A stretch of DNA of 64,000 nucleotides from a virus. Its lineage: Duplodnaviria; Caudoviricetes. Numbering within the stretch: position 1 is the first letter of the stretch; every line of letters begins with the position of its first letter. This document shows positions 1-64,000 of this stretch, in pieces. The notes beneath the pieces were generated by a model. That model saw only the letters and a list, made by a program, of their open reading frames with translations. It did no database searches and was not told the DNA's origin. The position numbers and the translations under genes are program-made. Where the stretch lies: IMG/VR virus record IMGVR_UViG_3300012979_000030, positions 32,001 to 96,000 of that record. One strand, 5' to 3'.

Positions 1-283
1 TTTCATCTTTATAATCATCAATTGTTGCACAACCTGTTGCTATTTTAACACCAATATAATCATAACTTTTTAATTCTTTTTTCAATTCAAATATTCTTTT
101 TTCATTATTTGGTGTGTAACCACTTAATGGTGCATAACCTTTTATATACCAATTACCATTATAAGATTGTTCAACATCTAATAATTGCATACCTCTTTTT
201 TTATAAAGTTCTACATTATTACCTAATCCAACTTTACATTTTTTTGTTCTTGTATTTGTTATTATTGCCCACATCTTACTCAT
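1..283 (-). CDS. Partial small tail-associated protein (tail-fibre assembly-like); runs off the window start
   Basis: ATG at 283 overlaps the stop of 276..875 (ATGAGTAA). Open frame MSKMWAIITN...DVEQSYNGNWYIKGYAP...LKSYDYIGVKIATG to the window edge. Absent from the ORF track because it has no stop. Confidence 0.6.
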   Translation of the reverse strand, partial: MSKMWAIITNTRTKKCKVGLGNNVELYKKRGMQLLDVEQSYNGNWYIKGYAPLSGYTPNNEKRIFELKKELKSYDYIGVKIATGCATIDDYKDE

Positions 284-875
284 CTACTTCTCCTTTAAAT
301 GGATAGAATGATAATTGAACTGTTCCAGAACTTCTTTCATCAATATACACACTATCATTTTTTCCAATCATTATTGTTGTTGTATATGATTGATTTTCAC
401 CTGCCCACAATTCTAATATAATCACAGGTGATGACTCTGATGGTTTAAATCTAATAATACCACCATTACTTACACGAACATAAATAAAACCATTCATTGG
501 TGCAACAAATGTTTGTCCTGTTATTTCATCAATTGTTTCACCTGAATTATAATCAGGAACAATCAATGATGAAATTTTTGTTTTTGCAACACTTGTAATA
601 TTACTTAAATCTGTATCAGCTGGTGAAATTGCAGCCATATCACCATCTGGATTTATCCATATTTTTGATTTTTCTACACTTGGTTCTTCATTACTAATAA
701 TTACAGCATTTCTACCAACATCTGCATATGTTCTACTTGATACAGAAAAGTCTGTATCATTTAAGTCTTCTTTAACCACATAGATTTCATTTAAATTTTT
801 TGTTGTTAAAGAATCATATTGCTCTTTTGATAACACATTTATTTGTAAATTTGTTGTATTCTCAGTATTTGCCAT
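276..875 (-). CDS. Putative tail-fibre/virion protein
   Basis: N-terminal TTNLQINVLSKEQY...EIY module shared with 45789..46607; DTDLSNIT and TFVAPMNGFIYV motifs typical of phage fibre proteins. Confidence 0.6.
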   Translation of the reverse strand: MANTENTTNLQINVLSKEQYDSLTTKNLNEIYVVKEDLNDTDFSVSSRTYADVGRNAVIISNEEPSVEKSKIWINPDGDMAAISPADTDLSNITSVAKTKISSLIVPDYNSGETIDEITGQTFVAPMNGFIYVRVSNGGIIRFKPSESSPVIILELWAGENQSYTTTIMIGKNDSVYIDERSSGTVQLSFYPFKGEVDE

Positions 876-887
876 TTATAATCTCTC

Positions 888-1247
888 TTATTCTGTTTCT
901 TTTAATAATTCCAATAAATGACCAAGCATAATAGGTTCATTATATGATTCTTGTGGTATTTTATTAAATGATATGCTATTTTTGTCATTCAAAACATAAA
1001 TCATACCATTTTCACCAACAATAGTATTATCACCTACAACTCTCTTAATAATTGTTTTTACTTTCAAATCACAATTATCATATATATTGTTACCTATTTG
1101 TGGATATTGTGTTGTATAAACAATTTCATCATTATTAATTGTATTTTTCCATGATTTTGAACTATTTAATTTATTATACAAATCTGTATATATTACATTC
1201 AATCTATCATTGTTGATTTTTAATGTGGTACCTAATCTTATTGGCAT
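888..1247 (-). CDS. Hypothetical virion protein, paralogous to the C-terminal part of 45789..46607
   Basis: KLNSSKSW...VYTTQYPQIG...FNKIPQE...LLELLK aligns by eye with RLNKAWCW...IYTIPNPEIG...FDGIPED...LLKAIK; GGAG RBS and TATAAATA upstream. Confidence 0.6.
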   Translation of the reverse strand: MPIRLGTTLKINNDRLNVIYTDLYNKLNSSKSWKNTINNDEIVYTTQYPQIGNNIYDNCDLKVKTIIKRVVGDNTIVGENGMIYVLNDKNSISFNKIPQESYNEPIMLGHLLELLKETE

Positions 1248-1268
1248 TTATTTCTCCATATATAGAAT

Positions 1269-1276
1269 TATTTATA
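1269..1276 (-). promoter_or_regulatory. T4-type late promoter TATAAATA
   Basis: Exact TATAAATA about 22 nt upstream of the 888..1247 start; CATAAATA on + at 1300-1307 serves the divergent LRR operon. Confidence 0.5.
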
Positions 1277-1325
1277 CAATTATTTACCACTCAAAAGAAC
1301 ATAAATAAAAATATAATGTAGGAGA

Positions 1326-1577
1326 ATGTATATGGAGAAATCTATTGTTGTTCCGAATGGAACTACTGTCCGATGGAGAGTATATTGTGATGGATATGAA
1401 GAAGAATCCGGTATTGAAACAATTACCGGAAATAAAAGACTTTTAGTTGATTTAGAGTTAATTCCGGTTGAAGTAGATATTATTGATTATGAATTTACAA
1501 ATGAAGATAATATTGTAACATTAACAAAATATATAGGTTCCGAAACAAACGTGATTATGCCTGTTTTAATGGGGTGA
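1326..1577 (+). CDS. Small adaptor-like protein: half PEGA-like domain plus C-terminal LRR N-cap motif
   Basis: KSIVVPNGTTVRWRVYCDGY...LVDLE followed by DYEFTNEDNIVTLTKYIGSETNVIMP; GGAG RBS; start may be 1332. Confidence 0.65.
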   Translation: MYMEKSIVVPNGTTVRWRVYCDGYEEESGIETITGNKRLLVDLELIPVEVDIIDYEFTNEDNIVTLTKYIGSETNVIMPVLMG

Positions 1578-1580
1578 TAA

Positions 1581-2780
1581 ATGGCAATAACATTAGCAAA
1601 AGAAATACTTGCATCTCCAACTACTTTTAGAAACAATTCAAATATAGTTTCTGTTGATACAATGAATATTCCATGGGAAAATGACTCTATGGAATATAGT
1701 TTCAGCAATTGTTATAACCTTAAAGAGGTTCATAACATTTCAAATGATGTTATAAATTTAAGTTACACTTTTTATAATTGTTCAAATTTAACAAAATGCC
1801 CGGAAATTCCATCAAATGTATCAAATATGAGTTATACATTTTGTGGTTGTAACAATTTGAATGTTGCACCAACAATACCAAATAGTGTAACAAACATTGT
1901 TGGTTGTTTTGCAGATTGCCATTCATTAACATATACACCAACAATTCCAGAAAATATAACCAATTTGCAATCTACATTTTATAATTGTTCTAATTTAACA
2001 TCATTTCCAACAATACCAAATAGTGTATCAGATATGACACAAACCTATGCACTTTGTAAAAATATTAATGGTGTTATCACATATCCAACAAATATTGAGT
2101 GCTTAAGAGGAACATATGCATATTGTGATAATATAACATCTATTCCAAACATACCAGCATCAGTAACAGATTTATATGGAACATTTGAGGGATGTATTAA
2201 TGTTAGTGGAGATATTTACATACTTTCTGACAAAGTTTTAGATTGTAAAAATATATTTAATGGAACTTCTCAAATAAAAAATATATACATTCCATTTAAT
2301 TTTACAAATGATTATGCTGAAACTCTATATTGTTATAGTTCTGATTATGGTTATGATTCAATTTATATAAAATGTTTCAAAAATTCAGCACAAGTTTATT
2401 ACCAAAACGGTTCTATAAATGATAACATCAAGAATATTCAATTCAATGAATCAAAAACAGAAATCATTGTTGAATCATATTCAAATACATCAACATATTC
2501 AATAGATACATCAAATAATATATTAATAAATCACACAAATGGTTCACAATCATTGACATTAAAGTCTTTTATTGATGCAGGATATGATGGATATGGAACA
2601 TATGATGGTGTATACATTAAAGACATTTTAACATCTCAACTTCCACAAATACCTGAAGATGTCGTAGATATAAATTTAAGTGAATATGAAACAAGAACAT
2701 CAAATTATAAAACAGAGTTAATAAAATATATTGGAACCAATACAAGTGTTGTTGTTCCATCAACTGGGTTTGAGGGGTAA
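1581..2780 (+). CDS. BspA-like leucine-rich repeat protein 1 (about 8 repeats)
   Basis: 23-aa IPxxVxNMxxTFxxCxNL repeats; C-terminal ELIKYIGTNTSVVVP motif. Confidence 0.85.
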   Translation: MAITLAKEILASPTTFRNNSNIVSVDTMNIPWENDSMEYSFSNCYNLKEVHNISNDVINLSYTFYNCSNLTKCPEIPSNVSNMSYTFCGCNNLNVAPTIPNSVTNIVGCFADCHSLTYTPTIPENITNLQSTFYNCSNLTSFPTIPNSVSDMTQTYALCKNINGVITYPTNIECLRGTYAYCDNITSIPNIPASVTDLYGTFEGCINVSGDIYILSDKVLDCKNIFNGTSQIKNIYIPFNFTNDYAETLYCYSSDYGYDSIYIKCFKNSAQVYYQNGSINDNIKNIQFNESKTEIIVESYSNTSTYSIDTSNNILINHTNGSQSLTLKSFIDAGYDGYGTYDGVYIKDILTSQLPQIPEDVVDINLSEYETRTSNYKTELIKYIGTNTSVVVPSTGFEG

Positions 2781-2782
2781 CA

Positions 2783-3832
2783 ATGAAGACAAGACAAACA
2801 TTTTTAACATCAACAACATTTCAAAATAATCAATTAATTGAACATATTGATTGTAATAATGTAGTATGGAAAGGAAATTCAATATCATATGCATTTGCTG
2901 AATGTTCAAATTTAAAATCAATATCCAATATTAACAATAATGTATCTATTGTAAGTTATGCATATAAAAACTGTTCAAATTTATCAACACCACCAACATT
3001 ACCAAATAGTGTAACAAATATTGAGGGTGTTTATCAAGGATGTTCATCATTAACTGATATTCCTCATATTCCAGACAGTGTAACAAATATGTCATATACA
3101 TTTGCTGAATGCACAAACATCAAAAAATTATCAACATTACCAAACAGTGTATCAAATATGTCATATACATTTAGAAATTGCTTAAATTTATCATCTGTTT
3201 CATATACGTTTGATAATGTTTATAATATGGAAGGAACATTCCAAAACTGTATTAGATTGAATGGTGATATTCAAATAATATCTGAAAAAATTGGAAATGC
3301 AAATCTTTGTTTTGATAATTCTGGAACTTCCACAAAAAATGTTTATATTCCATTCAATTCAACCAAAAGACATTTATATTGTTATAGTAGAAATATAGAA
3401 GATTATGGATTTGAAAAATATTATATAGATGTTTATCCAATAAATCTATATGGGACTCAATTACCAGCATATGATGACAATGGAATCAATACTGGATATA
3501 CATTTTGGTTTACATCTAAAGATATTAATAGACCATTATTAGGTAAACCAAGTTCTGATGGAATTGGAACAACATATTCTGGTATTACTAGGGATATTAA
3601 GAATGATACATATGTCAATTTAGATGAACCAATTCCAACTATTACATATAATTCATTTATAAATGCTGGTTATAAAACTGATGGGTCATTGGATAATGTT
3701 TATTTGAAAGATTTTACTGAATTAGTTGCACAAGGTTACACCATAACAAATACTGAATCAACAGTATATCTAAATACATATATTGGAATAGAAACAAATA
3801 TTATAACACCAAAGTATTCTTGGGTTCAATAG
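2783..3832 (+). CDS. BspA-like LRR protein 2 (about 6 repeats)
   Basis: Same repeats; C-terminal VYLNTYIGIETNIITP motif. Confidence 0.85.
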   Translation: MKTRQTFLTSTTFQNNQLIEHIDCNNVVWKGNSISYAFAECSNLKSISNINNNVSIVSYAYKNCSNLSTPPTLPNSVTNIEGVYQGCSSLTDIPHIPDSVTNMSYTFAECTNIKKLSTLPNSVSNMSYTFRNCLNLSSVSYTFDNVYNMEGTFQNCIRLNGDIQIISEKIGNANLCFDNSGTSTKNVYIPFNSTKRHLYCYSRNIEDYGFEKYYIDVYPINLYGTQLPAYDDNGINTGYTFWFTSKDINRPLLGKPSSDGIGTTYSGITRDIKNDTYVNLDEPIPTITYNSFINAGYKTDGSLDNVYLKDFTELVAQGYTITNTESTVYLNTYIGIETNIITPKYSWVQ

Positions 3833-3840
3833 GAGAAATT

Positions 3841-5049
3841 ATGAGTGGATTATTACCAACAACACTAGTCAATACAACATATGCAAATAATAGAAACATT
3901 GTTTCTGTTGATTTAAATGAAGTTCCATTTTATAATAACTCAATGGCTGGTGCATTTAGTGGTTGTTCTAATCTAATATCTGTATCAAGTATCAATGAAA
4001 ATGTATCAAATATGTATCAAACATTTAATGGTTGTTCTAAATTAGTTAATGCACCAGATATTCCTAATGGTGTAACTGATATGAATGGGACATTTAGGTA
4101 TTGTTCTAAATTAGTTAATGCACCAGTTATCCCTAATAATGTTGTTAATATGAGTAGTACATTTAGTGGTTGTCAGAATCTAGTCAATGCACCTGTTATT
4201 CCTAATAGTGTAACTGATATGTATACTACATTTGGTTCATGTAGCAACCTAGTTAATGCACCAGATATTCCTAATAGTGTAACTAATATGCATCAAACAT
4301 TTTATTATTGTTATAATCTAGTTAATGCACCGGTTATCCCTAATAGTGTTGCTAAACTGTATCAAACATTTTATTACTGTAATAATCTAGTTAATGCACC
4401 TATTATCCCCAATAGTGTAACCAATATGTATAGAACATTTAGTGGTTGTCAGAATCTAGTCAATGCACCTGTTATTCCTAATAGTGTAACTGATATGAGT
4501 GGGACATTTAATGGTTGTTCTAATTTAGTCAATGCACCAAATATCCCTAATAGTGTTAAAGACATTAGTTATACATTTTCCAATTGTTCTAATCTAGTAA
4601 ATGCACCTGTAATTCCTAATAGTGTAACTAATATGAGATATACATTTAGTGGTTGTTCTAATCTAACAAGTAATATATACATACAATCAAAAAACATAAG
4701 AAATGCATATCATTGTTTTTATAATACATCACTAACAAAAAATGTATATATTCCATTTAAATATGAAAATGGTGAATATACAAAGACATATAATGCATTT
4801 GAAAATGCAGGATATACAGAAGAAACAATTGTTAATGGTGTTAAACTATTTGATAGTAATTATAACTACTATACTTTAACATTAAGAGTAATACCATCTG
4901 ATGCTGATGTTTTATCAGTAGATCCAAATATTAATGGATATATTGTTGATGTTACTGATTATGAATATCAATTAACAGATGGTGGTTCATCAGTAATATT
5001 AGGTAAATACATTGGTAATGATGTTGAGGAAATTATGCCAAATATTTAA
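3841..5049 (+). CDS. BspA-like LRR protein 3 (about 11 repeats)
   Basis: ATG 3841 after AGGAG RBS (track start 3820 is TTG); NAPVIPNSVT repeats; C-terminal VILGKYIGNDVEEIMP motif. Confidence 0.85.
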   Translation: MSGLLPTTLVNTTYANNRNIVSVDLNEVPFYNNSMAGAFSGCSNLISVSSINENVSNMYQTFNGCSKLVNAPDIPNGVTDMNGTFRYCSKLVNAPVIPNNVVNMSSTFSGCQNLVNAPVIPNSVTDMYTTFGSCSNLVNAPDIPNSVTNMHQTFYYCYNLVNAPVIPNSVAKLYQTFYYCNNLVNAPIIPNSVTNMYRTFSGCQNLVNAPVIPNSVTDMSGTFNGCSNLVNAPNIPNSVKDISYTFSNCSNLVNAPVIPNSVTNMRYTFSGCSNLTSNIYIQSKNIRNAYHCFYNTSLTKNVYIPFKYENGEYTKTYNAFENAGYTEETIVNGVKLFDSNYNYYTLTLRVIPSDADVLSVDPNINGYIVDVTDYEYQLTDGGSSVILGKYIGNDVEEIMPNI

Positions 5050-7380
5050 AGGGACAAAAAATGACAAAGGTTTATGTATCAAATGTTTATGCCAATAGTC
5101 AATTAACATTTATAAACAACAAAAATATCATTTCTATTGATTGTAATTATGTATCTTGGGTCAATAATACAATGTCTAATGCATTTAGAAATTGTTCTAA
5201 TCTAGTTTCTGTATCAAACATCAATGAAAATGTAACTGATATGAGGAATACATTTAGTAATTGTTGTAGTCTAGTTAATGCACCAGAAATTCCTAATAGT
5301 GTAATTGATATGTGGGAGACATTTAATAATTGTTATAATCTAATAAATGCACCAGTAATTCCTAATAGTGTAATTAGGATGGTTAATACATTTAATAATT
5401 GTTGTAGTCTAGTTAATGCACCTGTTATCCATAATGGTGTAACTGATATGAATGGGACATTTAGGTATTGTCGTAATCTAGTTAATGCGCCAGTAATTCC
5501 TAATAGTGTAACTAATATGAGTGATACATTTTATAATTGTTCTAATCTAATAAATGCACCAGAAATTCCTAATAGTGTAACTGATATGAGTGGAACATTT
5601 GGTTATTGTTCTAATCTAATAAATGCACCAGAAATTCCTAATAGTGTAATTAGTATGGAAGGGACATTTGCTGGTTGTAATCTAGTCAATTTTCCTGTTA
5701 TTCCTAATAGTGTAATTGATATGAGTACTACATTTGCTAGTTGTAATAATCTAGTCAATTCACCTATTATTCCTAATAGTGTAACTAGAATGTTTCGAAC
5801 ATTTTACGATTGTCCTAATCTAGTTGATGCACCTATTATACCTAATAGTGTTATTAATATGGAAAGAACATTTGATAATTGTACCAATCTAGTTGATGCA
5901 CCTATTATTCCAAATAGTGTTGTTAATATGAGTGGAACATTTTTTTATTGTCCTAATCTAGTCAATTTTCCTGTTATTCCTAATGGTGTAACTGATATGA
6001 GTTCTACATTTTATCATTGTGAAAAACTGCTTAATTCACCTGTTATCCCTAATAGTGTTACTAATATGTATGGGACATTTCAAAATTGTTTTAATCTAGT
6101 CAATGCACCAGTTATTCCTAATGGTGTAACTGATATGTGGAGGACATTTGATAATTGTCGTAATATAGTCAATGCACCTATTATACCTAATAGTGTAACT
6201 AAGATGGTTAATACATTTAATAATTGTTCTAATCTAACAGGTAATATATACATTCAATCAGTAAACATAAGTAATGCAATGGGTTGTTTTTATAATACAT
6301 CACTAACAAAAAATATATATATTCCATATACATGCACAATAGCATATTATAAAACTTTTAATAGTGGTGATACATATTACTTTGTAAAAAATTATAATAT
6401 TGGTGAACCAATTTATTATTATGATAATGGTCAATATACAGGACAAACAATAAAAAGTATTTTTGAGGCAGTTGGATTCTTCTATGACCAAAATTACAAA
6501 TACTATTATGATAATTCATCCGTTTCTGTTTCAGAAGAAGTTGAACCATATACAACACAAACATATAATTCATTTATTAATGCTGGTTATGATGAAAACG
6601 GAACAAAACATAATGTTTATTTAAAAGATTATAAAACATTATTTGATGTTAATTTAACAGATTACACACATACAATTGAAAATAATGTTGCAACAGTAAC
6701 AGCATATATAGGACAAGGTGGTGATATTACATTACCATCAACACTAAACAAATAGGAGAACTTTATGACAACAGTTAACAAAGTAATTTACTCTAATACA
6801 ACATTTACAAATTGTTCAAATATTGTATCAGTTGATTGTAATTATGTATCTTGGACTAATAACTCAATGTCTAATGCATTTAAAGATTGTTCCAATCTCA
6901 AATCTGTTAATAATATAAGTAAAAGTGTTACTAATATGTATTATACATTTAGGAATTGTCAAAATCTAGTTAATACTCCAGTAATTCCTAATAGTGTGGT
7001 TAATATGTATGGGACATTTCATTATTGTTATAATCTAGTCAATGCACCTATTATACCTAATAGTGTAACTGATATGAGTTATACATTTTATAGTTGTCAG
7101 AATCTAGTCAATGCACCAATAATTCCTAATAGTGTAACTAGTATGAATATGACATTTTATTGGTGCAAAAACATAGTCAATGCACCCATCATACCTAATA
7201 GTGTAACTTATATGAGTGGGACATTTGAAGATTGTTCTAATATAGTCAATGCACCCATCATACCTAATAGTGTAACTTATATGAGTGGGACATTTGAAGA
7301 TTGTTCTAATATAGTCAATGCACCTATTATACCTAATAGTGTAACTTATATGTTTGGGACATTTTCTAATTGTTATAATC
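4010..7380 (+). repeat. 69-nt (23-aa) coding tandem repeats in LRR genes 3-5
   Basis: Consensus cctaatagtgtaactNNNatgNNNNNNacatttNNNNNNtgtNNNaatctagtYaatgcaccN; near-exact adjacent copies start at 7201 and 7270. Confidence 0.9.
5061..6755 (+). CDS. BspA-like LRR protein 4 (about 16 repeats)
   Basis: Same repeats; C-terminal ATVTAYIGQGGDITLP motif. Confidence 0.85.
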   Translation: MTKVYVSNVYANSQLTFINNKNIISIDCNYVSWVNNTMSNAFRNCSNLVSVSNINENVTDMRNTFSNCCSLVNAPEIPNSVIDMWETFNNCYNLINAPVIPNSVIRMVNTFNNCCSLVNAPVIHNGVTDMNGTFRYCRNLVNAPVIPNSVTNMSDTFYNCSNLINAPEIPNSVTDMSGTFGYCSNLINAPEIPNSVISMEGTFAGCNLVNFPVIPNSVIDMSTTFASCNNLVNSPIIPNSVTRMFRTFYDCPNLVDAPIIPNSVINMERTFDNCTNLVDAPIIPNSVVNMSGTFFYCPNLVNFPVIPNGVTDMSSTFYHCEKLLNSPVIPNSVTNMYGTFQNCFNLVNAPVIPNGVTDMWRTFDNCRNIVNAPIIPNSVTKMVNTFNNCSNLTGNIYIQSVNISNAMGCFYNTSLTKNIYIPYTCTIAYYKTFNSGDTYYFVKNYNIGEPIYYYDNGQYTGQTIKSIFEAVGFFYDQNYKYYYDNSSVSVSEEVEPYTTQTYNSFINAGYDENGTKHNVYLKDYKTLFDVNLTDYTHTIENNVATVTAYIGQGGDITLPSTLNK

Positions 7381-7589
7381 TAAAGGGTAATGTATATATT
7401 CAATCAGAAAACATAACAAATGCATATAATTGTTTTTATTGTGCTTTTAATACACCATTGACAAAAAATGTATATATTCCATTTAAATATGAAAATGGTG
7501 AATATACAAAGACATATAATTCATTTATTAATGTAGGATATAATGAAAATGGAACAAAACATAATGTTTATTTAAAGAATATTAACTAA
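6765..7589 (+). CDS. BspA-like LRR protein 5 (about 8 repeats), last member, lacks the YIG..P tail
   Basis: Same repeats; ends at HNVYLKNIN directly after the C-cap. Confidence 0.85.
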   Translation: MTTVNKVIYSNTTFTNCSNIVSVDCNYVSWTNNSMSNAFKDCSNLKSVNNISKSVTNMYYTFRNCQNLVNTPVIPNSVVNMYGTFHYCYNLVNAPIIPNSVTDMSYTFYSCQNLVNAPIIPNSVTSMNMTFYWCKNIVNAPIIPNSVTYMSGTFEDCSNIVNAPIIPNSVTYMSGTFEDCSNIVNAPIIPNSVTYMFGTFSNCYNLKGNVYIQSENITNAYNCFYCAFNTPLTKNVYIPFKYENGEYTKTYNSFINVGYNENGTKHNVYLKNIN

Positions 7590-7636
7590 TTATAATCATA
7601 TACAATTATAGTTAAAATTAAATGTCATAAAAATAT

Positions 7637-7660
7637 TGAGGGGATAAATCAATCCCCTCA
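7637..7660. terminator. Hairpin between the convergent LRR operon and glycosyltransferase
   Basis: TGAGGGGAT-aaatca-ATCCCCTCA inverted repeat. Confidence 0.65.
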
Positions 7661-7664
7661 TTAA

Positions 7665-8663
7665 TTATTCACATTCTTTTTCCAATTCTTCAAGAAATTC
7701 TTTGATTCCAATTCTTGGAATAATTCCATGTAATTTATTACCCATATAACAATTTCTCATAACATCATTATAAATGTCAGAAAAAATATTATCTGGTATC
7801 TTATCTTTAATTTCTCTATAAACTTCTTTATAATATTTCAAACAAGAATTCCAATTCTGTTCAATAAATCTTTTATCTCTTTCTTCTGTTTCAATATAAT
7901 ATTCATATAAATTGCACAAAATCTGAACCTTTTGTTGCATAATATTACCATTAAATGGTGCAACTTTTTCAGCATATTTAACTGCATAAATCATATTTTC
8001 TGTATATCCAACAAATGATTGATCATATGAATATTGTGCATTGTTAATTCTTGTAATAGAATCTTCTTTAAAATGCCAATAATATGTAATATCTTGTATA
8101 AACTTGATTTGTTCATTTTGATTTGATACTAATTTACAAATCATATTAAAACCATTATCTTCATTGGCACGACTACCATTTAAGAACCTAATATTATACT
8201 TGTTTATAAAATCTCTTTTATACAATTTACCAAACATCCATACAGAATCATTTGGATGTCCAATATATGTTGTTTTTTGATCTTCCAAAAATTGACTGAA
8301 CACACAAGAAATTCTTGGATCAGATAAGATTTGTAATCTCAATGTTTTTAATGCAAATGCACCACTAAACGTGTCATCAGCATCAATAAACATCAACAAT
8401 GGGTTTGATGTATTATCAATACCATATTGTCTTGCATCCCCAGGACCACCATTTTTCTCCATAACAATTTCTCTAATTTTCATATATGGAGAAAACATAT
8501 CAACAAAATTTTTATAACCAATTCCATCAGCATCATTTACAATTGTTACTTCAACATCATCAACAATTTCTTGTGATGCAATACTCGATAATGTTCTTAA
8601 CAATGTATTTTGTGCTTTGTATGCAGGAATAATAATATCTATTTTTGGCAAACTATTTTCCAT
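7665..8663 (-). CDS. Glycosyltransferase family 2
   Basis: IDIIIPAYK, TIVNDAD, NGGPGDARQYG, FIDADD (DxD) and NED motifs; start 8663 has an AAGGA RBS. Confidence 0.9.
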   Translation of the reverse strand: MENSLPKIDIIIPAYKAQNTLLRTLSSIASQEIVDDVEVTIVNDADGIGYKNFVDMFSPYMKIREIVMEKNGGPGDARQYGIDNTSNPLLMFIDADDTFSGAFALKTLRLQILSDPRISCVFSQFLEDQKTTYIGHPNDSVWMFGKLYKRDFINKYNIRFLNGSRANEDNGFNMICKLVSNQNEQIKFIQDITYYWHFKEDSITRINNAQYSYDQSFVGYTENMIYAVKYAEKVAPFNGNIMQQKVQILCNLYEYYIETEERDKRFIEQNWNSCLKYYKEVYREIKDKIPDNIFSDIYNDVMRNCYMGNKLHGIIPRIGIKEFLEELEKECE

Positions 8664-8696
8664 ATTCTTTTCCTTATAATTATTACAAACTTCTTT

Positions 8697-8725
8697 ATTA
8701 TAATCATTATACATTACTTAGTCAA
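8697..8725 (-). promoter_or_regulatory. Sigma70-type promoter for the GT2 gene
   Basis: TTGACT-N17-TATAAT. Confidence 0.6.
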
Positions 8726-8893
8726 ATATTATTTTATTATAAACATTGGTATAACAATATTTAACAAGGAAGTTATTATACAAAGAATAGATTTAAAAAG
8801 TGGTATCATTAAGAATTAAATGATTTAAGCATATAATAAATATTTGTATAATCAATTTAGATTATAATTTGTTATAACAAATGGAGAAATTAT

Positions 8894-10780
8894 ATGACAG
8901 TTAGAATACAAATGAGAAGAGATACTGCTGCTAATTGGATTAAATATAATCCCATTTTAGCAAGTGGTGAAATTGGTCTTGAAACAGACACTAGTAAAAT
9001 AAAAGTAGGTAATGGCAATGATGTATATACAGATTTACCATACAAAATAGTAACAACAGAACAAATCAATTTAATTAGTCAACAACAATTGACAGGTGAA
9101 TCAATTACAGGTGGTGCTATTAAATATGGTATTTGGTATGCTGTGTCATCTGGTAATGTTGCTAGAAATAGAACTGTTACAGATTTCATTGAATTACCAA
9201 CAACACATAATCATGAATTGTTGTTTAAAATACCATTGCTTGATTTAAGTAGTCCAGAATACCCATTTATATCATTATATAAAGCACCTAGCAATGATAC
9301 TGCATCATTGGTTGGATATTTTAAAAGAGATGGTGGAACATTAGGTGGATCAGAATTAACAATTTCTGATGTAAAATGTGTTGCAGATACAACAATTAAT
9401 AGTTCACCATATTATTTGTATGAACCATCAACAAAAACACTTAGTTATAATCCATCAGAAGTAAAATATATTAGATGTTCATTACAAGATGCTCAATTAA
9501 CATATGAATATACTATTACAACACAAAATGTTGTTGAAAGTGTTGATATTACACATGGTGTTATCAAGTCAACACATATTGAACCAACATATCATTATTC
9601 AAATGTTGTTCGTGGTAATATGTATAATAATAAAACATATATACTTCCAGAAACAACTGGAAATGTTGCAGCAGCAGCAATGATGACATTGACATCATTA
9701 GAAGATGGTTCAACATTTTCTTGCCCTACTCGTGTATTAACAGAACCAATTGAATTAAAATATGATGGTCTTGTAATAGATGGTACAATCTATGACTACC
9801 CAGGTGGTGGTTATGATACATTGTTATTTTATGACGAAAATAATACACCAATTGAAGGGTATGAAGGTATCAATGGTGCTTTAAATATAATTACAACAAA
9901 TCAAATTGATATTGACTCAAGTGTGTCTAAATTAACAATTGTGACAAGTAATTCAACAACAGCACATATAAAAGTTCCACCTACCTACAAATATGTAAGA
10001 TCTTCAACAACATTTACTCCAAATGCTGGTATAGAAAATGGTGGTATAATTGTCAAGTATCATTATATTGGTGAACCAGAAAAAAATATTATTACATCAA
10101 CAACATTAGATGAATATATTGATGGTAAAATTAAATTGCCTACACAAACATCTGGAACATATCATTGGTCAGAAAACTATGGTAAATCGGTTGTTGCTCT
10201 TGGTGGTTCATTTGCTACAACTGGATATGCTCAACGTGCATATGATATTTGGAATGAAAAATTAGGATTATCATATAAATCAGTTGCAGTTGGTGGTGCT
10301 GGTTTCTGTGTTGGTTCAACATTTGTAACACAAGCAACCAATGCTCCTGTTGCAGACATTTATGTAATTTGGTGTTCAACAAATGACTTTGCAAATGGTA
10401 AACCAATTGGAACAAAAGATGATGATTATGCAACCACACCAACACAATGGTCTGCATTTAAAAAGGTTATAGAAACCTTATATACTAAAAACCCAAATGC
10501 AAAAATTTGTTTATTCACATCATCACCACATTTAACAAATGCAAAAGGTAATGAAGAAGGTATTGGTAGTGCAAGTTCATTGACACCATTAAAAGAATAT
10601 GTTGATGCACAAATTGCTGTATGTAAACATTATAGTATTCCTGTGTTGGATCAATATTATCAATCAAATCATAACTCATTTACAAAATCATTGGTATGTA
10701 AAAGTGGTGATTTCCATTTAACTCCATATGGTTATGAAGTTATGGCAGGAAGACAATTGCAAATGTTAGCAAGTTTATAA
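8894..10780 (+). CDS. Tailspike/fibre protein: Mtd_N-like N-terminus plus C-terminal SGNH/GDSL esterase
   Basis: RIQMRRDTAANW...NPILASGEIGLETDT..IKVGNG N-terminus; SGNH blocks ALGGSFA, AVGGAG, WCSTND, DFHLTPYGY. Confidence 0.8.
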   Translation: MTVRIQMRRDTAANWIKYNPILASGEIGLETDTSKIKVGNGNDVYTDLPYKIVTTEQINLISQQQLTGESITGGAIKYGIWYAVSSGNVARNRTVTDFIELPTTHNHELLFKIPLLDLSSPEYPFISLYKAPSNDTASLVGYFKRDGGTLGGSELTISDVKCVADTTINSSPYYLYEPSTKTLSYNPSEVKYIRCSLQDAQLTYEYTITTQNVVESVDITHGVIKSTHIEPTYHYSNVVRGNMYNNKTYILPETTGNVAAAAMMTLTSLEDGSTFSCPTRVLTEPIELKYDGLVIDGTIYDYPGGGYDTLLFYDENNTPIEGYEGINGALNIITTNQIDIDSSVSKLTIVTSNSTTAHIKVPPTYKYVRSSTTFTPNAGIENGGIIVKYHYIGEPEKNIITSTTLDEYIDGKIKLPTQTSGTYHWSENYGKSVVALGGSFATTGYAQRAYDIWNEKLGLSYKSVAVGGAGFCVGSTFVTQATNAPVADIYVIWCSTNDFANGKPIGTKDDDYATTPTQWSAFKKVIETLYTKNPNAKICLFTSSPHLTNAKGNEEGIGSASSLTPLKEYVDAQIAVCKHYSIPVLDQYYQSNHNSFTKSLVCKSGDFHLTPYGYEVMAGRQLQMLASL

Positions 10781-10796
10781 AATTTCTAATATTATT

Positions 10797-10823
10797 AAGA
10801 GGGAGTTTATACTCCCTCTTTTT
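10797..10823 (+). terminator. Intrinsic terminator
   Basis: AAGAGGGAGT-ttat-ACTCCCTCTT followed by a T-tract. Confidence 0.75.
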
Positions 10824-10875
10824 GATAGGGACATTTATGTCCTTAACAAAAAATAATTAAAAATGGGAAAGTTAT

Positions 10876-11520
10876 TTACTTTCCCATTTTTTCTAATACT
10901 TCTTTTTCTAAATCCTCAATTGTTCCATCATTTTTAAAAATATGTTTAGGTCTATCATAACCAACCCATCTCCATTCAGATTCATGGATTTTATCTAAAT
11001 CATCAACAACATATAAAGGATTAAAGTTAAGCGCTACATATAAATAATGACTTAATTTATTGAGTTCAAGATACCATTTTGGTAGTTCACCTCTTTCAAC
11101 ACGATAAATTGTTCCACCAAGTTCTTTAATCATGTCAATTTCATTTGGAAATCTAACATCTGTAATAACAACATTTTTATCAGAGTTCATAATTTTCTTT
11201 TTTAATGAATCAACCCAAATACTTTGTAAGAAATGATTTCTCAAAACTTCTGTCCCAAGTTGTTGTAAAATAATTCTTGGTGTAATCATTTTACCAAAAG
11301 CAACTGACCAATAATCATCTGCTTTTTCTCTCCACTCTCTTGATTCAATAGTATCACCTTGTAATAGTTTTCTATCCCAACCCATTAAAATAGCAGTAAT
11401 ATCTTTTAATGTGTCAGCAAAAGACATTTTTACAAACGATTCATCATTCTTACAAATAATATCACCAATGGTATCTTTTCCACTATTTTTAAGTCCACAA
11501 ATTCCAATAACTTTTGTCAT
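10876..11520 (-). CDS. Deoxynucleoside monophosphate kinase (T4 gp1-like)
   Basis: GICGLKNSGKDT P-loop, SFADTLKD, TPRIILQQLGTEVLR, VITDVRFPNE, HESE. Confidence 0.9.
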   Translation of the reverse strand: MTKVIGICGLKNSGKDTIGDIICKNDESFVKMSFADTLKDITAILMGWDRKLLQGDTIESREWREKADDYWSVAFGKMITPRIILQQLGTEVLRNHFLQSIWVDSLKKKIMNSDKNVVITDVRFPNEIDMIKELGGTIYRVERGELPKWYLELNKLSHYLYVALNFNPLYVVDDLDKIHESEWRWVGYDRPKHIFKNDGTIEDLEKEVLEKMGK

Positions 11521-11736
11521 TTATTCCTCTGTTGCATAAATTAATTTATACCAATTTTTACCTTTATAAGTTAAATTTGATACTTTTGTTGTTGTTTTAG
11601 AAATTCTTTCTGTAATTTCAACAACTAATTTACCATTACCAAGTTCAGAACATGAATATTTTGTATTATCAGTGGAAATGAGTTCTTGAAAATCTGCTTC
11701 CTCATTTCGTTTAATATAATATGCAATCTTAATCAT
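11521..11736 (-). CDS. Hypothetical protein
   Basis: Abuts both neighbours in a minus-strand operon. Confidence 0.6.
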   Translation of the reverse strand: MIKIAYYIKRNEEADFQELISTDNTKYSCSELGNGKLVVEITERISKTTTKVSNLTYKGKNWYKLIYATEE

Positions 11737-12180
11737 TTATAACATCTCCTTAATTTTTTTAGAAACATAACCAAAATCCATCTGACCTGAATATTTGGAT
11801 TTTAATACACCCATTAATTTACCCATATCTTTCATAGATGTAATGGAATTGGTTTCAATTTCTTGTTTAAGTATATCATCAATTTCATCAGTTGTCAATT
11901 GTTTTGGTAAGAATTGTGATAAAATACTGACTTCTTTTTCATTCTTTTCAACCAAATCTTCTCTGCCACCTGTTTTAAACATTTCAATAGCATCTTTTGT
12001 TTGTTTGATAAGTTTTTGAACTAATGACAAAATAACATCATCATTCATTTCTTTGTTAGATGTTCTTAATTCAATTTCTTTGTTTTTGATTTCTGCTCTT
12101 AAAGTGCTAATAACTCTTTTAGCATCTTCATCTTTATTTAACATTGCTTGTTTAAAAGCATTTGTAATTTTTGTTTGCAT
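11737..12180 (-). CDS. GatB/YqeY domain protein
   Basis: KQAMLNKD...LRAEIKNKEI...GGREDLVEK...FLPKQL...KDMGKLMG signature. Confidence 0.9.
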   Translation of the reverse strand: MQTKITNAFKQAMLNKDEDAKRVISTLRAEIKNKEIELRTSNKEMNDDVILSLVQKLIKQTKDAIEMFKTGGREDLVEKNEKEVSILSQFLPKQLTTDEIDDILKQEIETNSITSMKDMGKLMGVLKSKYSGQMDFGYVSKKIKEML

Positions 12181-12181
12181 C

Positions 12182-12391
12182 TTAATTCTCCATATGTTCT
12201 TTTAATTCTTCTCTTTTTTTCCAACCACAAACAAATTTATGTGTTGGTGTATCATATTCATGGTATTCACCATATGTCAAACAATGTTTTCCAATATTAA
12301 CTTTCATTCTGTGTATAGCAACATCTCTTTGATATACACATAAACAAAAAATAAATACACCAATAATTATATAAAATAATAAATTTTTCAT
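12182..12391 (-). CDS. Small protein with an N-terminal hydrophobic segment
   Basis: LLFYIIIGVFIFCLCV; operon context. Confidence 0.55.
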   Translation of the reverse strand: MKNLLFYIIIGVFIFCLCVYQRDVAIHRMKVNIGKHCLTYGEYHEYDTPTHKFVCGWKKREELKEHMEN

Positions 12392-12404
12392 TTATTTTTC
12401 TATT

Positions 12405-12701
12405 TTAATCCTTAAATTCTATTTCTTTGTATTCAATTTTAATTGTATATTGTGATAATTGACAAATCAAATCTTTTGCTTCACCAAAATTATATAATTT
12501 TTCAGTTTTTCTAATTTCATTTAACTGATTAGTTTGATATTCTTTATGCATATGTGAAAATAATTTGAAAATATCTTCATCAGACAAATATTGAGACTCT
12601 AAACAAATTGTACAACCTGTATATACATCACTAATTGGTGATACATCAACAACTTTACCGTTTAATCTTGTAACCAAAAACATACCATCAAATTTTACCA
12701 T
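12405..12701 (-). CDS. Hypothetical protein
   Basis: AGGAG RBS; operon context. Confidence 0.6.
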   Translation of the reverse strand: MVKFDGMFLVTRLNGKVVDVSPISDVYTGCTICLESQYLSDEDIFKLFSHMHKEYQTNQLNEIRKTEKLYNFGEAKDLICQLSQYTIKIEYKEIEFKD

Positions 12702-12758
12702 TATATTTCTCCTTAATGTTCACACATATCTAATTTTCTTCTATTACAAAATTTTACC

Positions 12759-12947
12759 TTAATTTATTGGAAGTGTAATAATATCAAAATATTCCCAATC
12801 ATCAGTATCGTATATTTCTTGTTCATCTTCTAATTCTAATACAACCTTATCAAGTTCTGAACCTGTATCACACATAGTAACAAACTCATGCATTTCCTCA
12901 ATATCTCTATTTGGATAATATTTAATGACAATAAATTTTGCAGACAT
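12759..12947 (-). CDS. Small acidic hypothetical protein
   Basis: AGGAG RBS. Confidence 0.6.
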   Translation of the reverse strand: MSAKFIVIKYYPNRDIEEMHEFVTMCDTGSELDKVVLELEDEQEIYDTDDWEYFDIITLPIN

Positions 12948-12977
12948 ACTACTTTCTCCTAATGATTGTAAATTATT

Positions 12978-13274
12978 TTAAATATTTTTGTTTAATATAA
13001 TTAAATTACCATATCTGTTTTGATAATGGGTTTTATCATGACCACTTTCAATAATAATTTTTGTTCTAAATCCATATACAGTATTCCCATTTTCATCTCT
13101 GAACCAATTGGCCTTTAATGCTCTCCAGTCCCAAATGTACCCTTTATGTTGGAATATAATATTATCATTTGTTGAAAAAATTACATCAGCTTTGTCCAAT
13201 AATTGTCTTTGGATTGTTTTTAATAATTCAGAATGCAGTTTATCTTCAAAAATATAAGTTTTAGTCATGTGCAA
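12978..13274 (-). CDS. Hypothetical protein
   Basis: Overlaps the stop of the upstream gene. Confidence 0.55.
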   Translation of the reverse strand: MHMTKTYIFEDKLHSELLKTIQRQLLDKADVIFSTNDNIIFQHKGYIWDWRALKANWFRDENGNTVYGFRTKIIIESGHDKTHYQNRYGNLIILNKNI

Positions 13275-13452
13275 TATCCATTTGTTGTAATTTTTTCAAA
13301 GACATTTGATATGCTTTCTCTTTTGTGGGTGCTACAAAATCTCCATACACTTCCTCTTTTTTGTTATTATAAGATAAAAAGCATACCCAACCACCCATCA
13401 ATGTTTTATGATATTTTATTTTAAGTTTTTTACCACAAGATGTATTGTTCAT
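13261..13452 (-). CDS. Small hypothetical early protein
   Basis: ATG 13452 with AAGGA RBS, downstream of a sigma70 promoter (track start 13515 lies upstream of that promoter). Confidence 0.55.
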   Translation of the reverse strand: MNNTSCGKKLKIKYHKTLMGGWVCFLSYNNKKEEVYGDFVAPTKEKAYQMSLKKLQQMDIAHD

Positions 13453-13480
13453 TTTAATTATCCTTTCTGTTGATATATGC

Positions 13481-13509
13481 AATATATCATATGAATTACA
13501 AATTGTCAA
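13481..13509 (-). promoter_or_regulatory. Sigma70-type early promoter
   Basis: TTGACA-N17(ending TGA)-TATATT. Confidence 0.65.
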
Positions 13510-13578
13510 TAGCAAAAGAATATCATAACTTAAAAATATCTTTTCTTATATTTTGTATCATTATTTTTCGGTCAATAT

Positions 13579-13731
13579 TTAACGAGGCCACCAAATCCAT
13601 AACATAATATAAAAAACAATAGGTCCAATAATAATAAACCAAGGTGATACAAAAATACTCAATAATATTATAACATTAATAGGTACAGTAATATTAAATA
13701 CAGCATAATTGCTATCTAAATCAAAAAACAT
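13579..13731 (-). CDS. 50-aa membrane peptide not in the ORF track
   Basis: GGAG RBS; MFFDLDSNYAVFNITVPINVIILLSIFVSPWFIIIGPIVFYIMLWIWWPR*. Confidence 0.55.
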   Translation of the reverse strand: MFFDLDSNYAVFNITVPINVIILLSIFVSPWFIIIGPIVFYIMLWIWWPR

Positions 13732-13751
13732 ATTAACTCTCCTTCCATTCA

Positions 13752-13967
13752 CTATATTATAATTATATACTGCTCATAATAATTTGTCAATACATAAACT
13801 GGTATTAAATTAATCCTTGTCATATATTCATATACTCCATCATTCAAATATTTTTTACGTATAAGTGGTGATGAATCCAAATTTTTCAAGATATCATTGT
13901 TATATTGATAATCATCTTTTTTTCTAACCAATTCTGACTGTTCAAGTTCTTTTAACATCATAACCAT
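13752..13967 (-). CDS. Hypothetical protein, possibly a remnant of a PNKP-associated ligase region
   Basis: Directly downstream of the PNK/phosphoesterase gene; AAGGA RBS. Confidence 0.4.
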   Translation of the reverse strand: MVMMLKELEQSELVRKKDDYQYNNDILKNLDSSPLIRKKYLNDGVYEYMTRINLIPVYVLTNYYEQYIIII

Positions 13968-13975
13968 CCTTTAAT

Positions 13976-15178
13976 TTAAAATGTTTTTGTTCTAATTTCT
14001 TTGTCATAAACATTGTTTTTAATATATAATGGATTAAATCCATCTTTTGTCAATTCAACAATTCTTAAATATCTACCAAATTCTACTTTTCCTTCTAAAT
14101 TAAATGTTCTACCATTTTGGATTGGAACATAATTAATATTTCTATGACCATGAATTGAATAAGCAATATCAATAGTATTTCTATTGAAGTATTCATCTAC
14201 CAACTCACCATCACCATAACTACCAACACCCTTAATATTTTGAATTGTTTTATTAACAAACAATGGAATACAAGGTGTCCCACCATGAGTAACTATAACA
14301 TTCTTATTATCAAATGTCAAGTAGAATTTATCTACTAATTTCTTTGATATTTTTGTTAAATTTTCTTTTAAATCACCCATATCTTCCAATGATTTAACAA
14401 AGGCAGGAGTTAAATATGCATCAAAACCAGATTTAACATAATTATCTACCCAAATTTCATGATTACCCTTTAATAAAACCACATTTGGTTGGTCAACCAT
14501 ATCTAATAAGAATTGTAATACTTCTTTTGCTTGAATACCTCTGTCAAAATAGTCACCACAGAAGATATATAGATTATCTTTTGTAAATGGTTCTTTATCA
14601 AAGTATTCTTTCAATGGTTCATAACAACTATGTATATCACCAAATACTACAACTTTTTTATAGTCATTTACATCAATTGGATTATCTGTTGAATATAGGT
14701 ATTCCATTACATCATTATATGGAATGACATTATAACCATCTAAGTTTGTCTGTTTCATGCTTTCATACATTTTAACAATAACATCTTTTGGAACTTGTTT
14801 ATATTGTTCTCTACTGGCATTTCTTTTCAATACTGTTTCTAAATCAATTTCAGAAAAATCTGCAACAACAAGTTCATATCCAAACTTTTCACAAAGTTTT
14901 TTATAATCTTTGTAGTAAAATAATTTGGTATGTGTTGCATCTACAACAGTAAAATCACCAGATGCCATTCTATATTCCAAGATAGTTTGAAATAAATCCC
15001 AAACTCTTTTATCATTATCTGATGGAATTGATAATGTTCCATCAATATTTGTTTTTGGTGCAGAAAACATTAATCTAATAGTATCAGGTGATAATGTATA
15101 TTTTTCCAACCCATTATCTTTAATCCATGTTGATTTGCCTGAACCAGGAACACCTCTTGTTACTAATAATATTTTCAT
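13976..15178 (-). CDS. Polynucleotide kinase plus calcineurin-like phosphoesterase (PNKP-like, no ligase domain)
   Basis: RGVPGSGKST P-loop, VVDATH; GDIHSC, GDYFDRG, GNHE, THGG, HGH metallophosphoesterase motifs; start 15178 with GAGG RBS. Confidence 0.9.
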   Translation of the reverse strand: MKILLVTRGVPGSGKSTWIKDNGLEKYTLSPDTIRLMFSAPKTNIDGTLSIPSDNDKRVWDLFQTILEYRMASGDFTVVDATHTKLFYYKDYKKLCEKFGYELVVADFSEIDLETVLKRNASREQYKQVPKDVIVKMYESMKQTNLDGYNVIPYNDVMEYLYSTDNPIDVNDYKKVVVFGDIHSCYEPLKEYFDKEPFTKDNLYIFCGDYFDRGIQAKEVLQFLLDMVDQPNVVLLKGNHEIWVDNYVKSGFDAYLTPAFVKSLEDMGDLKENLTKISKKLVDKFYLTFDNKNVIVTHGGTPCIPLFVNKTIQNIKGVGSYGDGELVDEYFNRNTIDIAYSIHGHRNINYVPIQNGRTFNLEGKVEFGRYLRIVELTKDGFNPLYIKNNVYDKEIRTKTF

Positions 15179-15200
15179 AATACACCTCTTTTTAAAAATT

Positions 15201-15258
15201 AATAAACCCACTCTTCATTAAGTGGGTTTATTATATCAAATAAAATAAAAGATGTCAA
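15201..15258 (-). promoter_or_regulatory. Consensus sigma70 promoter overlapping a terminator-like hairpin
   Basis: TTGACA(15258-15253)-N17-TATAAT(15235-15230); hairpin AATAAACCCACT...AGTGGGTTTATT at 15201-15232. Confidence 0.7.
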
Positions 15259-15266
15259 GCAAAATA

Positions 15267-16952
15267 TTAATAAACTAATTCATCCATATCATATTCTGGT
15301 TCTTGATTTTTCAAAATTTTATCTTTTCTTGAAATATTTATAGTCATAACTTCTCTATCAATTTTATCAAAATCATTTTCTGATATCTTTCCACTTGTTA
15401 TCATTAGTGGTTTAAATTTATCATAAAATTCATGTGTGTCAAGTGTTTTTTTTGCTTTTGAAATTATCATCCATAAACCTTTTTCTGTAAAGTCAAGAAT
15501 AGGTATAAATTGTTCTGGGTATTCCAATGCATTAATATGCATATATCTATTAACCACGTTTGCTACACCCTTTACATCACCATATGTTTTTAATATATCT
15601 TTGCAGATTGCAACTTTATTTTGTGAATTTTCCATATATGCATATATAATTTTATTAAATTCAATATTTTCTTTTATATCACTATTTTCACTTATTGTTT
15701 TTAACATTTTCATTCCACCATCAATACGGGACAATTCTTCATATGATGATGAAGATGTAATAAAATCCATAAATACAAAACTTTTATATAATGATGGATT
15801 TATATATGGATATAATTTATATAATACATTAACTATATCTGAGTTACTAACTGTTCCACCATCCAATCTTCTTGTATAGACTAATCTTTTTAATGTTAAT
15901 TCAGATGTATTATATTTTGTATCTTCTGTTATTGTATCACCAAATTGAACCATAATTCTATATGGAATATACTTATAACAAATGTTGTTCAACATACTTA
16001 TTTGTTTTTTTGGTTCTGTTTGATTTAATTCATATATTCGTTTACCTAATCTATCATTATTATACATTTTTTGTATAATTTGTTCTAATGGTTTTGGAGA
16101 TTTTAAGAATTTCATCAGAACCTTAGGATTTGATATAACATCTGAATATATTTTATTTAATTTCTCAGTGCTTAATAATTTATTTCTTTCTTGGGCATTA
16201 AACTTAAAAGATGAAAGTTTACTATCATATGAATGCATTTTAACTTGTTCAATAAAATTATCCCTATCCAAACCATTGATTTCTTTTTCATCCAATGTAT
16301 CAATTATCCATTTTACAAATTCCCAAACACGGATATAGAATGATTTGATGACATTTTTATCACCATCATTCAAAAAGCCTCTTGGACCACGCCACTCTAA
16401 TGTTTTATTTCTGTGAACATTTATCAATGAATATTTGTCTGTATTACACATATCAAATATTTTTTTAAAATCATTCATTTCAACTGCATATTTTAAAGTA
16501 TCAAGATAACTTGTATCACTCCAATATGATTCAAAATTATAATCACCAAAAAACTTCAAATTTCTTTTCATTTTATCATCTAATGATAATTTAGACATTA
16601 ACCAAATAACATCATCAGCAGTTATTCCTGGATATGAAATATGATGATGAAATCCACAACTATCATTTACATAATATTCAGAGTCCAATGTTTCATCAAA
16701 AAAGTTAACTATTTTATTAAATGTTGTTATATTCACAGGAAAAACAGGACTTGCATACTCAAATGTTGTATCATCATAATCATCACTATTAATTGATGAA
16801 TCATCATGTAAGTCTCCACCATCACCAAAATATGATTTAAAAAATTCATTAATGGTTGAAATATCTTCTTCACCTTTCCATATGGCTTCTAATTCAAATC
16901 CCATTGTGAATTCTGATACCAATTTTCTTTCTATTAACATTTCACTAAACAT
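15267..16952 (-). CDS. Amidoligase-2-like (COOH-NH2 ligase fold) protein A
   Basis: MGFELE, HDDSS, FEYASP, SCGFHHHIS, KY..IN, TLEWRGP motifs. Confidence 0.75.
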   Translation of the reverse strand: MFSEMLIERKLVSEFTMGFELEAIWKGEEDISTINEFFKSYFGDGGDLHDDSSINSDDYDDTTFEYASPVFPVNITTFNKIVNFFDETLDSEYYVNDSCGFHHHISYPGITADDVIWLMSKLSLDDKMKRNLKFFGDYNFESYWSDTSYLDTLKYAVEMNDFKKIFDMCNTDKYSLINVHRNKTLEWRGPRGFLNDGDKNVIKSFYIRVWEFVKWIIDTLDEKEINGLDRDNFIEQVKMHSYDSKLSSFKFNAQERNKLLSTEKLNKIYSDVISNPKVLMKFLKSPKPLEQIIQKMYNNDRLGKRIYELNQTEPKKQISMLNNICYKYIPYRIMVQFGDTITEDTKYNTSELTLKRLVYTRRLDGGTVSNSDIVNVLYKLYPYINPSLYKSFVFMDFITSSSSYEELSRIDGGMKMLKTISENSDIKENIEFNKIIYAYMENSQNKVAICKDILKTYGDVKGVANVVNRYMHINALEYPEQFIPILDFTEKGLWMIISKAKKTLDTHEFYDKFKPLMITSGKISENDFDKIDREVMTINISRKDKILKNQEPEYDMDELVY

Positions 16953-16955
16953 TTT

Positions 16956-18710
16956 TTATTTCCTTATATATACACCATATTTTTCTAATTCTGTTATTTG
17001 CTCATCACTCAAAAATTCAACAACTGATGGTTCCCTCTTAATTATATTAAATAAATCTTTTACTGATGGTTTTCCTACATAAAATAAATATAAATCTTCA
17101 CCAACTTTATTAATATTATTCACAATCATAGAATTCCAGGTATTTTTTAAATTTGATTTACCAACGATTGATGTAATATCATTACATTTAACATCATACA
17201 TACCCTTAATTTGTAAATTATGTAAGATTGCCTGTTTTAATAACCAATAATATAATTTTGATTTTAATTCATCAGACATAATATCACCAAGTGTATTTGA
17301 ATTATAGATATAATAATTTATTTGGGTTAAATTTATATCACCAATTTTTAAACACAAATTAAATATTGATTTTTCTATCACTTGCAAATTTAATGGAAAT
17401 TTACATTCAACAAGTGTATTGAGCATTGACATTATCAATTTGTTCATATCTTTGATTTTATAAATTGAATTATATACTATTTCCTTATCAACAACATCTA
17501 AAACATTAGACCTATAGCATTTTTTTAATATATATGGTATATTTTCTGAACAACTCATTGATACAAGTTTATTAATGAATGTTTTAACATCATAATTTTC
17601 TGCATCACCAATAATTTCATAAAATGAATCTTCAACACTTAAAACAAAATTATATTTTTCATTTCCAATAATATTTTTTACCATGTTGTTTTCTTTAATA
17701 ACACATTTATACAATATATCCTTATTTTTATTGCATTTTGATAAAAAGTTTTTTATTGAATTACTAGATAAACCACTCTTTTTATTTGTTTTAAATTTAA
17801 TATCCTTAGAACTATCATATGATTCATCATGTGTCAAAAATTCTAATGTTGGTTTTGATGGTGCTTTTTCAACTGCTTTTTCTAATTCTGCAAAAAACTC
17901 ATCTTTTGGTGTTCCAATACCAACTAATTTATCAGAATCCATATATGTTTTTATTTTTCCAATCAATTTTATGAACAATTTATAAAAATTCTTAATTGAA
18001 TCAGAAACACCATCATTCATAAAATCCCTTGGACCTCTCCATTCCAATGTTCCTTGTGGGTGAATTCTAAATACTCTCCATTTTCTTGTCCCTAAATATG
18101 ATAGTACCTCTACATAATCTCGTTCTCTTAATGCATCACCCAAACCTATAATGGACTCATATGATGCCCATTCATCACTATATAATGAATATCCATCCAT
18201 TTTTCCAAAATCATTCTTTAGTGTTGGTTCAGAGGCCATATTACAGTATATCCATACCATATCACGTTCTGTTAAACCTTTAAAATGTAAATGATGATGA
18301 AACCCACATGTTTTATTTGTATATACACCACTCTCTAATAATTCATATAATGTTTTTATAATAGCATTGAACCATATTGGTTTACATGGAATTATAGGAC
18401 TCGAGTATTCAAATGAAATATCATTATAACTATAATCATCGGTGCTGACAGAAGAATCTTCATGACATCCATCACTACCAATCAAATCACCATCACCATA
18501 GTGTTTTAATCTATTTGTAATATAGTCTTTTATATTATTTAAACGTGCCTCATCTACATCATCTTCATCATATACACCATATTCAATTTCATTATATATT
18601 TCACTGTCTTCTTTGATACATCCTTCTAATTCAAACCCCATTGTGAAATCAGATGTTAATAGTGTTTCATCTAATCTTTCTAATTGCTCTAATAGTTGAT
18701 TTTTAGACAT
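16956..18710 (-). CDS. Amidoligase-2-like protein B
   Basis: MGFELE, HEDSSV, FEYSSP, TCGFHHHLH, HPQGTLEWRGPR. Confidence 0.75.
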   Translation of the reverse strand: MSKNQLLEQLERLDETLLTSDFTMGFELEGCIKEDSEIYNEIEYGVYDEDDVDEARLNNIKDYITNRLKHYGDGDLIGSDGCHEDSSVSTDDYSYNDISFEYSSPIIPCKPIWFNAIIKTLYELLESGVYTNKTCGFHHHLHFKGLTERDMVWIYCNMASEPTLKNDFGKMDGYSLYSDEWASYESIIGLGDALRERDYVEVLSYLGTRKWRVFRIHPQGTLEWRGPRDFMNDGVSDSIKNFYKLFIKLIGKIKTYMDSDKLVGIGTPKDEFFAELEKAVEKAPSKPTLEFLTHDESYDSSKDIKFKTNKKSGLSSNSIKNFLSKCNKNKDILYKCVIKENNMVKNIIGNEKYNFVLSVEDSFYEIIGDAENYDVKTFINKLVSMSCSENIPYILKKCYRSNVLDVVDKEIVYNSIYKIKDMNKLIMSMLNTLVECKFPLNLQVIEKSIFNLCLKIGDINLTQINYYIYNSNTLGDIMSDELKSKLYYWLLKQAILHNLQIKGMYDVKCNDITSIVGKSNLKNTWNSMIVNNINKVGEDLYLFYVGKPSVKDLFNIIKREPSVVEFLSDEQITELEKYGVYIRK

Positions 18711-18764
18711 ATAATTATCCCCATAAATATTGTATAATAGTATTTATGGGGATTTATTCTTATA

Positions 18765-19691
18765 TTATTTGTTTAGAATGTTTTTAATTTCCACTAAACA
18801 CGCCATCAAATTCAAATCTTTAAATGCAACTGTTGGATGTTTATAAAGATATTCAGCAACCTTAACAATTATTTGTTCCCATTTATTTCTATCAACAGTA
18901 AATACATCTAATTTGTTATATATTATTTTATATATGTTCTCAATCTCATCCTCATTGAAACTTGTAGCAATAAGTTTTTGAACATCATTACAATGCTTTC
19001 TATTATGAACAAAATCTAAAATAGGTAGTAGTTTATCTAAGTTAGAAACTTCATATTCTTTTTTAAATTTACTTAATTCACCATTAATAACATTCTTATT
19101 AATATCATTAATACATTTTCGCAAATCAGGATATGATAACTTAATATATTCAACAACATCTTCCATAGAATATTTAATATTCTCTTTTGTAAGAATATTC
19201 ACAATTCTTGTTACAAATTGTTGTTGGTCAAGTTTTTGGAAACTATATGATTCACATCTTGAAAGAATTGCAGGTGTAACCTTATTAACATTATTAGTTG
19301 TGAAAATGAATCTACACCATAATGAATACTTTTCCAATACATACTTTAATGAATCTTGTGCTTGTGCTGATAATCTTTCAAATTCTTCAATAATAACAAC
19401 CTTAATTTTATCATCTAATGATGGAACAGAAGCATATTCAATGATTCTTCTAGTATCATCAATACCTGTTTTATCAGAACCATTGATAGTAATGTAGTCG
19501 CTGATGTTTAATTCATTTAGAATAACATTAATTGAAGATGATTTACCTGTTCCCGGAATCCCATATAATAAAATATGAGAATCAAATGAACCTTTTTCCT
19601 TCCATTGTTTTAACTTATCACCAAACTCTTTATTGGTAATAACTAAATCTTCAATTGTTTTTGGTCTATATTTTTCTGTCAATAATTCCAT
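18765..19691 (-). CDS. Sliding-clamp loader AAA+ subunit (T4 gp44/RFC-like)
   Basis: EKYRPKTI, GIPGTGKS, IIEEFERLS..AQDSL, FIFTTN, ILSRC, YPDLRKCIN. Confidence 0.92.
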   Translation of the reverse strand: MELLTEKYRPKTIEDLVITNKEFGDKLKQWKEKGSFDSHILLYGIPGTGKSSSINVILNELNISDYITINGSDKTGIDDTRRIIEYASVPSLDDKIKVVIIEEFERLSAQAQDSLKYVLEKYSLWCRFIFTTNNVNKVTPAILSRCESYSFQKLDQQQFVTRIVNILTKENIKYSMEDVVEYIKLSYPDLRKCINDINKNVINGELSKFKKEYEVSNLDKLLPILDFVHNRKHCNDVQKLIATSFNEDEIENIYKIIYNKLDVFTVDRNKWEQIIVKVAEYLYKHPTVAFKDLNLMACLVEIKNILNK

Positions 19692-19701
19692 AATATTTTC
19701 C

Positions 19702-19917
19702 TTATAAAACTTCATCTAATGATTGGCATTTAATACCCTTTGGGCAATTTTTAGCAATATAATCACAACCTTTTTCATTTGTAATAATAAAAACCGAACC
19801 ATTTTTATATGGATATACATTGCTAATTGTTTTAGCATAATTAACTGCTTTTTTAGAAAAAAATGCTTTGATTGAACCAAAATTTGTTTTTTCAAATGTG
19901 ATGTTGTATGTTGCCAT
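19702..19917 (-). CDS. Small hypothetical early protein
   Basis: AAGGA RBS; promoter immediately upstream. Confidence 0.6.
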   Translation of the reverse strand: MATYNITFEKTNFGSIKAFFSKKAVNYAKTISNVYPYKNGSVFIITNEKGCDYIAKNCPKGIKCQSLDEVL

Positions 19918-19944
19918 ATATTGTTCCTTTCTCTTGATATATTC

Positions 19945-19973
19945 TTTATATCATTTTTTGAAACCAATGTCAA
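19945..19973 (-). promoter_or_regulatory. Sigma70-type promoter
   Basis: TTGACA-N17(ending TGA)-TATAAA. Confidence 0.6.
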
Positions 19974-19976
19974 GCA

Positions 19977-20900
19977 CTATTTTAACCCTTTAAACAAATA
20001 TTTAATAACATTGGCATTCCATCCATTACCACAAGCATTATATCGGTTTCCATCACTAATGTCAATGGTTTTTCCATCTTTCAACCCATATTTGGTGTAA
20101 TTATCGGGTAATGACTGACACCGTTCATATTCTATTGGTAACATTTTTCTGTTTCTATCACCTTGTCTAACTTTTTTATGAGTATAACCCCCATTAACAC
20201 AAGTTAATGTATAACATTTACTATTTAAATTACTGACTCTTTTACCCATTTTAAAACAATTAATTTTTAATGTACAGATTGGGTTGGCATCTTCACCATG
20301 ATATTCATAATCATACTTATACCAATATTTGTTTGGAACATTTTCTTCTGGTTCAACAATATCCTTTAACAATTCTGTTGATTTTTCAATTGGTTGTCCA
20401 TCATTGGGAATATTTGTCCAAAACAATCTCTTTCTTCTTTGTGCCGAAAAATCAGCAGCATCTAACATTATTGGTTCAACACCCATGAGTTCAGTAATAA
20501 TGGTTTTATCAGATTCGGGCATACCATAATTGTTTTCTAATAAGAACTTAATATTAGGATTAACAGATTTTAAATGATTTAAGATTTCAACATATCTATA
20601 AAACAATCCAGATTTAGAACCCTTTAAACCTTCTCTTTCATTTTGTTGACCAACTCTAATAATAGAAAGGTCTGTACAAGGACTTCCACCAATTAATAAA
20701 TCAATTGATTTCCAATCAATATCCCAATCTCTCCAATTATTAACATCACCTAATTGAATTGTATTTGGATAATTATATTGTGTAATAACAATAGCTGATT
20801 CTTCAATCTCACTTGCATAATATGTTTCAACAGTTATGCCTAACTGATTTAAGCATAATTGTCCTGTTGAAATCCCATCAAATAAACTTAATACTTTCAT
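19977..20900 (-). CDS. C5-cytosine DNA methyltransferase
   Basis: LSLFDGI (motif I), GGSPC (IV), LLENN (VI), QRRKRLFW (VIII), CGNGW (X). Confidence 0.93.
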   Translation of the reverse strand: MKVLSLFDGISTGQLCLNQLGITVETYYASEIEESAIVITQYNYPNTIQLGDVNNWRDWDIDWKSIDLLIGGSPCTDLSIIRVGQQNEREGLKGSKSGLFYRYVEILNHLKSVNPNIKFLLENNYGMPESDKTIITELMGVEPIMLDAADFSAQRRKRLFWTNIPNDGQPIEKSTELLKDIVEPEENVPNKYWYKYDYEYHGEDANPICTLKINCFKMGKRVSNLNSKCYTLTCVNGGYTHKKVRQGDRNRKMLPIEYERCQSLPDNYTKYGLKDGKTIDISDGNRYNACGNGWNANVIKYLFKGLK

Positions 20901-22864
20901 TTTAATCCCTCAAAAATAAACTTAATAACCTCTGCTGTCCAACCATTACCAACACATTTAACTCTCTGTGTGTAACTAATTTCTTGTTTCTCACCATTTA
21001 AGATTCCATATTTAGTATAATTATCAGGTAATGTTTGTAATCTTTCTGATTCCAATGCTGTTGGTTTATAGAATTGTCCATCAGGATATTTAATATTAGT
21101 TGCACCAGAGTTAGCAATAGATTGAGAACATGTTAATGTTTTAGATTTTTGTTCCAATGTTTTAACAGAACCCCATGCTTTCTTAAATGATAATGTTCCC
21201 TCTTTTTTAGCATACATTTTATCTGTAATGTTAAACTCTACCTTATCTTCAATTGGTTCAACAATATCTTTTAATGTCAGATTCTTATCTTCTAACTCAC
21301 CACTAATTTCAATATTTGTCCAATACAATCTTTTTCTTCTTTGTGCTGAAACAATTGCTGAATCAATGAGAATTGGTTTTACACCTAATAAATCATTAAA
21401 TGTTTGTTCCCATTCTTTTTTCATAACAACATTTTCTAATAAGAACTTAACATTTGGATTAACAGATTTAATATGGTTTAAAATTTCCAAATATCTATAA
21501 AACAATCCTGATTCAGAACCTTCTAAACCTGTTCCATTCCCAGCATTACTTAAGTTTTGACAATTATGCACAACAACTCCATTGGCAGTATATGAATTAT
21601 CTTCTTCTACTTCCATATTATAAACAATTGTTTGTTTTTCTTCTGTTGTTATTGAAGTAATCTGTGACCATGAATAACTCATATCTTTGTCAAAAAACGA
21701 CCTATCTTGTGGATGGGTATGTGTTTTAAATCTAATTTGATATGTATTATGTTGATTTACTTCTCTACCTTCAATAATATATTTGGATGGTCTAATAGTA
21801 TATGTCATCCCAACAGGCACATTATACACTTCAGTAATTAATAACTTTAACTCATAGGCTAATTGCTTACTTATTGTTGTTATACTACAAAGACCATTTC
21901 TATTTTTTGGGTATGAACCATCAGCACTAATATATCCATCTAATAATGCTTTCTTTTTGTTTAATGGTAACCCCCATACATCTGGGTGAATACATTTATT
22001 AATAGCACCAATCCCACATTTAGAAAGATAATCAAGTAATTCCATGGAACAAATTCTAAATTTATATGTTGTTCTTTCTTCTAAATAATTATAATTATAT
22101 CCAAGGTTATCCATTATCTGTTTAATTTCATTAAATTCAGATTTACCACAACATAATATCACTTTATACATATGACTATTTTTTCTATTTTTTCTTTTTG
22201 TTTTTTGAATCCAACCATCTCCAATAAATCTTCCAACAAAATACCAAAAATCTTCACTATGGGTATCAGTATCAATGCCCAGATTTGTATTATAAGTAAC
22301 TCCTAAATAGTGTTTCGTTTTATCCAAATCTTTTGCTTCCACCCATTGTGGTTCTTTATAATAACGAACTTTGGATTTTTTCTTCCATCCTTCTTTTGTT
22401 TTCATACCTTTGTCTTCATATTGGTAATATTTTTCTCTAGCATAGAATGGATGATTTGATGTTGTCGTAATATTATCAAAACCCATCCCTTTGATATTAT
22501 ACACATTATCAACCAATTTACCACCAACATTCAATACTTTTCTGTATCTACTATTATGTGTTAATACCATATCACCAACTTTTATTTCTTCAATTGGTTT
22601 CATACCCTTATCCGTCATTACTAATGTACCAGCAACAAAACATGGACTCCCCCCAATAATCAAATCAATTGATGACCAATCAATATCCCAATCTTTCCAA
22701 TTATTAACATCACCCAACTGAATTGTATTTGGATAGTTATATTGAGTAATTGCAATAGCATACTTATCAATTTCTGATGCATAATATGTTTCTACATCAA
22801 TTTCCAATTCTTTAAGACAATACTGTCCTGTTGAAATACCATCAAATAAACTAATTACTTTCAT
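20897..22864 (-). CDS. C5-cytosine DNA methyltransferase with intein
   Basis: Paralogue of 19977..20900; GGSP|C split by an intein; ENV, QRRKRLYW, VGNGW. Confidence 0.93.
   Translation of the reverse strand: MKVISLFDGISTGQYCLKELEIDVETYYASEIDKYAIAITQYNYPNTIQLGDVNNWKDWDIDWSSIDLIIGGSPCFVAGTLVMTDKGMKPIEEIKVGDMVLTHNSRYRKVLNVGGKLVDNVYNIKGMGFDNITTTSNHPFYAREKYYQYEDKGMKTKEGWKKKSKVRYYKEPQWVEAKDLDKTKHYLGVTYNTNLGIDTDTHSEDFWYFVGRFIGDGWIQKTKRKNRKNSHMYKVILCCGKSEFNEIKQIMDNLGYNYNYLEERTTYKFRICSMELLDYLSKCGIGAINKCIHPDVWGLPLNKKKALLDGYISADGSYPKNRNGLCSITTISKQLAYELKLLITEVYNVPVGMTYTIRPSKYIIEGREVNQHNTYQIRFKTHTHPQDRSFFDKDMSYSWSQITSITTEEKQTIVYNMEVEEDNSYTANGVVVHNCQNLSNAGNGTGLEGSESGLFYRYLEILNHIKSVNPNVKFLLENVVMKKEWEQTFNDLLGVKPILIDSAIVSAQRRKRLYWTNIEISGELEDKNLTLKDIVEPIEDKVEFNITDKMYAKKEGTLSFKKAWGSVKTLEQKSKTLTCSQSIANSGATNIKYPDGQFYKPTALESERLQTLPDNYTKYGILNGEKQEISYTQRVKCVGNGWTAEVIKFIFEGLK
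21563..22642 (-). mobile_element. 360-aa intein with LAGLIDADG homing endonuclease
   Basis: Starts CFVAGTLV, block B TSNHPFY, GRFIGDG and DGYISADG motifs, ends VYNMEVEEDNSYTANGVVVHN followed by Cys. Confidence 0.95.
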
Positions 22865-22894
22865 TTATACTCCTAACCAACTTTTGTTATATTT

Positions 22895-24001
22895 TTAACC
22901 AAATAAGTTTTTAAAAATTGCTTCTAACACATTTACAACTATTGAATTACCTGCTTGTTTATATTTTTGACAATTGGACATATTTTTAACTTTATCTATT
23001 TGTTCATCTTTCCAACCCATCAATCTCCAACACTCTTTTGGTGTTAATTTTCTAATTCTCAATGGGTTATTAGATACAACAGTTTTTAATAAATGTGGTG
23101 TTGATGCATGAGTTCCAGCAGCTATTGTTCTGCATATACCATCTTGATGTTGAATTAAATCTTGTTGATGTTTAGCATTAGATGATACTTCAATTATTTT
23201 ATTTGTTTGTGGTTCAGCAATAGCACACACAGCACCATGATTTTCCTTAATAGTTGGTGCAATACCATTTATATCCATAACTCTACCGCATTCGTGTCCA
23301 GATGGTTTATAATTACCCAATACTTTTATTCTTGGTTCTAATATTTTTTCTTTAATATTTTTTTCAACATCTTTCATAATTGGTTTCATTTTTTCATTAT
23401 TTAAATAATATCTTTCATCAACTGATTCTTCTAAAATGTCTTTCAATCTTAATGTTAGTTCTTGTGGTTCAGGAAATACATATGGTTTATGATCTCCTAA
23501 AATAGATACACAAAATACTCTTTCTCTATTTTGTGGAATACCAAAATCTTTTGAATTAAGAACTTTCCAATAATTTGTATATCCCATTTCTTCTAACACT
23601 TTTAACCATTCTTCAAAAGATGGTAAGAATTTTTTACCAACAAGATTTTTTACATTCTCCATTAAAAGATACTTTGGTTTAACTTTTCTAAAAATCTTTT
23701 CACATTCCCATAATAAAGAACTTCTTGAACCAGAATCTTTTTCTAATCCTTTTTGAAGACCAGACAAAGAAATATCTTGGCAGGGGAATGAATAAGTAAT
23801 TAAATCCCATTGATTTTCATATAAATCATCTTCATTAATTTGACTTATATCACCAAGATTTTCTGTATCTCCATGCAATTGGTTATAAACATTTATTGCA
23901 TACTTATCAATATCACATTGTGTAGATGTATGCTCTATACCAATATTTTTTAATGCTTGTGTTTGAGAACCAATCCCACTAAATAGTTCTAATACTTTCA
24001 T
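22895..24001 (-). CDS. C5-cytosine DNA methyltransferase, possibly multispecific
   Basis: LFSGIG, YSFPCQD, MENV, PQNRERVF, RKLTPKECWRLMG, QAGNSIVV. Confidence 0.93.
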   Translation of the reverse strand: MKVLELFSGIGSQTQALKNIGIEHTSTQCDIDKYAINVYNQLHGDTENLGDISQINEDDLYENQWDLITYSFPCQDISLSGLQKGLEKDSGSRSSLLWECEKIFRKVKPKYLLMENVKNLVGKKFLPSFEEWLKVLEEMGYTNYWKVLNSKDFGIPQNRERVFCVSILGDHKPYVFPEPQELTLRLKDILEESVDERYYLNNEKMKPIMKDVEKNIKEKILEPRIKVLGNYKPSGHECGRVMDINGIAPTIKENHGAVCAIAEPQTNKIIEVSSNAKHQQDLIQHQDGICRTIAAGTHASTPHLLKTVVSNNPLRIRKLTPKECWRLMGWKDEQIDKVKNMSNCQKYKQAGNSIVVNVLEAIFKNLFG

Positions 24002-24066
24002 TTATACATACTCCATATCTTATACCACAATATTACTATATAATCCTCATAATATCAAGTATAATT

Positions 24067-24870
24067 TTAATAATTACAAATAAAAACTTCTACTGATTCT
24101 TCCACATTACTTTGTTTTTTTGCTTTATTATTAAAGGTTTCAATTCTATGCCAATTGAAATTCATAAGTTTTTTCAAATACTCATTAGCAACACCCTTAT
24201 GAATTGCCATATTAGATAATCCAAATTTTACACCATTTTTATCTAAATCCAAAATAAAGTTATAAAGTTTTTCTTCTAATTCTTTACTCCAATAACAATT
24301 ATATCCTGCTTCTGTAATAAGATATGGTGGATCAAGATATACAAAAGCATTATTTGGTATATACACAGTATTAAAACTTTGATTAGTGAACAATAATGAA
24401 TCAAATGTTTTCATTCTTTCTTGGTATAATCTAAGTTTTTCAACAGTATTATCATTGATACATCTTTTACCAAAAGTTTGATTAAACTTAAATTGTTTAT
24501 TAAATCTCATCATATTATTAGTACAAGATGAACACAATACAAAGAATTTATAAGGGTCAGGATTTTCATTATATTCTGCTCTTAACTTATTATAACCATC
24601 TTGGTCATCCTTTGATACAGAATATTCTTTACACTTTTCAAGGATTTCATCTAATGATTTAGTGTTCAATTCTTTATAAAATCCCATTAAATCTGTAATA
24701 ATATCATTAGCAATTATATGTTTAAATGATGAGTTCATAAAAACACTTCCACCACCACAAAATAAATCAACCAATGTATCACAATCTTTTGGGAAATGTG
24801 AATACAATTCTTCTAATTCAGGATACTTTGTTCCAGTATAATTAAATGGTGATTTAATATAATTATTCAT
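24067..24870 (-). CDS. Dam-like (D12 class) adenine methyltransferase
   Basis: SPFNYTGTK, DLFCGGGSV, RFNK..FN..FG, YLDPPY. Confidence 0.9.
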   Translation of the reverse strand: MNNYIKSPFNYTGTKYPELEELYSHFPKDCDTLVDLFCGGGSVFMNSSFKHIIANDIITDLMGFYKELNTKSLDEILEKCKEYSVSKDDQDGYNKLRAEYNENPDPYKFFVLCSSCTNNMMRFNKQFKFNQTFGKRCINDNTVEKLRLYQERMKTFDSLLFTNQSFNTVYIPNNAFVYLDPPYLITEAGYNCYWSKELEEKLYNFILDLDKNGVKFGLSNMAIHKGVANEYLKKLMNFNWHRIETFNNKAKKQSNVEESVEVFICNY

Positions 24871-25672
24871 TTATTCTATCCTCTGCTATGTTAAAATAAT
24901 TTGTATCTAATTCAATACCTATGAAATTTCTATTTAATTTTTTGCATGCTACACCTGTTGTTCCTGAACCCATTGTGAAATCCAATACAGTATCTCCCTC
25001 GTTAGTATAAGTTTTAATGAGATATTCCATAAGAGCTATAGGTTTTTGTGTTGGGTGTAGATTTGTATTGATTTCTTTGTTAATTTTTAAAACAGATTTA
25101 GGATAACGATAACCATCATCTGCATTTCTAATTCGCTTTAAATCTATTCCAATCAATTCTTTGTTTGTGGTAGGATTGTTAATAGTTTTTCTTCTATCAA
25201 CCTTACCATATCTATCATAATCTTTAGTTTCAAATACTTCTTTTAATTGTTTTTTATCCATATTTTCTATTTCAGAAAATTCCAAAACTTTATATTTTTG
25301 TGGATTATATTTATGAGTACCATTTGAAAAGACTGATATTAACTCGTGATATTTAAGAGGAGCATTTTTTGCACCCATAAAATTAGCTGCCTTTTGTTTT
25401 TCCCAAACCCAATCATACTTGAAATTCTTAATATTAGAACATCTTAATATACTACTAAATGGTTCACTACCAAACAAACAAATAACACCATTGTCTTTAA
25501 TTAGTTTATTACAACAATCCCACATCTCATCAAAAGGAATAACACTATCCCACTTACAAGCAGTTGTTCCATATGGTGGGTCAGTAATTATGGCATCAAC
25601 TTTTGTCCCACATTTAATTAGTTGTTCCATAATTTCTAAACAATCTCCGTTATATAAACTAATTTGACTCAT
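24863..25672 (-). CDS. N6A/N4C methyltransferase (beta class)
   Basis: TDPPY...HPTQKP...LDFTMGSGTTG. Confidence 0.92.
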   Translation of the reverse strand: MSQISLYNGDCLEIMEQLIKCGTKVDAIITDPPYGTTACKWDSVIPFDEMWDCCNKLIKDNGVICLFGSEPFSSILRCSNIKNFKYDWVWEKQKAANFMGAKNAPLKYHELISVFSNGTHKYNPQKYKVLEFSEIENMDKKQLKEVFETKDYDRYGKVDRRKTINNPTTNKELIGIDLKRIRNADDGYRYPKSVLKINKEINTNLHPTQKPIALMEYLIKTYTNEGDTVLDFTMGSGTTGVACKKLNRNFIGIELDTNYFNIAEDRINE

Positions 25673-26399
25673 TTATTCTCTCCTCTGCTATTTTAAAATA
25701 ATTTGTATCTAATTCAATACCAATAAATTTTCTATTACATCTCTTTGAAGCAATACCACAACTTCCTGCCCCCATACAATTATCTAAAACAACTTCTCCT
25801 TCATTAGTGTATGTTTTAATTAACCATTCTAAACATTCAACACTTTTTTCTGTTCTATGTTTAGCAATACTTGGATGTGGTTTTGGAAAAGTTAAAATAC
25901 TTGTTGGATATTTTTCTGTTGACCCTTTTCTCAAATCATCTGTTGCATCAAAATGTCCATAGTTCTGATTCTTTAATTCTTTTGTTTTATAAGCATTACC
26001 CTTTCCATGTAGTGGTTTCCCTTGTGTAAATTGTGGATTATATGTAGGCAACTTTTTATAAAATATTGCTATCTGTTCATGTTGCCTCAATGGCATTCTT
26101 TTAGCATTTAAAAAACCACTTGTCAATATTTTATTCCATACCAAATCATATCTAAATAATTTTCTGTTAGAATTTACTAAATCAACATAAAATAATCCTT
26201 GTCCAAATAAAGCAATACAACCATTGTCCTTAATAATTCTTTCATATTCTTTCCACAATGGTTCAAATGGAATTTTAACATCTGCCTTGTTTTGTGTCAA
26301 TTCATATGGCAAATCACAACAAATCATGTCAATTGATTTGTTTGGAATTGTTTTCATAATCTCTAAACAATCACCATTGTATAAATCAATTTGACTCAT
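25659..26399 (-). CDS. N6A/N4C methyltransferase (beta class, DLPY)
   Basis: CDLPY...HRTEK...LDNCMGAGSCG. Confidence 0.9.
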   Translation of the reverse strand: MSQIDLYNGDCLEIMKTIPNKSIDMICCDLPYELTQNKADVKIPFEPLWKEYERIIKDNGCIALFGQGLFYVDLVNSNRKLFRYDLVWNKILTSGFLNAKRMPLRQHEQIAIFYKKLPTYNPQFTQGKPLHGKGNAYKTKELKNQNYGHFDATDDLRKGSTEKYPTSILTFPKPHPSIAKHRTEKSVECLEWLIKTYTNEGEVVLDNCMGAGSCGIASKRCNRKFIGIELDTNYFKIAEERINESN

Positions 26400-26400
26400 T

Positions 26401-27240
26401 CTATTTAACCTTTATATATAAACTTTCTTTAACATTTACATCATTATTATTTCCAATAACTCTCCTAAATGATGAATTACCACTATTTAATAATATGTGT
26501 TTATTATATAATTCTTTTGGAACATTGTAAATATTATTTTCTTCACCAGCAATTCCATCAAAACTTAAAAAATAATCACTTTTACAATTTTTTAAATAAT
26601 CCCATAACTTATCATATTCAATTGTTCCATAATACATACCTTTTGTATTGGCATAAGGTGGGTCTAAATATAAAAAATCATTTTCAGATGGATTTATTGT
26701 ATCATATGATTGATTAATAAATTGAACATCATATTTGTTCAATAATTCTGACCATTTATCCAATATTGGTTTTAATCTTATGGGTTCTATTCCATTTCTT
26801 GTAACATGAAATGAATTATTAAATTCACCATTTTTATTATATCTTGGCATACCATTTGTTGTGGTTCTCATAATAAAGAAAAATAACAATGGGTCTTTTG
26901 TTTGATTGAATAATGTTCTTATATGATTAAAAAATTGTTTCTTTCTTTCTAAATCATTATCTTTATTCAATTCATTCCATAATTCTGTATATGATTCTAA
27001 AATAAGATTGGGATTACTTTTTATAAAATTAAAAGTATCTATTAATCCTTTATTTAAATCATTACAAACATAATGTTTAAATTTATTTGGACAATGATTT
27101 AAGATATAAAATAATACAGAACAACCACCACAAAATGATTCATAATATGTATCATAATTTTTATCAATCAATGATACAATCTGTTCTGCTTGACTTCTTT
27201 TTGAACCACTCCATTTAATTATTGGTTGTAATTTAGACAT
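26401..27240 (-). CDS. Dam-like (D12 class) adenine methyltransferase
   Basis: IKWSGSKR, ESFCGGCSV, RYNKNGEFN, YLDPPY. Confidence 0.9.
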   Translation of the reverse strand: MSKLQPIIKWSGSKRSQAEQIVSLIDKNYDTYYESFCGGCSVLFYILNHCPNKFKHYVCNDLNKGLIDTFNFIKSNPNLILESYTELWNELNKDNDLERKKQFFNHIRTLFNQTKDPLLFFFIMRTTTNGMPRYNKNGEFNNSFHVTRNGIEPIRLKPILDKWSELLNKYDVQFINQSYDTINPSENDFLYLDPPYANTKGMYYGTIEYDKLWDYLKNCKSDYFLSFDGIAGEENNIYNVPKELYNKHILLNSGNSSFRRVIGNNNDVNVKESLYIKVK

Positions 27241-27967
27241 TTATCCTCTCTCTTGCTATTTGAAACATTTCTTCATCAGATTCTATACCAATAAAATCAT
27301 ATCCCAATTCTTGACAAACCAATCCACAAGTACAACTTCCCATAAATGGGTCTAATACTGTTGAACCTTTTGGTACAAAATCATTCAAAATTCTTTTAAT
27401 CAATTCTGTTGGAAATCCTGCTTTAATGAATTTATTTCTTTCTCTTTTTATATCCCATATATTTGTTTCTGTTCCACGAGCAAAACCAAAATAATCAAAT
27501 GAACGATTATAAGGTTTAGAATTTTGGAATACAATTATGAATTCATATTGTGAATTAAGAACACCTTTTTGCATTGCTGGTTGACCATAACATTTATTCC
27601 AAATGATTATTTCCTTAATTTTTTCAGCATATTTACCCATTAATTGTAGCAAAGCAACTTTATTACCAGTAATCATTTGAATGTTATAAAACATTAAATC
27701 AGTTACTTGTAATGCTTTACTAATAAACTCATCTTGGAACTTAAAATATTCTTCCATTGGTAAATCATCTCTATACTTATCATATTTTGTAGAAAAAGCA
27801 CCAACATTACCTTTCCAACCCCATCTGGACATATATTTACCAGTATGGATTCTTAAATTCATATTATATGGTGGAGATGTGATAATGACATCAACTTTTT
27901 TATTTTGGTCTATCATTTGTTGGAGAATTTCCAAACAATCTCCATTATATAAATCAATTTGACTCAT
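27233..27967 (-). CDS. Probable N4-cytosine methyltransferase (beta class, SPPY)
   Basis: Start 27967 MSQIDLYNGDC; ITSPPY...FP..L...LDPFMGS. Confidence 0.9.
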   Translation of the reverse strand: MSQIDLYNGDCLEILQQMIDQNKKVDVIITSPPYNMNLRIHTGKYMSRWGWKGNVGAFSTKYDKYRDDLPMEEYFKFQDEFISKALQVTDLMFYNIQMITGNKVALLQLMGKYAEKIKEIIIWNKCYGQPAMQKGVLNSQYEFIIVFQNSKPYNRSFDYFGFARGTETNIWDIKRERNKFIKAGFPTELIKRILNDFVPKGSTVLDPFMGSCTCGLVCQELGYDFIGIESDEEMFQIARERINV

Positions 27968-28667
27968 TCTCATATTCCTTTGTAATTCTTTCAACTGCCA
28001 TATTAAAAAATTCTTCATTCTTCTCAATACCTATAAATTGTCTATTTGTTTTAATGCAAGCAACTCCTGTTGTTCCAGAACCCATATATGGGTCTAAAAC
28101 TATATCACCTTCATCACTTCCTATTGGAATCATATTTAAGCAAGGTTCTAACGGTTTTAATGCAGGATGATTCCATTCTTTAACACCACCAATAGAATAA
28201 TGATAATCAGTTCTTTTTTGATGATATGTTCCAGTTAATGTTCTACCTTTCCACAAATGAACACAATAATCTTTGTCTTGATACTTACCTCTTACATTTG
28301 GTAAAGCATTATTTCTATAAAGACAGACATCTTGCCAATTCCATTTATTATCTTTTGCCATAATTAAATAATCAATGAATTGTTTTTTAGAACACCATAT
28401 TTGATAATTAATTGCTTTACATACTCTTTTAAATTCTGGGAACATTACATCAACATCAAAACCATCTGATATATCAGCATTTACAATACCATCATAAAAT
28501 TTTCTTCCACCTTTACTTTCCATAAATGAACCAATATTACCCGAACTATGAATAATATATGGTGGGTCAGTATGAATTAATGTAATAGAATTATCTTCTA
28601 ATTCTTTTATCACTTCTTGACAATCACCATTTATTAGTAAGCAATTTCCAATCTTAATTGTTTTCAT
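27954..28667 (-). CDS. N6A/N4C methyltransferase (beta class)
   Basis: TDPPY...HPALKP...LDPYMGSGTTG. Confidence 0.92.
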   Translation of the reverse strand: MKTIKIGNCLLINGDCQEVIKELEDNSITLIHTDPPYIIHSSGNIGSFMESKGGRKFYDGIVNADISDGFDVDVMFPEFKRVCKAINYQIWCSKKQFIDYLIMAKDNKWNWQDVCLYRNNALPNVRGKYQDKDYCVHLWKGRTLTGTYHQKRTDYHYSIGGVKEWNHPALKPLEPCLNMIPIGSDEGDIVLDPYMGSGTTGVACIKTNRQFIGIEKNEEFFNMAVERITKEYENESN

Positions 28668-29388
28668 TGATTCGTTCCTCTGCTAATTTAAAATAATTTT
28701 CATCTAATTCGATTCCAATAAAATTTCTATTAGTTCTTTTACAAGCATCACCAGTAGTTCCTGAACCCATACAAAAATCTAAAACTGTATCTCCTTCATT
28801 GGTAATCATTTCAATACATCTTTCCATAAGTTTAATTGGTTTTTGTGTTGGATGATTTACTTTTTCTTTACTATTATGTGGTAATGCAGGAATATCAGAC
28901 CATACATCAGATAAAGAAATTCCATCTTTTAAATAACCAGTTGTATATTCAGGTCTTTTACTATCAACTTTTATTTTAATATTATTAAATGTAAAATTCT
29001 TTTCATCTTTTGTATAATAACAAATTGGTTCATAACCAGAAGCAAGTGCTTTACCTCTTGTGTTATTAAAAGCTCTTTTCCTTGACCATATTATAATTCT
29101 TTTTTCATAAAATGTTTTATCTAACTCATTACAAATTTTTCTATTATTTTGTCTGCCAGTAAAAATTAAGACAGAACCAGTTTCTTTTAGCATTTGAAAG
29201 CATTTATTAAAACAACTATTACACCAACCAATATAATCACTTATATCACACCATTGGTTATCCCATTTATTATCAACTATTTGAAAATATGGAATATCTG
29301 TGATAATAGCATCAACTTTAACACCTTTATCAATAAGTTGTTGCATTACTTCTAAACAATCACCATTGTATAAATTAATTTGACTCAT
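28654..29388 (-). CDS. N6A/N4C methyltransferase (beta class, DIPY)
   Basis: TDIPY...HPTQKP...LDFCMGSGTTG. Confidence 0.9.
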   Translation of the reverse strand: MSQINLYNGDCLEVMQQLIDKGVKVDAIITDIPYFQIVDNKWDNQWCDISDYIGWCNSCFNKCFQMLKETGSVLIFTGRQNNRKICNELDKTFYEKRIIIWSRKRAFNNTRGKALASGYEPICYYTKDEKNFTFNNIKIKVDSKRPEYTTGYLKDGISLSDVWSDIPALPHNSKEKVNHPTQKPIKLMERCIEMITNEGDTVLDFCMGSGTTGDACKRTNRNFIGIELDENYFKLAEERINENN

Positions 29389-30046
29389 TTATTCTGTCCT
29401 CTGCTAATTTAAAATAATTAATATCTTTTTCAATACCTATGAAATCATAACCAAGTTCTTTACAAGCAACTCCTGTTGTTCCACTACCCATAAATGGGTC
29501 AACAATAGTATAATCTTTTGGAAGTATTCCTACAATATTTTTCATAACCTCTAATGGCATGACACATGGATGATTAATACCATTCTTCCCTTTACTAACA
29601 TTTTTTACTTGATTGATATTCCACCAATCATACAATTTTGAACCAATAATACCTCTTGCAATTCTTTCTTTAATCCTTTTATCATTAGGATTTTTATATG
29701 GTTGCCTTACCTGATTAAAGTTTGGTTTTACACCAAAGAAGGCAATGTCCCTATGCTGTTTAGCAGTATTGCTATTATATACCCAACTAACAACTCTTTC
29801 TGGAAATATTCCCATTTGAAATGACAATTTATATAATGATTCAGGGTAATGAACAATAACGGATGGACATTTAGAAAAAATATCTCCAATCCACTCATAA
29901 TATTCATCTTCTTTCATATTATCACTATATGATGAATAATGATAACCAATATTAAATGGTGGATCAGAAACCATAATACATTTTGTTAAATCCAAATTTG
30001 ATAAAACATTATTACAATCATTATTATATAAAGTTATTTTACTCAT
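29375..30046 (-). CDS. N6A/N4C methyltransferase (beta class, DPPF)
   Basis: SDPPF...HPCVMP...VDPFMGSGTTG. Confidence 0.92.
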   Translation of the reverse strand: MSKITLYNNDCNNVLSNLDLTKCIMVSDPPFNIGYHYSSYSDNMKEDEYYEWIGDIFSKCPSVIVHYPESLYKLSFQMGIFPERVVSWVYNSNTAKQHRDIAFFGVKPNFNQVRQPYKNPNDKRIKERIARGIIGSKLYDWWNINQVKNVSKGKNGINHPCVMPLEVMKNIVGILPKDYTIVDPFMGSGTTGVACKELGYDFIGIEKDINYFKLAEDRINESN

Positions 30047-30069
30047 ATATTTCTCATTAATATTAGAAG

Positions 30070-30411
30070 TTAGATATTTGATATTACACGTTTACCACTA
30101 TCAATTAATCTATTCATTATAAATTGTGTAGTAGAATCATTATTATTGATAATACCATAATCACAATCATTAATCAAATATTTAATAACCTCTAATTCAT
30201 TTGAGCATAAAATGTTTTTATAAAAGATGTTTTTATAATTTGAATTTCTCTCAAATCCATAATGATATACAATACATTCAATATTATTATTAATACAATA
30301 TTTTATATTATCATCTATGTATCTAAAATCATCAATGATAATTATAACATCATTTGGTGATATATTCTTTGATTTTGATATATCACCATAAATAAAAATT
30401 TTCTTGCACAT
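30070..30411 (-). CDS. Hypothetical protein, weakly SLOG-like
   Basis: KIFIYG...DCDYGII...TQFIMNRL..SGKRV resembles a degenerate SLOG/YspA fold. Confidence 0.4.
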   Translation of the reverse strand: MCKKIFIYGDISKSKNISPNDVIIIIDDFRYIDDNIKYCINNNIECIVYHYGFERNSNYKNIFYKNILCSNELEVIKYLINDCDYGIINNNDSTTQFIMNRLIDSGKRVISNI

Positions 30412-30414
30412 ATA

Positions 30415-31017
30415 TTAATACTCCAATAAACCCATTTCAAGAACTTTTTGAATTGCTTGAATTCTATTTACTACACCCAATTTTCTAAAAATTATTGTCA
30501 TATGTGCTTTAACTGTTGCCTCTGTAATATTCATATCATATGCAATTTGTTTGTTTGAAGATCCTAATCTCAAATGTTTAACAATTTTCAATTGCTGTTT
30601 AGAAAGTAATGTCTTTGTTGTATATGGGAGTAATTCACTTGGATAATAATTATCACCCATTAACAGTAATGACAAAATTGACTTAATTTTTGCTATCGAA
30701 TATTTTTTACACAATAATCCATTTGCATTAAACTCCATAAATTTCTTAACATCATCTGCACAAAATGATGATGCCATAAAAACAATCATACATTCAGGAT
30801 TATGTTGTTTAATTATTGGGCAAACATATGATATATCCAAACTTCTGTGTTTTGATATAAAAACAATGTCAAAGTCATAATTAGTTAAACTTTTTTCTAC
30901 ATCATCATATAAAATGCATTTATTAATATTAATATTTGGGTTTATTTCTTTCATCAATCCACTTAAACCCTCTGCAAACAATTCTTCTTCATAAACAATT
31001 AATACATTTTCTATCAT
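30415..31017 (-). CDS. NarL/LuxR-family response regulator with atypical receiver domain
   Basis: REC-like N-terminus; HTH LSKQQ...GSSNKQIAYDMNITEATVKAHMTIIFRKLGVVNRIQA. Confidence 0.88.
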   Translation of the reverse strand: MIENVLIVYEEELFAEGLSGLMKEINPNININKCILYDDVEKSLTNYDFDIVFISKHRSLDISYVCPIIKQHNPECMIVFMASSFCADDVKKFMEFNANGLLCKKYSIAKIKSILSLLLMGDNYYPSELLPYTTKTLLSKQQLKIVKHLRLGSSNKQIAYDMNITEATVKAHMTIIFRKLGVVNRIQAIQKVLEMGLLEY

Positions 31018-31284
31018 TTAAACTCCATTTTAACATTGTTATTTACATTTATTATTCAAAAAAATTTTACTAATTAAAACACCTTTTGTCAAAATAATAC
31101 TTTAATACTATATATATTACAACCAAAGTAGTATAGTATTAAATATAATATTGTTATTTATACTAATAAATCAAAATTATTTAGATTTAGATAAGATGAT
31201 TTATTCTACTTATAAAATTAGTAGAAAAAATATTTTTTCTTTATTTTTCAATAACTTAATTATAAAACATCTTTCAATCATCAT

Positions 31285-31292
31285 TATAAATA
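31285..31292 (+). promoter_or_regulatory. T4-type late promoter TATAAATA
   Basis: Exact motif 22 nt upstream of the ATG at 31315. Confidence 0.5.
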
Positions 31293-31314
31293 ATTATGTT
31301 GAAGGAGAAAAACT

Positions 31315-31773
31315 ATGAATACATCTTATGAAAAATTTTCATTTTACAATAACTACTTTGGTGGAACAATTGAGGGTGATAATATATATTCAACTGATTT
31401 TTATGGTAATAAACATTTAGTTGGAGTTACATCAAAGAAACACCAAGAGACAATGGACTTATTAAACACATATTATAACAAATTAATAGAATTGGGTGTT
31501 ATTGAAAAAGAAAAAACAGCAGAAGACATAGCGAAAGAACAACAACAAATGATGCAACTTATGATGCAACAAATGGAAAGCATGCAAAGGGCATTAAACG
31601 ATTTGCAACATGAAAGCAAACCAAATCACAATGAAGGAGAGGCAAATGAATATGAATCAAATAACAAATCTATTAACACAGAAATTAAATCTGAACAAGG
31701 ACCAACAAACAAATTTGAGTCAATCAATAGAAAAAGCAAGGGAGATTCTAAATTCAGTAAACAATCCAACTGA
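31315..31773 (+). CDS. Hypothetical protein with a Q/M-rich coiled coil
   Basis: AAGGAG RBS; EQQQMMQLMMQQMESMQ. Confidence 0.75.
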   Translation: MNTSYEKFSFYNNYFGGTIEGDNIYSTDFYGNKHLVGVTSKKHQETMDLLNTYYNKLIELGVIEKEKTAEDIAKEQQQMMQLMMQQMESMQRALNDLQHESKPNHNEGEANEYESNNKSINTEIKSEQGPTNKFESINRKSKGDSKFSKQSN

Positions 31774-32029
31774 AGCTTTATCAAAAGCAAATGTTGATCC
31801 AAGTTTTTTGAATAATATTAGAGGATATTTGAATAACCCAATGGCTTCTATGATATTACCAATGATTGGTTTGAATAAATCTGTTGTATTACAAAAAATA
31901 GACACATTAGAAAGGATGATGAACAAAGATAGAGTGGCAATTCCATCTAATGATTCTAACAAATCATCACCCTATGTGGGTGGGGGTGATGATTTAGAAA
32001 GATTTAGACGAGGTATAAAATCTTTCTAA
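31646..32029 (+). CDS. Hypothetical helical protein
   Basis: ATG 31646 after GGAGAGG; overlaps the upstream gene by about 128 nt. Confidence 0.65.
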   Translation: MNMNQITNLLTQKLNLNKDQQTNLSQSIEKAREILNSVNNPTEALSKANVDPSFLNNIRGYLNNPMASMILPMIGLNKSVVLQKIDTLERMMNKDRVAIPSNDSNKSSPYVGGGDDLERFRRGIKSF

Positions 32030-32077
32030 AAAACACTCACAACATATGTAATCATTTTATATTAATAGGAGGGCAAA

Positions 32078-32662
32078 ATGAATGAAATGATAACAAATAA
32101 TGATGGAACTTTTAGTTGGGGTTGGATTATTTTCTTAATCTTAATTTTATGGTTCTTTGTAGGTGGCGGATTCGGTGGTTTTGGCGGATTCGGTGGTTAT
32201 GGAAACAGAGCTGGTGCATTCTTGGCAGGTGATTTATATGGTCAATCAGTTGCTCACGGTGCAGGAAATCATGAAGTAGAAAGACGTGGTTTAGTAACAG
32301 CTGCTGATACAAATTACAGAATCATTGAACAAGCACAACAAACAAGAGATGTTGTTTCAGCAACAGCACAAGCAACACAAGCAAAAATTGATTTCTATGC
32401 ATACCAAGATTTAAGAGATAAATTATCTGAATCACAAAGAGAAAATATGATGTTGCAAAACAAATTGTATTCAGATGCTAAATTTGGTGCAATTGAAACA
32501 CAATTGGCTTCTATCGCTTGTAAAATGGCAAAACAACCAGAAATTTATGCTACAAGTGCTGTATGTCCTAATGCTGCAGTAATTAATGGATTAGGATTTA
32601 ATGGTTATGCAACACCTTATCCATATAGTGGTTGTGGTTGTAATGGAAATGTATTATCATAA
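32078..32662 (+). CDS. Membrane protein with Gly/Phe-rich segment, coiled coil and CGC tail
   Basis: WGWIIFLILILWFF-GGGFGGFGGFGGYG...coiled coil...YPYSGCGCNG; AGGAGG RBS. Confidence 0.8.
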   Translation: MNEMITNNDGTFSWGWIIFLILILWFFVGGGFGGFGGFGGYGNRAGAFLAGDLYGQSVAHGAGNHEVERRGLVTAADTNYRIIEQAQQTRDVVSATAQATQAKIDFYAYQDLRDKLSESQRENMMLQNKLYSDAKFGAIETQLASIACKMAKQPEIYATSAVCPNAAVINGLGFNGYATPYPYSGCGCNGNVLS

Positions 32663-32677
32663 AATTAACTAACACAT

Positions 32678-32708
32678 CAAGAGGTGGTGATAATCCACCA
32701 CCTCTTTT
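32678..32708 (+). terminator. Intrinsic terminator/attenuator
   Basis: AAGAGGTGG...CCACCTCTT followed by TTT. Confidence 0.7.
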
Positions 32709-32730
32709 GATTTAACATAAGGAGTAAAAA

Positions 32731-33066
32731 ATGAATTGTGATATATTACATATAAAAAGCACTGCAATTTCATATACAGCAGCAACAGACACAGTTCCAT
32801 CAAATTTAACGATTACAATACCAACTGTTACATTAACAAATGGTCAAGTATTTACATTAAATTTATGTCAATCAATACCGACTATTACACCAGGTGATAA
32901 TCCACAAGTATTGATTACAGATGGGGCATCAACATATAACTTATATTTACAAATGGGTAATTATGTAAGGGGTGCAGGATTAAAATGCCGTAAAAGATTA
33001 ACTTTGGTATATGGTACTGATCCATCACATATTACAGTATTATCACCTTGTTTAAAGAGTTATTAG
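32731..33066 (+). CDS. Hypothetical beta-rich protein
   Basis: AAGGAG RBS; Thr-rich, with 4 Cys. Confidence 0.7.
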   Translation: MNCDILHIKSTAISYTAATDTVPSNLTITIPTVTLTNGQVFTLNLCQSIPTITPGDNPQVLITDGASTYNLYLQMGNYVRGAGLKCRKRLTLVYGTDPSHITVLSPCLKSY

Positions 33067-33080
33067 TTTGAGGTGAGAGT

Positions 33081-33431
33081 ATGAGTTGTAATTTTAATGT
33101 TAAAAAATGTATAAATTGTCAAAAATATAATGGTTGTTTGTTACAAACAATATATTCAAACATGAATAAAATGTCCAATGTTGTTGACACTATTATTCAA
33201 AATCAAAAAATACTAGAGCAGAGTATAGATGAGATTAATAATTCAACACAAACAGATGATTTAAATATATTAAATCAAAAAGTGGATAGTTTAAACAATA
33301 CAGTAAAAACAATAACACAAAAAAATCAAACATATGATATTGAGACAATTACAACATCTTTAACAACATTAGAATTAAAAGTCGATACATTATTAAAATC
33401 AACAAACTTGTTGATTAATGGGGGGCTATAA
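33081..33431 (+). CDS. Cys-cluster plus coiled-coil protein
   Basis: CNFNVKKCINCQKYNGC followed by heptad repeats; GAGG RBS. Confidence 0.7.
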   Translation: MSCNFNVKKCINCQKYNGCLLQTIYSNMNKMSNVVDTIIQNQKILEQSIDEINNSTQTDDLNILNQKVDSLNNTVKTITQKNQTYDIETITTSLTTLELKVDTLLKSTNLLINGGL

Positions 33432-33643
33432 TGTTTGGTTTTTTAAGAGACATGCTAATAGGTTGGATAATATTTACACCAGAAGGGAAAGATGTTGCAA
33501 ATAAAGTATTCACCAAAACATATAATCAACTTAAAAAAAATATTGTTAAATCTGAACAATTTAAGGAGATTATTAATATAAAAAATGTCATATTAGATGG
33601 GGGCAAAAATGAATCTAAATCTAACGACAGAACAAAAAATTGA
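33431..33643 (+). CDS. Small protein with a hydrophobic N-terminus
   Basis: GFLRDMLIGWIIFTPEGK; translationally coupled (TAATG). Confidence 0.65.
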   Translation: MFGFLRDMLIGWIIFTPEGKDVANKVFTKTYNQLKKNIVKSEQFKEIINIKNVILDGGKNESKSNDRTKN

Positions 33644-33860
33644 TGTTATTTATAATGAAACAATCAATGGTGGAAAATTCTTAGACCTTCTAAATGTCAT
33701 CTCTGTTGCATTGGGATTTTACAACTCATACTTAAACCAACAACAAATTGGTAACAATACAATTATGGAAGAATTGGATAAACAAGATAAGTTGTACTTT
33801 GATAAAATTATTAAACTACTTGAACAAATATTAGGAGAAAAGAATGATGATGCAAAATAA
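33609..33860 (+). CDS. Hypothetical protein
   Basis: FLDLLNVISVALGFYN...MEELDKQD..YFDKIIK; ATG 33609. Confidence 0.65.
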   Translation: MNLNLTTEQKIDVIYNETINGGKFLDLLNVISVALGFYNSYLNQQQIGNNTIMEELDKQDKLYFDKIIKLLEQILGEKNDDAK

Positions 33861-34098
33861 TCAATTAAGAAATGTCATTCACCAAGAAAGAAAGGAAGAT
33901 ATCAAAGTTGATGATGTTGTTACTGAAAAAGAAATTGAGACAACACATATATCATCAGAATCTATGGTGGAACTTGCTAAAATGGTTTCATCTATGATAG
34001 AATCTTCACCAACTTATAGTGAAAAACATTTGCATGAAAAATATCATGAATTGGATAAACGTATTGCAATTTGTGAGGCATTAATTCATGCTAAGTAA
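33844..34098 (+). CDS. Hypothetical protein
   Basis: AGGAG RBS; last gene before the terminator. Confidence 0.65.
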   Translation: MMMQNNQLRNVIHQERKEDIKVDDVVTEKEIETTHISSESMVELAKMVSSMIESSPTYSEKHLHEKYHELDKRIAICEALIHAK

Positions 34099-34127
34099 AA
34101 ATAGGGGGAATATTCCCCCTATTTTTT
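34098..34127. terminator. Bidirectional terminator
   Basis: AAAATAGGGGAAT/ATTCCCCCTATTTT between convergent genes. Confidence 0.75.
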
Positions 34128-35613
34128 ATTTTGTTGTTGTTCTAACCTCTATCATTTGCCTACCATTATCAATCTTTGTTTTATTTGTCATAAACCCGGT
34201 TAATACAGTTGTATTCCAACGATTTTGCTCTCGTGGAACAGCCAACCAATCAACTGCCGCTTTTGTGGCATTATAGGGTCCGTAAGGGTTAGATGAAATT
34301 GGAGCTTTTAAAACACCACCAGTTGTTGTGCTTGGTGTAGCACCCTCAGGTCTTTGATACCAATAAAGTTTGTTTGCAGTGAAAGTTCTGTGATAAACGT
34401 TTGAATCGCCATCAACAATAAATGGTTCAATAACTTCTTGAATTTCAGGTTCTCCTGACTCACTAGAAAATCCACACATTAAAGTTGTTCCATCACTTAA
34501 GTCAAAAGAGAATGTGTTATCATAAAAACACTGCATTTTGTAAATGCTTCTATTACCTATTTCATTAATAATATTTTGAGGGTAACTGTTTATTTCAACT
34601 GTTGAACCAACACCGTTTGGTGTTATGTAAAATTTTACATATCTGTTAGCACATATCAAATATTTGTTAAAACCACCTTCAACATCAACCTTACCCTTAC
34701 ATTCAAAAACCAAGTATCCGCTTTTTCCTGTTATTGAAGTGTAACCACTTAGGGTGTTGGTGAATAAGGATGATGTTGTAACCGTTCCATCTTCTCTGTT
34801 AAGAACACATTTTGTTAACTCCCAATTTTGATAACTTGAATCTTTTGGATAGTAAATATAGTAAGTTGCATCTCCATCAGATATTCCAAAAATATTGGTA
34901 TCAAGAACACTTCCTGTTAAATAGTCACTAAGATTAAATGATTCATATTCATTGACATTGATGTTATCATTCTTATAAAGAACAAGTGAAATCTTGCTTG
35001 TGGAATTTGAGATATAACCATCGTCAGTTAATACTGTGCAATTTGTTGAAGGAAGGAGATAATTACCACCATAAATAACATCATATGTGTAAAACACAAA
35101 TCCACTACTTCCAAACCCCATAGGCTTACCATCAGTGTTTTTTGAACCCTCAACAACAACATTACCATTTTTATAGAACCAAGTTATCAGCTGTCCTCTT
35201 TTTTCAACTGTTCCGTTAGTGCTGCGATACCCAGAGTTAGCGTCTACAACACCATTTACAATGTCATATCTTAATTTATGGGTTCCAGAAGTTTGTATAG
35301 CATAATTCGAGTTGTTTGTTGCATATACTGCATAACCATTTTCTGTGAGTAATGAAACTCTAACTTCTGGAGATAATGTATCACTTCCTGTAGCTTGATA
35401 ACCCACATTTGTCAACAACACCCTTTTACCATCTTCAACATCTGAACCATTATAATATGCCCATATAGTTTCAACTGATGGTTTTGACTCAATAGTTGTT
35501 TGCAAATTGTCTAAATTTTTTTCAGTTGGAATGCTAGCACCACTCTCTTCCAATAACTTATAAACATTATCAATTTTAACCTTAACTTCTTGCAATGCAT
35601 CACTAATGCTCAT
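34126..35613 (-). CDS. Putative receptor-binding/tail protein
   Basis: N-terminal SISDALQEV...GASIPTEKNLDNLQTTIES anchor typical of phage fibre proteins; beta-rich body. Confidence 0.6.
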   Translation of the reverse strand: MSISDALQEVKVKIDNVYKLLEESGASIPTEKNLDNLQTTIESKPSVETIWAYYNGSDVEDGKRVLLTNVGYQATGSDTLSPEVRVSLLTENGYAVYATNNSNYAIQTSGTHKLRYDIVNGVVDANSGYRSTNGTVEKRGQLITWFYKNGNVVVEGSKNTDGKPMGFGSSGFVFYTYDVIYGGNYLLPSTNCTVLTDDGYISNSTSKISLVLYKNDNINVNEYESFNLSDYLTGSVLDTNIFGISDGDATYYIYYPKDSSYQNWELTKCVLNREDGTVTTSSLFTNTLSGYTSITGKSGYLVFECKGKVDVEGGFNKYLICANRYVKFYITPNGVGSTVEINSYPQNIINEIGNRSIYKMQCFYDNTFSFDLSDGTTLMCGFSSESGEPEIQEVIEPFIVDGDSNVYHRTFTANKLYWYQRPEGATPSTTTGGVLKAPISSNPYGPYNATKAAVDWLAVPREQNRWNTTVLTGFMTNKTKIDNGRQMIEVRTTTK

Positions 35614-35614
35614 A

Positions 35615-35911
35615 TTATAACTCCCTAATTGCGGTTTCTATATCACCAATCATCTCATCTATTTCTGATTTTGTATAGACATCTGTTTTGTCCATCTTTG
35701 TTTCAAGTGTTTTTAAAATAGTATCTACCTGTGAATTTATATCAGAAACATCTGTTTCAAAATATTTAAGTTTATTATATTCATCAGTTCCATTACCAAT
35801 TTTAATTTTATTTGTATCAGATTCAATCCCCAATTCACCATTTGATAATATTGGATTATATGTTTTCCAATTTGTCTTTGTATCCCTTCTTAATAAAATC
35901 CTAACTGCCAT
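35615..35911 (-). CDS. Stand-alone Mtd_N-like tail protein
   Basis: RILLRRDTKTNW..NPILSNGELGIESDT.KIKIGNG (paralogue of the 8894 N-terminus); VYTKSEID motif. Confidence 0.75.
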   Translation of the reverse strand: MAVRILLRRDTKTNWKTYNPILSNGELGIESDTNKIKIGNGTDEYNKLKYFETDVSDINSQVDTILKTLETKMDKTDVYTKSEIDEMIGDIETAIREL

Positions 35912-35994
35912 ATTTATTCTCCATATAATAAATCATTTATATCTTCATTTCTTGTTTTATACAACAAGTTTTTTATTCTGAATCATTTTCCACC

Positions 35995-36522
35995 TCAGAA
36001 TCTTTTTGTCTCTGTTGATTGTTCCGGATAAGGGTGTTCCTCTTTAATCCTTGCAACTTCCACAGAGTTTGGATATTTAGCTTTAATCCATTCATCATAA
36101 GTCAATGGATTTTGCAACCACCAATTTTTTGATTTAGTGTAATCTAATAGATACACACGATATTCACCAATGACAGTTTTTTCTTCTTCTGAAACTTCTG
36201 CCCATTGAAATGGGGATTTTGCACGATTGTCAACATACTGGACAAGAAATGCATCACGCACTTGACAAACGTGATATTTTAATTCTTCATCAGATGACAA
36301 TGAGGTTTCACCCTCAACAAAATAGGCAATAATTTTATTGTTTTCAATTTTATACCTTTTTTGAGGATTTTTTAACTCACCAGAATTGTCAGAATCAATA
36401 AATGTCAAATAGCTATCTCTTAAAAGCTGTTCTGAATTTGTGTCAGAATTATAGTTTATTACTCCATCCTTTTCATAAGGTGGGAAAAGAATAGCTGTTT
36501 CGTTTACATATTTTGCATACAT
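35995..36522 (-). CDS. Tail-fibre assembly chaperone-like protein
   Basis: VRDAFL...W...EYRVYLLD motif; follows the RCC1 gene. Confidence 0.55.
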   Translation of the reverse strand: MYAKYVNETAILFPPYEKDGVINYNSDTNSEQLLRDSYLTFIDSDNSGELKNPQKRYKIENNKIIAYFVEGETSLSSDEELKYHVCQVRDAFLVQYVDNRAKSPFQWAEVSEEEKTVIGEYRVYLLDYTKSKNWWLQNPLTYDEWIKAKYPNSVEVARIKEEHPYPEQSTETKRF

Positions 36523-36525
36523 ACA

Positions 36526-37725
36526 TTACCTCCTTTTTGTAAATATTGAAACATTATTTGTGTCACCACTACCTTGCTGACCATGTTCGCCTCTACCAGC
36601 ACCGTATAATTCAAACTTGTTTGTTAAATACCATGTTACACAACTTTCAGCTATCACAGACTTTACATTGCTACCACAAAAACCAAATGAATTCATATCG
36701 CCCGTTCTACCCTGTTGTCCGTATAAACTATAACCACACCCGTATAAATCATCGTTTGAATCTATATAAAATGTTGTATTAGAAGAAGCAGAAATATATT
36801 TAACGTTGCTTAATTTTTTTGTAAATGTTTTAACATGGGTTGAAGCTCCTGAAGTACCTATTCCTTGCTGACCTTGGTCGTTACTCCCACAACCGTATAG
36901 ATCATCTGAATTAGTTATGTACCAACTTGTATGAGTAGAACAATAAAAATCCTTGACGTTGCTAGCACGTTTCGTAAATGTGTAAACATGCGATGTTGAA
37001 CCATTGCCTTGCTGACCGTTAGATCCATTTCCTGTTCCATATAAATCACCTGAATTAGTTAAATACCATGTTGTCGAACCGCTGGCTACAAATTTTTTGA
37101 CGTTACTTGCTCTCTTGGTGAAATTTAGAACATTATTGCTGTTACCGCTCCCTTGAGCACCTGCAAAACCCTGACCGCAACCATATAAATCGCCTGAATT
37201 AGTTAAATACCATGTTCCTGGGAAAAAATCCTTGACGTTACTTGCACGTTTCGTAAAGGTTAAAACATTATTTGTATTACCACTCCCTTGCTGACCAGCT
37301 GAATTAGCACCGCACCCGTATAGATCACCATCGTTTGTCAAATACCACGTTTGGTTCACCGTACAAGCAACCTTTTTGACGTTGCTAGCTCTTTTTGTGA
37401 AAATTAAAACATTATTTGTATCACCACTACCTTGCTGACCAGCTGAATTATCACCGCAACCATATAAATCGCCATCATTTGTAACATAAAATGTAGTGTT
37501 ATATGAGCAAGAGAATTGTTTTACATTAATGGCACGTTTCGTGAATGTGAGTACTTTATTAGTATTTCCAGATTCGCCATTGCCTTGTTGACCATAATTG
37601 CCATAACCACACCCATATAACTCACCTTTTTTTGTCAAATACCATGCGGTGAACTGAGTACCGTAATAATCTGTGATTAAAAAAGAACCACCGCCCAATA
37701 ATAATTTTTTGCTAAATATTTCCAT
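36526..37725 (-). CDS. RCC1/BLIP-II-type beta-propeller repeat protein (8 repeats)
   Basis: About 48-aa repeats TWYLTxxGDLYGCGxxxxGQQG...FTKRASNVK; ATG 37725 coupled to the upstream stop. Confidence 0.85.
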   Translation of the reverse strand: MEIFSKKLLLGGGSFLITDYYGTQFTAWYLTKKGELYGCGYGNYGQQGNGESGNTNKVLTFTKRAINVKQFSCSYNTTFYVTNDGDLYGCGDNSAGQQGSGDTNNVLIFTKRASNVKKVACTVNQTWYLTNDGDLYGCGANSAGQQGSGNTNNVLTFTKRASNVKDFFPGTWYLTNSGDLYGCGQGFAGAQGSGNSNNVLNFTKRASNVKKFVASGSTTWYLTNSGDLYGTGNGSNGQQGNGSTSHVYTFTKRASNVKDFYCSTHTSWYITNSDDLYGCGSNDQGQQGIGTSGASTHVKTFTKKLSNVKYISASSNTTFYIDSNDDLYGCGYSLYGQQGRTGDMNSFGFCGSNVKSVIAESCVTWYLTNKFELYGAGRGEHGQQGSGDTNNVSIFTKRR

Positions 37726-38093
37726 TATGCACCTGCTTTCTTCAAAGAACCAACAACCCATACAGAGTGAACATTGTCATATTCATAAATAATTGTGTAA
37801 TATCCAACCTCACTAATATCAGGAACTTCCCCACCAAAATAGATTGTTGTTCCTAAATTTATTGTATAAACACTTGGCATATAAAGTTGAACTTCTATTT
37901 GATTTAAAACACCAGGTGTAGGCTGAGGTAATGAAAAAGTAACATTACCAGAAAGTGTTAATGTGTAAATCTTATTAATTGTTAGGTTAACAGTTGAAGA
38001 ATATATCAAAGATGTTGTTGGTTGGTTTAAAACATCTTCTCTTATTTCATCAATATTTAATCTTGAAGTATTAACTTTACTTAAATCATTCAT
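37725..38093 (-). CDS. Small tail-fibre-type beta domain protein
   Basis: IYTLTLSGNVTFSLP...YFGGEVPD...YEYD...WVVG. Confidence 0.6.
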   Translation of the reverse strand: MNDLSKVNTSRLNIDEIREDVLNQPTTSLIYSSTVNLTINKIYTLTLSGNVTFSLPQPTPGVLNQIEVQLYMPSVYTINLGTTIYFGGEVPDISEVGYYTIIYEYDNVHSVWVVGSLKKAGA

Positions 38094-38103
38094 TTTTATA
38101 TCC

Positions 38104-38796
38104 TTATAAAAACATTAAGAATAAACCAGATGTAAATCCAACAATCCATTCTGCTAATGATGTTGCACCATGTATTTGCATTTTTGTTGGGAATTTATTA
38201 AATAATTCTGGTTTTCTATCATATATCGACCAACAAATACTGTATATAACTGGAACCATTAATCCCATAAACAATATTCCCCATCCATATATTGGTGTTA
38301 ATAGTAATGTACAAGCGGTATATCTAATTGTCATCCATAATTTATCATAACCATATCCATACCACTCACTCTTTGGAACAATAAATTCACATATTTTATT
38401 CCACCATTCCTTTTTATATCTTTCTTTTAATTTTTCATCAGGTTGACCACCTCTTGACATATCAAATGCAGGTCCATGACCTCTTGCCCAAAATAATCCT
38501 TGAAAAACAATTGTAACATACAATGAAATTATATAACTTGAATATTCAACACATGAATTTGGGATTAACCAATTCATAAATTCTAATTTTGTAAATCCTT
38601 GTAAAAATAATATGGATAAAAATGTTATTAAACCACCAACTAAATGCTGAAATGCTCTAATATTATACCATTTATTTTCTTTTTCTTTACCACCAATATA
38701 TCCACCACCAAACCATCTTCTCCAACCAGATTCACACAATGAATATAAAACTTTTAACATAAAAAACATCACATCAATCATATTTAAAAACCTCAA
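38104..38796 (-). CDS. Multi-pass membrane protein
   Basis: Several hydrophobic helices; WRRWFGGG and RGHGPAFD motifs. Confidence 0.7.
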   Translation of the reverse strand: MRFLNMIDVMFFMLKVLYSLCESGWRRWFGGGYIGGKEKENKWYNIRAFQHLVGGLITFLSILFLQGFTKLEFMNWLIPNSCVEYSSYIISLYVTIVFQGLFWARGHGPAFDMSRGGQPDEKLKERYKKEWWNKICEFIVPKSEWYGYGYDKLWMTIRYTACTLLLTPIYGWGILFMGLMVPVIYSICWSIYDRKPELFNKFPTKMQIHGATSLAEWIVGFTSGLFLMFL

Positions 38797-38822
38797 ATAT
38801 ATAAGTTATTTAATCATTAAAA

Positions 38823-39272
38823 TTATAATGGACCATAGAAAAAATATAAGTATAATGATTGGTTTTGTGTTAAATTTGTAAGTGTTAACTCATAATAATA
38901 TGGTCCATCACCACTTACATCACAACCAGTTGCACTATACTCCATAACACCATTACCACTACTTTCTGGGTTAGAAGATAAATCTGTTAAATATAATGCT
39001 TTAACATTATTTCTATCAAATGTTATTGTAGTGGGGGTATCATCATAGTATTCATGTTGGTGTAAAACATTACCATTATCATCTGTTATCTTAAAATCAA
39101 CCACACCACTTCCATCATATGTTATTGTTAATGTTGCGGGTTGCTCTTCCAACACAACATCAATAACTTTATCACTATCAACAAAAACATTACCTTCAAC
39201 CGTTGAATAACCTTCTTTACTAACAATGTATGACATATATGCATTTGTTGGAACTATGATTGTTTTACTCAT
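38823..39272 (-). CDS. Virion protein beginning with a half PEGA-like domain
   Basis: ATG 39272 with GGAG RBS; MSKTIIVPTNAYMSYIVSKEGY...IDVVLEE. Confidence 0.65.
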   Translation of the reverse strand: MSKTIIVPTNAYMSYIVSKEGYSTVEGNVFVDSDKVIDVVLEEQPATLTITYDGSGVVDFKITDDNGNVLHQHEYYDDTPTTITFDRNNVKALYLTDLSSNPESSGNGVMEYSATGCDVSGDGPYYYELTLTNLTQNQSLYLYFFYGPL

Positions 39273-39282
39273 ATTATCTCCA

Positions 39283-41901
39283 TTACCTATAATATACAGG
39301 GTGTTTAAGTGATACAAATTGAACACCAAATACATCTGCATCTGATTCATAGACTGGTTCACAAATTACTTCATAAAATAAGAAATCTTTATTATACCAA
39401 TTATCACCATACTTGGTTTCTCTTTCATTCATCTTATTCAAATAGTATCTATTTGTTCCTGATTCATAATATCCCAAATCTAATGTTGGAAAATATTCCT
39501 TTGATAATTCTGTATTCAATTCATCAATATTTAAAACTTTTAAAATGTTTGCATCAAATTCAAAAACATCTCCTGTTTTAAATTCTTGTAAACATGAATA
39601 ATAAACAGAATTGTAAATTATAACATCACCAACATAATAATGTGTTTCTGATTCCCAATTCTTTGCTTTTTTTCTTTTCCATTCAGGCAATGATTCAACT
39701 TCATAATTTAAAAATCTTACATATAATGAACCATCTGTATCTGTTTTAACATCATCTTCTGTTATCAATGGTAGAACAATATCATATTCACTTGGAACAT
39801 TTGTAATTTCTATCTTTGTATTATTTCTATCCAAACATAATGGGTTTATTATCTTTTTTAAATAATATGGTTCACATGATTCATCCATTAATAAAAAACT
39901 ATTACCATTTTCATACAATTTTGAACCATCTACACCACAAGGATGAAACAAGATTTTTTTCATAAACACATTATTACTATCATATATACAATTGTGTTCA
40001 TATTTAACAATTTGATCATAATCATGTATATTCATATCATCTGATATTTTATATTCATTGGTTTTAATGTCTTTATACAAATAAACAATTCTGTTTATAG
40101 TTTTTATATCAAATAATTGTTGATTTCCTTGTGAATAATAATACTCACCACCAATTCTTTTAAGATATATCTTTTGTGATAAAATATCTCTCACATTTTT
40201 AAAGTTAAATACATTATATGTAACTCTTGGATTTGTCTTAATATCTCCATATATCTCTGCATTTGAATCATAAATTACATTATTGAAATTTAATTCTGAA
40301 TCTTTGTGTATCAATTCATCATCTTTCATTTGTTGTAATTTTAATTCAAAATCATAATTTCCATTTTTTATTTCTTTCCAATCATATGTTAATTCATCAA
40401 TCTCTTTGTAAAATACTTCATAATTTTCAATTGACTCACCATAATTATTAACCTGGGAATGTGTTAAACCAACGGTTTTTCCAAATCTAACTACTTGTGC
40501 ATTGCCAAAATCTAACATATGTGATAAAATTTCTCTATCATAACAACACAATGTTGCAACATGAATTTTTGGAAATGAATCAACAATAAAATTACTATTA
40601 TCACTTTTATACATAGTATTTGGATTAAATTGTGTCTTTATATCATTATATTCATCTCTGTATTCATTGTTTATTCTTAAATACAACTTTATTGAATTTT
40701 TTCCCAAACCTTGAGACAATTTCATAATAACATTTTTAATTGATGTTATGTATCTTGTTTCTGCTCTAATTGTAAATTTATATTCACCACTTTGTTGACT
40801 CTCTAAAACACCACCAAATACACCATTATCATTCAATATTAAACCTTTGGGTATATTTCCATCACAAAGATAATATTTTATTATTTCACCATCTTCGGTT
40901 GTTGGTGAGGGAAGATATCCAATAACTTCATTACCAATATAATAATTACCCAAATCAATTGTATCTTCTGTTGGCCAAACTATTTGATGTTCTTTTGATA
41001 CATCATTTGTTTTAATACTAAATTGTCTTGGTTCAGATTTTATTATTTCACCATCTGATAATTTTGTTGCAACAACATAGAAAAAATATTCATATAATTG
41101 AGTTGAAGTTATTGAACCCTCAATTCTACCTGTCATTGCATTTATATATAATCCAGGTGGCAATCTATATTCATCACCAAATGATTTATCCAACTCATAT
41201 GAAACTGTACTTACACCAGCAACATCATATGCAACAACTCTAAATGTTGAAATCTCACCAAATGATAAATTACCCAAATTTCCTGGTTCAGTTATCCAAA
41301 GTGGTTTAGTTGATGATGTTGGTTTAATGATATGTAATTTAATTGATTTTTTTAGTGATGGTGTATATTCTATACCATCAACATATACATTAACATCAAA
41401 AGTATAATCTGTTTTGTTTTCATCCAATACATTCACAGAACCATATAATACACCATCTGTATTAAATCTTAAACCTTGTGGTAACTCACCACCAATTTTT
41501 TTAAAAATTTCATTTCCATTTTTATTCAACAATTTTAATTGGACATTTACCTCAGTATACATTGTTATATCCAATGTTTCATCAACAGAAGCATCCCATT
41601 CCAATTGTTTGTTAATTGATTGTATTTCAAAATATCTATCACTAAAATCTATTTTTTGACCATATTCATCATATTCTGTTAATCTTATCGTTACATAATA
41701 ATTTTCATTTTTAACAATAGATGGTAAATTACCATAAATTCTAACATATCCATCACCCAATGTAATAGATACATTTTCAGGTAATGTAGATGATAAAATC
41801 TTCATATCTACTGTCAAGGCATTAAAATATGATTTATAATCAACCAATGAATTTTCATTAGCAACTATATTATGTTCCTCATCGTTCCATATAATAGACA
41901 T
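39283..41901 (-). CDS. Large structural protein with putative Ig (He_PIG-like) repeats, baseplate-associated
   Basis: Repeated GELPQGLRF.DGVLYG, LPPGLYINAMTGRIEG, IPKGLILNDNGVFGG and P.WITEPG.LG motifs. Confidence 0.7.
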   Translation of the reverse strand: MSIIWNDEEHNIVANENSLVDYKSYFNALTVDMKILSSTLPENVSITLGDGYVRIYGNLPSIVKNENYYVTIRLTEYDEYGQKIDFSDRYFEIQSINKQLEWDASVDETLDITMYTEVNVQLKLLNKNGNEIFKKIGGELPQGLRFNTDGVLYGSVNVLDENKTDYTFDVNVYVDGIEYTPSLKKSIKLHIIKPTSSTKPLWITEPGNLGNLSFGEISTFRVVAYDVAGVSTVSYELDKSFGDEYRLPPGLYINAMTGRIEGSITSTQLYEYFFYVVATKLSDGEIIKSEPRQFSIKTNDVSKEHQIVWPTEDTIDLGNYYIGNEVIGYLPSPTTEDGEIIKYYLCDGNIPKGLILNDNGVFGGVLESQQSGEYKFTIRAETRYITSIKNVIMKLSQGLGKNSIKLYLRINNEYRDEYNDIKTQFNPNTMYKSDNSNFIVDSFPKIHVATLCCYDREILSHMLDFGNAQVVRFGKTVGLTHSQVNNYGESIENYEVFYKEIDELTYDWKEIKNGNYDFELKLQQMKDDELIHKDSELNFNNVIYDSNAEIYGDIKTNPRVTYNVFNFKNVRDILSQKIYLKRIGGEYYYSQGNQQLFDIKTINRIVYLYKDIKTNEYKISDDMNIHDYDQIVKYEHNCIYDSNNVFMKKILFHPCGVDGSKLYENGNSFLLMDESCEPYYLKKIINPLCLDRNNTKIEITNVPSEYDIVLPLITEDDVKTDTDGSLYVRFLNYEVESLPEWKRKKAKNWESETHYYVGDVIIYNSVYYSCLQEFKTGDVFEFDANILKVLNIDELNTELSKEYFPTLDLGYYESGTNRYYLNKMNERETKYGDNWYNKDFLFYEVICEPVYESDADVFGVQFVSLKHPVYYR

Positions 41902-41904
41902 TTA

Positions 41905-42525
41905 TTAATATCCTTTTGATAATGATATTATCTTATCAATTTCTCCAATCATTTCATCACTTAAACAACAATCATTAGTTGCTGGTTCATCTGAATAACA
42001 ATCATCTGTGGCACAAATAGTAAATGTTGTTGGTTTACAATCATAGCGAGACATATCAACATCATAATTTGAAAAACAACTTGGTCTTAATGTTTCTATC
42101 TCACCACAATCATATCCTTTCCAAAATTGTTCTAATTCAGAGTTAGAAGCACCATAACCATTGTCTTTTTCATCTGTTATAATTTCACCAGCAACTAATG
42201 AATAATCCCTACCATCAGATGATAATTCTATATCATTTTCAGCATATTCTTGACCTAAATCATATGCATTTTGCAAATCTTCATCTGAATTCATATCTTC
42301 ATTTTTTGTTTGAACATCAGCAATTAAACAATCATATACTTCCATTGTTAATGGATTTGTTCCATCAGAAAATGCAACCAATTTCTCCATAACTTTGTGC
42401 ATTGCAACATCATCTTTAGCATCTTCATGCATAAATTCAAACAATCTCATCAACAATGACATTGATAAAATAATATTTTTATTATTTGTTTTATTATTAA
42501 TACTTCCTAAAACAGAATCTGACAT
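41905..42525 (-). CDS. Acidic hypothetical protein, probably late/virion
   Basis: LLMRLFEFMHEDAKDDVAMH motif; TATAAATA at 42559-42566 upstream. Confidence 0.6.
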   Translation of the reverse strand: MSDSVLGSINNKTNNKNIILSMSLLMRLFEFMHEDAKDDVAMHKVMEKLVAFSDGTNPLTMEVYDCLIADVQTKNEDMNSDEDLQNAYDLGQEYAENDIELSSDGRDYSLVAGEIITDEKDNGYGASNSELEQFWKGYDCGEIETLRPSCFSNYDVDMSRYDCKPTTFTICATDDCYSDEPATNDCCLSDEMIGEIDKIISLSKGY

Positions 42526-42571
42526 AATTACATCTCCTATTACATTCTTATATGTAATTATTTATAAAAAG

Positions 42572-42598
42572 AAACCCCATAGTAATGCTATGGGGTTT
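42572..42598 (-). terminator. Terminator after groEL
   Basis: AAACCCCATAG-taatg-CTATGGGGTTT. Confidence 0.75.
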
Positions 42599-42619
42599 TA
42601 TACAAACACTTATTAATTT

Positions 42620-44242
42620 TTACATCTGAGGATGTTTCATTAATTGATTCATTTTAATAATTTCATCAATATCATCAATGATTAAACCCTCTACTGTTAA
42701 TAGTGAACCTGCAACAGATGAACCATTTTCAAGAGCACATCTAACAACCTTGGTTGCATCAATAATACCTCTTTCCATTAAATCACAATATTCATCTTTA
42801 CTAGCATCATATCCAAAATTAAAGTCTTCATTCTCTTTAACTTTTTCAATTACAACTTCACCAGATTTACCTGCATTTTCTGCAATTACTTTTAATTGAG
42901 ATTCAATTGCTTTAATGACAATGGAATAACCAATTGATTCATCTTTTGATAAGTGTTCATGTGTACCAATCTCTTTGATGGATTTGATTAATGAAATACC
43001 ACCGCCAGGTAAGATACCTTCTTCTAATGCTGCTCTTGTTGCACAAACTGCATCATCAACACGGTCTTTGATTTCATTTAATTCAACCTCGGTTGCTGCA
43101 CCAACTCTAATAATTGCAACACCTGATACTAATCTTGCCAATCGTTCTCTTATTTTTTCTTTATCATATGCTGATTGAGAGTTTTCAATTTCTCCCTTGA
43201 TTTGTGTAACTCTTTCTTCAATAGTGTCATTATCACCCATACCATTGATAATAACTGTTTCATTTGGTGAAATTTTAATTTTACCACAACTTCCTAAAAC
43301 AGATACTCCAATCTTTTCTAAGTCATTACCTAAAATTGCAGATACAAATTGCCCACCAGTTAAAATTGCAATATCTTCCATTGTGGATTTTCTAATGTCA
43401 CCAAATGATGGTGCTTTTACAACACATGATTTTAATGTACCCTTTAAATGGTTTTGGATTAATGCACCCAATGCTGAATCATCCATTTCATCAACAATCA
43501 TTACTAATGGTCTTCCTGTATGTGAAACTTCTTCCAATAAAGGTAAAATTGATTTTAAGTTATTAATCTTGCCATCATATAAAAATATCAATGGATTATC
43601 AAATTCAACTGTTTGTTTTTCTAAGTTTGTCATAAAATATGGAGACAAATAACCTTGGTCAATTTGGAGACCTTCAACAAATTCTAACTCCGTTTTTAGA
43701 CCTTTTGCCTCTTCAACAGTTACAACACCCCATTTACCAACTCTATCAATTGCACTTGCAATCAATCCACCAATTTCTTCATCACCATTTGCTGAAATTG
43801 TTGCTAATTGTTTAATTTCTTCATTTGTTGTAATTTCTTTAGAATGTGATTTTATGGTATCAACTAAATCTCTAACTGCTAAATCAATGCCTTTTTTAAG
43901 TTGAACAGATTTGCAACCTCTGTCAATATATTTTAAACCTTCTTCTGCAATTGCTTCTGCAATAATACAAGTGTTTGTTGTTCCATCACCAGCATCTTTA
44001 CCAGTTTTTTCAGATGCTTGAATAATTAATTTGGCACCCTCACCCTCTTCTTTTGATAACTCAAAAGATTTAGCAACAGTAATACCATCTTTTGTGATTT
44101 TTGTTGCACCCCAAGGTTGTTGGATAGCAATTGTTCTACCACTAGGACCAGCAGTTGCTGAAACAGCTTCAGAAACTAATTTCATACCTTTAAACAATTT
44201 GGTTCTTGCTTCATCACCACTAATATATTTTTTAATTGTCAT
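42620..44242 (-). CDS. groEL: Chaperonin GroEL (Cpn60)
   Basis: ITKDGITVA, AGDGTT, ATISANGD, GYLSPYF, VKAPSFGD, EEGILPGGG; no GGM tail. Confidence 0.97.
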   Translation of the reverse strand: MTIKKYISGDEARTKLFKGMKLVSEAVSATAGPSGRTIAIQQPWGATKITKDGITVAKSFELSKEEGEGAKLIIQASEKTGKDAGDGTTNTCIIAEAIAEEGLKYIDRGCKSVQLKKGIDLAVRDLVDTIKSHSKEITTNEEIKQLATISANGDEEIGGLIASAIDRVGKWGVVTVEEAKGLKTELEFVEGLQIDQGYLSPYFMTNLEKQTVEFDNPLIFLYDGKINNLKSILPLLEEVSHTGRPLVMIVDEMDDSALGALIQNHLKGTLKSCVVKAPSFGDIRKSTMEDIAILTGGQFVSAILGNDLEKIGVSVLGSCGKIKISPNETVIINGMGDNDTIEERVTQIKGEIENSQSAYDKEKIRERLARLVSGVAIIRVGAATEVELNEIKDRVDDAVCATRAALEEGILPGGGISLIKSIKEIGTHEHLSKDESIGYSIVIKAIESQLKVIAENAGKSGEVVIEKVKENEDFNFGYDASKDEYCDLMERGIIDATKVVRCALENGSSVAGSLLTVEGLIIDDIDEIIKMNQLMKHPQM

Positions 44243-44251
44243 CCATTTCTC

Positions 44252-44539
44252 CTATCTAATAATACCTAAAATTTCTTCTTCTTTAAGAATAGTATATTCT
44301 ACACCATCTTCTTCAAATTTTTGTCCACCAAGTCTCAAAAAGAAAACTCTATCATTTGGTTTAACAGTTGTTGGTGTTAAAACACCTGTTTGTTCATGGA
44401 CTTTACCTGGACCAACAGTAATAACTGTTCCTGTTGATGGTTTTTCTTTTGAATTATCAGGAATATAAATTCCACCAGATGAAACTTCTTTTTCTTCATC
44501 TTTTTTAACTACAACATAATTAAATAAAGGTTCTAACAT
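44252..44539 (-). CDS. groES: Co-chaperonin GroES (Cpn10)
   Basis: PLFNYVVV...SSGGIYIPDNSKEKP..G.VITVGPG...EEEILGII. Confidence 0.96.
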   Translation of the reverse strand: MLEPLFNYVVVKKDEEKEVSSGGIYIPDNSKEKPSTGTVITVGPGKVHEQTGVLTPTTVKPNDRVFFLRLGGQKFEEDGVEYTILKEEEILGIIR

Positions 44540-44619
44540 ATGTATTTCTCCTCAATTATTATATAACTGAGTTATAATAACATATTATTTAAAGAATTAC
44601 AAAAATATTTTTTATTCAA

Positions 44620-45483
44620 TTAAAGCGGTGCATTAACCTTATGGGTTTCTATTGTTAGTGTTTGTGGTCCTTCAACAACTGTGTACCAATCCTGTTCAAC
44701 ATAAGGATATTCTGGATGGTCACCCCACTCATCATTTATTGTTATTCCAACACAACATGATAATCCCTCTGATTGCGTAGCAACCAATAAGTTGTCACCT
44801 GTATTACAGTTAATTGTTTTTCCATTTAATTCAGATGCTATTGATACTGGATTTGATACTTCACCACGTGTTCCACATGAATAATCACCAACAGAGCAAT
44901 ATACAAGTGGGATTCCACTTGTTTCTATTATGTTGAATGTAATAGATGCAGTATATGATGATAATTCTAATACAATGTTCTCTGTTGTATCTTCATTTAT
45001 AATCACAGAGGCAGATTGTGTAGTATATCCATCCTTACTTACACTATAATTAACAGAAGTTCCATTAGCTACCGTAATACTATTACCATCTTGTGTATAT
45101 CCATCTGCTGTTAAAGTAACTATTGCATCACTTGGTGTTGGATTAATTGTGAATGTGTAGTTTTCACCATTGGTTTTTTTAATAGTGTATTCAACTGTTG
45201 CATCTGATGGTGTTGTATTAATGACAACTGTTTTTGTATCCATAAAACCTACAACAATATAATCAAAACTTTTATATATATCGGTTTCTTTTGTTACATT
45301 ATTTGAAAATTTTGGTATAATAAAACCAGTCGTTGAAACAATTGGGTCAATAATACTTTGTTTTATATCTCCATTAATATCTTTCCAATATATATTAACA
45401 GATGGTTCAGAATCAAATTCAAAGTCAAATTCTTTTTCTATTTGATTATATGTATATGTTCCTGTTATAAATGATTCTGTCAT
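44620..45483 (-). CDS. Virion protein with a PEGA-like domain
   Basis: YTFTINPTPSDAIV...SITVANGTSVNYSVSKDGY...IVLE (complete domain) plus an extra VINTTPSDATV half. Confidence 0.65.
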   Translation of the reverse strand: MTESFITGTYTYNQIEKEFDFEFDSEPSVNIYWKDINGDIKQSIIDPIVSTTGFIIPKFSNNVTKETDIYKSFDYIVVGFMDTKTVVINTTPSDATVEYTIKKTNGENYTFTINPTPSDAIVTLTADGYTQDGNSITVANGTSVNYSVSKDGYTTQSASVIINEDTTENIVLELSSYTASITFNIIETSGIPLVYCSVGDYSCGTRGEVSNPVSIASELNGKTINCNTGDNLLVATQSEGLSCCVGITINDEWGDHPEYPYVEQDWYTVVEGPQTLTIETHKVNAPL

Positions 45484-45498
45484 ATTACACATCCCTTA

Positions 45499-45771
45499 TT
45501 ATGAAATTTCATATGTTGTTTCAATACTATCTGTATATGAATATATACCATCAGAGTTTATTACTTCAAATTCAACAATTGCATTTTCTGGTAATGTTTT
45601 TATAGTAAATGTATAATCTGTTGACACTTCCAAAATAACGGGTATTGTTTTTGTTTCATCAGCAATAATTTGGTTTCTCTTTGTTTTATAACCATCTGCT
45701 TCAACAGCATATCTAATTGTTGAACCTTTTGGTACTGTTATTTTATTTCCATCTTGTATATATATACTCAT
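45499..45771 (-). CDS. Small permuted PEGA-like protein
   Basis: QDGNKITVPKGSTIRYAVEADGY...ILE precedes YTFTIKTLPENAIV, so the halves are in reverse order. Confidence 0.65.
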   Translation of the reverse strand: MSIYIQDGNKITVPKGSTIRYAVEADGYKTKRNQIIADETKTIPVILEVSTDYTFTIKTLPENAIVEFEVINSDGIYSYTDSIETTYEIS

Positions 45772-45788
45772 GATTTAACCTTGTATTT

Positions 45789-46607
45789 TCATCCCTTAAT
45801 TGCTTTCAACAAATCATATACTGTTAATACTTCTTCTTTAAAATCTTCTGGGATACCATCAAATATTTTATCACCACCACTTGCTCTAACAAATTCTTTT
45901 GAATTACTTATTATTGTTTCATTGTTTATATTATCAACTGTTCCATAAACATCTAATTCAGTTGATGTATATGTTTTAAACCCAATTTCTGGATTTGGAA
46001 TTGTGTATATTTGTGTTTCTACTTGTTCAGTTATATTTGACCAACACCACGCTTTATTCAACCTATTTACAATGTTTGATAATGACATATCATTTGATAT
46101 TGCCCCATCATCTGTAATATAACATACCCATTCGGGGTGAAGATTGGCAATATCTTGTTCTTGATATTCTGCTAATGTCCCAACCCATGTATATGTTGTT
46201 GATTCACCATCAGCATTTTTATTTACAATACCAATAACTTGTAGTTCATCATTATCATTTTTTGTTATTGTTGTTTCATCAACTCCCATATATCCACTAG
46301 AACTAATCATTTTTGTTCCATCATAAACATATGAATATCCTGTGGATTTTGAAATATATATAATATCACTTTCTGGTATTATACCATTATCCCAACCATT
46401 ATTATATGTGAATATTTTATTATCGGTTGATGAATAATATCTATCACCATTTGTTGGGTTCAATGGTTCTTCACCAACAGATGACAACATTATAACATTT
46501 TCATCTTCAACAAAATATAATTCACCAACAGATGGTTCTATATCATTATATTGTTTTTTTGATAAAATGTTTATTTGTAAATTAGTTGTTGATATATCAG
46601 TTGACAT
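45789..46607 (-). CDS. Tail-fibre-like modular protein
   Basis: TTNLQINILSKKQY...ELYFV, P.NGDRYY, VDETTIT and WVGTLAEY modules. Confidence 0.65.
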   Translation of the reverse strand: MSTDISTTNLQINILSKKQYNDIEPSVGELYFVEDENVIMLSSVGEEPLNPTNGDRYYSSTDNKIFTYNNGWDNGIIPESDIIYISKSTGYSYVYDGTKMISSSGYMGVDETTITKNDNDELQVIGIVNKNADGESTTYTWVGTLAEYQEQDIANLHPEWVCYITDDGAISNDMSLSNIVNRLNKAWCWSNITEQVETQIYTIPNPEIGFKTYTSTELDVYGTVDNINNETIISNSKEFVRASGGDKIFDGIPEDFKEEVLTVYDLLKAIKG

Positions 46608-46691
46608 ATTGTTTCCTTAAATATTTGTATAAAATTATTTATTCTATGTTTTATATCATAAATATCTTTAACCAATGAATTAAGGAATATT

Positions 46692-47243
46692 ATGATTTTA
46701 AATCAAAATATGAAAGTATATGATGATGGGTATATAAAATTTAAATACTCCCAATATTGTAATTTAGTCAAGGAGAAACTAAGGACTCATCAAAAACCAC
46801 ATGATAGAAGGTATAAACAGGGGTTTTTTGTTCCTTTACACCCATCTAAATGTATGAATGTTATGGAAACAAGTGAACCACAAGTTATAGTTTATAGAAG
46901 TGATTGGGAAAGAAAATTTGCAGAAAAATGTGATGAAACACAATCTGTAATAAGATGGGGGTCAGAACTTGTAAAAATACTATATAAGAATCCAGTAAAA
47001 AACAAGATGTCTTTCTATGTCCCAGACTTTTACATAGAATATCTGGATACAAATAAGCAATTAAAAAAAATGTTAATAGAAATAAAACCAATGGGGCAAT
47101 CAAAATTAAGAGAGGCGAACAATGGTTATGATAAATTACAATTTGCCATTAACACTATGAAATGGGCAAGTGCAATTGATTTTTGCAAAAAAAGAAATAT
47201 AGAATTTAAAGTTATGACAGAAAGAGAACTAGGCATATATTAA
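46692..47243 (+). CDS. Head-completion nuclease (T4 gp4 / TnsA-N-like)
   Basis: QGFFVP.HP.K, YRSDWERKF..CD, WGSE, Y.PDF, IEIKP, N..KW..A..FC. Confidence 0.85.
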   Translation: MILNQNMKVYDDGYIKFKYSQYCNLVKEKLRTHQKPHDRRYKQGFFVPLHPSKCMNVMETSEPQVIVYRSDWERKFAEKCDETQSVIRWGSELVKILYKNPVKNKMSFYVPDFYIEYLDTNKQLKKMLIEIKPMGQSKLREANNGYDKLQFAINTMKWASAIDFCKKRNIEFKVMTERELGIY

Positions 47244-47797
47244 TCAATCATTGACCATAAATCAATTTCACATTTACTCATGTCTATGTCATCACTAGCA
47301 AATATACACTCAGGATATATGACTTCTTCACCAAATTCTTTTGAATATACTTTTGTTCTTGAATTTGACTTATTACCAATAGGCATAACTAATAAATTTT
47401 TCTTTGGTAATTTACCAACAAAATGTTCAATTGGATTTGGATTAATAGATTGTATTTCAACATCCATTATCTTTGGAACACCAGGACAAAAAGGATTAAA
47501 TACCGGTATTTGATTATCATAGTGTAATAATTCTTCAATTGGTGTCAAATGACATTGATAATCATGATCATTTGTTGCCAATACTCTCCAATTTAATGGT
47601 AACTCGATATTATATGTTCCACCAATCAGTAGTCTTACTGATGGATAACGGTAAGATATATATGTTGTGATTTTTTTAAAATAAAAATCTTGATATTCTT
47701 TATCTGCATAATCATAAACACATATTTTATTATCTATCAATTTACTGGATGGTTGATTTAAATCAAATCGTTCAAGTGGTGAAACCAAAACTTCCAT
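47240..47797 (-). CDS. Hypothetical protein in the helicase operon
   Basis: Intact ORF coupled to the upstream gene. Confidence 0.65.
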   Translation of the reverse strand: MEVLVSPLERFDLNQPSSKLIDNKICVYDYADKEYQDFYFKKITTYISYRYPSVRLLIGGTYNIELPLNWRVLATNDHDYQCHLTPIEELLHYDNQIPVFNPFCPGVPKIMDVEIQSINPNPIEHFVGKLPKKNLLVMPIGNKSNSRTKVYSKEFGEEVIYPECIFASDDIDMSKCEIDLWSMID

Positions 47798-48009
47798 TAT
47801 AAACCTCTCTTATTTTTTGTTATTTGTAATACCCATTCAAGTGCTTCAATTTGATTCTTAATAATATTATAGGTAACATCTTGTGTTAAAAGTATCGGTA
47901 ATCCATTTATAGAACTAATTGGAGTTCTATTATTCCAATGTTCTACATATTTTTCCAATCCAGCTTTCATTATTCTTATTTTATCTTTTATTTCTTCTTC
48001 TGTTTTCAT
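47797..48009 (-). CDS. Small hypothetical protein
   Basis: MKTEEEIK...QIEALEWVL; AGGTG RBS. Confidence 0.6.
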   Translation of the reverse strand: MKTEEEIKDKIRIMKAGLEKYVEHWNNRTPISSINGLPILLTQDVTYNIIKNQIEALEWVLQITKNKRGL

Positions 48010-48065
48010 ATTATACACCTATTATGTAATGAAGTTACATCACCTTTTTACATTTGTCAATAATA

Positions 48066-49583
48066 TTATTTCCATTTTTCAACTTCTAATACTTTGAAGT
48101 TAAACTCTTTACTATTATAGTAATGTATTCTATCATTAAAATGTTTTTTACTAAATTTTGTTGTAGAAAATATATCAAATATATTACAATGATCCTTATC
48201 TCTACCAAGTCTCAATCCTCTGCCAATACTCTGTATTGATTTCACAAATGACTTCCCATAATCCAACAAAACAACATTAAACAACCTATCAATGCTTAAA
48301 CCCGTTGCGGCAATTTGACTTGTTGCAATAATGCATTTATTATTCTCTGTTTTAATGGATTCATATTCTCTAAATCTATCTTTTGATTTAACAGAACCAT
48401 CTAAGAATATACAATCACTTCCTAATTGTTTTATAACACTTTCCAAGTATTCTCCACATTTAATTCTATTAACCAACACTAATGTGTTTCCTTGTGATTG
48501 AACAATGTTGTGTATAAGAGTTCCAATAAAATTCAATCTATCAACATTTGTGGACAAATATTCCAATTCATCAGCAAAGAATCTAAATTCACTATCATCT
48601 ATCAATTTAATACAACTTATATCACATTTTGCTAGAATACCCTTATCCTGTAATTCTTTTGAACCAAGAGTGTGTGCTACATGACCTATTCCACAAACAA
48701 TACAATACTTATCAACTTTTTGTTTTGGAATAGTTCCTGTTAAACCCCACCTTAATGGGACATCTTTAAATGTGCTTTCACATATCTTTTTACAATTATA
48801 TGATTTCATTTGGTGTGCTTCATCAAAAACAACACCAACTGTCCCAGATACCAATTGTTGTAATTCTTCTTGTGATAATTCTGATTGTTCTTTTGTGATT
48901 ATTTGTTTACCATCTTTCTTACCACCGGATTTTCTTCTTTCCAATGAGTCAATAGTTTGCCATGTACAAATTGTAATTTTTTTATCTAATTCTCTAAAAC
49001 CACAACCACAAACACCACATTCTACACACAAATCTCTAAAAACTTGTGCTGTTTGTAGTGTTAAATCTTTACTTGGTTCAATTAGAATAAATCTACCATA
49101 CTTAGAAACTTCTAATGCAAGCATCATAGCAACAACCGACTTTCCGGAACCTGTGGCAGCATCAACAATACATCTTGGATTACTTAGGCATGCATTAACA
49201 ATATCAACTTGGTGTTCATATATTTGAACAGGTTGACCCTCTAATCTATGTCCTTTTGGCCAACATCTATCTTCTAAATATGTTTCATCAATCATATCAA
49301 ATACAGGTTCTTGTATAAGATTATTAGGGTAAATTCTTTCAACTTGATACTTTGACATATCAATAATTTCAAATAATTCTGGTAAAAGATTTACATAAAA
49401 TAACCCTGTTAGTGTAAAATAATGGTCATAACCATCCCATACCCCAAGTTTGTATTTTGGTGTAAATCTTGCATTTGGAACAAACAAGGAAAAATGGTCA
49501 TATGCCTTATTCCTATCCTCTGTTGTTAAACCAAATACCTGACATCTAACATAATCTTTATAAACTATTTGTAATTTATTCAT
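48066..49583 (-). CDS. uvsW: UvsW-like SF2 DNA helicase
   Basis: FTPKYKLGVWDG, ATGSGKS, DEAH, GLTGT, QSIGRGLR. Confidence 0.9.
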   Translation of the reverse strand: MNKLQIVYKDYVRCQVFGLTTEDRNKAYDHFSLFVPNARFTPKYKLGVWDGYDHYFTLTGLFYVNLLPELFEIIDMSKYQVERIYPNNLIQEPVFDMIDETYLEDRCWPKGHRLEGQPVQIYEHQVDIVNACLSNPRCIVDAATGSGKSVVAMMLALEVSKYGRFILIEPSKDLTLQTAQVFRDLCVECGVCGCGFRELDKKITICTWQTIDSLERRKSGGKKDGKQIITKEQSELSQEELQQLVSGTVGVVFDEAHQMKSYNCKKICESTFKDVPLRWGLTGTIPKQKVDKYCIVCGIGHVAHTLGSKELQDKGILAKCDISCIKLIDDSEFRFFADELEYLSTNVDRLNFIGTLIHNIVQSQGNTLVLVNRIKCGEYLESVIKQLGSDCIFLDGSVKSKDRFREYESIKTENNKCIIATSQIAATGLSIDRLFNVVLLDYGKSFVKSIQSIGRGLRLGRDKDHCNIFDIFSTTKFSKKHFNDRIHYYNSKEFNFKVLEVEKWK

Positions 49584-49611
49584 TTTTTATCCATATATCA
49601 TAAAACATTTT

Positions 49612-49640
49612 ATTATACCATTCAGACAAAAGATTGTCAA
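49612..49640 (-). promoter_or_regulatory. Consensus sigma70 promoter for the helicase
   Basis: TTGACA-N17(ending TGG)-TATAAT. Confidence 0.7.
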
Positions 49641-49679
49641 ATAAATAATATTATATAAAAATAATATAAGGACACAATA

Positions 49680-50087
49680 ATGGCAGAATCATTTTCAAAT
49701 TATTTAACAAAAAAGAGTATGTCATCTGGAAATACTCAAATCATAATACCACCTGCAAATGGTGCATCAGTTAATGGTGTAGTTGGAATAAGACCACTTG
49801 GTGCTACATCACAAATCCATTCAATATATGTAACAAAGGAACAACCAGGTTCTACAATTATAACAGATGTAGAAGGAAATGGAGTTTATGTCAATCTATA
49901 TATTGATGATAATGGTTCAAAATATTATTTGGGACATAATATTTGTGTATTACCATATTCATCATTTTATATTGAGAAAACAATTACATTATTATCTCAT
50001 CAATCATTGAATATTGAATATACATCTCTAAATAAAACATCAAATACATTAAACGTTATATGTTCATGTGTTGATATTACAGATTAA
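49680..50087 (+). CDS. Hypothetical beta-rich protein, probably structural
   Basis: AAGGA RBS; AATAAATA upstream. Confidence 0.6.
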   Translation: MAESFSNYLTKKSMSSGNTQIIIPPANGASVNGVVGIRPLGATSQIHSIYVTKEQPGSTIITDVEGNGVYVNLYIDDNGSKYYLGHNICVLPYSSFYIEKTITLLSHQSLNIEYTSLNKTSNTLNVICSCVDITD

Positions 50088-50091
50088 TAAA

Positions 50092-50118
50092 GAAAACCAC
50101 CCAAATGGGTGGTTTTTT
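50092..50118. terminator. Bidirectional terminator
   Basis: AAACCACCCA-aa-TGGGTGGTTT plus T-tract between convergent genes. Confidence 0.75.
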
Positions 50119-50134
50119 ATTGATAATAGTATTT

Positions 50135-50719
50135 TTATTTTTTCCCTTTATTAGATTTTTTAAATGTATCAATTAATTCACCAATTGATGATGTTAATGT
50201 ATTGATTTGTTCTTTCAATTCTCTAATATCTTCAGCATTTTTATTTTCCAATGCTGCTGTTTCTTCATGTTTTTTATCAATTTCTGAAATCTTTTCATCA
50301 AGATTTGGATTAAATTGAGGTGATTTATGTGATTTATACTCTCTAATACCATTCATAATCTCTTTTGGTGTTTGAACATTATCGTTTGGTAATTGAACTA
50401 GAACATTATCACTATCAATAACTTTAATCTTTCTCATTGCCCTCAAAACTCCCAATACAGTTTGTTTTGGGTATGACATGAAAAACTTTTTATCCAATAC
50501 TCTCCATGTATCAATTACTCGTTGACATTCATCACTATCAATCATTGCTGTTAATTCTGCTCTCATATCACTATCAAGTGTATCAATATCAACAACAGAA
50601 CATGTATTTGCATCTGTTTCATTTTCCAATGCTAACATAACATATCTAGCATTTGTATTTCTATCTGTTGCATAATGTTTCAATGGTTTTCCCATAATAT
50701 TATTGATTGTCATACTCAT
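50135..50719 (-). CDS. Hypothetical protein with a C-terminal coiled coil
   Basis: AAGGAG RBS; TATAAATA at 50748-50755. Confidence 0.65.
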   Translation of the reverse strand: MSMTINNIMGKPLKHYATDRNTNARYVMLALENETDANTCSVVDIDTLDSDMRAELTAMIDSDECQRVIDTWRVLDKKFFMSYPKQTVLGVLRAMRKIKVIDSDNVLVQLPNDNVQTPKEIMNGIREYKSHKSPQFNPNLDEKISEIDKKHEETAALENKNAEDIRELKEQINTLTSSIGELIDTFKKSNKGKK

Positions 50720-50803
50720 ATCTCCTTATAAGGTCTATTACTGGAAATATTTATATTGTGATTTTTTGATTTTTTGATTCTAACAATTTTTGATTATATA
50801 TTT

Positions 50804-51487
50804 TTATTTTATTTTTGAAACTTTACCATTGTTTAAAACTTTGAGTGGGAAGAATAACACTTTTTTAACACGTGGGAATTTTTTTTGAACTGTTTTTAAA
50901 ATCCCATATTTACCATTATTAATTTCATCACCAAGTTCTTTAAATGTTTGTAAATTTTTATCGTCGTCATCATACATACGAACAGCAGAATAATCCCCAG
51001 ATTGTAAATATTTTAATATTACATATTTTTTTCTATCAGCAACAACTGGAATATGTCTTAAATTACCACTTCTCTCAACATAAACATTTGGTATATCAAC
51101 ATCTATTCCATTTTCTCTGAAAGTTTTTAAGAACAACTCTTTGTTATCAAAATCACTTCTAGCAGTTAAGAATATTACTTTTTCTGGTTTACCGTGTAAT
51201 TTAATACAATCAATTAATTTTTTTATTTTCTTGACCATTTCATCAATTGGTTTTGATGTTTTATTAAAAACTTCTGAACTCTTAAATTCATCAAAATTAA
51301 ATGATTCACCTGGTTGCAATTCATATGTATTGAACTGTTGGTTATCTAAATCTCTAACCCTTTTACCATTCTTATAAACACCAACTTTTGCATATGTATG
51401 AAAAGTTGTCTCATCAATATCAATGAATGATATTGAATTACCAGTAATTGAATTATCAGATTCTGTAAGATGTAATAAAGTTTTCAT
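50804..51487 (-). CDS. HAD-superfamily phosphatase-like protein
   Basis: FIDIDET (DxD), FLTAR, K, MYDDD motifs. Confidence 0.75.
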   Translation of the reverse strand: MKTLLHLTESDNSITGNSISFIDIDETTFHTYAKVGVYKNGKRVRDLDNQQFNTYELQPGESFNFDEFKSSEVFNKTSKPIDEMVKKIKKLIDCIKLHGKPEKVIFLTARSDFDNKELFLKTFRENGIDVDIPNVYVERSGNLRHIPVVADRKKYVILKYLQSGDYSAVRMYDDDDKNLQTFKELGDEINNGKYGILKTVQKKFPRVKKVLFFPLKVLNNGKVSKIK

Positions 51488-51521
51488 AATTTTATTTATC
51501 ACATCTTACATGAATATAAAA

Positions 51522-52025
51522 TTATTCAAATGATTTGACCATGTTTAAACATTTGTTTTTAATACTATCATCAGTAACAATGTTTTTATTAGAATCATAG
51601 ATATTATTATCACTACCATAAAAATATCTATTATCACCATCAATCATTATTAAAGAATACACCTTCATAGATTTAGGTTGTTCTTTTATATTACATACTC
51701 TTGATAGTCCACGTTCACTTAAAATATCAACTGATGATGTTTGTAATGAAAATACACTATTTCCAATGGCGATTCTACCATCAATTGATTTATATGCCAA
51801 AACACCCATTGATGGTATGTATTCTAAAAGATACCCTTTTGTTTTAACTCCATCAACAACAATATCATAATATCCAAAAGAATCACAATCATCATTTAAA
51901 CTATTAAAACCAAATTTTTTACCAATAGATACAAACATATCTGATATATTAGTTGGTTTGTTTAAGATTATATTCTTATAACTACTAATAATATAATTTT
52001 CCATTATATAATCACTTAGTTTCAT
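51522..52025 (-). CDS. Hypothetical protein
   Basis: Intact ORF with codon usage like its neighbours. Confidence 0.6.
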   Translation of the reverse strand: MKLSDYIMENYIISSYKNIILNKPTNISDMFVSIGKKFGFNSLNDDCDSFGYYDIVVDGVKTKGYLLEYIPSMGVLAYKSIDGRIAIGNSVFSLQTSSVDILSERGLSRVCNIKEQPKSMKVYSLIMIDGDNRYFYGSDNNIYDSNKNIVTDDSIKNKCLNMVKSFE

Positions 52026-52079
52026 TTTATTTTGCCTTTCATTTAATTTAGTGTTGAGTAGGTGAAGGAGGGCAAATAC

Positions 52080-52370
52080 CTACTCAACAACTTCAATTGA
52101 TTTGATGCTATCAATTTTGAAACTTCTCCATGAATTAACATCTAAATCAATAACTGATAATAAATTTGGATTTTCTGCTCTTACAGTTGGTGTTTTTCCT
52201 TCTAAAATCAATTTTGAATTGCGTTTCTCAATTTCCTCAATAAATGGTCTAATAATATCATCAAGTAATGTACACCTCATTACTCGTTCAGAACCATCCG
52301 CCTTTGTAAATACAACTCTACAAATTGACTCTTTTAATTGACTTCTAATTTCTTCTTTTGAAAATCCCAT
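52080..52370 (-). CDS. SH3-like/WYL_2 (DUF2693-type) phage protein
   Basis: VVFTKADGSERVMRCTL...V.DLDVNSWRSFKIDSI. Confidence 0.8.
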   Translation of the reverse strand: MGFSKEEIRSQLKESICRVVFTKADGSERVMRCTLLDDIIRPFIEEIEKRNSKLILEGKTPTVRAENPNLLSVIDLDVNSWRSFKIDSIKSIEVVE

Positions 52371-52414
52371 TTATATCTCCTTTCTTTGTTTGTTAATCTA
52401 TATTAGCATATAAA

Positions 52415-52669
52415 TTAATACTTGTCAATGTATTTTTTAACTATTTGTTCAATTTCTTTTGTTGAATTACTATATGTTGGTAATTTGTTTGCTAATGTAT
52501 TTAGTTCAATTAACTCTCCATTTGTTTTTTCTGCAATTACTTTCCAAACATTTTTTAAGCAATCACCATAGTCATCTCTATCAACCAAATAACTTCTAAT
52601 TTCTTTATAACCAAATTGGTTTTTTTCTAAAATGGTTTTATGTTCACAAATGTAATAAGTTGGTGTCAT
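52415..52669 (-). CDS. Small hypothetical early protein
   Basis: AAGGAG RBS; TTGACA-N17-TATATT promoter upstream (52725-52697). Confidence 0.6.
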   Translation of the reverse strand: MTPTYYICEHKTILEKNQFGYKEIRSYLVDRDDYGDCLKNVWKVIAEKTNGELIELNTLANKLPTYSNSTKEIEQIVKKYIDKY

Positions 52670-52983
52670 ATCAATGTCTCCTTTCTTGATGAATGTAATA
52701 TATCACAAATTAATTATATTGTCAACAAAAAAAGTGATTGAGGTATGAAATACCGAAAATCACAGGGAGAAATGCAATTTCTCCCTTTTTCTTGTCTAAA
52801 AAAATAATTTGAGATTGAAAAATTACTGCAGTAACATTATTAGTTTTTCTTTAGGAAATTGAATAATTATATTAAATAGTTATATTAATAGTATGTGTAT
52901 GACAAGTTATACAAAATTTGATATAAATTATTGATTTAGTTAAATAATTTGAAATATAATAATTTACTAAAAATGTAAAAAAA

Positions 52984-53240
52984 GTAGTTAAGTTGTCCTA
53001 AAAATATGACATTAAGTGATTCAAAAATGACAAATTGACTCTTTTGTAGTTAAGTTGTCCTAAAAAATAGTTAAGTAGTGAAAAAATGAGCATTTTTGTA
53101 GTTAAGTTGTCATTAAGGTATTTTTGTAATATTTACAATGACTTATAACAACAAATATTTTTTGTCAAATTTTTATAGTTTTTAAATATGATTAATGTAA
53201 TAAATGACATTATAACTAAAATGTATGACAACTTAACTAC
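52984..53240. repeat. GTAGTTAAGTTGTC repeats: 3 direct, 1 partial and 1 inverted copy
   Basis: Copies at 52984, 53046 and 53098; partial at 53068; inverted GACAACTTAACTAC at 53227-53240, within a 670-nt non-coding gap. Confidence 0.85.
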
Positions 53241-53336
53241 AAATTATAAAAAATAAAAAAATATTTGTTGACATTAAAAATAAAATGTGATATGTATGTA
53301 TTCATAAATTAATTAACACATAAATGGAGATATATT

Positions 53337-53801
53337 ATGAAAAGAGCACCTGAATTGAGTATTAATGAGAGATTTATTTTACAATATATTATTGACATTA
53401 CTTCAAAAGGTAAATTGTTTTACAGATCAGATGAAACAATTTCAAATCTATTAGATGTTGATAAACGAACAGTTGCTCGTATGTTTTCAAAAATGATTAC
53501 AAATGGATATTTAATGGTTGGTGAAGGAAACAAAAAACTTATTATGTATACTGGTAAGGAATTTGTTAGATTACCAATTTATTCTAACTATAAATCATTA
53601 AAAGCAAATACAGTAATTAGAGAGTCAAAAATGTTGAAGAATACAATAACTAGTTTACAGACACAAAATTCAATTTTAATCAAACGTATTGATGATTTGA
53701 CTAATAAGGTTGATTACTTAAATGAAGTTAATAAGGCATTACAACAAGAGAGAGATAACTTAATTATCACTATTGAAGACTTACATAGAGAAATTGGTTA
53801 G
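53337..53801 (+). CDS. Winged-HTH plus coiled-coil DNA-binding protein
   Basis: LSINERFIL..I...FYRSDETISNLLDVDKRTVARMFSKMITNGYL; TTGACA at 53268 upstream. Confidence 0.7.
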   Translation: MKRAPELSINERFILQYIIDITSKGKLFYRSDETISNLLDVDKRTVARMFSKMITNGYLMVGEGNKKLIMYTGKEFVRLPIYSNYKSLKANTVIRESKMLKNTITSLQTQNSILIKRIDDLTNKVDYLNEVNKALQQERDNLIITIEDLHREIG

Positions 53802-54535
53802 AGTTGAGCACAAATATCAACAGTGTCTAATACCAATTTCTTATCAAATGATGGGAATGCATAAGGGATAACATCTCTTAAAGCTGGATTATCATTAATT
53901 CTCCAAGCCAATTCATCATCATAAATTTCTCTTGATGAATAATTTTCAATCTCGTCTGGTATTTTCATTATTAGGGAATCTGTTTCATCATACATACAAT
54001 CACCAACACAAGCATATTTAATATCTTTGTTGTTTTTATCTATGATGAAATAGATTTCTCCATCTGACATTTCTTTATAATGATTAAAAGAATCATCTGA
54101 TGCTCTGTTAGTTAAACACCAAGTTGTGTTAGCACCATATCTTCTACAAGCATCAACATTAAGTATATGATATATAACAAAGTTTTCATCATTATAAACT
54201 TTTTTAGCACCTTTTCTAGCTCTAGCTATTAATTCAGATTGTGTTAAATAACCATTATTTCTAACTCTTGCTATATCATCTTCAAGTTCAAATCTATCTT
54301 TATAATCCATTATTGGTTTAAGTTTATCTTTGAATTTGTCATAAGAATACAACAAATCATTTAATTCATAGTCTTCTTCACCATCATCTAAAGAACGAAT
54401 CTTTTTATCAGTAACTTGTTGACAAACCCATTTGGTTTTAGCATTGGCAACACCATTGTTTGATGTTATGTTTAAAATAACCTTGTAAACATTATCGGGT
54501 ATATTGGGGTATATTCTTTCTTGAAGTAAAGTCAT
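53798..54535 (-). CDS. Hypothetical phage protein (YGANTTWC motif)
   Basis: ACRRYGANTTWCL...FNHY...IYFII motif; AAGGA RBS. Confidence 0.6.
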   Translation of the reverse strand: MTLLQERIYPNIPDNVYKVILNITSNNGVANAKTKWVCQQVTDKKIRSLDDGEEDYELNDLLYSYDKFKDKLKPIMDYKDRFELEDDIARVRNNGYLTQSELIARARKGAKKVYNDENFVIYHILNVDACRRYGANTTWCLTNRASDDSFNHYKEMSDGEIYFIIDKNNKDIKYACVGDCMYDETDSLIMKIPDEIENYSSREIYDDELAWRINDNPALRDVIPYAFPSFDKKLVLDTVDICAQL

Positions 54536-54570
54536 ATTAATCCTTATAAATTATGATGTATATTATATGA

Positions 54571-55347
54571 TTATCCGTGGAATATAGATGGGATATAACC
54601 ACCTGGTGTGAAGTGCATAAGTTCTTTTTCAAGAAGTTCTTTTTCTGCTTTTGCCTCTTGCTTTAATTGAGCACCATTTTGATTTGTTGACCCAGCCATT
54701 GGACTTGGTAAACCACTACTAAATCTTTCTCTTAATTGACCTAATATTTCTTTTGCCTCTGCAAGTGCCCAGTTTTCAACCCACAAACCAGAATATCTAT
54801 CTTGTAATACCATATAATCTGGTCTATCAACCCATGAATGGAGTAAAATAATTTCATTATTACATCTTGGATTTTCAGCTAATACTAATTTATGTGTATT
54901 TGGATTAAATGAAAAGTTCATATACATACCAAACATTTTTCCTGCTGTTTTTAAATAACTAGTATTTAAATCAAATGTTACTAAACCACCAACTTTTGAA
55001 GCACCCATTAAACCACACATATACATATTTGTCCATGCATATGCAAATGGGTCCATATTTTGACCTGATAATGAACTATTAGCTCTCCCATAACCTTTTC
55101 TGTATATTTGTTGAACTTCAATAATTTCATTGGGTAAAATGTATTCTTTTTGGTTTTGGACTAATGATAATAATACTAATGATTCTTCTTCACTTGCATC
55201 ACTACGTTGTTTTAATTTTGCCAATGCCAAATCAATACATTTATCTAATGTTGATGGATCTAATTCAATGTCCATTTCATTTCCACCCAAACGGGTTAAT
55301 ATGGAATTTGCCACATTCTTTCTAACTTCAATAATATTAGTATTCAT
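54571..55347 (-). CDS. Neck protein (T4 gp13-like)
   Basis: LTRLGG..MDIEL...CIDLAL, YILPNEIIEV..I, ALAEAKEILG..R.RF...P...NG..LKQEA. Confidence 0.8.
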   Translation of the reverse strand: MNTNIIEVRKNVANSILTRLGGNEMDIELDPSTLDKCIDLALAKLKQRSDASEEESLVLLSLVQNQKEYILPNEIIEVQQIYRKGYGRANSSLSGQNMDPFAYAWTNMYMCGLMGASKVGGLVTFDLNTSYLKTAGKMFGMYMNFSFNPNTHKLVLAENPRCNNEIILLHSWVDRPDYMVLQDRYSGLWVENWALAEAKEILGQLRERFSSGLPSPMAGSTNQNGAQLKQEAKAEKELLEKELMHFTPGGYIPSIFHG

Positions 55348-55395
55348 AATGATTCCTCAAATGCTATATAAAATTATTTATTATTAAAATAATAC

Positions 55396-55424
55396 TTGAC
55401 ATTTGAAGTTAAATAGTATATATT
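55396..55424 (+). promoter_or_regulatory. Sigma70-type promoter
   Basis: TTGACA-N17-TATATT. Confidence 0.65.
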
Positions 55425-55442
55425 TAATAAAAAAATAAGGTT

Positions 55443-55865
55443 ATGAATATGAGTAAATTGATTTCTGCTGGTGGTTTATTTAAATGTACTTCAACAAATA
55501 GATATTTGTTTGTTATGAGAAGTAGTAAGTCATCATATCCAAATAGATTTAGTCTTGTTGGTGGTAAAATTCATGTTGGAGAAAAGATTATGGAAGGACT
55601 ACAACGAGAGATAATTGAAGAGATTGGTTTTATGCCTGAAGTGTCTAAGTGGTCAATATTTAATAAGTTTACATCATTAGACAAAAAATTTGAATATCAT
55701 TCAATTTTGATATTGACCCCAAGAGAATTTATACCAACATTGAATAATGAAAATAGTGGATATGCTTGGGTTGATATAGAAAATCCACCAAAACCACTTC
55801 ACCCAAGGTTGCGTGAAGTTTTATCTTCATCTGTATTAATAGATTGTATAAGTAAATATTCCTAG
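55443..55865 (+). CDS. NUDIX hydrolase
   Basis: Nudix box GGKIHVGEKIMEGLQREIIEEIG; LN.E..GYAW, PLHP. Confidence 0.9.
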   Translation: MNMSKLISAGGLFKCTSTNRYLFVMRSSKSSYPNRFSLVGGKIHVGEKIMEGLQREIIEEIGFMPEVSKWSIFNKFTSLDKKFEYHSILILTPREFIPTLNNENSGYAWVDIENPPKPLHPRLREVLSSSVLIDCISKYS

Positions 55866-55977
55866 AAAAATCAAATACTTAAAAAATACATCAATAAAAT
55901 CAAATACTTATTAAATTTTAAGATATTTTTTGTTACAAATAAATACAAATACAAACACTTTAATTTAGGAGAATAAT

Positions 55978-58092
55978 ATGGTAGATATAATCAAAAAAGA
56001 TGGAACAAAAGAACCATTTAATGAAGAAAAAATTATCAAAGCATGTAAAAAAGCTGCTGTTAGGACATTACATACATTAACTGATGAGGAACTCACAAAG
56101 ATTATATCTGCTGTTAGAGAGTATTGTGCTGAATTAAATGAAGTTCCAATCGAGCAAGTTCATAATATTGTTGAGGTTGTTTTACAAAAAGTTAATAAAA
56201 AAGTTGCTAATTGTTATAGAGCATATCGTAATTATAAGATTGATTTTGTTAAGATGCTTGATGATGTTTATCAAGAATCACAAAGAATTATGTATATTGG
56301 TGATAAAGAAAATGCAAACTCTGATTCAGCTTTGGTTTCAACCAAGAGAAGTTTAGTATTTAATCAATTAAACAAGGAGTTGTATAAAAAATTCTTTTTA
56401 ACAAAGCCCGAATTACAAGCAATTAAAGATGGTTATATTTACATTCATGATATGAGTGCAAGACGTGACACAATGAATTGTTGTTTGGCAGATATTTCAA
56501 ATATTTTAAGTGGTGGATTTGAAATGGGTAATATTTGGTATAATGAACCAAAGACATTGGATGTTGCATTTGATGTTATTGGAGACATTACATTAGCAAT
56601 GGCATCACAACAATATGGTGGTTTTACATTACCAGAAGTGGATAAAATATTAAAACCATATGCTGAAAAATCATATAAAAAATACTTTGACAAATATACT
56701 GAATTAGGATTACCCTTTGTAAAAGCAAATGAGATTGCTAAAAAAGATTTGGAAACAGATTTCAGACAAGGTTTTCAAGGTTGGGAATATAAATTCAATA
56801 CAGTTGCATCATCAAGAGGTGATTATCCATTTATTACAATGACATTTGGATTGGGTAAAACCGAATTTGAACAAATGGCAAATAAAACTGCATTAGAAGT
56901 TCGTATGAAAGGTCAAGGTAAAGAAGGTCATAAAAAACCTGTATTGTTCCCTAAACTTGTTTTCTTATATGATAAAAATCTGCATGATGATGGTAAAGAA
57001 TTAAATGATGTATTTAAAAAAGCACTAGAATGTTCATCAACTTGTATGTATCCTGATTTCTTATCCATGACTGGTGAAGGTTATATTTCAGAAATGTATA
57101 AAAAATATGGTAGAGTTATTTCACCTATGGGTTGTCGTGCATTTTTATCTCCTTGGTTTGAAAAAGGTGGTATGACACCTGCTGATGAAGATGATAAACC
57201 AGTATATGTAGGTAGATTTAACATTGGTGCTATATCATTACACTTACCAATGATTTTAGCAAAAGCAAGAGAAGAAAACAAAGATTTTTATGATGTATTG
57301 GACTATTATTTGGAAATGATTAGACAATTACATATCAGAACATATGAATATCTTGGTGATATGAGAGCATCAATCAACCCATTGGGTTTCTGCTTTGGTG
57401 GTTTTTATGGTGGTAATTTAGATTTTGGTGATAAAATCAAACCATTATTAAAGACTGCAACTGCATCATTTGGTATCACAGCTTTAAATGAACTACAAGA
57501 ATTATACAATGGTAAATCATTGGTTGAAGATGGTCAATTTGCATTAGAAGTTATGGAATATATTAACAAAAAGGTTGTTGAATTTAAAGAAGAAGATGGT
57601 AATTTATATGCTTTATATGGAACACCAGCAGAAAGTTTATGTGGATTACAAATTAAACAATTTGTTAAAAAATATGGTGTGATTAAAAATGTTTCCGATA
57701 GACCATATGTAAGCAACTCTTTCCATTGTCATGTTACAGAGGATATTAGTCCAATTGAAAAACAAAATTTAGAAGGAAGATTTTGGAATTTATTAAATGG
57801 TGGTAAGATTCAATATGTTAGATATCCAATTAACTATAATAGTGAAGCATTTGAAGTTCTTGTAAAGAGAGCAATGGATATGGGTTTTTATGAAGGTGTC
57901 AATCTTTCATTGAGTTATTGTGATGATTGTGGACATGAAGAATTGGATATGGATGTCTGTCCAAAATGTGGTTCTAAGAATTTAACAAAAATTGATAGAA
58001 TGAATGGTTATCTTGCATATTCAAGAGTTCATGGTCATACAAGATTGAATGAAGCAAAAATGGCAGAAATTGCTGAAAGAAAATCAATGTAA
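55978..58092 (+). CDS. nrdD: Anaerobic (class III) ribonucleotide reductase large subunit
   Basis: ATP-cone IIKKDG...F; IYIHD, NCC, QYGG, MGCR, TPAESL, CxxC...CPxC, RMNGY glycyl-radical loop. Confidence 0.96.
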   Translation: MVDIIKKDGTKEPFNEEKIIKACKKAAVRTLHTLTDEELTKIISAVREYCAELNEVPIEQVHNIVEVVLQKVNKKVANCYRAYRNYKIDFVKMLDDVYQESQRIMYIGDKENANSDSALVSTKRSLVFNQLNKELYKKFFLTKPELQAIKDGYIYIHDMSARRDTMNCCLADISNILSGGFEMGNIWYNEPKTLDVAFDVIGDITLAMASQQYGGFTLPEVDKILKPYAEKSYKKYFDKYTELGLPFVKANEIAKKDLETDFRQGFQGWEYKFNTVASSRGDYPFITMTFGLGKTEFEQMANKTALEVRMKGQGKEGHKKPVLFPKLVFLYDKNLHDDGKELNDVFKKALECSSTCMYPDFLSMTGEGYISEMYKKYGRVISPMGCRAFLSPWFEKGGMTPADEDDKPVYVGRFNIGAISLHLPMILAKAREENKDFYDVLDYYLEMIRQLHIRTYEYLGDMRASINPLGFCFGGFYGGNLDFGDKIKPLLKTATASFGITALNELQELYNGKSLVEDGQFALEVMEYINKKVVEFKEEDGNLYALYGTPAESLCGLQIKQFVKKYGVIKNVSDRPYVSNSFHCHVTEDISPIEKQNLEGRFWNLLNGGKIQYVRYPINYNSEAFEVLVKRAMDMGFYEGVNLSLSYCDDCGHEELDMDVCPKCGSKNLTKIDRMNGYLAYSRVHGHTRLNEAKMAEIAERKSM

Positions 58093-58102
58093 TTAAATAA
58101 AA

Positions 58103-58143
58103 TTATAGACCAATATTGAAAAATAATAGATATTGGTCTATAA
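58103..58143. terminator. Long AT-rich hairpin between nrdD and nrdG
   Basis: TTATAGACCAATAT...ATATTGGTCTATAA. Confidence 0.5.
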
Positions 58144-58173
58144 TACTTATTAAATTAATATATGGAGTATACT

Positions 58174-58662
58174 ATGAGATATCATGATATTACAAAAGAT
58201 GATATGAAAAATGGAATGGGTTTAAGAGTTGTTTTATGGGTATCCGGATGTTCACATTGTTGTAAAGGTTGTCAAAACCCAATAACATGGAATCATAATA
58301 GTGGTTTAGAATTTGATGATTCTGCAAAACAAGAAATTTTTGAACAACTAGATAAAGATTATATTTCTGGTATCACATTATCCGGTGGTGATCCATTTTT
58401 TATGGGTAATAGAGAAGAAATTTTAAATTTAATTAAAGAAATTAAAGAAAAATATCCAAATAAAACAATTTGGTCATATACTGGGTATGAATGGGAAGAT
58501 GTTAAAGATTTAGAGCATATGAATTATATTGATGTTATGTTGGTTGGTAAGTTTATTCAAACAATGTTCAATGCTAATGCCAAGTGGGTTGGTTCTGATA
58601 ATCAAAGAGTAATTGATGTAAAGAAATCATTAGAATCAAATGAAGTAGTATTATATGAATAA
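58174..58662 (+). CDS. nrdG: Anaerobic RNR activase (radical SAM)
   Basis: NG.GLRVVLWVSGCSHCCKGCQN (CxxxCxxC), TLSGGDP, GS.NQRVID. Confidence 0.95.
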   Translation: MRYHDITKDDMKNGMGLRVVLWVSGCSHCCKGCQNPITWNHNSGLEFDDSAKQEIFEQLDKDYISGITLSGGDPFFMGNREEILNLIKEIKEKYPNKTIWSYTGYEWEDVKDLEHMNYIDVMLVGKFIQTMFNANAKWVGSDNQRVIDVKKSLESNEVVLYE

Positions 58663-58698
58663 TAAATAATTACATATAAAAATAATAAGGAAATAATA

Positions 58699-59265
58699 AT
58701 GAGTTATAATGATACATTAAGAACAAAAGTTCAAGGTCATTTGAGAATTTGGGAAAAAGAAACAGGTAAAGTTTTATTAGACCAACATAATGACATAAAT
58801 CCAGAAAATTTTTCATATGCAATTGCAACATCATTAATTGGTCAATCAAGTGTTGGAAATATTAAATATATGGTATTTGGTGATGGTGGAGCACGTGCTA
58901 CAAGTTCAAACAAATATATATATTCTGTTCCACAAACAGTTGGTAGAGCAGCAACATTGTATAACAAAACATATGAACGTGATATGACAAAAACAGATGA
59001 TGATAATTATATGGAAGTTACACATTCATCTGGTAATGATTATACTGATATTATTGTTCATACAACCATCAAAAAGGATGATGTTATTACAACATTAGGT
59101 AGTGATGGAACAAATGGGTCAATTATAACAGAGGCAACTTTTTCTGAAATTGGGTTAGAAACAGCAAGAAATGATTTAATTACACATATTTGTTTCTTTC
59201 CAATTCAAAAAACATCTTCATCATCTCTTATTATTGATTATTTAATTAGAATTCAAATTATATAA
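58699..59265 (+). CDS. Putative baseplate/tail structural protein
   Basis: GHLRIW..ETGKVL...N.I..EN, FGDGG, FSEIGL, THICFFPIQK; AATAAATA upstream. Confidence 0.55.
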   Translation: MSYNDTLRTKVQGHLRIWEKETGKVLLDQHNDINPENFSYAIATSLIGQSSVGNIKYMVFGDGGARATSSNKYIYSVPQTVGRAATLYNKTYERDMTKTDDDNYMEVTHSSGNDYTDIIVHTTIKKDDVITTLGSDGTNGSIITEATFSEIGLETARNDLITHICFFPIQKTSSSSLIIDYLIRIQII

Positions 59266-59275
59266 GGATAAAAGT

Positions 59276-59536
59276 ATGTGGAATAGTATTAAAAATATGT
59301 TTAATACAACATATTTAAAGGGTAAAGAATTATTAAAGACTTCTTTTCAAATGTTGAAACAAACATTATTAACATTTGTGGAAGGAGTGTTTGTATATCT
59401 TATGGCATTAGTTACAGGGATATTACCTCTGTGTTGGGATTTTTTAACAAATGTTGTCAAATTATTGTATATTATGTTAAAAGATGGTATTATAAAATTG
59501 TTTGATAAAATTAAAAACTTTATAAACAAATTATAA
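59276..59536 (+). CDS. Small amphipathic/membrane protein
   Basis: AAGGA RBS; hydrophobic centre. Confidence 0.55.
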   Translation: MWNSIKNMFNTTYLKGKELLKTSFQMLKQTLLTFVEGVFVYLMALVTGILPLCWDFLTNVVKLLYIMLKDGIIKLFDKIKNFINKL

Positions 59537-59607
59537 TAAGTGTTGTGGGTTGATTTATACTCTACTTGTTACCCACTTAAAATAAAGAACTAAAGGAGAA
59601 ATATAAT

Positions 59608-60153
59608 ATGACTTTTGTAGATAAATTATTAATTTATAATAAAAAATATATTGTTTCTAGTATATATCAAAATACAGTATATAACAATAAACCATTATAT
59701 GAATATTTTGGTGAGAAAAAGAAAACAAACAAAAAAGGCAAGACATTTGAATCTCTCTTAAATAAGATGCTATCAAATGTAGTTCCAAATCTTGATATTA
59801 AATATACAAAAATGAGTTTGGGTGATTGTATTAAATATGAAAAATGTTTTTTAAAACATTTTAATAGATATATTAGCATTAATGAATTATATGAATATAT
59901 TAGAATATCAAATGGTGATTTTATAGTTGTGTTGCCACCTAGTTTTTTTTGTAGAAAATATCAAGTTGTATGTTATGATATGAATGGTATTCAAAAATAT
60001 ATAGATTATGTGTCATTGGATGATTCTATAAAAGATAATAGAATAAAATTGTATAATAGATATTTCAAACATATAACAATGGATAATGTAAATGAAATAT
60101 TCTGCAATTCAACAATAGAAGAACACATTGATTTAAAAAAAAGGTTCTTATAA
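59608..60153 (+). CDS. Hypothetical basic protein
   Basis: AAGGAG RBS. Confidence 0.6.
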   Translation: MTFVDKLLIYNKKYIVSSIYQNTVYNNKPLYEYFGEKKKTNKKGKTFESLLNKMLSNVVPNLDIKYTKMSLGDCIKYEKCFLKHFNRYISINELYEYIRISNGDFIVVLPPSFFCRKYQVVCYDMNGIQKYIDYVSLDDSIKDNRIKLYNRYFKHITMDNVNEIFCNSTIEEHIDLKKRFL

Positions 60154-60166
60154 GAACCTTTTTTTA
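60135..60166. terminator. Bidirectional terminator
   Basis: AAAAAAAAGGTTCTT-at-AAGAACCTTTTTTT between convergent genes. Confidence 0.7.
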
Positions 60167-61030
60167 TTTTATATCCTTAATTGAACCTCTCCCTTTATGT
60201 AGATTATCATCAGGATTATATGCAAATTTTACAGATGAACCCTTGGGTCTTGAATAATATGTTTTATCTTTATTAATATTATATCTACCTTGACCTACAA
60301 TAAACACCATACCGGTTTTATCACCAATTTTTATTTTTGATGAATCAGCATATGCTTTATTTGTTGCAATTTCTTCAACTTTATTAGAATTTTGTTCTTT
60401 AAAGAAAATGGAATCCTGGTTGAATATTTTCCCAAGTCTTACTGCTTGTTCTTTTGATATTTTTGGAATGAAGAAACTGTTTTCTTCTGAATCTCTATCC
60501 TCTGGATTAACTCTTGGTTGTCCTAATTCATCAAATCCACCTCGTGTTTTAACATATCCCCTTAATCCCCATTTATTTAATAACAATTCAATTTGTTTTG
60601 TTCTTCTGTTATTAAATGCTTTTTTATCTTGTTCATTTTTGAATGATGATGTATTTCGTTCTGCTGAAATATTTGCAAATGAATCTTTAGTATTATCTAA
60701 ATGTTGGTTGAATCTTGATGCTTTTGTTTCATCTAATTCATTTGATGATTCTAATTCTTTCACTTTCTCTTTCCAATATTTAAGATTTCTTTCTGCTCTT
60801 GGGATTGATCCATTTGAGAAACCAAAATCATCATACTCTGCTAATAATAATTCATATTCCCAAGCACTAACTTGATCTTTTGCATATTGAAGTGTTATTT
60901 TTTCTTCTTGTTCATCTAATACCTCAACATCATCAATGTGTTCATTGAATTCTGTTAATATGTTGTAAAATTGTTCATTTGAACATTCTATTATTTTTGT
61001 AATATTATTTGTTGATATTCTTGCTTTCAT
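60164..61030 (-). CDS. Hypothetical protein, probably an internal virion protein
   Basis: NISAER...GYVKTRGGF.E...EENSFFIP...LG..FNQDSIFF motif; GAGG RBS at 61030. Confidence 0.6.
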   Translation of the reverse strand: MKARISTNNITKIIECSNEQFYNILTEFNEHIDDVEVLDEQEEKITLQYAKDQVSAWEYELLLAEYDDFGFSNGSIPRAERNLKYWKEKVKELESSNELDETKASRFNQHLDNTKDSFANISAERNTSSFKNEQDKKAFNNRRTKQIELLLNKWGLRGYVKTRGGFDELGQPRVNPEDRDSEENSFFIPKISKEQAVRLGKIFNQDSIFFKEQNSNKVEEIATNKAYADSSKIKIGDKTGMVFIVGQGRYNINKDKTYYSRPKGSSVKFAYNPDDNLHKGRGSIKDIK

Positions 61031-62582
61031 TTGTTTCCTCATTTAATTTTTTAACAACATCTTTTGCAATACTTCTTAATATTTTTAATGATGTTGATTC
61101 TTTCTTTTCATCATTGCTTTTTGGTTTATAGTCGTCTGGTTTGACCCATTTTTTATATGGATTTTCATCTTTTTCTAAAGAACGATTTATTCTTTGTTGT
61201 GTGTTTAAAAATGCAAACCCATTTAAGTTTGTGATTCCAGGATGACCACCACTTGTTTTTAAAATAATCTCAGATATTGGTAGAGAGAATCTGTTTAAAA
61301 ATTTAACAATTTTTGATTTTAATTGTAATTGTTCTTGTGTGTCATCATCTTTTGGTGTAATTTCTGATGGTTTTAGATTCATACATTTCTCTATATTCAT
61401 TTGTAATCTTTCATTTACATCATAAGTTTTGTTAAACAATGACATAAACTCATTATAGTCAAAACCTAATGCTAATTCTTCTCTTTCCTTGGATACATTT
61501 TCTTCCATTGTTTTTTTAATTGCCAATAATGATATATCATATTTGTCTTTGTTTAATAATGGAACATATTTGTTTTTAAAAATATCATCAATAACTAAAT
61601 TTCCTAAATGTATACCATCATTTTTTGTTTCTTTATTCCAATTGTTTTTTGATACTTGCATCATACCAATTGAATCCCAAATCATGATAAAATATTTTGC
61701 ATCTGGATAATTTTTGAAAGCAGTATAACGGTCATATGAACCTGTTTTCATCATATTACCACCACCAATCTGAACAATTGTATTACCAATTAATGCATTT
61801 TTACCATATGATAATTGCTCAATAGTATCAATGTCTGCATTTTGTATTTGTTTATCTTTTTGAGAATCTGCATAATAATCTGAATTTTTTTGTAATTGTA
61901 ATATATCTACCCAACCCTTATCACCATTTGAAATATGCTCTTTAATAATACTCAATGCATTTCTATACATTGAATATAATGATGGTGATGATGTCATAAT
62001 AATGGTTTCTAAGAAATCTGGTTTATTTTTGTATGCTAATAGAACCTTATTAACTACCATACCAAATCTTAAATGGTTTTGTATTTTGTTTCTGTCTTTA
62101 TTCCATTTAAATATGTAATTTTTTAATTCATCAATACCAATTCCTTCATCTGAATAACCAGCAGAATCAACCATATCTATTACTTTTATATCTTCTTGTG
62201 AAAAAATTGATGATGGTGAAATTATTGATGAAATTGTGCCAGCATTTGACTTTGAATGGGAAAAGTGACTGGATTGATTATTATATGAAATCTGTGAATC
62301 ATGGTGATCTGTATGTATTTTCATAAATGGTTTACCATGTGCAAAATCAACTAAAACAGGTAATATATCATTGCTTGGTTTTAGAATTGCATATTCCATA
62401 CCACCATATTGTATTCTTTCAACAGAAACAACCTTAATTCCATTTTTTTCAAGGTAATGTTTCATTGCAACAGCACTACATACACCATCCATATCAATAT
62501 GAAAATATATTTTTGCCTTATTATACTCTTTTGCTATTGAATTTATATTTCGAATACCTGATTCATACAAATCTAATTTCAT
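61005..62582 (-). CDS. DHH-family phosphoesterase-like protein
   Basis: YFHIDMDGVCSA (DxDG), LVDFAH, TDHH and late SGGH motifs. Confidence 0.75.
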   Translation of the reverse strand: MKLDLYESGIRNINSIAKEYNKAKIYFHIDMDGVCSAVAMKHYLEKNGIKVVSVERIQYGGMEYAILKPSNDILPVLVDFAHGKPFMKIHTDHHDSQISYNNQSSHFSHSKSNAGTISSIISPSSIFSQEDIKVIDMVDSAGYSDEGIGIDELKNYIFKWNKDRNKIQNHLRFGMVVNKVLLAYKNKPDFLETIIMTSSPSLYSMYRNALSIIKEHISNGDKGWVDILQLQKNSDYYADSQKDKQIQNADIDTIEQLSYGKNALIGNTIVQIGGGNMMKTGSYDRYTAFKNYPDAKYFIMIWDSIGMMQVSKNNWNKETKNDGIHLGNLVIDDIFKNKYVPLLNKDKYDISLLAIKKTMEENVSKEREELALGFDYNEFMSLFNKTYDVNERLQMNIEKCMNLKPSEITPKDDDTQEQLQLKSKIVKFLNRFSLPISEIILKTSGGHPGITNLNGFAFLNTQQRINRSLEKDENPYKKWVKPDDYKPKSNDEKKESTSLKILRSIAKDVVKKLNEETNESKNINK

Positions 62583-62700
62583 ATTTTTGATAACCTCATT
62601 TTAATTACTATTTTATAATATTTATTTGTATAAAACAAGATGAAATACATAACAGAATTAATGTATAAATAATAATATATTATTATTGTATTGGTGTGTT

Positions 62701-64000
62701 ATGGAAAAACAAGTATTGAATGAAAAGTATTTGCATAGTGATGTAACATTTGGTTTTGAATTGGAAGCAAATGTTTATTATGATTATGTCCCACTTGATT
62801 ACGATTCACATGTATGGGATGATTATATAAATTACAATATTAATAACCCATCACAATTTGAAAATTTGGGGGAATTTGTTGATTTTTTTATAGATGATTC
62901 ATATGATTTTCTTAATAATGATCCACAGTCAAGACATTTGATTGATGATACTAAAATGTATGATAATGTTAAGAAAAAAATTGAAAAATATTTTCCAAAA
63001 TCAGCACCTTGGATAATAAATTATTCTGATAAAATTGAATATGATGGATCATTAGCAGCAAATGGTTTTGAATGGCCATCACACACCATGAAATTTACAC
63101 CAGATGCAATTGCTCATTGTATTCATTTTTTAAGTAATTTAGATGAGGAACATATTTATGTTGATGATACATGTGGGTTTCATACACATATATCATTTCC
63201 AAATTTTACACTAGATGATGTGAAATGGATTGTTTTAAATATTGCATTAAATGATGAATATATAAATGAATTCACATCAATGGTATACAATGACTACAAA
63301 TTTGATTTTATTGATTATTATGCAAAAGAAACATTTTTTAGTGATATTAGAACTGCTTTTAATGAAAAAAACTTCAGCAAACTATCAGAGTTGTTAGATG
63401 ATGAAAAGTATAGGGTATTGAGAATTCACCCACAAGGTACATTGGAATGGAGGGGTCCAAGAGGATTTTTGAATGAAGAAGAGGATAAGAAATTAATCAA
63501 ACAATTTTTTGTAAAGTTATTTAAGGTTGTAAATATTATATCTGATATATTAAAATCAAATTATATTGGTGATTATGATAAAAACACAATATTAGAACTT
63601 TTAAACACAAATGATATGCCATTTGGTAAGACACCATCCAGATATAAAGATTTTATTTTTAAATTACAAGATAACCCCAAAAAATTATACTCCTTAAAAG
63701 ATTCACCATTAAGTTTTATATTCAAAATAATTAAAAATAATGAACATAGTACAATGATATTGTCAAAATTATTGTATAGATTAATTGTTATGGAGAATAA
63801 ACAAGTCCCAACAAATATATTAGCAATGTTCATAATGTGTGATGATATATTTTCTGTAAAACAACTCAATGATATTATTAAACATTTAAAACAACCATTA
63901 CCAATTAAGGAAATGATACAGTGTAATAGATGGTATAATTATACCGAGGAATTGCTAATTATACAACTAATCCGTTTTTTAGAATCATATTCTATTGATG
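62701..64000 (+). CDS. Amidoligase-2-like protein C (partial, runs off the window end)
   Basis: Open frame from ATG 62701: MEKQVLNEKYLHSDVTFGFELE...YDGSL...FEWPS...TCGFHTHIS...KYRVLRIHPQGTLEWRGPRGF; TATAAATA at 62664; absent from the ORF track because it has no stop. Confidence 0.8.
   Translation, partial: MEKQVLNEKYLHSDVTFGFELEANVYYDYVPLDYDSHVWDDYINYNINNPSQFENLGEFVDFFIDDSYDFLNNDPQSRHLIDDTKMYDNVKKKIEKYFPKSAPWIINYSDKIEYDGSLAANGFEWPSHTMKFTPDAIAHCIHFLSNLDEEHIYVDDTCGFHTHISFPNFTLDDVKWIVLNIALNDEYINEFTSMVYNDYKFDFIDYYAKETFFSDIRTAFNEKNFSKLSELLDDEKYRVLRIHPQGTLEWRGPRGFLNEEEDKKLIKQFFVKLFKVVNIISDILKSNYIGDYDKNTILELLNTNDMPFGKTPSRYKDFIFKLQDNPKKLYSLKDSPLSFIFKIIKNNEHSTMILSKLLYRLIVMENKQVPTNILAMFIMCDDIFSVKQLNDIIKHLKQPLPIKEMIQCNRWYNYTEELLIIQLIRFLESYSID

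What the first reader, a model, noticed from the sequence alone, without database searches (positions are those of the whole stretch)
1326..7589. LRR N-cap is split across gene boundaries: a possible head-to-tail self-assembling protein chain
Seen: five consecutive ORFs end in the same motif followed quickly by a stop: DYEF...VTLTKYIGSETNVIMP (1326), EYE...ELIKYIGTNTSVVVP (1581), GYT...VYLNTYIGIETNIITP (2783), DYEY...VILGKYIGNDVEEIMP (3841) and DYT...ATVTAYIGQGGDITLP (5061). Each next ORF starts directly with the remainder of an LRR cap, (T)T(F/Y)xNxxxIxx(V/I)D. The first ORF has the tail but no LRR, and the last (6765) has an LRR but no tail. Known: in BspA/LRR_5 proteins a Yxxxxxx(T)ITxYxGxxxxVxIP motif normally precedes the repeats in the same polypeptide as the N-cap. 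Inference: each protein donates the cap strands for the next one, giving an ordered anchor-1-2-3-4-tip chain, analogous to donor-strand complementation in pili. Three of the five junctions are out of frame (gaps of 3, 2, 8, 11 and 9 nt), so simple read-through does not explain the pattern.
Basis: partly seen in the sequence, partly recalled or inferred. Interest (0 to 1): 0.88.

Follow-up and report, generated by a model that had tools for sequence, protein, structure and literature searches.

The report
Phage LRR proteins capped in trans
In an uncultured gut or rumen jumbo phage, six back-to-back genes encode binding proteins in which the small starting cap of each repeat domain sits on the end of the previous protein. 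The proteins therefore probably click together head to tail into one modular fibre, a way of joining phage adhesins that I found described in no paper.

Summary
Six translationally coupled genes (1326/1332-7589, + strand) encode an 81-83 aa non-LRR protein and five BspA-type LRR_5 proteins. The first five end in the Y-x-G...V-x-x-P hairpin, and every following gene starts 4-9 residues before the first LRR strand. The stops are genuine: four independent assemblies at about 90% identity have identical junctions 1-4, and contigs from four studies bridge all five without indels.

The hairpin is the LRR_5 N-cap. PDB 4gt6 aligns in one collinear stretch across junction 5. Related phage contigs carry the same junction either split (26 distinct cases) or fused in one polypeptide (8 cases) with the same spacing. 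Non-LRR proteins of 71-1751 aa also carry the hairpin at their extreme C-terminus, just before an LRR gene.

A terminal hairpin predicts a downstream LRR gene (odds ratio 13, p 2e-5). A complex model puts the anchor's tail on the N-terminal edge of protein 2 (ipSAE 0.75, best control 0.00), though this could reflect memory of cis structures.

Trans capping is well supported by inference. The strict gene order of the chain and an obligate need for the cap are not shown: about 19 of 50 comparable LRR genes have no such neighbour. This scan noted split LRR docks on other DNA before. I found no paper.

The parts
1300..1307 (+). CATAAATA, a T4-type late-promoter-like motif 24 nt upstream of ATG 1332. 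A TATAAATA on the - strand (1269-1276) faces the divergent fibre operon.
   Evidence: (the motif is depleted in the window: 20 found against 41 expected) and sequence. Promoter function is inferred, not shown.
1326..1577 (+). Anchor: a small non-LRR protein (83 aa from 1326, more likely 81 aa from ATG 1332). It consists of the second half of a PEGA-like beta domain plus the plug tail.
   Evidence: no Pfam hit; aligned with the C-termini of the 81-1751 aa anchors of other contigs; called as 81 aa in four relatives.
1464..1574 (+). Plug 1: a hairpin plus a V-I-M-P strand at the C-terminus of the anchor.
   Evidence: Tail HMM residues 50-82. In the complex model, residues 44-82 contact residues 1-28 of protein 2.
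1581..2780 (+). LRR protein 2 (399 aa). Socket = residues 1-28 (1581-1664), then LRR_5 repeats, a C-cap, an insert, and plug 2 at 2661-2777.
2783..3832 (+). LRR protein 3 (349 aa). Socket at its N-terminus; plug 3 at 3716-3829.
3841..5049 (+). LRR protein 4 (402 aa from ATG 3841). Socket at its N-terminus, the first half of a PEGA-like domain before the tail, and plug 4 at 4936-5046.
   Evidence: called as 402 aa in relatives.
5061..6755 (+). LRR protein 5 (564 aa, about 17 repeats). Socket at its N-terminus; plug 5 at 6639-6752.
   Evidence: AF2 monomer: the solenoid is confident, the tail hairpin forms (E535-540, E543-549), and the final I-T-L-P segment is coil with pLDDT falling from 71 to 48.
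6765..7589 (+). LRR protein 6 (274 aa), the tip. It has a socket but no plug and ends at NVYLKNIN.
   Evidence: Tail-less LRR proteins usually end arrays in relatives.
7637..7660 (.). The only terminator-like hairpin in 1150-7750. It is bidirectional and lies between the array and the convergent glycosyltransferase gene, so it closes a six-gene operon.

Best explanation
The six genes form one late operon that builds a non-covalent, head-to-tail chain of proteins on the virion. In ordinary BspA-type LRR_5 domains, a beta-hairpin followed by the first V-x-I-P strand caps the N-terminal end of the solenoid. Here that element has been cut off from its own domain, in the loop 2-7 residues after the proline, and left on the C-terminus of the preceding protein (the plug). 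The next protein begins 4-9 residues before its first strand, with an open N-terminal edge (the socket). After synthesis the plug of protein n adds its strands to the first rung of protein n+1 by beta-sheet augmentation. The result is anchor (81 aa) - 2 - 3 - 4 - 5 - 6, in which protein 6 has no plug and ends the chain. Tight translational coupling (gaps of 2-11 nt) brings each plug out just before the neighbouring socket on the same mRNA, which may fix the order by itself. The product would be a fibre that displays five different LRR binding surfaces; related phages encode the same thing as single multi-module polypeptides. Shown here: the gene structure, the homology of the tail to the cis cap, the fused and split relatives, and the statistical association. 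Inferred: binding in trans, the order of the chain, a location on the virion, and a role in adhesion.
For: (1) The genes are genuinely separate. Every junction has a stop, an SD and an ATG. Junctions 1-4 are identical in four independent assemblies at about 90% nt identity. Contigs from four studies bridge all five junctions without indels. (2) The tail is the LRR_5 N-cap. 4gt6 residues 21-205 align in one stretch across a read-through of junction 5. (3) Rosetta-stone evidence: in 56 related loci there are 26 distinct split junctions and 8 fused ones. From the P to the N-module, the split junctions span a median of 11 residues and the fused ones 9.5. In the fused relative P0071, structural matches to solved LRR domains start at residue 181, the first residue of the internal tail, so the tail belongs to the downstream domain. 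(4) Non-LRR proteins of 71, 79, 81, 189, 818, 1171 and 1751 aa carry the cap at their extreme C-terminus, directly before an LRR gene. Tandem duplication of LRR genes cannot explain this. (5) Among LRR proteins, 16 of 22 with a terminal tail are followed by an LRR gene, against 7 of 42 without one (Fisher odds ratio 13.3, p 1.8e-5). (6) Complex model of the anchor with protein 2: ipSAE 0.75, 0.75 and 0.74, best of 3 controls 0.00. That mark was reached by 58 of 80 solved complexes and 2 of 110 mismatched pairs. The runs share at least 97% of contacts and the partner's pLDDT is at least 81. The interface is anchor 44-82 with protein 2 residues 1-28; tail strand 74-78 pairs with strand 22-28, and protein 2's own tail did not take that place. 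(7) In monomer models the terminal hairpin forms but the last strand stays unpaired and less confident. (8) The tails are more conserved than the gene bodies: 3 of 136 against 95 of 1072 nonsynonymous codons versus L057. Y, G and P are near-invariant. (9) The plug at an extreme C-terminus is widespread: 20 of the top 150 cluster representatives in 1.84 billion proteins.
Against: There is no experiment, and no virion or expression data. The complex score may come from the model's memory of cis-capped LRR_5 structures such as 4gt6. It shows likeness, not binding, and only one pair was tested, with no non-cognate control. About 19 of 50 LRR genes with the same N-terminal module have no plug-bearing upstream neighbour, so the socket probably folds without a partner and the cap is not obligate. 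Three arrays end in a tail with no LRR gene downstream (L002, L006, L055). The related junctions share ancestry, so the counts are not independent events. Physical linkage of tail and next N-terminus on the DNA would also produce co-inheritance without binding. Plug and socket residues that touch in the model are largely the conserved ones, which argues for promiscuity and not for a fixed order.
Confidence: 0.55

Rival explanations
1. Promiscuous plug and socket. The tails do dock on LRR N-termini, but any plug fits any socket. The particle would then carry a mixture of chains of variable length and order, each ended whenever the plug-less protein 6 is added, and not one ordered anchor-2-3-4-5-6 chain.
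For: The contacts in the model involve mostly conserved residues (Y-x-G, V-x-x-P, the T-F-x-N-N strand). Backbone beta-augmentation is intrinsically unspecific. Sockets without an adjacent plug, and plugs without an adjacent socket, exist in relatives.
Against: The five plugs and five sockets of this phage have diverged: about 30-45% identity among the tails, with different residues after the P and before the first strand. Junction types recur as pairs in different contigs. Gene order and tight coupling are conserved.
Confidence: 0.2
2. Evolutionary relic. A multi-module LRR protein was cut into genes at this loop once, and the layout was copied by tandem duplication. The tails persist but no longer bind anything, and the proteins act separately.
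For: Fused multi-module relatives exist. The five junctions in this genome may descend from one event. Many sockets seem to live without plugs.
Against: The cap-forming residues are kept across very divergent tails, and the tails evolve more slowly than the gene bodies. Unrelated non-LRR proteups of 71-1751 aa carry the tail at their extreme C-terminus next to an LRR gene. Tail-less LRR proteins are the ones that end arrays. A useless 35-residue appendage would not be expected to survive in 26 distinct junctions.
Confidence: 0.1
3. Self-capping or homopolymer. The tail folds back on the N-terminus of its own chain, or caps another copy of the same protein, giving closed monomers or homopolymer filaments and not a heteromeric chain.
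For: Each middle protein has both a socket and a plug. Relatives such as P0071 stand alone with a free socket and a free plug, for which self-polymerisation is the simplest reading.
Against: In a solenoid the C-terminus lies at the end opposite the N-terminus. In protein 5, only about 12 residues link the C-cap region to the hairpin, across about 17 repeats. The AF2 monomers of protein 5 and P0071 do not pair the last tail strand. In the complex model the anchor's tail, not protein 2's own, occupies the socket. The anchor has a plug only and protein 6 a socket only, which fits a finite hetero-chain.
Confidence: 0.07
4. Recoding. The stops are bypassed by read-through or frameshifting, so that fused multi-module proteins are made from the array.
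For: Junctions 1 and 5 are in frame. At junction 2 a run of four G lies before the stop, where a -1 slip would enter the next frame. Fused forms exist in relatives.
Against: Junction 1 has two different stops in tandem. Every junction carries its own SD and ATG. Across 26 split junctions the nucleotide gaps range from -14 to +110 with no constant frame relation, and they include ATGA overlaps typical of coupling. All three stop codons are used, so no reassigned code fits.
Confidence: 0.03
5. Artefact. Sequencing or assembly errors broke one long gene.
For: None found.
Against: The junctions are identical in four independent assemblies from at least two projects at about 90% identity. Contigs of four further studies cross every junction without indels. 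The same layout occurs in many unrelated contigs.
Confidence: 0.01

Closest known systems
BspA-type LRR_5 surface proteins with a cis N-cap (Pfam PF13306; solved 4gt6, 4fs7, 4h09, TpLRR 6mlx)
   Same: The same repeat family, and the same hairpin-plus-first-strand cap with Y-x-G...V-x-I-P. The order of elements is collinear once tail n and protein n+1 are read together.
   Different: In the solved and ordinary members the cap is on the same chain as its repeats. Here it sits on the preceding polypeptide, or on a non-LRR protein, and is separated by a stop, an SD and an ATG.
Donor-strand complementation/exchange in chaperone-usher pili (Fim, Pap) and strand exchange in type V pili (established knowledge)
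   Same: Each subunit is structurally incomplete, and a strand from its neighbour completes it. This gives an ordered, non-covalent, head-to-tail polymer that ends in a special tip or terminator subunit.
   Different: The pilus fold is an Ig-like pilin that lacks a core strand. Its donor is an N-terminal extension, and assembly needs a periplasmic chaperone and an usher. Here the fold is an LRR solenoid whose end cap is donated. The donor is C-terminal and has three strands. No helper is evident, and assembly would be cytoplasmic in a phage-infected cell.
Multi-protein and branched receptor-binding fibres of phages (T4 long tail fibre gp34-37; CBA120 and G7C tailspike adaptors) (established knowledge)
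   Same: Several adjacent late genes encode proteins that join in series or as branches to display more than one binding module.
   Different: Those use dedicated N-terminal adaptor domains and trimeric interfaces. Here the connector is a split cap of the binding domain itself. The same junction exists fused in relatives. No oligomeric state is known here.
Multi-module LRR proteins of related phage contigs (L003 1161 aa, L005 911 aa, L006 708 aa, L008 907 aa, P0071 488 aa)
   Same: The same modules, the same internal hairpin between modules and the same spacing.
   Different: They are covalent beads on a string, whereas the window phage has one gene per bead.

Membership tests
BspA-type LRR (Pfam LRR_5, PF13306) | Profile match above the curated cut-off | tested here: met
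   Proteins 2-6 score 45-87 bits against a cut-off of 27.7. There are 12 matches in the phage record, all in this array.
BspA-type LRR (Pfam LRR_5, PF13306) | Sequence and fold likeness to solved members | tested here: met
   phmmer hits to 4gt6, 4fs7 and 6mlx. The model of fused relative P0071 matches 4fs7 with Z 17.9 (rmsd 17.1 A over 330 aligned, spanning both modules). Its second module matches 6mlx with Z 15.8 (rmsd 3.4 A, 191 aligned).
BspA-type LRR (Pfam LRR_5, PF13306) | N-cap hairpin on the same polypeptide as the repeats, as in 4gt6 residues 21-41 | tested here: not met
   Proteins 2-6 start 4-9 residues before the first LRR strand and have no hairpin of their own upstream. The hairpin lies at the end of the previous protein. 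This is the one respect in which they depart from the family's usual architecture.
Donor-strand complementation polymers (chaperone-usher pili) | Ig-like subunit lacking its last strand, completed by the N-terminal extension of the next subunit | tested here: not met
   The fold is an LRR solenoid. The donated element is C-terminal and forms an end cap. The likeness is functional only.
Donor-strand complementation polymers (chaperone-usher pili) | Dedicated chaperone and usher genes | not tested
   No dedicated search for chaperone or usher families was made. The Pfam scan of the four neighbouring genes named none (GT2, Mtd_N/GDSL, a weak sub-cut-off PQQ_2 hit and one without a hit), and the record is only about 41% of the phage.
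PEGA / Head_fiber_dimeric-like domain (PF08308, PF25641) in the anchor | Profile match in the residues before the tail | tested here: inconclusive
   The window anchor has no Pfam hit at E 0.01. It does align with anchors that hit PEGA (L014, 1.5e-7) or PF25641 (L044 1.2e-40, L016 1.6e-7) directly before their tails, and it covers only the second half of that domain.
Programmed recoding (read-through or frameshift fusion) | Constant frame relation and slippery or leaky signal at the junction, without an independent start | tested here: not met
   The gaps and frames vary, every junction has its own SD and ATG, and junction 1 has tandem stops.

The most novel reading that the evidence does not exclude
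Cap complementation is a general, programmable connector of gut and rumen jumbo phages. Any virion protein that ends in the 35-residue plug can carry any protein that starts with the LRR socket. Operon order plus translational coupling would write the order of a heteropolymer fibre. Proteins with both a free socket and a free plug (such as P0071) would grow into open-ended filaments. Split and fused forms would interconvert freely in evolution, letting phages restack their binding modules gene by gene.
Probability: 0.3. Interest if true: 0.85.

Novelty: new variant of a known kind. Interest (0 to 1): 0.72.

Why it matters
If the proteins really join through a donated cap, this is a new natural way to build ordered protein chains: end-cap complementation of a solenoid, used five times in a row. 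That would explain how uncultured jumbo phages display several different binding modules on one fibre and swap them one gene at a time. It would also change annotation. A short C-terminal hairpin on an otherwise unrelated phage protein would predict its partner, and 'hypothetical' 50-120 aa proteins would become adaptors. Finally, it offers protein engineers a small genetically encoded connector for LRR scaffolds. The hypothesis can be tested directly with six synthetic genes, with no need to culture the phage or its host.

Tried and rejected
- blastn of the array against 50,697 phage records gave no match.
- The search for related loci with protein 2 alone and with the anchor alone in IMG/VR found no confirmed relatives. 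An alignment query was needed.
- PHROGs gave nothing for the anchor and only function-unknown families for the LRR proteins and large anchors.
- Literature searches (BspA + phage + fiber; donor strand + LRR + N-terminal cap; LRR_5 + phage) found no description of a trans-donated LRR cap. The library is limited to open-access papers and preprints.
- No RNA holder was listed among public runs, so expression could not be examined.
- Sequencing error, a reassigned stop codon and read-through or frameshift fusion were considered and rejected.
- I considered a covariation (Mantel or mutual-information) test of plug-socket specificity and dropped it. With about 34 related junctions, and plug and socket only a few bases apart on the DNA, linkage cannot be separated from co-evolution.
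- Only one complex job was available, so non-cognate pairs, the other four junctions and the possible split PEGA-like joint of the anchor were not modelled.
- The structure tool returns no contacts, so whether a tail touches its own chain could be judged only indirectly, from secondary structure and pLDDT.


Full report
**What is there.** The window is bases 32001-96000 of a 106.5-kb IMG/VR phage record. The record has about 27% G+C and CheckV rates it 41% complete, so this is probably a jumbo phage.

Between a divergent fibre-gene operon and a convergent glycosyltransferase gene lie six + strand genes:
- 1326/1332-1577
- 1581-2780
- 2783-3832
- 3841-5049
- 5061-6755
- 6765-7589

The five long genes reach the Pfam LRR_5 (BspA-type) cut-off; the first has no Pfam hit. 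The intergenic gaps are 3, 2, 8, 11 and 9 nt, and junctions 2-4 are out of frame.

Every junction has a stop, an SD-like GGAG/GAGG and an ATG, and junction 1 has tandem TGA TAA. A T4-type late-promoter-like CATAAATA precedes the first gene. The only terminator-like hairpin follows the last gene. The unit therefore looks like one late operon.

A profile of the tail hits the whole phage record only at these five C-termini.

**The stops are real.** Four independent metagenome assemblies at about 90% nucleotide identity carry the same genes (81, 422, 349 and 402 aa, then a fifth). Their sequences at junctions 1-4 are identical to the window's. Logan contigs from four further studies of bovine, sheep and other gut samples cross all five junctions with no insertion or deletion there.

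**The tail is the LRR_5 N-cap.** In the solved structure 4gt6, residues 21-41 (DNTATITKYTGNEHRITIPAQ) align with the tail of protein 5. When junction 5 is read through for the search, 4gt6 residues 21-205 align in a single collinear stretch that runs from the tail into protein 6. So tail n plus protein n+1 together have the architecture of an ordinary one-chain LRR_5 domain. The cut lies in the loop after the V-x-x-P strand.

**Relatives.** Protein 2 has 1486 homologues in the 5.8-billion-protein collection. Many share the N-terminal module and also end in the tail. I fetched 56 related loci: L001 and L002 by exact-protein look-up of two homologues, and L003-L056 by an alignment query against IMG/VR and JGI/ENA metagenome contigs. 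I mapped three home-made profiles (tail, N-terminal module, C-cap) on all their ORFs. Several of the metagenome loci repeat IMG/VR contigs, so junctions were counted once per distinct sequence.

Among 46 distinct tails:
- **26 split.** A stop comes 2-7 residues after the P. The next gene, mostly -14 to +22 nt away, starts 4-9 residues before the N-module.
- **8 fused.** They lie inside one polypeptide and are followed directly by the next N-module.
- **2** precede an LRR gene that has an extra N-terminal domain of about 190 aa.
- **2** have one gene in between.
- **3** end arrays with no LRR gene after them.
- **5** fit none of these: 4 lie inside proteins with no N-module after them, and 1 is a 48-aa ORF in L012 that I could not place.

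From the P to the module, the split junctions span a median of 11 residues and the fused ones 9.5. The same structural junction therefore exists in both covalent and non-covalent form, which is the classical Rosetta-stone sign that the two sides interact.

**Anchors.** The tail also sits at the extreme C-terminus of proteins with no LRR at all: 71, 79, 81 and 189 aa, and 818, 1171 and 1751 aa. Each is followed at once by an LRR gene. A 629-aa example has one gene in between.

In these anchors a PEGA-like / PF25641 'head fibre dimeric-like' beta domain lies directly before the tail. PF25641 takes its name from the head fibre protein gp29 of crAss001 (PMC10172136). The match shows a fibre-type beta domain, not a location on the head.

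Tandem duplication of LRR genes cannot put an LRR cap on the end of unrelated proteins. A docking function can.

**Association.** I counted LRR proteins with a recognisable C-cap and enough downstream sequence. Of 22 with a terminal tail, 16 are followed by an LRR gene. Of 42 without one, 7 are, and two of those 7 have divergent tails that the profile missed. The odds ratio is 13.3 and p is 1.8e-5. Tail-less proteins such as protein 6 typically end an array.

The junctions are related by descent, so the p-value overstates independence, but the direction is clear.

The tails are also under tighter constraint than the gene bodies. Against the 90% relative, 3 of 136 tail codons are nonsynonymous, compared with 95 of 1072 elsewhere. 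Y, G and P are near-invariant.

In 1.84 billion cluster representatives, 1034 match the tail profile. Of the best 150, 20 carry it at the extreme C-terminus, among them many proteins of 53-116 aa.

**Models.** The one complex job paired the anchor with full-length protein 2, both as alignments.
- ipSAE was 0.75, 0.75 and 0.74, and the best of three controls was 0.00.
- That mark was reached by 58 of 80 solved complexes and 2 of 110 mismatched pairs.
- The runs share at least 97% of contacts, and the partner's pLDDT is at least 81.
- The interface is anchor residues 44-82 with protein 2 residues 1-28.
- The tail strand T-N-V-I-M (74-78) pairs with the first LRR strand I-V-S-V-D-T-M (22-28), and the hairpin (64-69) covers residues 9-16. 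This is the geometry of a cis cap. Protein 2's own tail did not occupy the site.

Because cis-capped LRR_5 structures are solved, this pass may be memory of that fold. It shows likeness, not that these chains bind.

In the AF2 model of the natural fused relative P0071, all strands of the internal tail form (E184-188, 196-201, 207-209), while the terminal tail forms only the hairpin. Structural matches to solved LRR domains start at residue 181, the first residue of the internal tail, so the tail belongs to the downstream domain.

In the AF2 model of protein 5 alone, the solenoid is confident and the hairpin forms. The last I-T-L-P segment is coil, with pLDDT falling from 71 to 48. That is what a strand waiting for a partner would look like, and it argues against self-capping.

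**What is not supported or not known.** About 19 of 50 LRR genes with the same N-terminal module have no plug-bearing upstream neighbour. The socket can therefore probably fold alone, and the cap is a tether and not a folding requirement.

Three arrays end with an unused plug. The partner may be encoded elsewhere, or such proteins may polymerise with themselves.

Plug-socket specificity was not tested. The contacting residues are mostly the conserved ones, so a promiscuous, mixed chain is a live alternative to the strict gene-order chain. Translational coupling could impose order kinetically; that is an inference from general knowledge of operon-ordered assembly and was not tested here.

Recoding is unlikely. 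The gaps and frames vary across junctions, every junction has its own start signals, and junction 1 has two stops.

**Comparison and novelty.** The proteins are members of LRR_5 in every respect except that the cap is on another chain. The assembly principle resembles donor-strand complementation of pili, but the fold, the polarity of the donor and the helper machinery all differ, so this is an analogy and not membership. It also resembles serial or branched phage fibres, but with a different connector.

I found no paper that describes a trans-donated LRR cap. Earlier notes of this scan report split LRR docks in other phage genomes. They are unchecked AI notes and not independent evidence, but they suggest the principle is common among gut phages.

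I class this as a new variant of a known kind: an ordered assembly through a split domain.

Noticed in passing
window 1332-1463; G000:C1:26006-26404 (- strand, outside the window): The anchor, like its 81-aa homologue in L017, begins with only the second half of the PEGA-like domain that is complete in larger anchors (L014, L016). A 132-aa protein of the divergent fibre operon ends with only a first half (…VTITIEPTPSNAIVTITFIE). This could be a second split-domain joint that fixes the chain to the particle. Protein 4 also has an orphan first half just before its tail.
   Followed up: partly
window 1581-2780 and 5061-6755 versus L057-L060; window 3985-7145: The number of LRR repeats differs between close relatives: protein 2 is 399 against 422 aa, and protein 5 is 564 against at least 384 aa. 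Public contigs show many 'skips' and 'goes back' joints inside the repeat arrays. Both suggest repeat-mediated expansion, contraction and mosaicism of the binding modules.
   Followed up: partly
L001:1756-3747, L008:9812-10132, L026:2097-4079: A recurrent N-terminal domain of about 190 aa (starting …NYTVVGNPTI…) precedes the LRR module in proteins that follow a plug-ended gene. Here the socket is not at the protein's N-terminus.
   Followed up: no
P0164, P0217, P0237, P0249: Small proteins of 101-172 aa carry two hairpin motifs, one near the N-terminus and one at the extreme C-terminus. They may be double-plug adaptors.
   Followed up: no
L016:6985-7599 and L025:196-687: In one lineage a gene of 163-204 aa sits between the plug-bearing protein and the first LRR gene, and that LRR gene has a 27-aa N-terminal extension. 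P0019 looks like a fusion of this small protein with an LRR.
   Followed up: no
window 1248-1325: The divergent intergenic region has TATAAATA on the - strand (1269-1276) and CATAAATA on the + strand (1300-1307). The motif YATAAATA is depleted in the window (20 found against 41 expected), as expected for a real promoter signal that is avoided elsewhere.
   Followed up: partly
window 7665-8714 (-) and 8894-10780 (+): Next to the array lie a family-2 glycosyltransferase gene and a 628-aa protein with an Mtd_N tail-fibre N-terminus and an SGNH/GDSL hydrolase C-terminus. The latter may be a receptor-modifying or depolymerising fibre.
   Followed up: no
L002 (278-kb contig), 18625-21467: The jumbo-phage relative that carries the fused LRR protein P0071 also has a run of N6/N4 methyltransferase genes, like the methyltransferase array that others noted in this window.
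   Followed up: no

Follow-up and report, generated by a model that had tools for sequence, protein, structure and literature searches.

How does a phage come to carry five adjacent genes whose repeats hold one scaffold almost constant while the same few positions of each turn vary? Binding proteins determine which hosts a phage can infect, and the known routes by which these vary are tail-fibre module swapping and diversity-generating retroelements (DGRs). The locus lies in a stretch of 64,000 nucleotides (the window) within a 106-kb virus record, and it poses two related problems: (i) whether its repeats are rewritten by a programmed generator or change through ordinary processes; and (ii) whether its products are binders carried on the virion. 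We consider it fairly probable, for the explanation taken as a whole, that positions 1326-7589 are one operon of a jumbo phage from the ruminant gut and lie in its tail-fibre region, that the operon encodes five paralogous LRR proteins, most probably virion-borne binding modules, and that ordinary processes shape their arrays over evolutionary time.

An operon of five LRR genes

Five co-oriented LRR genes, all on the + strand, span 1581-7589, and tail-fibre-like genes flank the operon on both sides. The features are as follows:

1326..1577, + strand: 83-aa leader gene, first in the operon, without LRRs; C-terminal 'DYEF...TLTKYIG....V.P' hairpin module
1581..2780, + strand: g1, LRR_5 protein; about nine more diverged repeats, C-cap with a long insert, C-terminal hairpin
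2783..3832, + strand: g2, LRR_5/DUF285 protein; about seven diverged repeats, insert-bearing C-cap, C-terminal hairpin
3841..5049, + strand: g3, 402-aa LRR_5 protein; nine canonical repeats at 4048-4668, flanking cap repeats, C-terminal hairpin
5061..6755, + strand: g4, 564-aa LRR_5 protein; 14 canonical repeats at 5277-6239, then C-cap and hairpin
6765..7589, + strand: g5, 274-aa LRR_5 protein; canonical repeats at 6972-7385, without the C-terminal hairpin
7637..7660, no strand assigned: bidirectional terminator-like hairpin at the operon end, facing the convergent GT2 gene
7665..8714, - strand: family-2 glycosyltransferase (GT2), by profile match
8894..10780, + strand: tail-fibre protein with an Mtd_N domain and a GDSL esterase

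An orthologue of the leader gene is also found upstream of the LRR genes in the relative L082, and GT2 orthologues adjoin or sit near LRR genes in 10 of 13 longer orthologue loci. Within the 106-kb record, which is 41% complete, LRR_5 matches are confined to the five-gene cluster. The g3 gene starts at an ATG preceded by a Shine-Dalgarno site; the more upstream TTG (3820) is an artefact of ORF listing. In g4 the C-cap has a 65-aa insert, and the repeat unit at 5622, with 22 aa, is the sole departure from the 23-residue spacing. The reading frame of g5 is that of g4, with a TAG and three codons between them, and g5 has its own Shine-Dalgarno site and ATG. Fusion of the two genes through stop-codon recoding was considered and rejected, because each of the three stop codons is used and a separate ribosome-binding site serves each gene.

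The products of g1-g5 are repeat proteins of the BspA/TpLRR class. They match Pfam LRR_5 (PF13306) with 58.6, 45.4, 75.4, 87.2 and 53.4 bits, respectively, the cut-off being 27.7. Both TRF and the spacing of the T-F-x-x-C anchor give a period of 69 nt, or 23 aa, and the scaffold of the 23-residue turn is N-A-P-x-I-P-N-S-V-x-x-M-x-x-T-F-x-x-C-x-N-L-V. A preliminary reading of the sequence alone had counted about 49 such repeats in the five genes, which agrees with our recount of 49-54, a range that depends on whether degenerate cap repeats are counted. The fold of g3 is modelled as an LRR_5-type beta-rich solenoid with two beta-ladders per turn, at positions 1 and 11 (AF2, pLDDT 90.9). The best Foldseek matches of the model are 4fs7 (E 1.8e-8), 4gt6 and TpLRR 6mlx, the last with an rmsd of 2.7 Å over 172 columns and 28% identity. 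A separate C-cap, a small beta domain and a KYIG hairpin belong to every repeat module, g5 alone being without the hairpin, and no signal peptide is visible in the N-termini of the five LRR proteins.

Variable slots, fixed scaffold and recombination footprints

Thirty canonical repeats were picked in g3-g5, and the statistics were calculated on 29 of them, the degenerate g5 unit at 6903 being left out. Positions 13, 14, 17, 18 and 20 are hypervariable, with entropies of 2.5-3.2 bits; positions 4, 10 and 11 are moderately variable (1.5-2.2 bits); and entropy is about zero at P3, I5, N7, V9, T15, F16 and C19. The commonest residues in the slots are S, G, Y and N. The same slots are variable across 1824 repeats from 240 homologues, with H, R, Y, Q, W, G and S over-represented in them and aliphatics and proline under-represented. 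By the LxxLxLxxN register, the concave-strand positions V23, N1, P3, P6 and N7 are invariant and only x4 varies, and the five hypervariable slots are placed in the variable segment of the repeat, off the canonical concave strand.

The sequence-only reading had proposed entropy and dN/dS as checks on its claim that the same slots vary, and both bear it out, with a non-synonymous excess at those slots. The pN/pS ratio is 1.57 in the slots and 0.21 in the scaffold of the g3-g5 repeats, although a dN/dS above 1 at the slots is confounded by slot saturation and scaffold conversion. Whatever the scaffold similarity of the repeat pair, slot pN stays at about 0.60, and synonymous divergence, which ranges from 0.11 to 0.38 across the repeat-pair classes, is below this value in each class.

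The scaffold had also been described as nearly invariant even at the DNA level. This is true of codon choice, ten of the fourteen compared scaffold codons being almost fixed on a single codon, but overstates the similarity of the repeats, whose mean identity is 76% with a scaffold pS of 0.30. Scaffold codon diversity is 44% of that predicted from genome codon usage, and the codons fixed in the scaffold are among the genome's rare ones, namely CTA (5% genome-wide), AGT (22%) and CCT (18%). In the relative L017, the scaffold codons are uniform in 8 of 8 repeats. Because related phages have scaffolds fixed on different codons, the pattern, uniform within a genome but differing between genomes, indicates concerted evolution.

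Exact DNA blocks and a mosaic gene end give a more direct view of exchange between repeats:

4065..4104 (g3), + strand: 40-nt exact block, identical to 5432-5471 (g4) and spanning six variable slots
4159..4221, + strand: 63-nt exact patch, identical to 4435-4497, four repeats away (276 nt = 4x69)
4735..4794, + strand: 60-nt exact block, identical to 7461-7520 in the g5 C-cap
7173..7324, + strand: tandem exact duplication of one repeat (83 nt; 7173-7255 = 7242-7324)
7386..7586, + strand: mosaic C-terminus of g5, g3-like to about 7520 and g4-like from about 7521

All four of the identical blocks listed by the earlier reading are present in the sequence. The 39-mer that it quoted sits at 4066 and 5433, within the maximal 40-nt block; the adjacent duplication that it placed at 7201/7270 exists, but the exact 83-nt block starts at 7173/7242. 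The flanks of the 63-nt patch are only 52-74% identical, as fits a putative conversion tract. In-phase exact runs of at least 35 nt number seven, against 0.65 expected, and runs of at least 40 nt number five, against 0.11 expected; this excess has P<0.001 under a null of 1000 codon-column shuffles, in which the longest run was 57 nt. The N-caps, C-caps and tails have mutually incongruent paralogue relationships. Recombination or gene conversion acting on a conserved scaffold, as originally suggested, is supported by the block excess, the 63-nt patch, the g5 mosaic and the within-genome uniformity of codons, and is the probable source of these footprints.

Change of the arrays among relatives

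Repeat number is polymorphic between strains. For example, L057 and L061 differ over 20.9 kb solely by one 69-nt repeat unit, and one short-read contig (X5) has a g3 that is still in frame, shorter by two repeats and including a novel one. A higher-order block duplication is seen in L017. The strain comparison suggested by the earlier reading thus upholds polymorphism of repeat number. Among five near-identical locus pairs from different samples, three show 100% identity through the LRR genes. Because their arrays are identical, diversification appears to be evolutionary rather than ongoing within a population. In a related strain g1-g2 are 97% identical, and the flanks are similar. Ruminant samples (runs X1, X3, X5 and X8) contain strains with 97-99% identity. 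The strain data from sequencing runs are Logan contigs only, in which the g3-g5 arrays are fragmented, and at most 16% of the stretch's words occur in any one run; Logan joints with short sides (e.g., 4221->4584, side 27) were left out of the evidence. No close relative by g5 or by the tail-fibre protein was found among viral contigs, and g2 gave no match in metagenome contigs.

The syntenic relative L082 has two LRR genes as against five here, and its identity to the present locus is 44-49% in the LRR genes and 37-60% in the non-LRR neighbours. The LRR genes are therefore no more diverged than their neighbours, and the locus is not demonstrably faster-evolving than its surroundings; as a test of evolutionary speed, L082 was set aside as too distant. 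Two other signals were examined and dismissed. In L025/L026, 44 substitutions form a patch at an LRR gene's 5′ end; this patch was not attributed to slot hypermutation, because it abuts a synteny break and is read as a recombination boundary. An apparent adenine bias among substitutions in L044/L045 is taken as assembly noise, given many 1-nt indels and no reverse transcriptase; the gene in question is a distant, canonical BspA gene.

Searches for the components of a programmed system were negative. No reverse transcriptase (RVT_1) was matched in the 106-kb record, which is a fragment, or in any of five relatives, one of which is a complete 367-kb genome with a 48-repeat LRR gene, in agreement with the original proposal that diversification proceeds without one. 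There was likewise no APOBEC_N deaminase match in the record (41% complete) and no profile match to a resolvase. Positions 1-12000 contain only short inverted repeats whose complementarity, 72-86%, is at chance level, and no array copies occur in the record outside the five-gene cluster. The five ORFs are complete, tightly packed and on one strand, without promoterless fragments; every one of them starts at an ATG behind a Shine-Dalgarno site of its own, which leaves no silent cassettes among them. The repeats differ at all bases, and by whole codons in the slots, with no adenine-specific pattern.

These data bear on two alternatives. It is very improbable, in our judgement, that a programmed real-time generator (VLR-like cassettes, a DGR, or a shufflon or other invertible system) rewrites the arrays within the phage population. 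Such a generator would account for the exact blocks common to different genes, the mosaic g5 C-terminus and the polymorphic repeat number, and its helper enzyme could be encoded elsewhere in a genome of which the record covers 41%; however, it is opposed by the negative searches for RVT_1, an APOBEC-like deaminase, a resolvase and convincing inverted repeats, by the completeness of all five genes, by the three locus pairs whose LRR genes are 100% identical between samples, and by the identity of g1-g2 in the related strain, which is like that of the flanks. The arrays are thus most probably products of evolutionary-scale recombination and selection, not of a programmed VLR-, DGR- or shufflon-like generator. 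A neutral origin, in which recently amplified repeats under relaxed surface constraint would have accumulated slot diversity without any repertoire function, also seems improbable. In its favour, the slots correspond to no more than the 'x' positions of the general BspA consensus, some relatives (e.g., L017) have amplified their repeats recently, and the dN/dS estimates are confounded; yet neutrality caps pN at dS, and the slot pN of 0.60 exceeds the synonymous divergence in all repeat-pair classes. In addition, the slots of the 240 homologues resemble binding sites, being rich in Y, W, R and H and poor in aliphatics and proline, and the family is large and kept intact in many phages. We infer that the slot diversity is adaptive.

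In the explanation that we favour, each turn combines a fixed scaffold with eight variable and putatively exposed side chains, five strongly variable and three moderately so, in its variable-segment half. Unequal crossing-over or slippage would add and remove 69-nt units or blocks of units, whereas short-tract gene conversion and recombination between repeats and paralogues would keep the scaffold uniform within a genome and create mosaic genes. Positive selection would act on the putatively exposed slots.

Role of the proteins and comparison with known systems

Judged by their context, the products most probably serve on the virion as binding modules, either adhesins or accessory receptor-binding proteins, and would offer the phage several different binding surfaces. 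This assignment draws on the tail-fibre neighbourhood, the absence of signal peptides and homologues in which LRR_5 is fused to the Pfam head-fibre domain PF25641; other homologues are fused to PEGA domains and further surface-type domains. A distant LRR_5 homologue in Synechococcus phage S-CBWM1 lies among tail-fibre genes and is annotated as a putative tail protein, and Goslar virion proteins with LRR/beta-helix domains have been proposed as host-recognition elements (bioRxiv 10.64898/2026.04.21.720040). A role away from the virion, as intracellular protein binders (in host takeover or anti-defence) or as proteins released at lysis, is unlikely. LRRs are general protein-binding modules, the five proteins have neither a signal peptide nor a recognisable virion-anchoring domain, and their PHROGs families are all of unknown function, but this role sits poorly with an operon embedded among tail-fibre-type genes, with the fusions to head-fibre, PEGA and other surface-type domains, and with the annotation and gene context of the S-CBWM1 homologue.

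The KYIG hairpin ends the leader and the g1-g4 products but not g5, and in fused homologues it precedes the next LRR module covalently. Each protein could therefore cap the next, and it is conceivable, if rather doubtful, that the operon builds an ordered non-covalent chain, that is, a fibre presenting five hypervariable LRR surfaces in fixed order. If so, the splitting or fusing of modules, as in L013, L014 and L082, would rewire the fibre.

The sequence-only reading had likened the arrays to lamprey VLRs and repebodies. The likeness is real in that both have an LRR solenoid whose framework stays fixed while a few positions, rich in Y, W, R, S, G and N, are hypervariable, and in that diversity arises partly from copying between repeat units. 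However, VLR genes are put together somatically, with an AID-like deaminase, out of silent cassettes, whereas the phage genes are complete and change slowly in the germ line; VLRs vary the concave beta-strand, whereas the phage repeats, by sequence register, vary the variable segment; and there was no Pfam match to LRRNT or LRRCT caps in the five LRR proteins. The analogy is thus loose. Phage DGRs of the Bordetella phage Mtd type similarly vary a binding surface on a stable scaffold, but the present locus has no reverse transcriptase, template/variable repeat pair or adenine-specific pattern, and its scaffold is an LRR rather than a C-type lectin fold. A further point of likeness is the Mtd_N domain of the neighbouring tail-fibre gene.

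The closest structural relatives are the BspA/TpLRR proteins (4fs7, 4gt6, 4fdw, 4h09 and T. pallidum TpLRR 6mlx), which have the same 23-residue period, I-P-x-S-V...A/T-F-x-x-C pattern and beta-rich solenoid. The phage proteins differ in that one residue is moved from the second to the first repeat half (LVNAPxIP as against LtsItIP), that the surface scaffold N1, P3, P6, N7, S8, T15 and N21 is unusually invariant, and that they are phage-encoded, without signal peptides, as an operon of modules, each with its own C-cap, small beta domain and KYIG hairpin. We found no description of phage BspA-type LRR arrays in the literature; the LRR_5 signal in the SPLASH preprint was rejected as a precedent, since it concerns a MITE near LRR_5 genes rather than the family seen here. 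The locus belongs to a large and essentially unannotated family (more than 8000 metagenomic proteins matched), and it suggests that animal-gut jumbo phages use BspA-type LRR solenoids as a variable scaffold renewed by ordinary inter-repeat recombination. If the proteins are virion-borne binders, they would add a third class of scaffold to those known for phage adhesion repertoires, would supply stable, cysteine-laddered LRR binders from nature, and would usefully mark the host-recognition regions of uncultured jumbo phages.

Finally, LRR gene clusters that combine concerted evolution with diversifying selection are familiar from plant resistance genes and Listeria internalins. The same combination is described for the Trichomonas BspA-like family (PMC2843621) and the Protochlamydia lgr genes (PMC2216083). 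The phage operon resembles all of these in its tandem paralogues, in the repeat units gained and lost, in gene conversion and in the probable selection at putatively exposed x positions; unlike them, it is carried by a jumbo phage, with the genes in its host-recognition region. The evolutionary mechanism of the phage arrays is the textbook one for LRR gene clusters.

Organization of the LRR operon

The array is distributed over five neighbouring genes (g1 to g5), whose products all pass the Pfam cut-off for LRR_5 (BspA-type) repeats, with a period of 69 nt or 23 aa. None of the genes lacks a Shine-Dalgarno sequence or an ATG of its own, and TAA, TAG and TGA all serve as stop codons. The features are:

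1326-1577, 83-aa gene, upstream of g1
1581-2780, + strand, g1, LRR_5 protein gene
2783-3832, + strand, g2, LRR_5 protein gene, also a DUF285 match
3841-5049, + strand, g3, LRR_5 protein gene, also a DUF285 match
5061-6755, + strand, g4, LRR_5 protein gene
6765-7589, + strand, g5, LRR_5 protein gene
7637-7660, terminator-like hairpin, downstream of g5

At the C-cap, g1, g2 and g4 carry long, unrelated inserts (2275-2560, 3330-3700 and 6320-6550) between KN[VI]YIP[FY] and TYNSFINAGY; at the same site g3 and g5 have only KYENGEYTK. Within the operon (1326-7589), a protein hairpin of the form DYEY...TLTKYIG....V.P ends the 83-aa gene and g1 to g4 and is missing from g5. In fused homologues of related phages (L013, 9941-13426; L014, 4715-7375) it is covalently joined to the front of the next LRR module, and it is directly ahead of that module in 62 of 120 long forms. 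The borders between genes thus separate a module from what looks like its N-terminal cap. When read-through of g4-TAG-g5 was modelled, the hairpin had a pLDDT of 81-89, and its free counterpart at the g3 terminus had 72-77; this difference is consistent with the hairpin docking onto the cap that follows.

The parent record of the window, of which it forms bases 32001-96000, is a linear IMG/VR sequence of 106.5 kb with a CheckV completeness of 41%. The window has a G+C content of ~27%, and its genes for GroEL, anaerobic ribonucleotide reductase and a methyltransferase mark the sequence as part of a jumbo phage genome. Metagenome contigs matching the flanks at 97-99% identity come from faeces, bovine gut and sheep gut in four studies.

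Variable slots, fixed scaffold and recombination

The sequence-only reading had proposed a fixed scaffold in which the same slots vary, and per-position entropy and pN/pS bear this out. Among the 29 canonical repeats of g3-g5 on which the slot statistics are based, entropy is 2.5-3.2 bits at repeat positions 13, 14, 17, 18 and 20, 1.5-2.2 bits at positions 4, 10 and 11, and ~0 at scaffold positions, while pN/pS is 1.57 for slots versus 0.21 for the scaffold. Slot pN is ~0.60 at every level of scaffold identity between repeat pairs, with synonymous divergence of 0.11-0.38. In 1824 repeats from 240 homologues, entropy at the same slots is 3.2-3.8 bits, with H, R, Y, Q, W, G and S enriched and aliphatic residues and proline depleted; the slot pattern therefore belongs to the family and not to this phage alone.

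The further claim that the scaffold is nearly invariant at the DNA level holds in part. Mean DNA identity among repeats is only 76%, but fixed scaffold residues show just 44% of the codon diversity predicted from the phage's own codon usage. Many of the fixed codons are rare, such as CTA for Leu22 (5% genome-wide), AGT for Ser8 (22%) and CCT for Pro6 (18%), and the fixed codons differ among related phages: Leu22 is TTA in L013 and L014, and the scaffold codons of another related locus, L017, are AAC/GCT/GTG/ACT/CTT in 8 of 8 matched repeats. Codons that are uniform inside a genome and different between genomes are the signature of concerted evolution, which may have proceeded via recent amplification, ongoing conversion, or both. 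The L017 array itself (9419-11254; a 611-aa protein with 20 repeats nearly identical in DNA) looks like a very recent amplification, consisting of a duplicated block of eight units in which differences are limited to slots 13, 14 and 17 and an IPNS/IGVN alternation.

Identical DNA blocks had been cited as signs of shuffling between genes, and all are present:

4065 and 5432, exact block of 40 nt
4159 and 4435, exact block of 63 nt
4735 and 7461, exact block of 60 nt
7173 and 7242, exact adjacent duplicate of 83 nt

Seven in-phase exact runs reached 35 nt or more, against 0.65 expected from codon-column shuffles, and the 83-nt and 63-nt runs surpass the longest run among 1000 such shuffles (57 nt). 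The 63-nt patch crosses a repeat border and covers six slots, and its flanks have 52-74% identity with synonymous differences among them; this patch is better explained by a short conversion tract than by a duplication that then decayed evenly. Paralogue groupings also disagree, in that g4 and g5 group together in the N-cap (73%) and in the last 25 codons of the beta domain (88%), and g3 and g5 in the C-cap (89%). Site by site, the C-terminus of g5 is g3-like to ~7520 and g4-like from ~7521. The excess of exact runs, the 63-nt tract and this mosaic uphold the proposal of recombination or gene conversion on a conserved scaffold.

Strain differences and the search for a diversity generator

Strain comparison, which the same reading had named as a check, yielded both repeat-number change and stasis. 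The sole difference over 20.9 kb between the IMG/VR loci L057 and L061, from different samples, is one 69-nt LRR unit (at ~8878 of L057, in a gene of ~2100 aa and 47-48 repeats). Contigs of sequencing run X5 match the flanks and g1-g2 with 97-98% identity, and one short-read contig has an in-frame g3 variant that is two repeats shorter and includes a repeat whose slot residues are new but whose scaffold is unchanged; its 24 inserted letters do not occur in the window. On the other side, three near-identical IMG/VR pairs (L046/L047, L050/L051 and L058/L066) have 100% identity over ~21 kb, LRR genes included, which is evidence against real-time rewriting of the arrays. In the syntenic relative L082, where the 83-aa gene also has an orthologue, two LRR genes (648 and 1243 aa) come after it, versus five in the window, with LRR identity (44-49%) no lower than that of non-LRR neighbours (37-60%). 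Overall, these arrays hold steady on short timescales, with unit gain or loss as the earliest change, and the number of modules and the gene borders shift over longer times.

Two other locus pairs differ in patches. The 44 substitutions that separate L025 from L026 over 11.4 kb are all confined to the opening 230 nt of an LRR gene (L025, 9424-9652), the rest being identical; because the patch adjoins the end of contig likeness, it marks a boundary of recombination where the gene begins. Between L044 (4513-4924) and L045, 9 of 10 substitutions start from A in L044; indels of 1 nt are numerous, and L045 is frameshifted. Neither record encodes a reverse transcriptase, and the differences probably stem from faulty assembly of a canonical BspA gene.

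The suggestion that diversification proceeds without a reverse transcriptase agrees with the absence of one from the 41%-complete record and from five relatives, including the complete 367-kb phage genome that is the parent of L057. Nor did the record contain an APOBEC-like deaminase, a resolvase or LRR copies beyond the cluster, and no meaningful inverted repeats were found in positions 1-12000 of the window. These results argue against a dedicated generator of array diversity.

Possible function and relationship to known LRR systems

The operon is flanked on both sides by tail-fibre-type genes, namely opposite-strand genes upstream for a Gly_rich_2 protein of 1462 aa and a BppL_N protein, and a gene downstream for a tail fibre with Mtd_N/GDSL. 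No signal peptide is visible at the N-termini of the g1-g5 proteins. Homologues number 3176 of near length and 5670 longer, many on 200-340-kb contigs, and in several (among them P0225, P0221, P0168 and P0156) LRR_5 arrays are fused to Pfam PF25641, "Head fiber dimeric protein-like" (48-80 bits). In Synechococcus phage S-CBWM1, a distant LRR_5 gene amid tail-fibre genes bears the annotation of putative tail protein, and for phage Goslar, LRR/beta-helix domains of head-to-tail fibre proteins have been proposed as host-recognition elements (bioRxiv 10.64898/2026.04.21.720040). The neighbours, the missing signal peptide, the fusions, the annotation and the Goslar proposal lead us to favour, with moderate confidence, virion-borne binding modules as the products of g1-g5.

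Some PF25641-fused homologues also carry a PEGA fusion, and a 132-aa gene with a sub-threshold PF25641 match is located ~18 kb upstream in the same phage (L080, 14006-14404). The convergent neighbour of the operon is a family-2 glycosyltransferase gene (7665-8714, - strand), far better conserved towards L082 (88% identity) than its neighbours (37-60%); LRR genes adjoin its orthologues or lie close by in 10 of 13 longer loci (L082-L094). The enzyme might modify LRR or fibre proteins.

An AlphaFold2 model of g3 (44 homologues; pLDDT 90.9) has beta-bridge ladders at repeat positions 1 and 11, and Foldseek ranks the LRR_5 structures 4fs7 and 4gt6, along with TpLRR 6mlx, as its best matches. The g1-g5 proteins are members of the BspA/TpLRR class. 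Set in register with the LRR consensus LxxLxLxxN (PMC5976695), the conserved segment is L22-x-x-A2-(P3)-x4-I5-P6, with exposed positions invariant except x4. By the same sequence register, every hypervariable slot falls within the variable segment, between the second ladder and the next turn. VLRs and repebodies vary the concave strand, whereas g3-g5 vary the variable segment; the VLR/repebody analogy of the sequence-only reading applies in a loose sense only, that of a fixed scaffold with variable slots. The mode of evolution of g1-g5 is like that of known LRR gene clusters, such as the BspA-like genes of Trichomonas (PMC2843621) and the lgr genes of Protochlamydia (PMC2216083), and what has been little described is the setting, multi-gene, multi-module LRR arrays in the host-recognition region of gut jumbo phages.

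Follow-up and report, generated by a model that had tools for sequence, protein, structure and literature searches.

The window, by which we mean the whole 64,000-nt stretch of phage DNA analysed here, contains fibre-like genes that share one repeated unit, either complete or in part. This unit is Pfam PF25641 (Head_fiber_dimeric), the C-terminal beta-sandwich of the PhiCrAss001 head-fibre protein gp29, with a carboxypeptidase-regulatory/transthyretin-like fold of seven strands. One complete copy lies at 44965..45162 on the minus strand, as residues 106-173 of a 287-aa protein (44620..45483, minus strand), in the gene where the first-pass annotation had placed it. The copy scores 52.1 bits against PF25641 (E 5.9e-14; the curated cut-off of 30 bits is passed by the 287-aa protein), E 9e-11 against gp29 in the PDB (7qof_j) and E 3e-29 against our own profile, and is modelled by AF2 with a pLDDT of 71-86. 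Our profile has 66 positions, was built from 37 homologue units and was searched against every six-frame ORF in the 106.5-kb record.

The fold had been called PEGA/CarboxypepD_reg-like, and this is correct at the superfamily level. VIA-align scores to transthyretin-like domains of carboxypeptidases D and N range from Z 5.8 to 7.9, placing the unit with the CATH 2.60.40.1120-type sandwiches: the complete unit of the window aligns to both 1qmu_A and 5aq0_B with Z 5.8, and AF2 units reach Z 7.9 for 5aq0_B (rmsd 1.9 A, 65 residues) and Z 7.6 for 2nsm. Structural matches also include CnaB domains (8bdw, Z 6.3 and 4.7). The PEGA model itself (PF08308) does not recognise the copies in the window, which at 10.9 and 16.6 bits fall below its gathering score of 20.8, but the unit of one relative (P0081) passes it with 33.9 bits, so PF08308 and PF25641 overlap.

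The other pieces are parts of a unit, and alone they score 14-16 bits against PF25641, as expected for part-units. For the analysis below we call a unit that lacks its first two or three strands, at the start of some fibre-like proteins, a putative socket, and the missing N-terminal hairpin, at the very C-terminus of a protein or orphaned ahead of a complete unit, a putative plug. Three ORFs start with the second half only, as had been reported (ATGs at 45771, 39272 and 1332; E 1e-8 to 2e-12). In each of them the half begins 1-3 residues past the ATG, which is preceded by a Shine-Dalgarno (SD)-like site.

The first, a 90-aa protein (45499..45771, minus strand), consists of a back part (strands 3-7), a 3-residue link, and a front hairpin with a tail. 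Its N-terminal long socket (45628..45765, minus strand) covers profile positions 21/22-66 (E 1.7e-12), and its C-terminal long plug (45520..45615, minus strand) covers positions 2-30 plus the tail to the stop codon (E 0.016), with 40-45% identity to orthologues. In this family the two ends are constant and enclose 0, 2 or 5 complete units (L011 with 90 aa, P0086, and P0052/P0094, respectively). The gene is always directly upstream of a gene of the 287-aa family; this order is conserved, and the stop codon lies within or beside the downstream SD site. The 90-aa gene is identical in six independently assembled contigs, and a word search found no homologue of near length except the protein itself.

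The 287-aa protein has an N-terminal beta-sandwich (residues 1-80), an orphan hairpin, the complete unit and a Cys-rich C-terminal region, in the same order as its orthologues (P0021, P0095-P0100, P0103). The hairpin, a short plug of strands 1-2, is found at 45181..45231 (minus strand, profile 3-19) just upstream of the complete unit. It scores only E 0.21 genome-wide against our profile and is disordered in AF2 (pLDDT 27-28); its motif is kept in eight orthologue clusters. The N-terminal domain has no similarity to the N-terminus of gp29, the sequence matches being confined to the C-terminal unit, and no counterpart of the capsid-hexon-binding region of gp29 (residues 1-58) was recognised. 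The AF2 model of this domain gives weak lectin or tail-fibre-like matches (Z about 5).

The second ORF encodes a 149-aa protein (38823..39272, minus strand), in which a short socket of strands 4-7 (residues 1-44; 39147..39269, minus strand; profile 26/27-66, E 3.1e-10) is followed by a tip domain of about 105 aa from another family. The ATG at 39272 has a GGAG motif 6 nt ahead of it. Reading in a different frame, the upstream neighbour encodes an 872-aa core fibre/adhesin protein (39283..41901, minus strand) with He_PIG Ig-like repeats and a CBM5/12-like domain. This is a short form of the core protein that stops just before the socket gene. Long-form homologues (P0008, P0010, P0015, P0019) run covalently into 5-6 complete PF25641 units, with no terminal halves within +-10 kb, and carry a separate hairpin after the conserved end of the core domain. 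We considered the C-terminus of the 872-aa protein as a fourth donor, adjacent to the 149-aa socket, and rejected it, as the stretch in question is that conserved end of the core domain in homologues. The tip domain is also found in P0028, P0046 and P0076, and in P0044 it is fused to an LRR_5 protein. In relatives, the conserved N-terminal module is likewise followed by unrelated C-terminal domains.

The third ORF, an 81-aa protein heading the LRR operon (1332..1577, plus strand), has a short socket at 1335..1457 (profile 26-66, E 1.1e-8) followed by an LRR-cap motif. Its start had been placed at 1326, but is more likely the ATG at 1332, which has AGGAG upstream. The same operon holds a candidate front hairpin in LRR gene 3 (3841..5049), at 4867..4914 (plus strand), between the LRR body and the C-terminal cap. 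With E 6.7 genome-wide this match is not significant alone, and E is 0.0034 for the single protein. At the equivalent place ahead of the cap, an LRR protein of the relative L011 has a weak back-part match; on inspection by eye only, it is preceded by a front half.

Front hairpins are short and give weaker matches than the back halves. Of the three orphan first halves originally listed, those at 45181..45231 and 45520..45615 are kept in orthologues, while the LRR gene 3 hairpin is weakly supported, and with it any pairing of that hairpin with ORF 1326 and the branch that this would imply. The balanced count of three donors and three acceptors proved incomplete: the record covers about 41% of the genome, and more pieces lie outside the window, among them a 132-aa ORF of the same genome with a hairpin exactly at its end. 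On visual inspection its N-terminus resembled another socket, but the profile score of -1.3 does not support this. A blastn comparison with a phage collection gave no match, nor did a search of JGI metagenomes with the long-plug tail as a degenerate DNA pattern; a locus search of viral contigs, queried with the 872-aa, 287-aa and ORF 1332 proteins and with a core alignment, either came back empty or turned up L016, a GC-rich locus that is spurious; and a 272-aa upstream protein had no match in PDB or Pfam.

The truncated ends are retained in syntenic relatives, and they fall at fixed places. Across more than 20 related-phage proteins, starts cluster at profile positions 21-22 and 26-27 and ends at 18-19 or about 30; what the sockets lack is the N-terminal hairpin, profile 1-20 or 1-25. 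Orthologues of the long socket are 58-67% identical, with the same cut points and with SD site and ATG intact; the start of the short socket is common to ten representatives of clusters at 50% identity.

In three relatives (L012, L013 and L014), an 81-aa ORF closes with a hairpin that reaches profile 18-19, plus 2 residues; 33 nt further on, the following gene opens at profile 20-21. The gap holds 2-3 in-frame TAA codons and an SD site. Two separately translated adjacent fragments thus make up exactly one domain, unlike the window's own fragments, which are not adjacent. We modelled the L013 pair with AF2 as a single tethered chain, read through the stops, using pLDDT and secondary structure as readout. 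Hairpin (pLDDT 93-94) and socket (89-95) form one confident unit, a result that largely follows from homology because the MSA aligns complete units over the junction. In the same chain, the C-terminal long plug remains at pLDDT 37-51. In structural comparison the tethered hybrid behaves as a sandwich domain (4yok, Z 6.2, model residues 58-143), and its alignments to three-domain pilins begin at residue 60-61.

Taken together, the fixed cut points, the unit split between genes in the three relatives and the tethered fold give comparative support to the idea, already raised in the first-pass annotation, that the halves complete each other in trans. Specifically, the PF25641 sandwich may be a natural split domain whose hairpin and remainder complement each other in trans to join anchor, extender and tip proteins, a proposition that we regard, on sequence comparison and modelling, as evenly balanced. 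After separate translation, the plug of one chain would enter the socket of another, rebuilding the seven-strand sandwich and joining the two proteins non-covalently. One cut, between strands 2 and 3, would give a short plug and a long socket, and the other, around strands 3-4, a long plug and a short socket. The short-plug anchor would come from the 287-aa family or be the 132-aa ORF that lies beyond the window; the extender would be the 90-aa family, with its long socket, 0-5 complete units and long plug; and the 149-aa family and ORF 1332 would be exchangeable tips with a short socket, the latter bringing in the LRR chain. Association in trans and this assignment of partners are what we infer from the pieces. 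Against trans pairing stand the unequal numbers of plugs and sockets by type, in a record that is about 41% complete, and an inexact fit of long plug to short socket, which share about 5 profile positions. For both the plug of the 132-aa ORF and the socket of the 90-aa protein, the complete unit that matches best is one and the same, in P0075 (13/17 and 20/39 identities). A still wider scheme, for a lineage of large phages that encode GroEL, is that assembly order is set by the two orthogonal cut points and that the LRR chain docks via ORF 1332 and may branch at LRR gene 3, giving modular, length-tunable appendages; this we consider unlikely as a whole.

Alternatively, the truncated N-terminal units could be conserved anchor or recombination-linker modules whose partner is not a PF25641 hairpin, being instead, for example, the conserved C-terminal end of the core protein or the capsid, or else a second copy in a half-sandwich homodimer. 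The orphan hairpins would then be spacers or dimer contacts. The behaviour of the short socket agrees with this: it comes after the core gene in every case, and between phages its DNA keeps 87-89% identity while the flanks are far more diverged, as is typical of an N-terminal fibre anchor for module exchange. At the protein level it is 80-86% identical to relatives in which the adjoining core protein reaches 53%. The 44 codons show 5-6 synonymous and 6-9 nonsynonymous changes (22 and 3 in GroES), and recent recombination fits the high identity and few synonymous changes as well as selection does. Furthermore, no canonical hairpin ends the short-form core proteins, plugs and sockets are unequal in number by type, and gp29 of PhiCrAss001 is itself a dimer. 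However, the precise cut of one unit between adjacent genes, with both pieces retained, is left unexplained, as are hairpins that are exactly C-terminal and end at the same profile position, and the sockets retain the hydrophobic pattern of complete units. We judge this explanation rather unlikely.

It is more improbable still that the halves are tolerated scars of recombination or gene fission in highly repetitive PF25641 arrays, partly unfolded and with no role in assembly. Breakpoints within units are common in relatives, where units cut at profile 42-45 are joined to other domains (P0100, P0103, P0034, P0060), and the orphan hairpins are disordered in AF2. An apparent hybrid with a short socket, two units and a long plug (P0101) would also agree with scars, and could be read as proof of module mixing; we set it aside as a probable assembly chimera across a repeat, since its 2-kb contig of 3x coverage joins a core gene straight to an anchor gene. 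Scars would not be expected to recur at both cut points with intact SD and ATG in orthologues at the identities given above, nor to persist as the hairpin motif of the 287-aa family or as the two end pieces of the 90-aa family, between which the internal units vary in number.

Finally, it is very improbable that the 90-aa protein, which does contain both a back and a front part, is a self-contained circular permutant, or that units are rejoined by read-through, frameshifting, another genetic code or sequence error, for although the 90-aa and 287-aa genes share a frame, as do the 81-aa and 225-aa genes of L013, 2-3 tandem stops and an SD site stand in the in-frame spacers, the 149-aa gene and its neighbour are in different frames, the codes TAG=Q and TGA=W do not meaningfully merge any ORFs, identical genes occur in six assemblies, and only 3 residues link the last to the first strand across ends that, judging from tandem arrays with 0-4 residue linkers, would lie at opposite poles of the fold. 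AF2 predicts no self-closing of the 90-aa protein (C-terminal part pLDDT 30-37, pTM 0.29, with a shallow MSA for that part). Its unpaired long socket reaches pLDDT 57-73 with the last strand unformed, a lower confidence that is confounded by an MSA of only 2 sequences there. When the 90-aa and 287-aa genes are read through, neither plug is placed (pLDDT 27-37) and the socket reaches only moderate confidence, which argues that there is no solution in cis.

If the plug-and-socket reading holds, a phage could exchange its receptor-binding tips and alter the length of its fibres through transfer of small genes, with no need to rebuild large ones. The reading would also account for the many metagenomic fibre genes that seem to begin or stop mid-domain, suggest as an annotation rule that part-domains at gene ends can mark partners, and offer protein engineers possible new orthogonal non-covalent connector pairs. 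Should it prove wrong, these truncated, conserved ends remain markers of the N-terminal anchor and of the recombination joints in an unstudied fibre system. We found no description of such a system in the literature on donor-strand or split-domain mechanisms in phage fibres.

The closest known protein is gp29 (PDB 7QOF/8CKB), with a homologous unit (66 residues, 52% identical to a close relative of gp29). However, gp29 combines one intact C-terminal unit with a capsid-binding N-terminal part, and truncated or orphan pieces are absent from the gp29 sequences compared. In chaperone-usher pili, type V pili and TasA fibres, an incomplete beta-sandwich is completed by strands of the next subunit to give ordered non-covalent fibres, and an incomplete sandwich here would likewise be completed by another chain. 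Those systems lack a single C-terminal strand and require a chaperone or protease, whereas here an N-terminal hairpin of two or three strands is missing from a transthyretin-like fold, in a phage particle. The proteins also lack the marks of chaperone-usher pilins (an absent C-terminal G strand, an N-terminal donor extension, a chaperone and an usher), and the genes scanned include no match to chaperone-usher families, only GroES/GroEL being nearby. SpyTag/SpyCatcher, an engineered split of CnaB2, a related prealbumin-like sandwich, reassembles spontaneously from a peptide and the remainder; it differs in being engineered, in donating one strand and in its isopeptide lock, for which no Lys/Asp/Glu triad is readily apparent here. 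Like 'Velcro' beta-propellers and phase-shifted arrays, the 90-aa family begins and ends mid-unit, its sequence phase offset from its structural phase, but propellers close within one chain, while here closure in cis is not predicted and the cut positions at the two ends differ. The conserved N-terminal module with exchangeable, unrelated C-terminal domains resembles phage tail fibres and branched tailspikes (CBA120, G7C), whose anchors, to our knowledge, are complete domains or triple helices rather than sandwich fragments. Should plugs and sockets pair in trans, they would be a natural counterpart, in phage particles, of both donor-strand exchange and engineered split-domain tags.

The unit that recurs in these fibre genes is a beta-sandwich of seven strands belonging to PF25641 (Head_fiber_dimeric), which covers residues 106-173 of the 287-aa protein (52.1 bits, E 5.9e-14). 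The same residues match the head-fibre dimer protein gp29 of PhiCrAss001 (PDB 7QOF) with E 9e-11, and a close relative of gp29 is 52% identical to this unit over 66 residues. The C-terminal domain of gp29 has been modelled as a beta-sandwich of CATH 2.60.40.1120 with carboxypeptidase N (2NSM) as its nearest neighbour (Bayfield et al. 2023, PMC10172136). AF2 models of complete units agree with this fold, matching the carboxypeptidase D transthyretin-like domain (5aq0_B) at Z 7.9 and an rmsd of 1.9 A over 65 residues, and 2nsm at Z 7.6; for the window's own unit Z is 5.8 against both 1qmu_A and 5aq0_B. The 'PEGA/CarboxypepD_reg-like' call of the first-pass annotation is thus correct at the level of the fold; the window's copies fall short of the cut-off of the PEGA model itself, which one relative's unit passes.

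The window comes from a 106.5-kb IMG/VR virus record with a CheckV completeness of 41%, has a G+C content of about 27% and uses the standard genetic code; reading TAG or TGA as sense did not merge the relevant split-unit ORFs. The minus strand carries, in order, genes for a 272-aa fibre-like protein (45789..46607), a 90-aa protein (45499..45771), the 287-aa protein (44620..45483), phage-encoded GroES (95 aa) and GroEL (540 aa) lying among the fibre-like genes (42620..44539), a 206-aa protein, an 872-aa protein with He_PIG Ig-like repeats (39283..41901) and a 149-aa protein (38823..39272). The place of GroES/GroEL is kept in all relatives, with 83-98% identity vs 40-55% for the adjoining structural proteins. 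A TnsA-like endonuclease gene (46692..47243, plus strand; PF08722, E 2e-17) sits on the opposite strand within the fibre cluster, as it does in the related loci L009, L011, L012, L013 and L014. A short conserved N-terminal motif (residues ~5-25) is common to the 272-aa protein and two other fibre-like proteins of this genome with unrelated bodies (276..875, minus strand; 496..1401 of locus L002, minus strand), and the last ~12 residues of the 272-aa protein are found again inside the relatives' small ORFs of 56-81 aa. The plus strand carries an operon of BspA-type LRR genes (1326..7589) and a gene (8894..10780) for a 628-aa protein that joins Mtd_N, the N-terminus of the major tropism determinant, to a GDSL/SGNH esterase domain and is probably a fibre that acts as a deacetylase or esterase; the related locus L018 has two similar genes.

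Part-units were located by searching a profile of 66 positions, made from 37 units of homologues, against every six-frame ORF of the whole record. We call a front hairpin a plug and the truncated remainder a socket; a cut between strands 2 and 3 gives a short plug and a long socket, and one around strands 3-4 a long plug and a short socket. The back part of the unit forms the N-terminus of the 90-aa protein (profile 21-66, E 1.7e-12), of the 149-aa protein (profile 26-66, E 3.1e-10) and of the ORF annotated from 1326, whose start is more probably 1332 (profile 26-66, E 1.1e-8). In all three the match begins 1-3 residues past an ATG with an SD-like site before it, and the frame 5' of it is closed or overlaps the preceding gene. 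Front hairpins score weakly because they are only about 17-30 residues long: E is 0.016 for the one at the C-terminus of the 90-aa protein, 0.21 for the orphan hairpin ahead of the complete unit in the 287-aa protein and 6.7 for that of LRR gene 3. The first-pass annotation had listed three back halves and three orphan first halves; the back halves stand (E 1e-8 to 2e-12), as do two hairpins with weak scores, and the LRR3 hairpin is not significant by itself. A further plug lies outside the window in a 132-aa ORF (about 26009-26407 of the same contig) with one complete unit and a terminal hairpin exactly at its end (E 0.0023). Directly upstream of it is an open frame of 1463 aa (G000:C1:26416..30804, minus strand). 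Besides repeated modules that resemble those of a 1136-aa protein in L018, this frame has one complete PF25641 unit close to the N-terminus and a compact unit at the C-terminus. Assembly error is excluded for the 90-aa gene, since an identical copy occurs on six independently assembled contigs.

Relatives were gathered by searches with the 872-aa, 149-aa and 287-aa proteins and by contig look-ups. Their common order is TnsA-like endonuclease (opposite strand), ~270-aa fibre protein, optional small ORF, 90-aa family, 287-aa family, Cpn10, Cpn60, ~200-aa protein, core protein (the 872-aa protein here) and 149-aa family. In L012, L013 and L014 the small ORF codes for an 81-aa protein whose last 20 residues are a hairpin finishing at profile 18-19. 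A gap of 33 nt, which contains 2-3 TAA codons in frame and an SD site, separates it from the following gene, which begins at profile 20-21. A single unit is therefore split exactly between strands 2 and 3, and on the sequence it is two separately initiated polypeptides with both pieces kept. The plug of the 132-aa ORF is of the same type (profile end 18 vs 19), the stop following three residues later in one and two in the other. Its best match among complete units is residues 1218-1283 of protein P0075 (13/17), as is that of the 90-aa socket (20/39), a weak hint that the two may belong together.

The cut points recur across the relatives: sockets start at profile 21-22 or 26-27, and plugs either finish at 18-19 and reach a stop after another 2-3 residues or finish at about 30 and have a tail. 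The 90-aa family always pairs an N-terminal long socket with a C-terminal long plug and tail, separated by 0 (window, L011), 2 (P0086) or 5 (P0052, P0094) complete units. In all 287-aa orthologues the N-domain is followed by the orphan hairpin and then by the complete unit. Two orthologues from a related phage, P0021 (L006 45..1304) and P0099, have an additional C-terminal region that is absent from the window's protein. This region matches Intein_splicing/Hint below threshold (19.9 bits, E 7e-4) and terminates in a motif of His-Asn type with a Cys after it. Members of the 149-aa family have in common a short socket of 44 residues, with which ten 50%-identity cluster representatives begin; the C-terminal domains after it are unrelated. 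The window's own tip domain (~105 aa; 38823..39140, minus strand) is a separate family without a Pfam model that is also found in P0028, P0046 and P0076, as stand-alone small proteins, and in P0044 as the C-terminal fusion partner of an LRR_5 protein. Long-form relatives carry 5-6 complete units covalently attached to the core protein, and the two such loci examined have no terminal part-units within +-10 kb; plugs and sockets thus co-occur in the short-form lineage.

The best-supported reading, to which we give about an even chance, is that the hairpin of one protein completes the N-terminally truncated sandwich of another. The two cut points would then give ordered, orthogonal joints, a short plug entering a long socket and next a long plug a short socket, and the chain would run from an anchor (the 287-aa family or the 132-aa ORF) through an extender (the 90-aa family, whose 0-5 units would set the length) to a tip, either the 149-aa family or ORF 1332, which would carry in the LRR chain. 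Which plug meets which socket we only infer: long plug and short socket do not match exactly but overlap by about 5 profile positions, and plug and socket counts are unbalanced in an incomplete record. It is possible, though we doubt it, that the sockets instead anchor to something that is not a hairpin, or self-associate in pairs.

That the part-units are non-functional recombination scars we consider unlikely, even though breakpoints within units are indeed common.

The short socket is 80-86% identical to its relatives, vs 53% for their core protein and about 32% for the sequence after the socket; its DNA is 87-89% identical, with 5-6 synonymous vs 6-9 non-synonymous codon differences (22 vs 3 in GroES). 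It looks as much like a recently exchanged recombination joint as like deep purifying selection, a pattern that fits an N-terminal attachment module with tip exchange beside it. Divergence of the long socket is normal, at 58-67% identity and with similar frequencies of synonymous and non-synonymous changes. An apparent hybrid of short socket and long plug, P0101, was rejected as a probable assembly chimera: its contig (L019, ENA NODE_77630; 2 kb, 3x coverage) directly joins the core gene, P0101 and the anchor gene, most likely across near-identical repeat DNA in a metagenome assembly, which calls for caution when reading domain architectures of this fibre family.

Single-chain AF2 models were judged by pLDDT and secondary structure. 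For P0149, the 81-aa and 225-aa pair of L013 read through its stops (MSA of 16, mean pLDDT 76.4), hairpin (93-94) and socket (89-95) are confident, and the linker (<50) and the chain's own long plug at the C-terminus (37-51) are not. As a sandwich domain the hybrid aligns to 4yok with Z 6.2 over model residues 58-143, and three-domain pilin/TIE alignments begin at residue 60-61; the confidence of the hybrid largely follows from homology, because complete units cross the join in the MSA. For P0025, the window's 90-aa and 287-aa genes read through two TAA codons (MSA of 9, mean pLDDT 54.7), the N-domain (67-84) and complete unit (71-86) are formed, the socket, which had almost no MSA, reaches 57-73 with its last strand unformed, the long plug 30-37, and the orphan hairpin 27-28 without strands. 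The orphan hairpin is thus not predicted to dock on the adjoining unit, nor the 90-aa protein to close on itself as the intramolecular circular permutant that the first-pass annotation had allowed for; with the tandem stops and frame differences, this makes covalent rejoining or a permutant in cis very improbable.

For the LRR genes, the first-pass proposal of an LRR3 hairpin feeding ORF 1326 and making a branch is hypothetical. In L011 the core gene is followed immediately by that of an LRR protein which has, before its C-terminal cap, a stretch that weakly matches the back part of the unit (profile 19-65; E 0.002 with that protein searched on its own); ahead of the stretch a front half can be made out by eye, which the profile does not pick up. 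If the stretch is a whole unit, LRR3 (hairpin and cap) and ORF 1332 (socket and cap) look like its halves, which is compatible with complementation or with two deletion products. A C-terminal LRR cap also occurs at 14782..16118 of L011, where a gene finishes with the cap motif and the LRR gene after it begins abruptly, and in P0081 a single chain has four PF25641 units, an LRR_5 body and a terminal cap.

The observation of split units is solid, and the mechanism plausible but unproven. A full-text literature search turned up no account of phage fibres with split PF25641 or PEGA-like domains or with donor-strand-type joints. The nearest known principles are the donor-strand exchange of pili and the engineered split CnaB2 domain of SpyTag/SpyCatcher.
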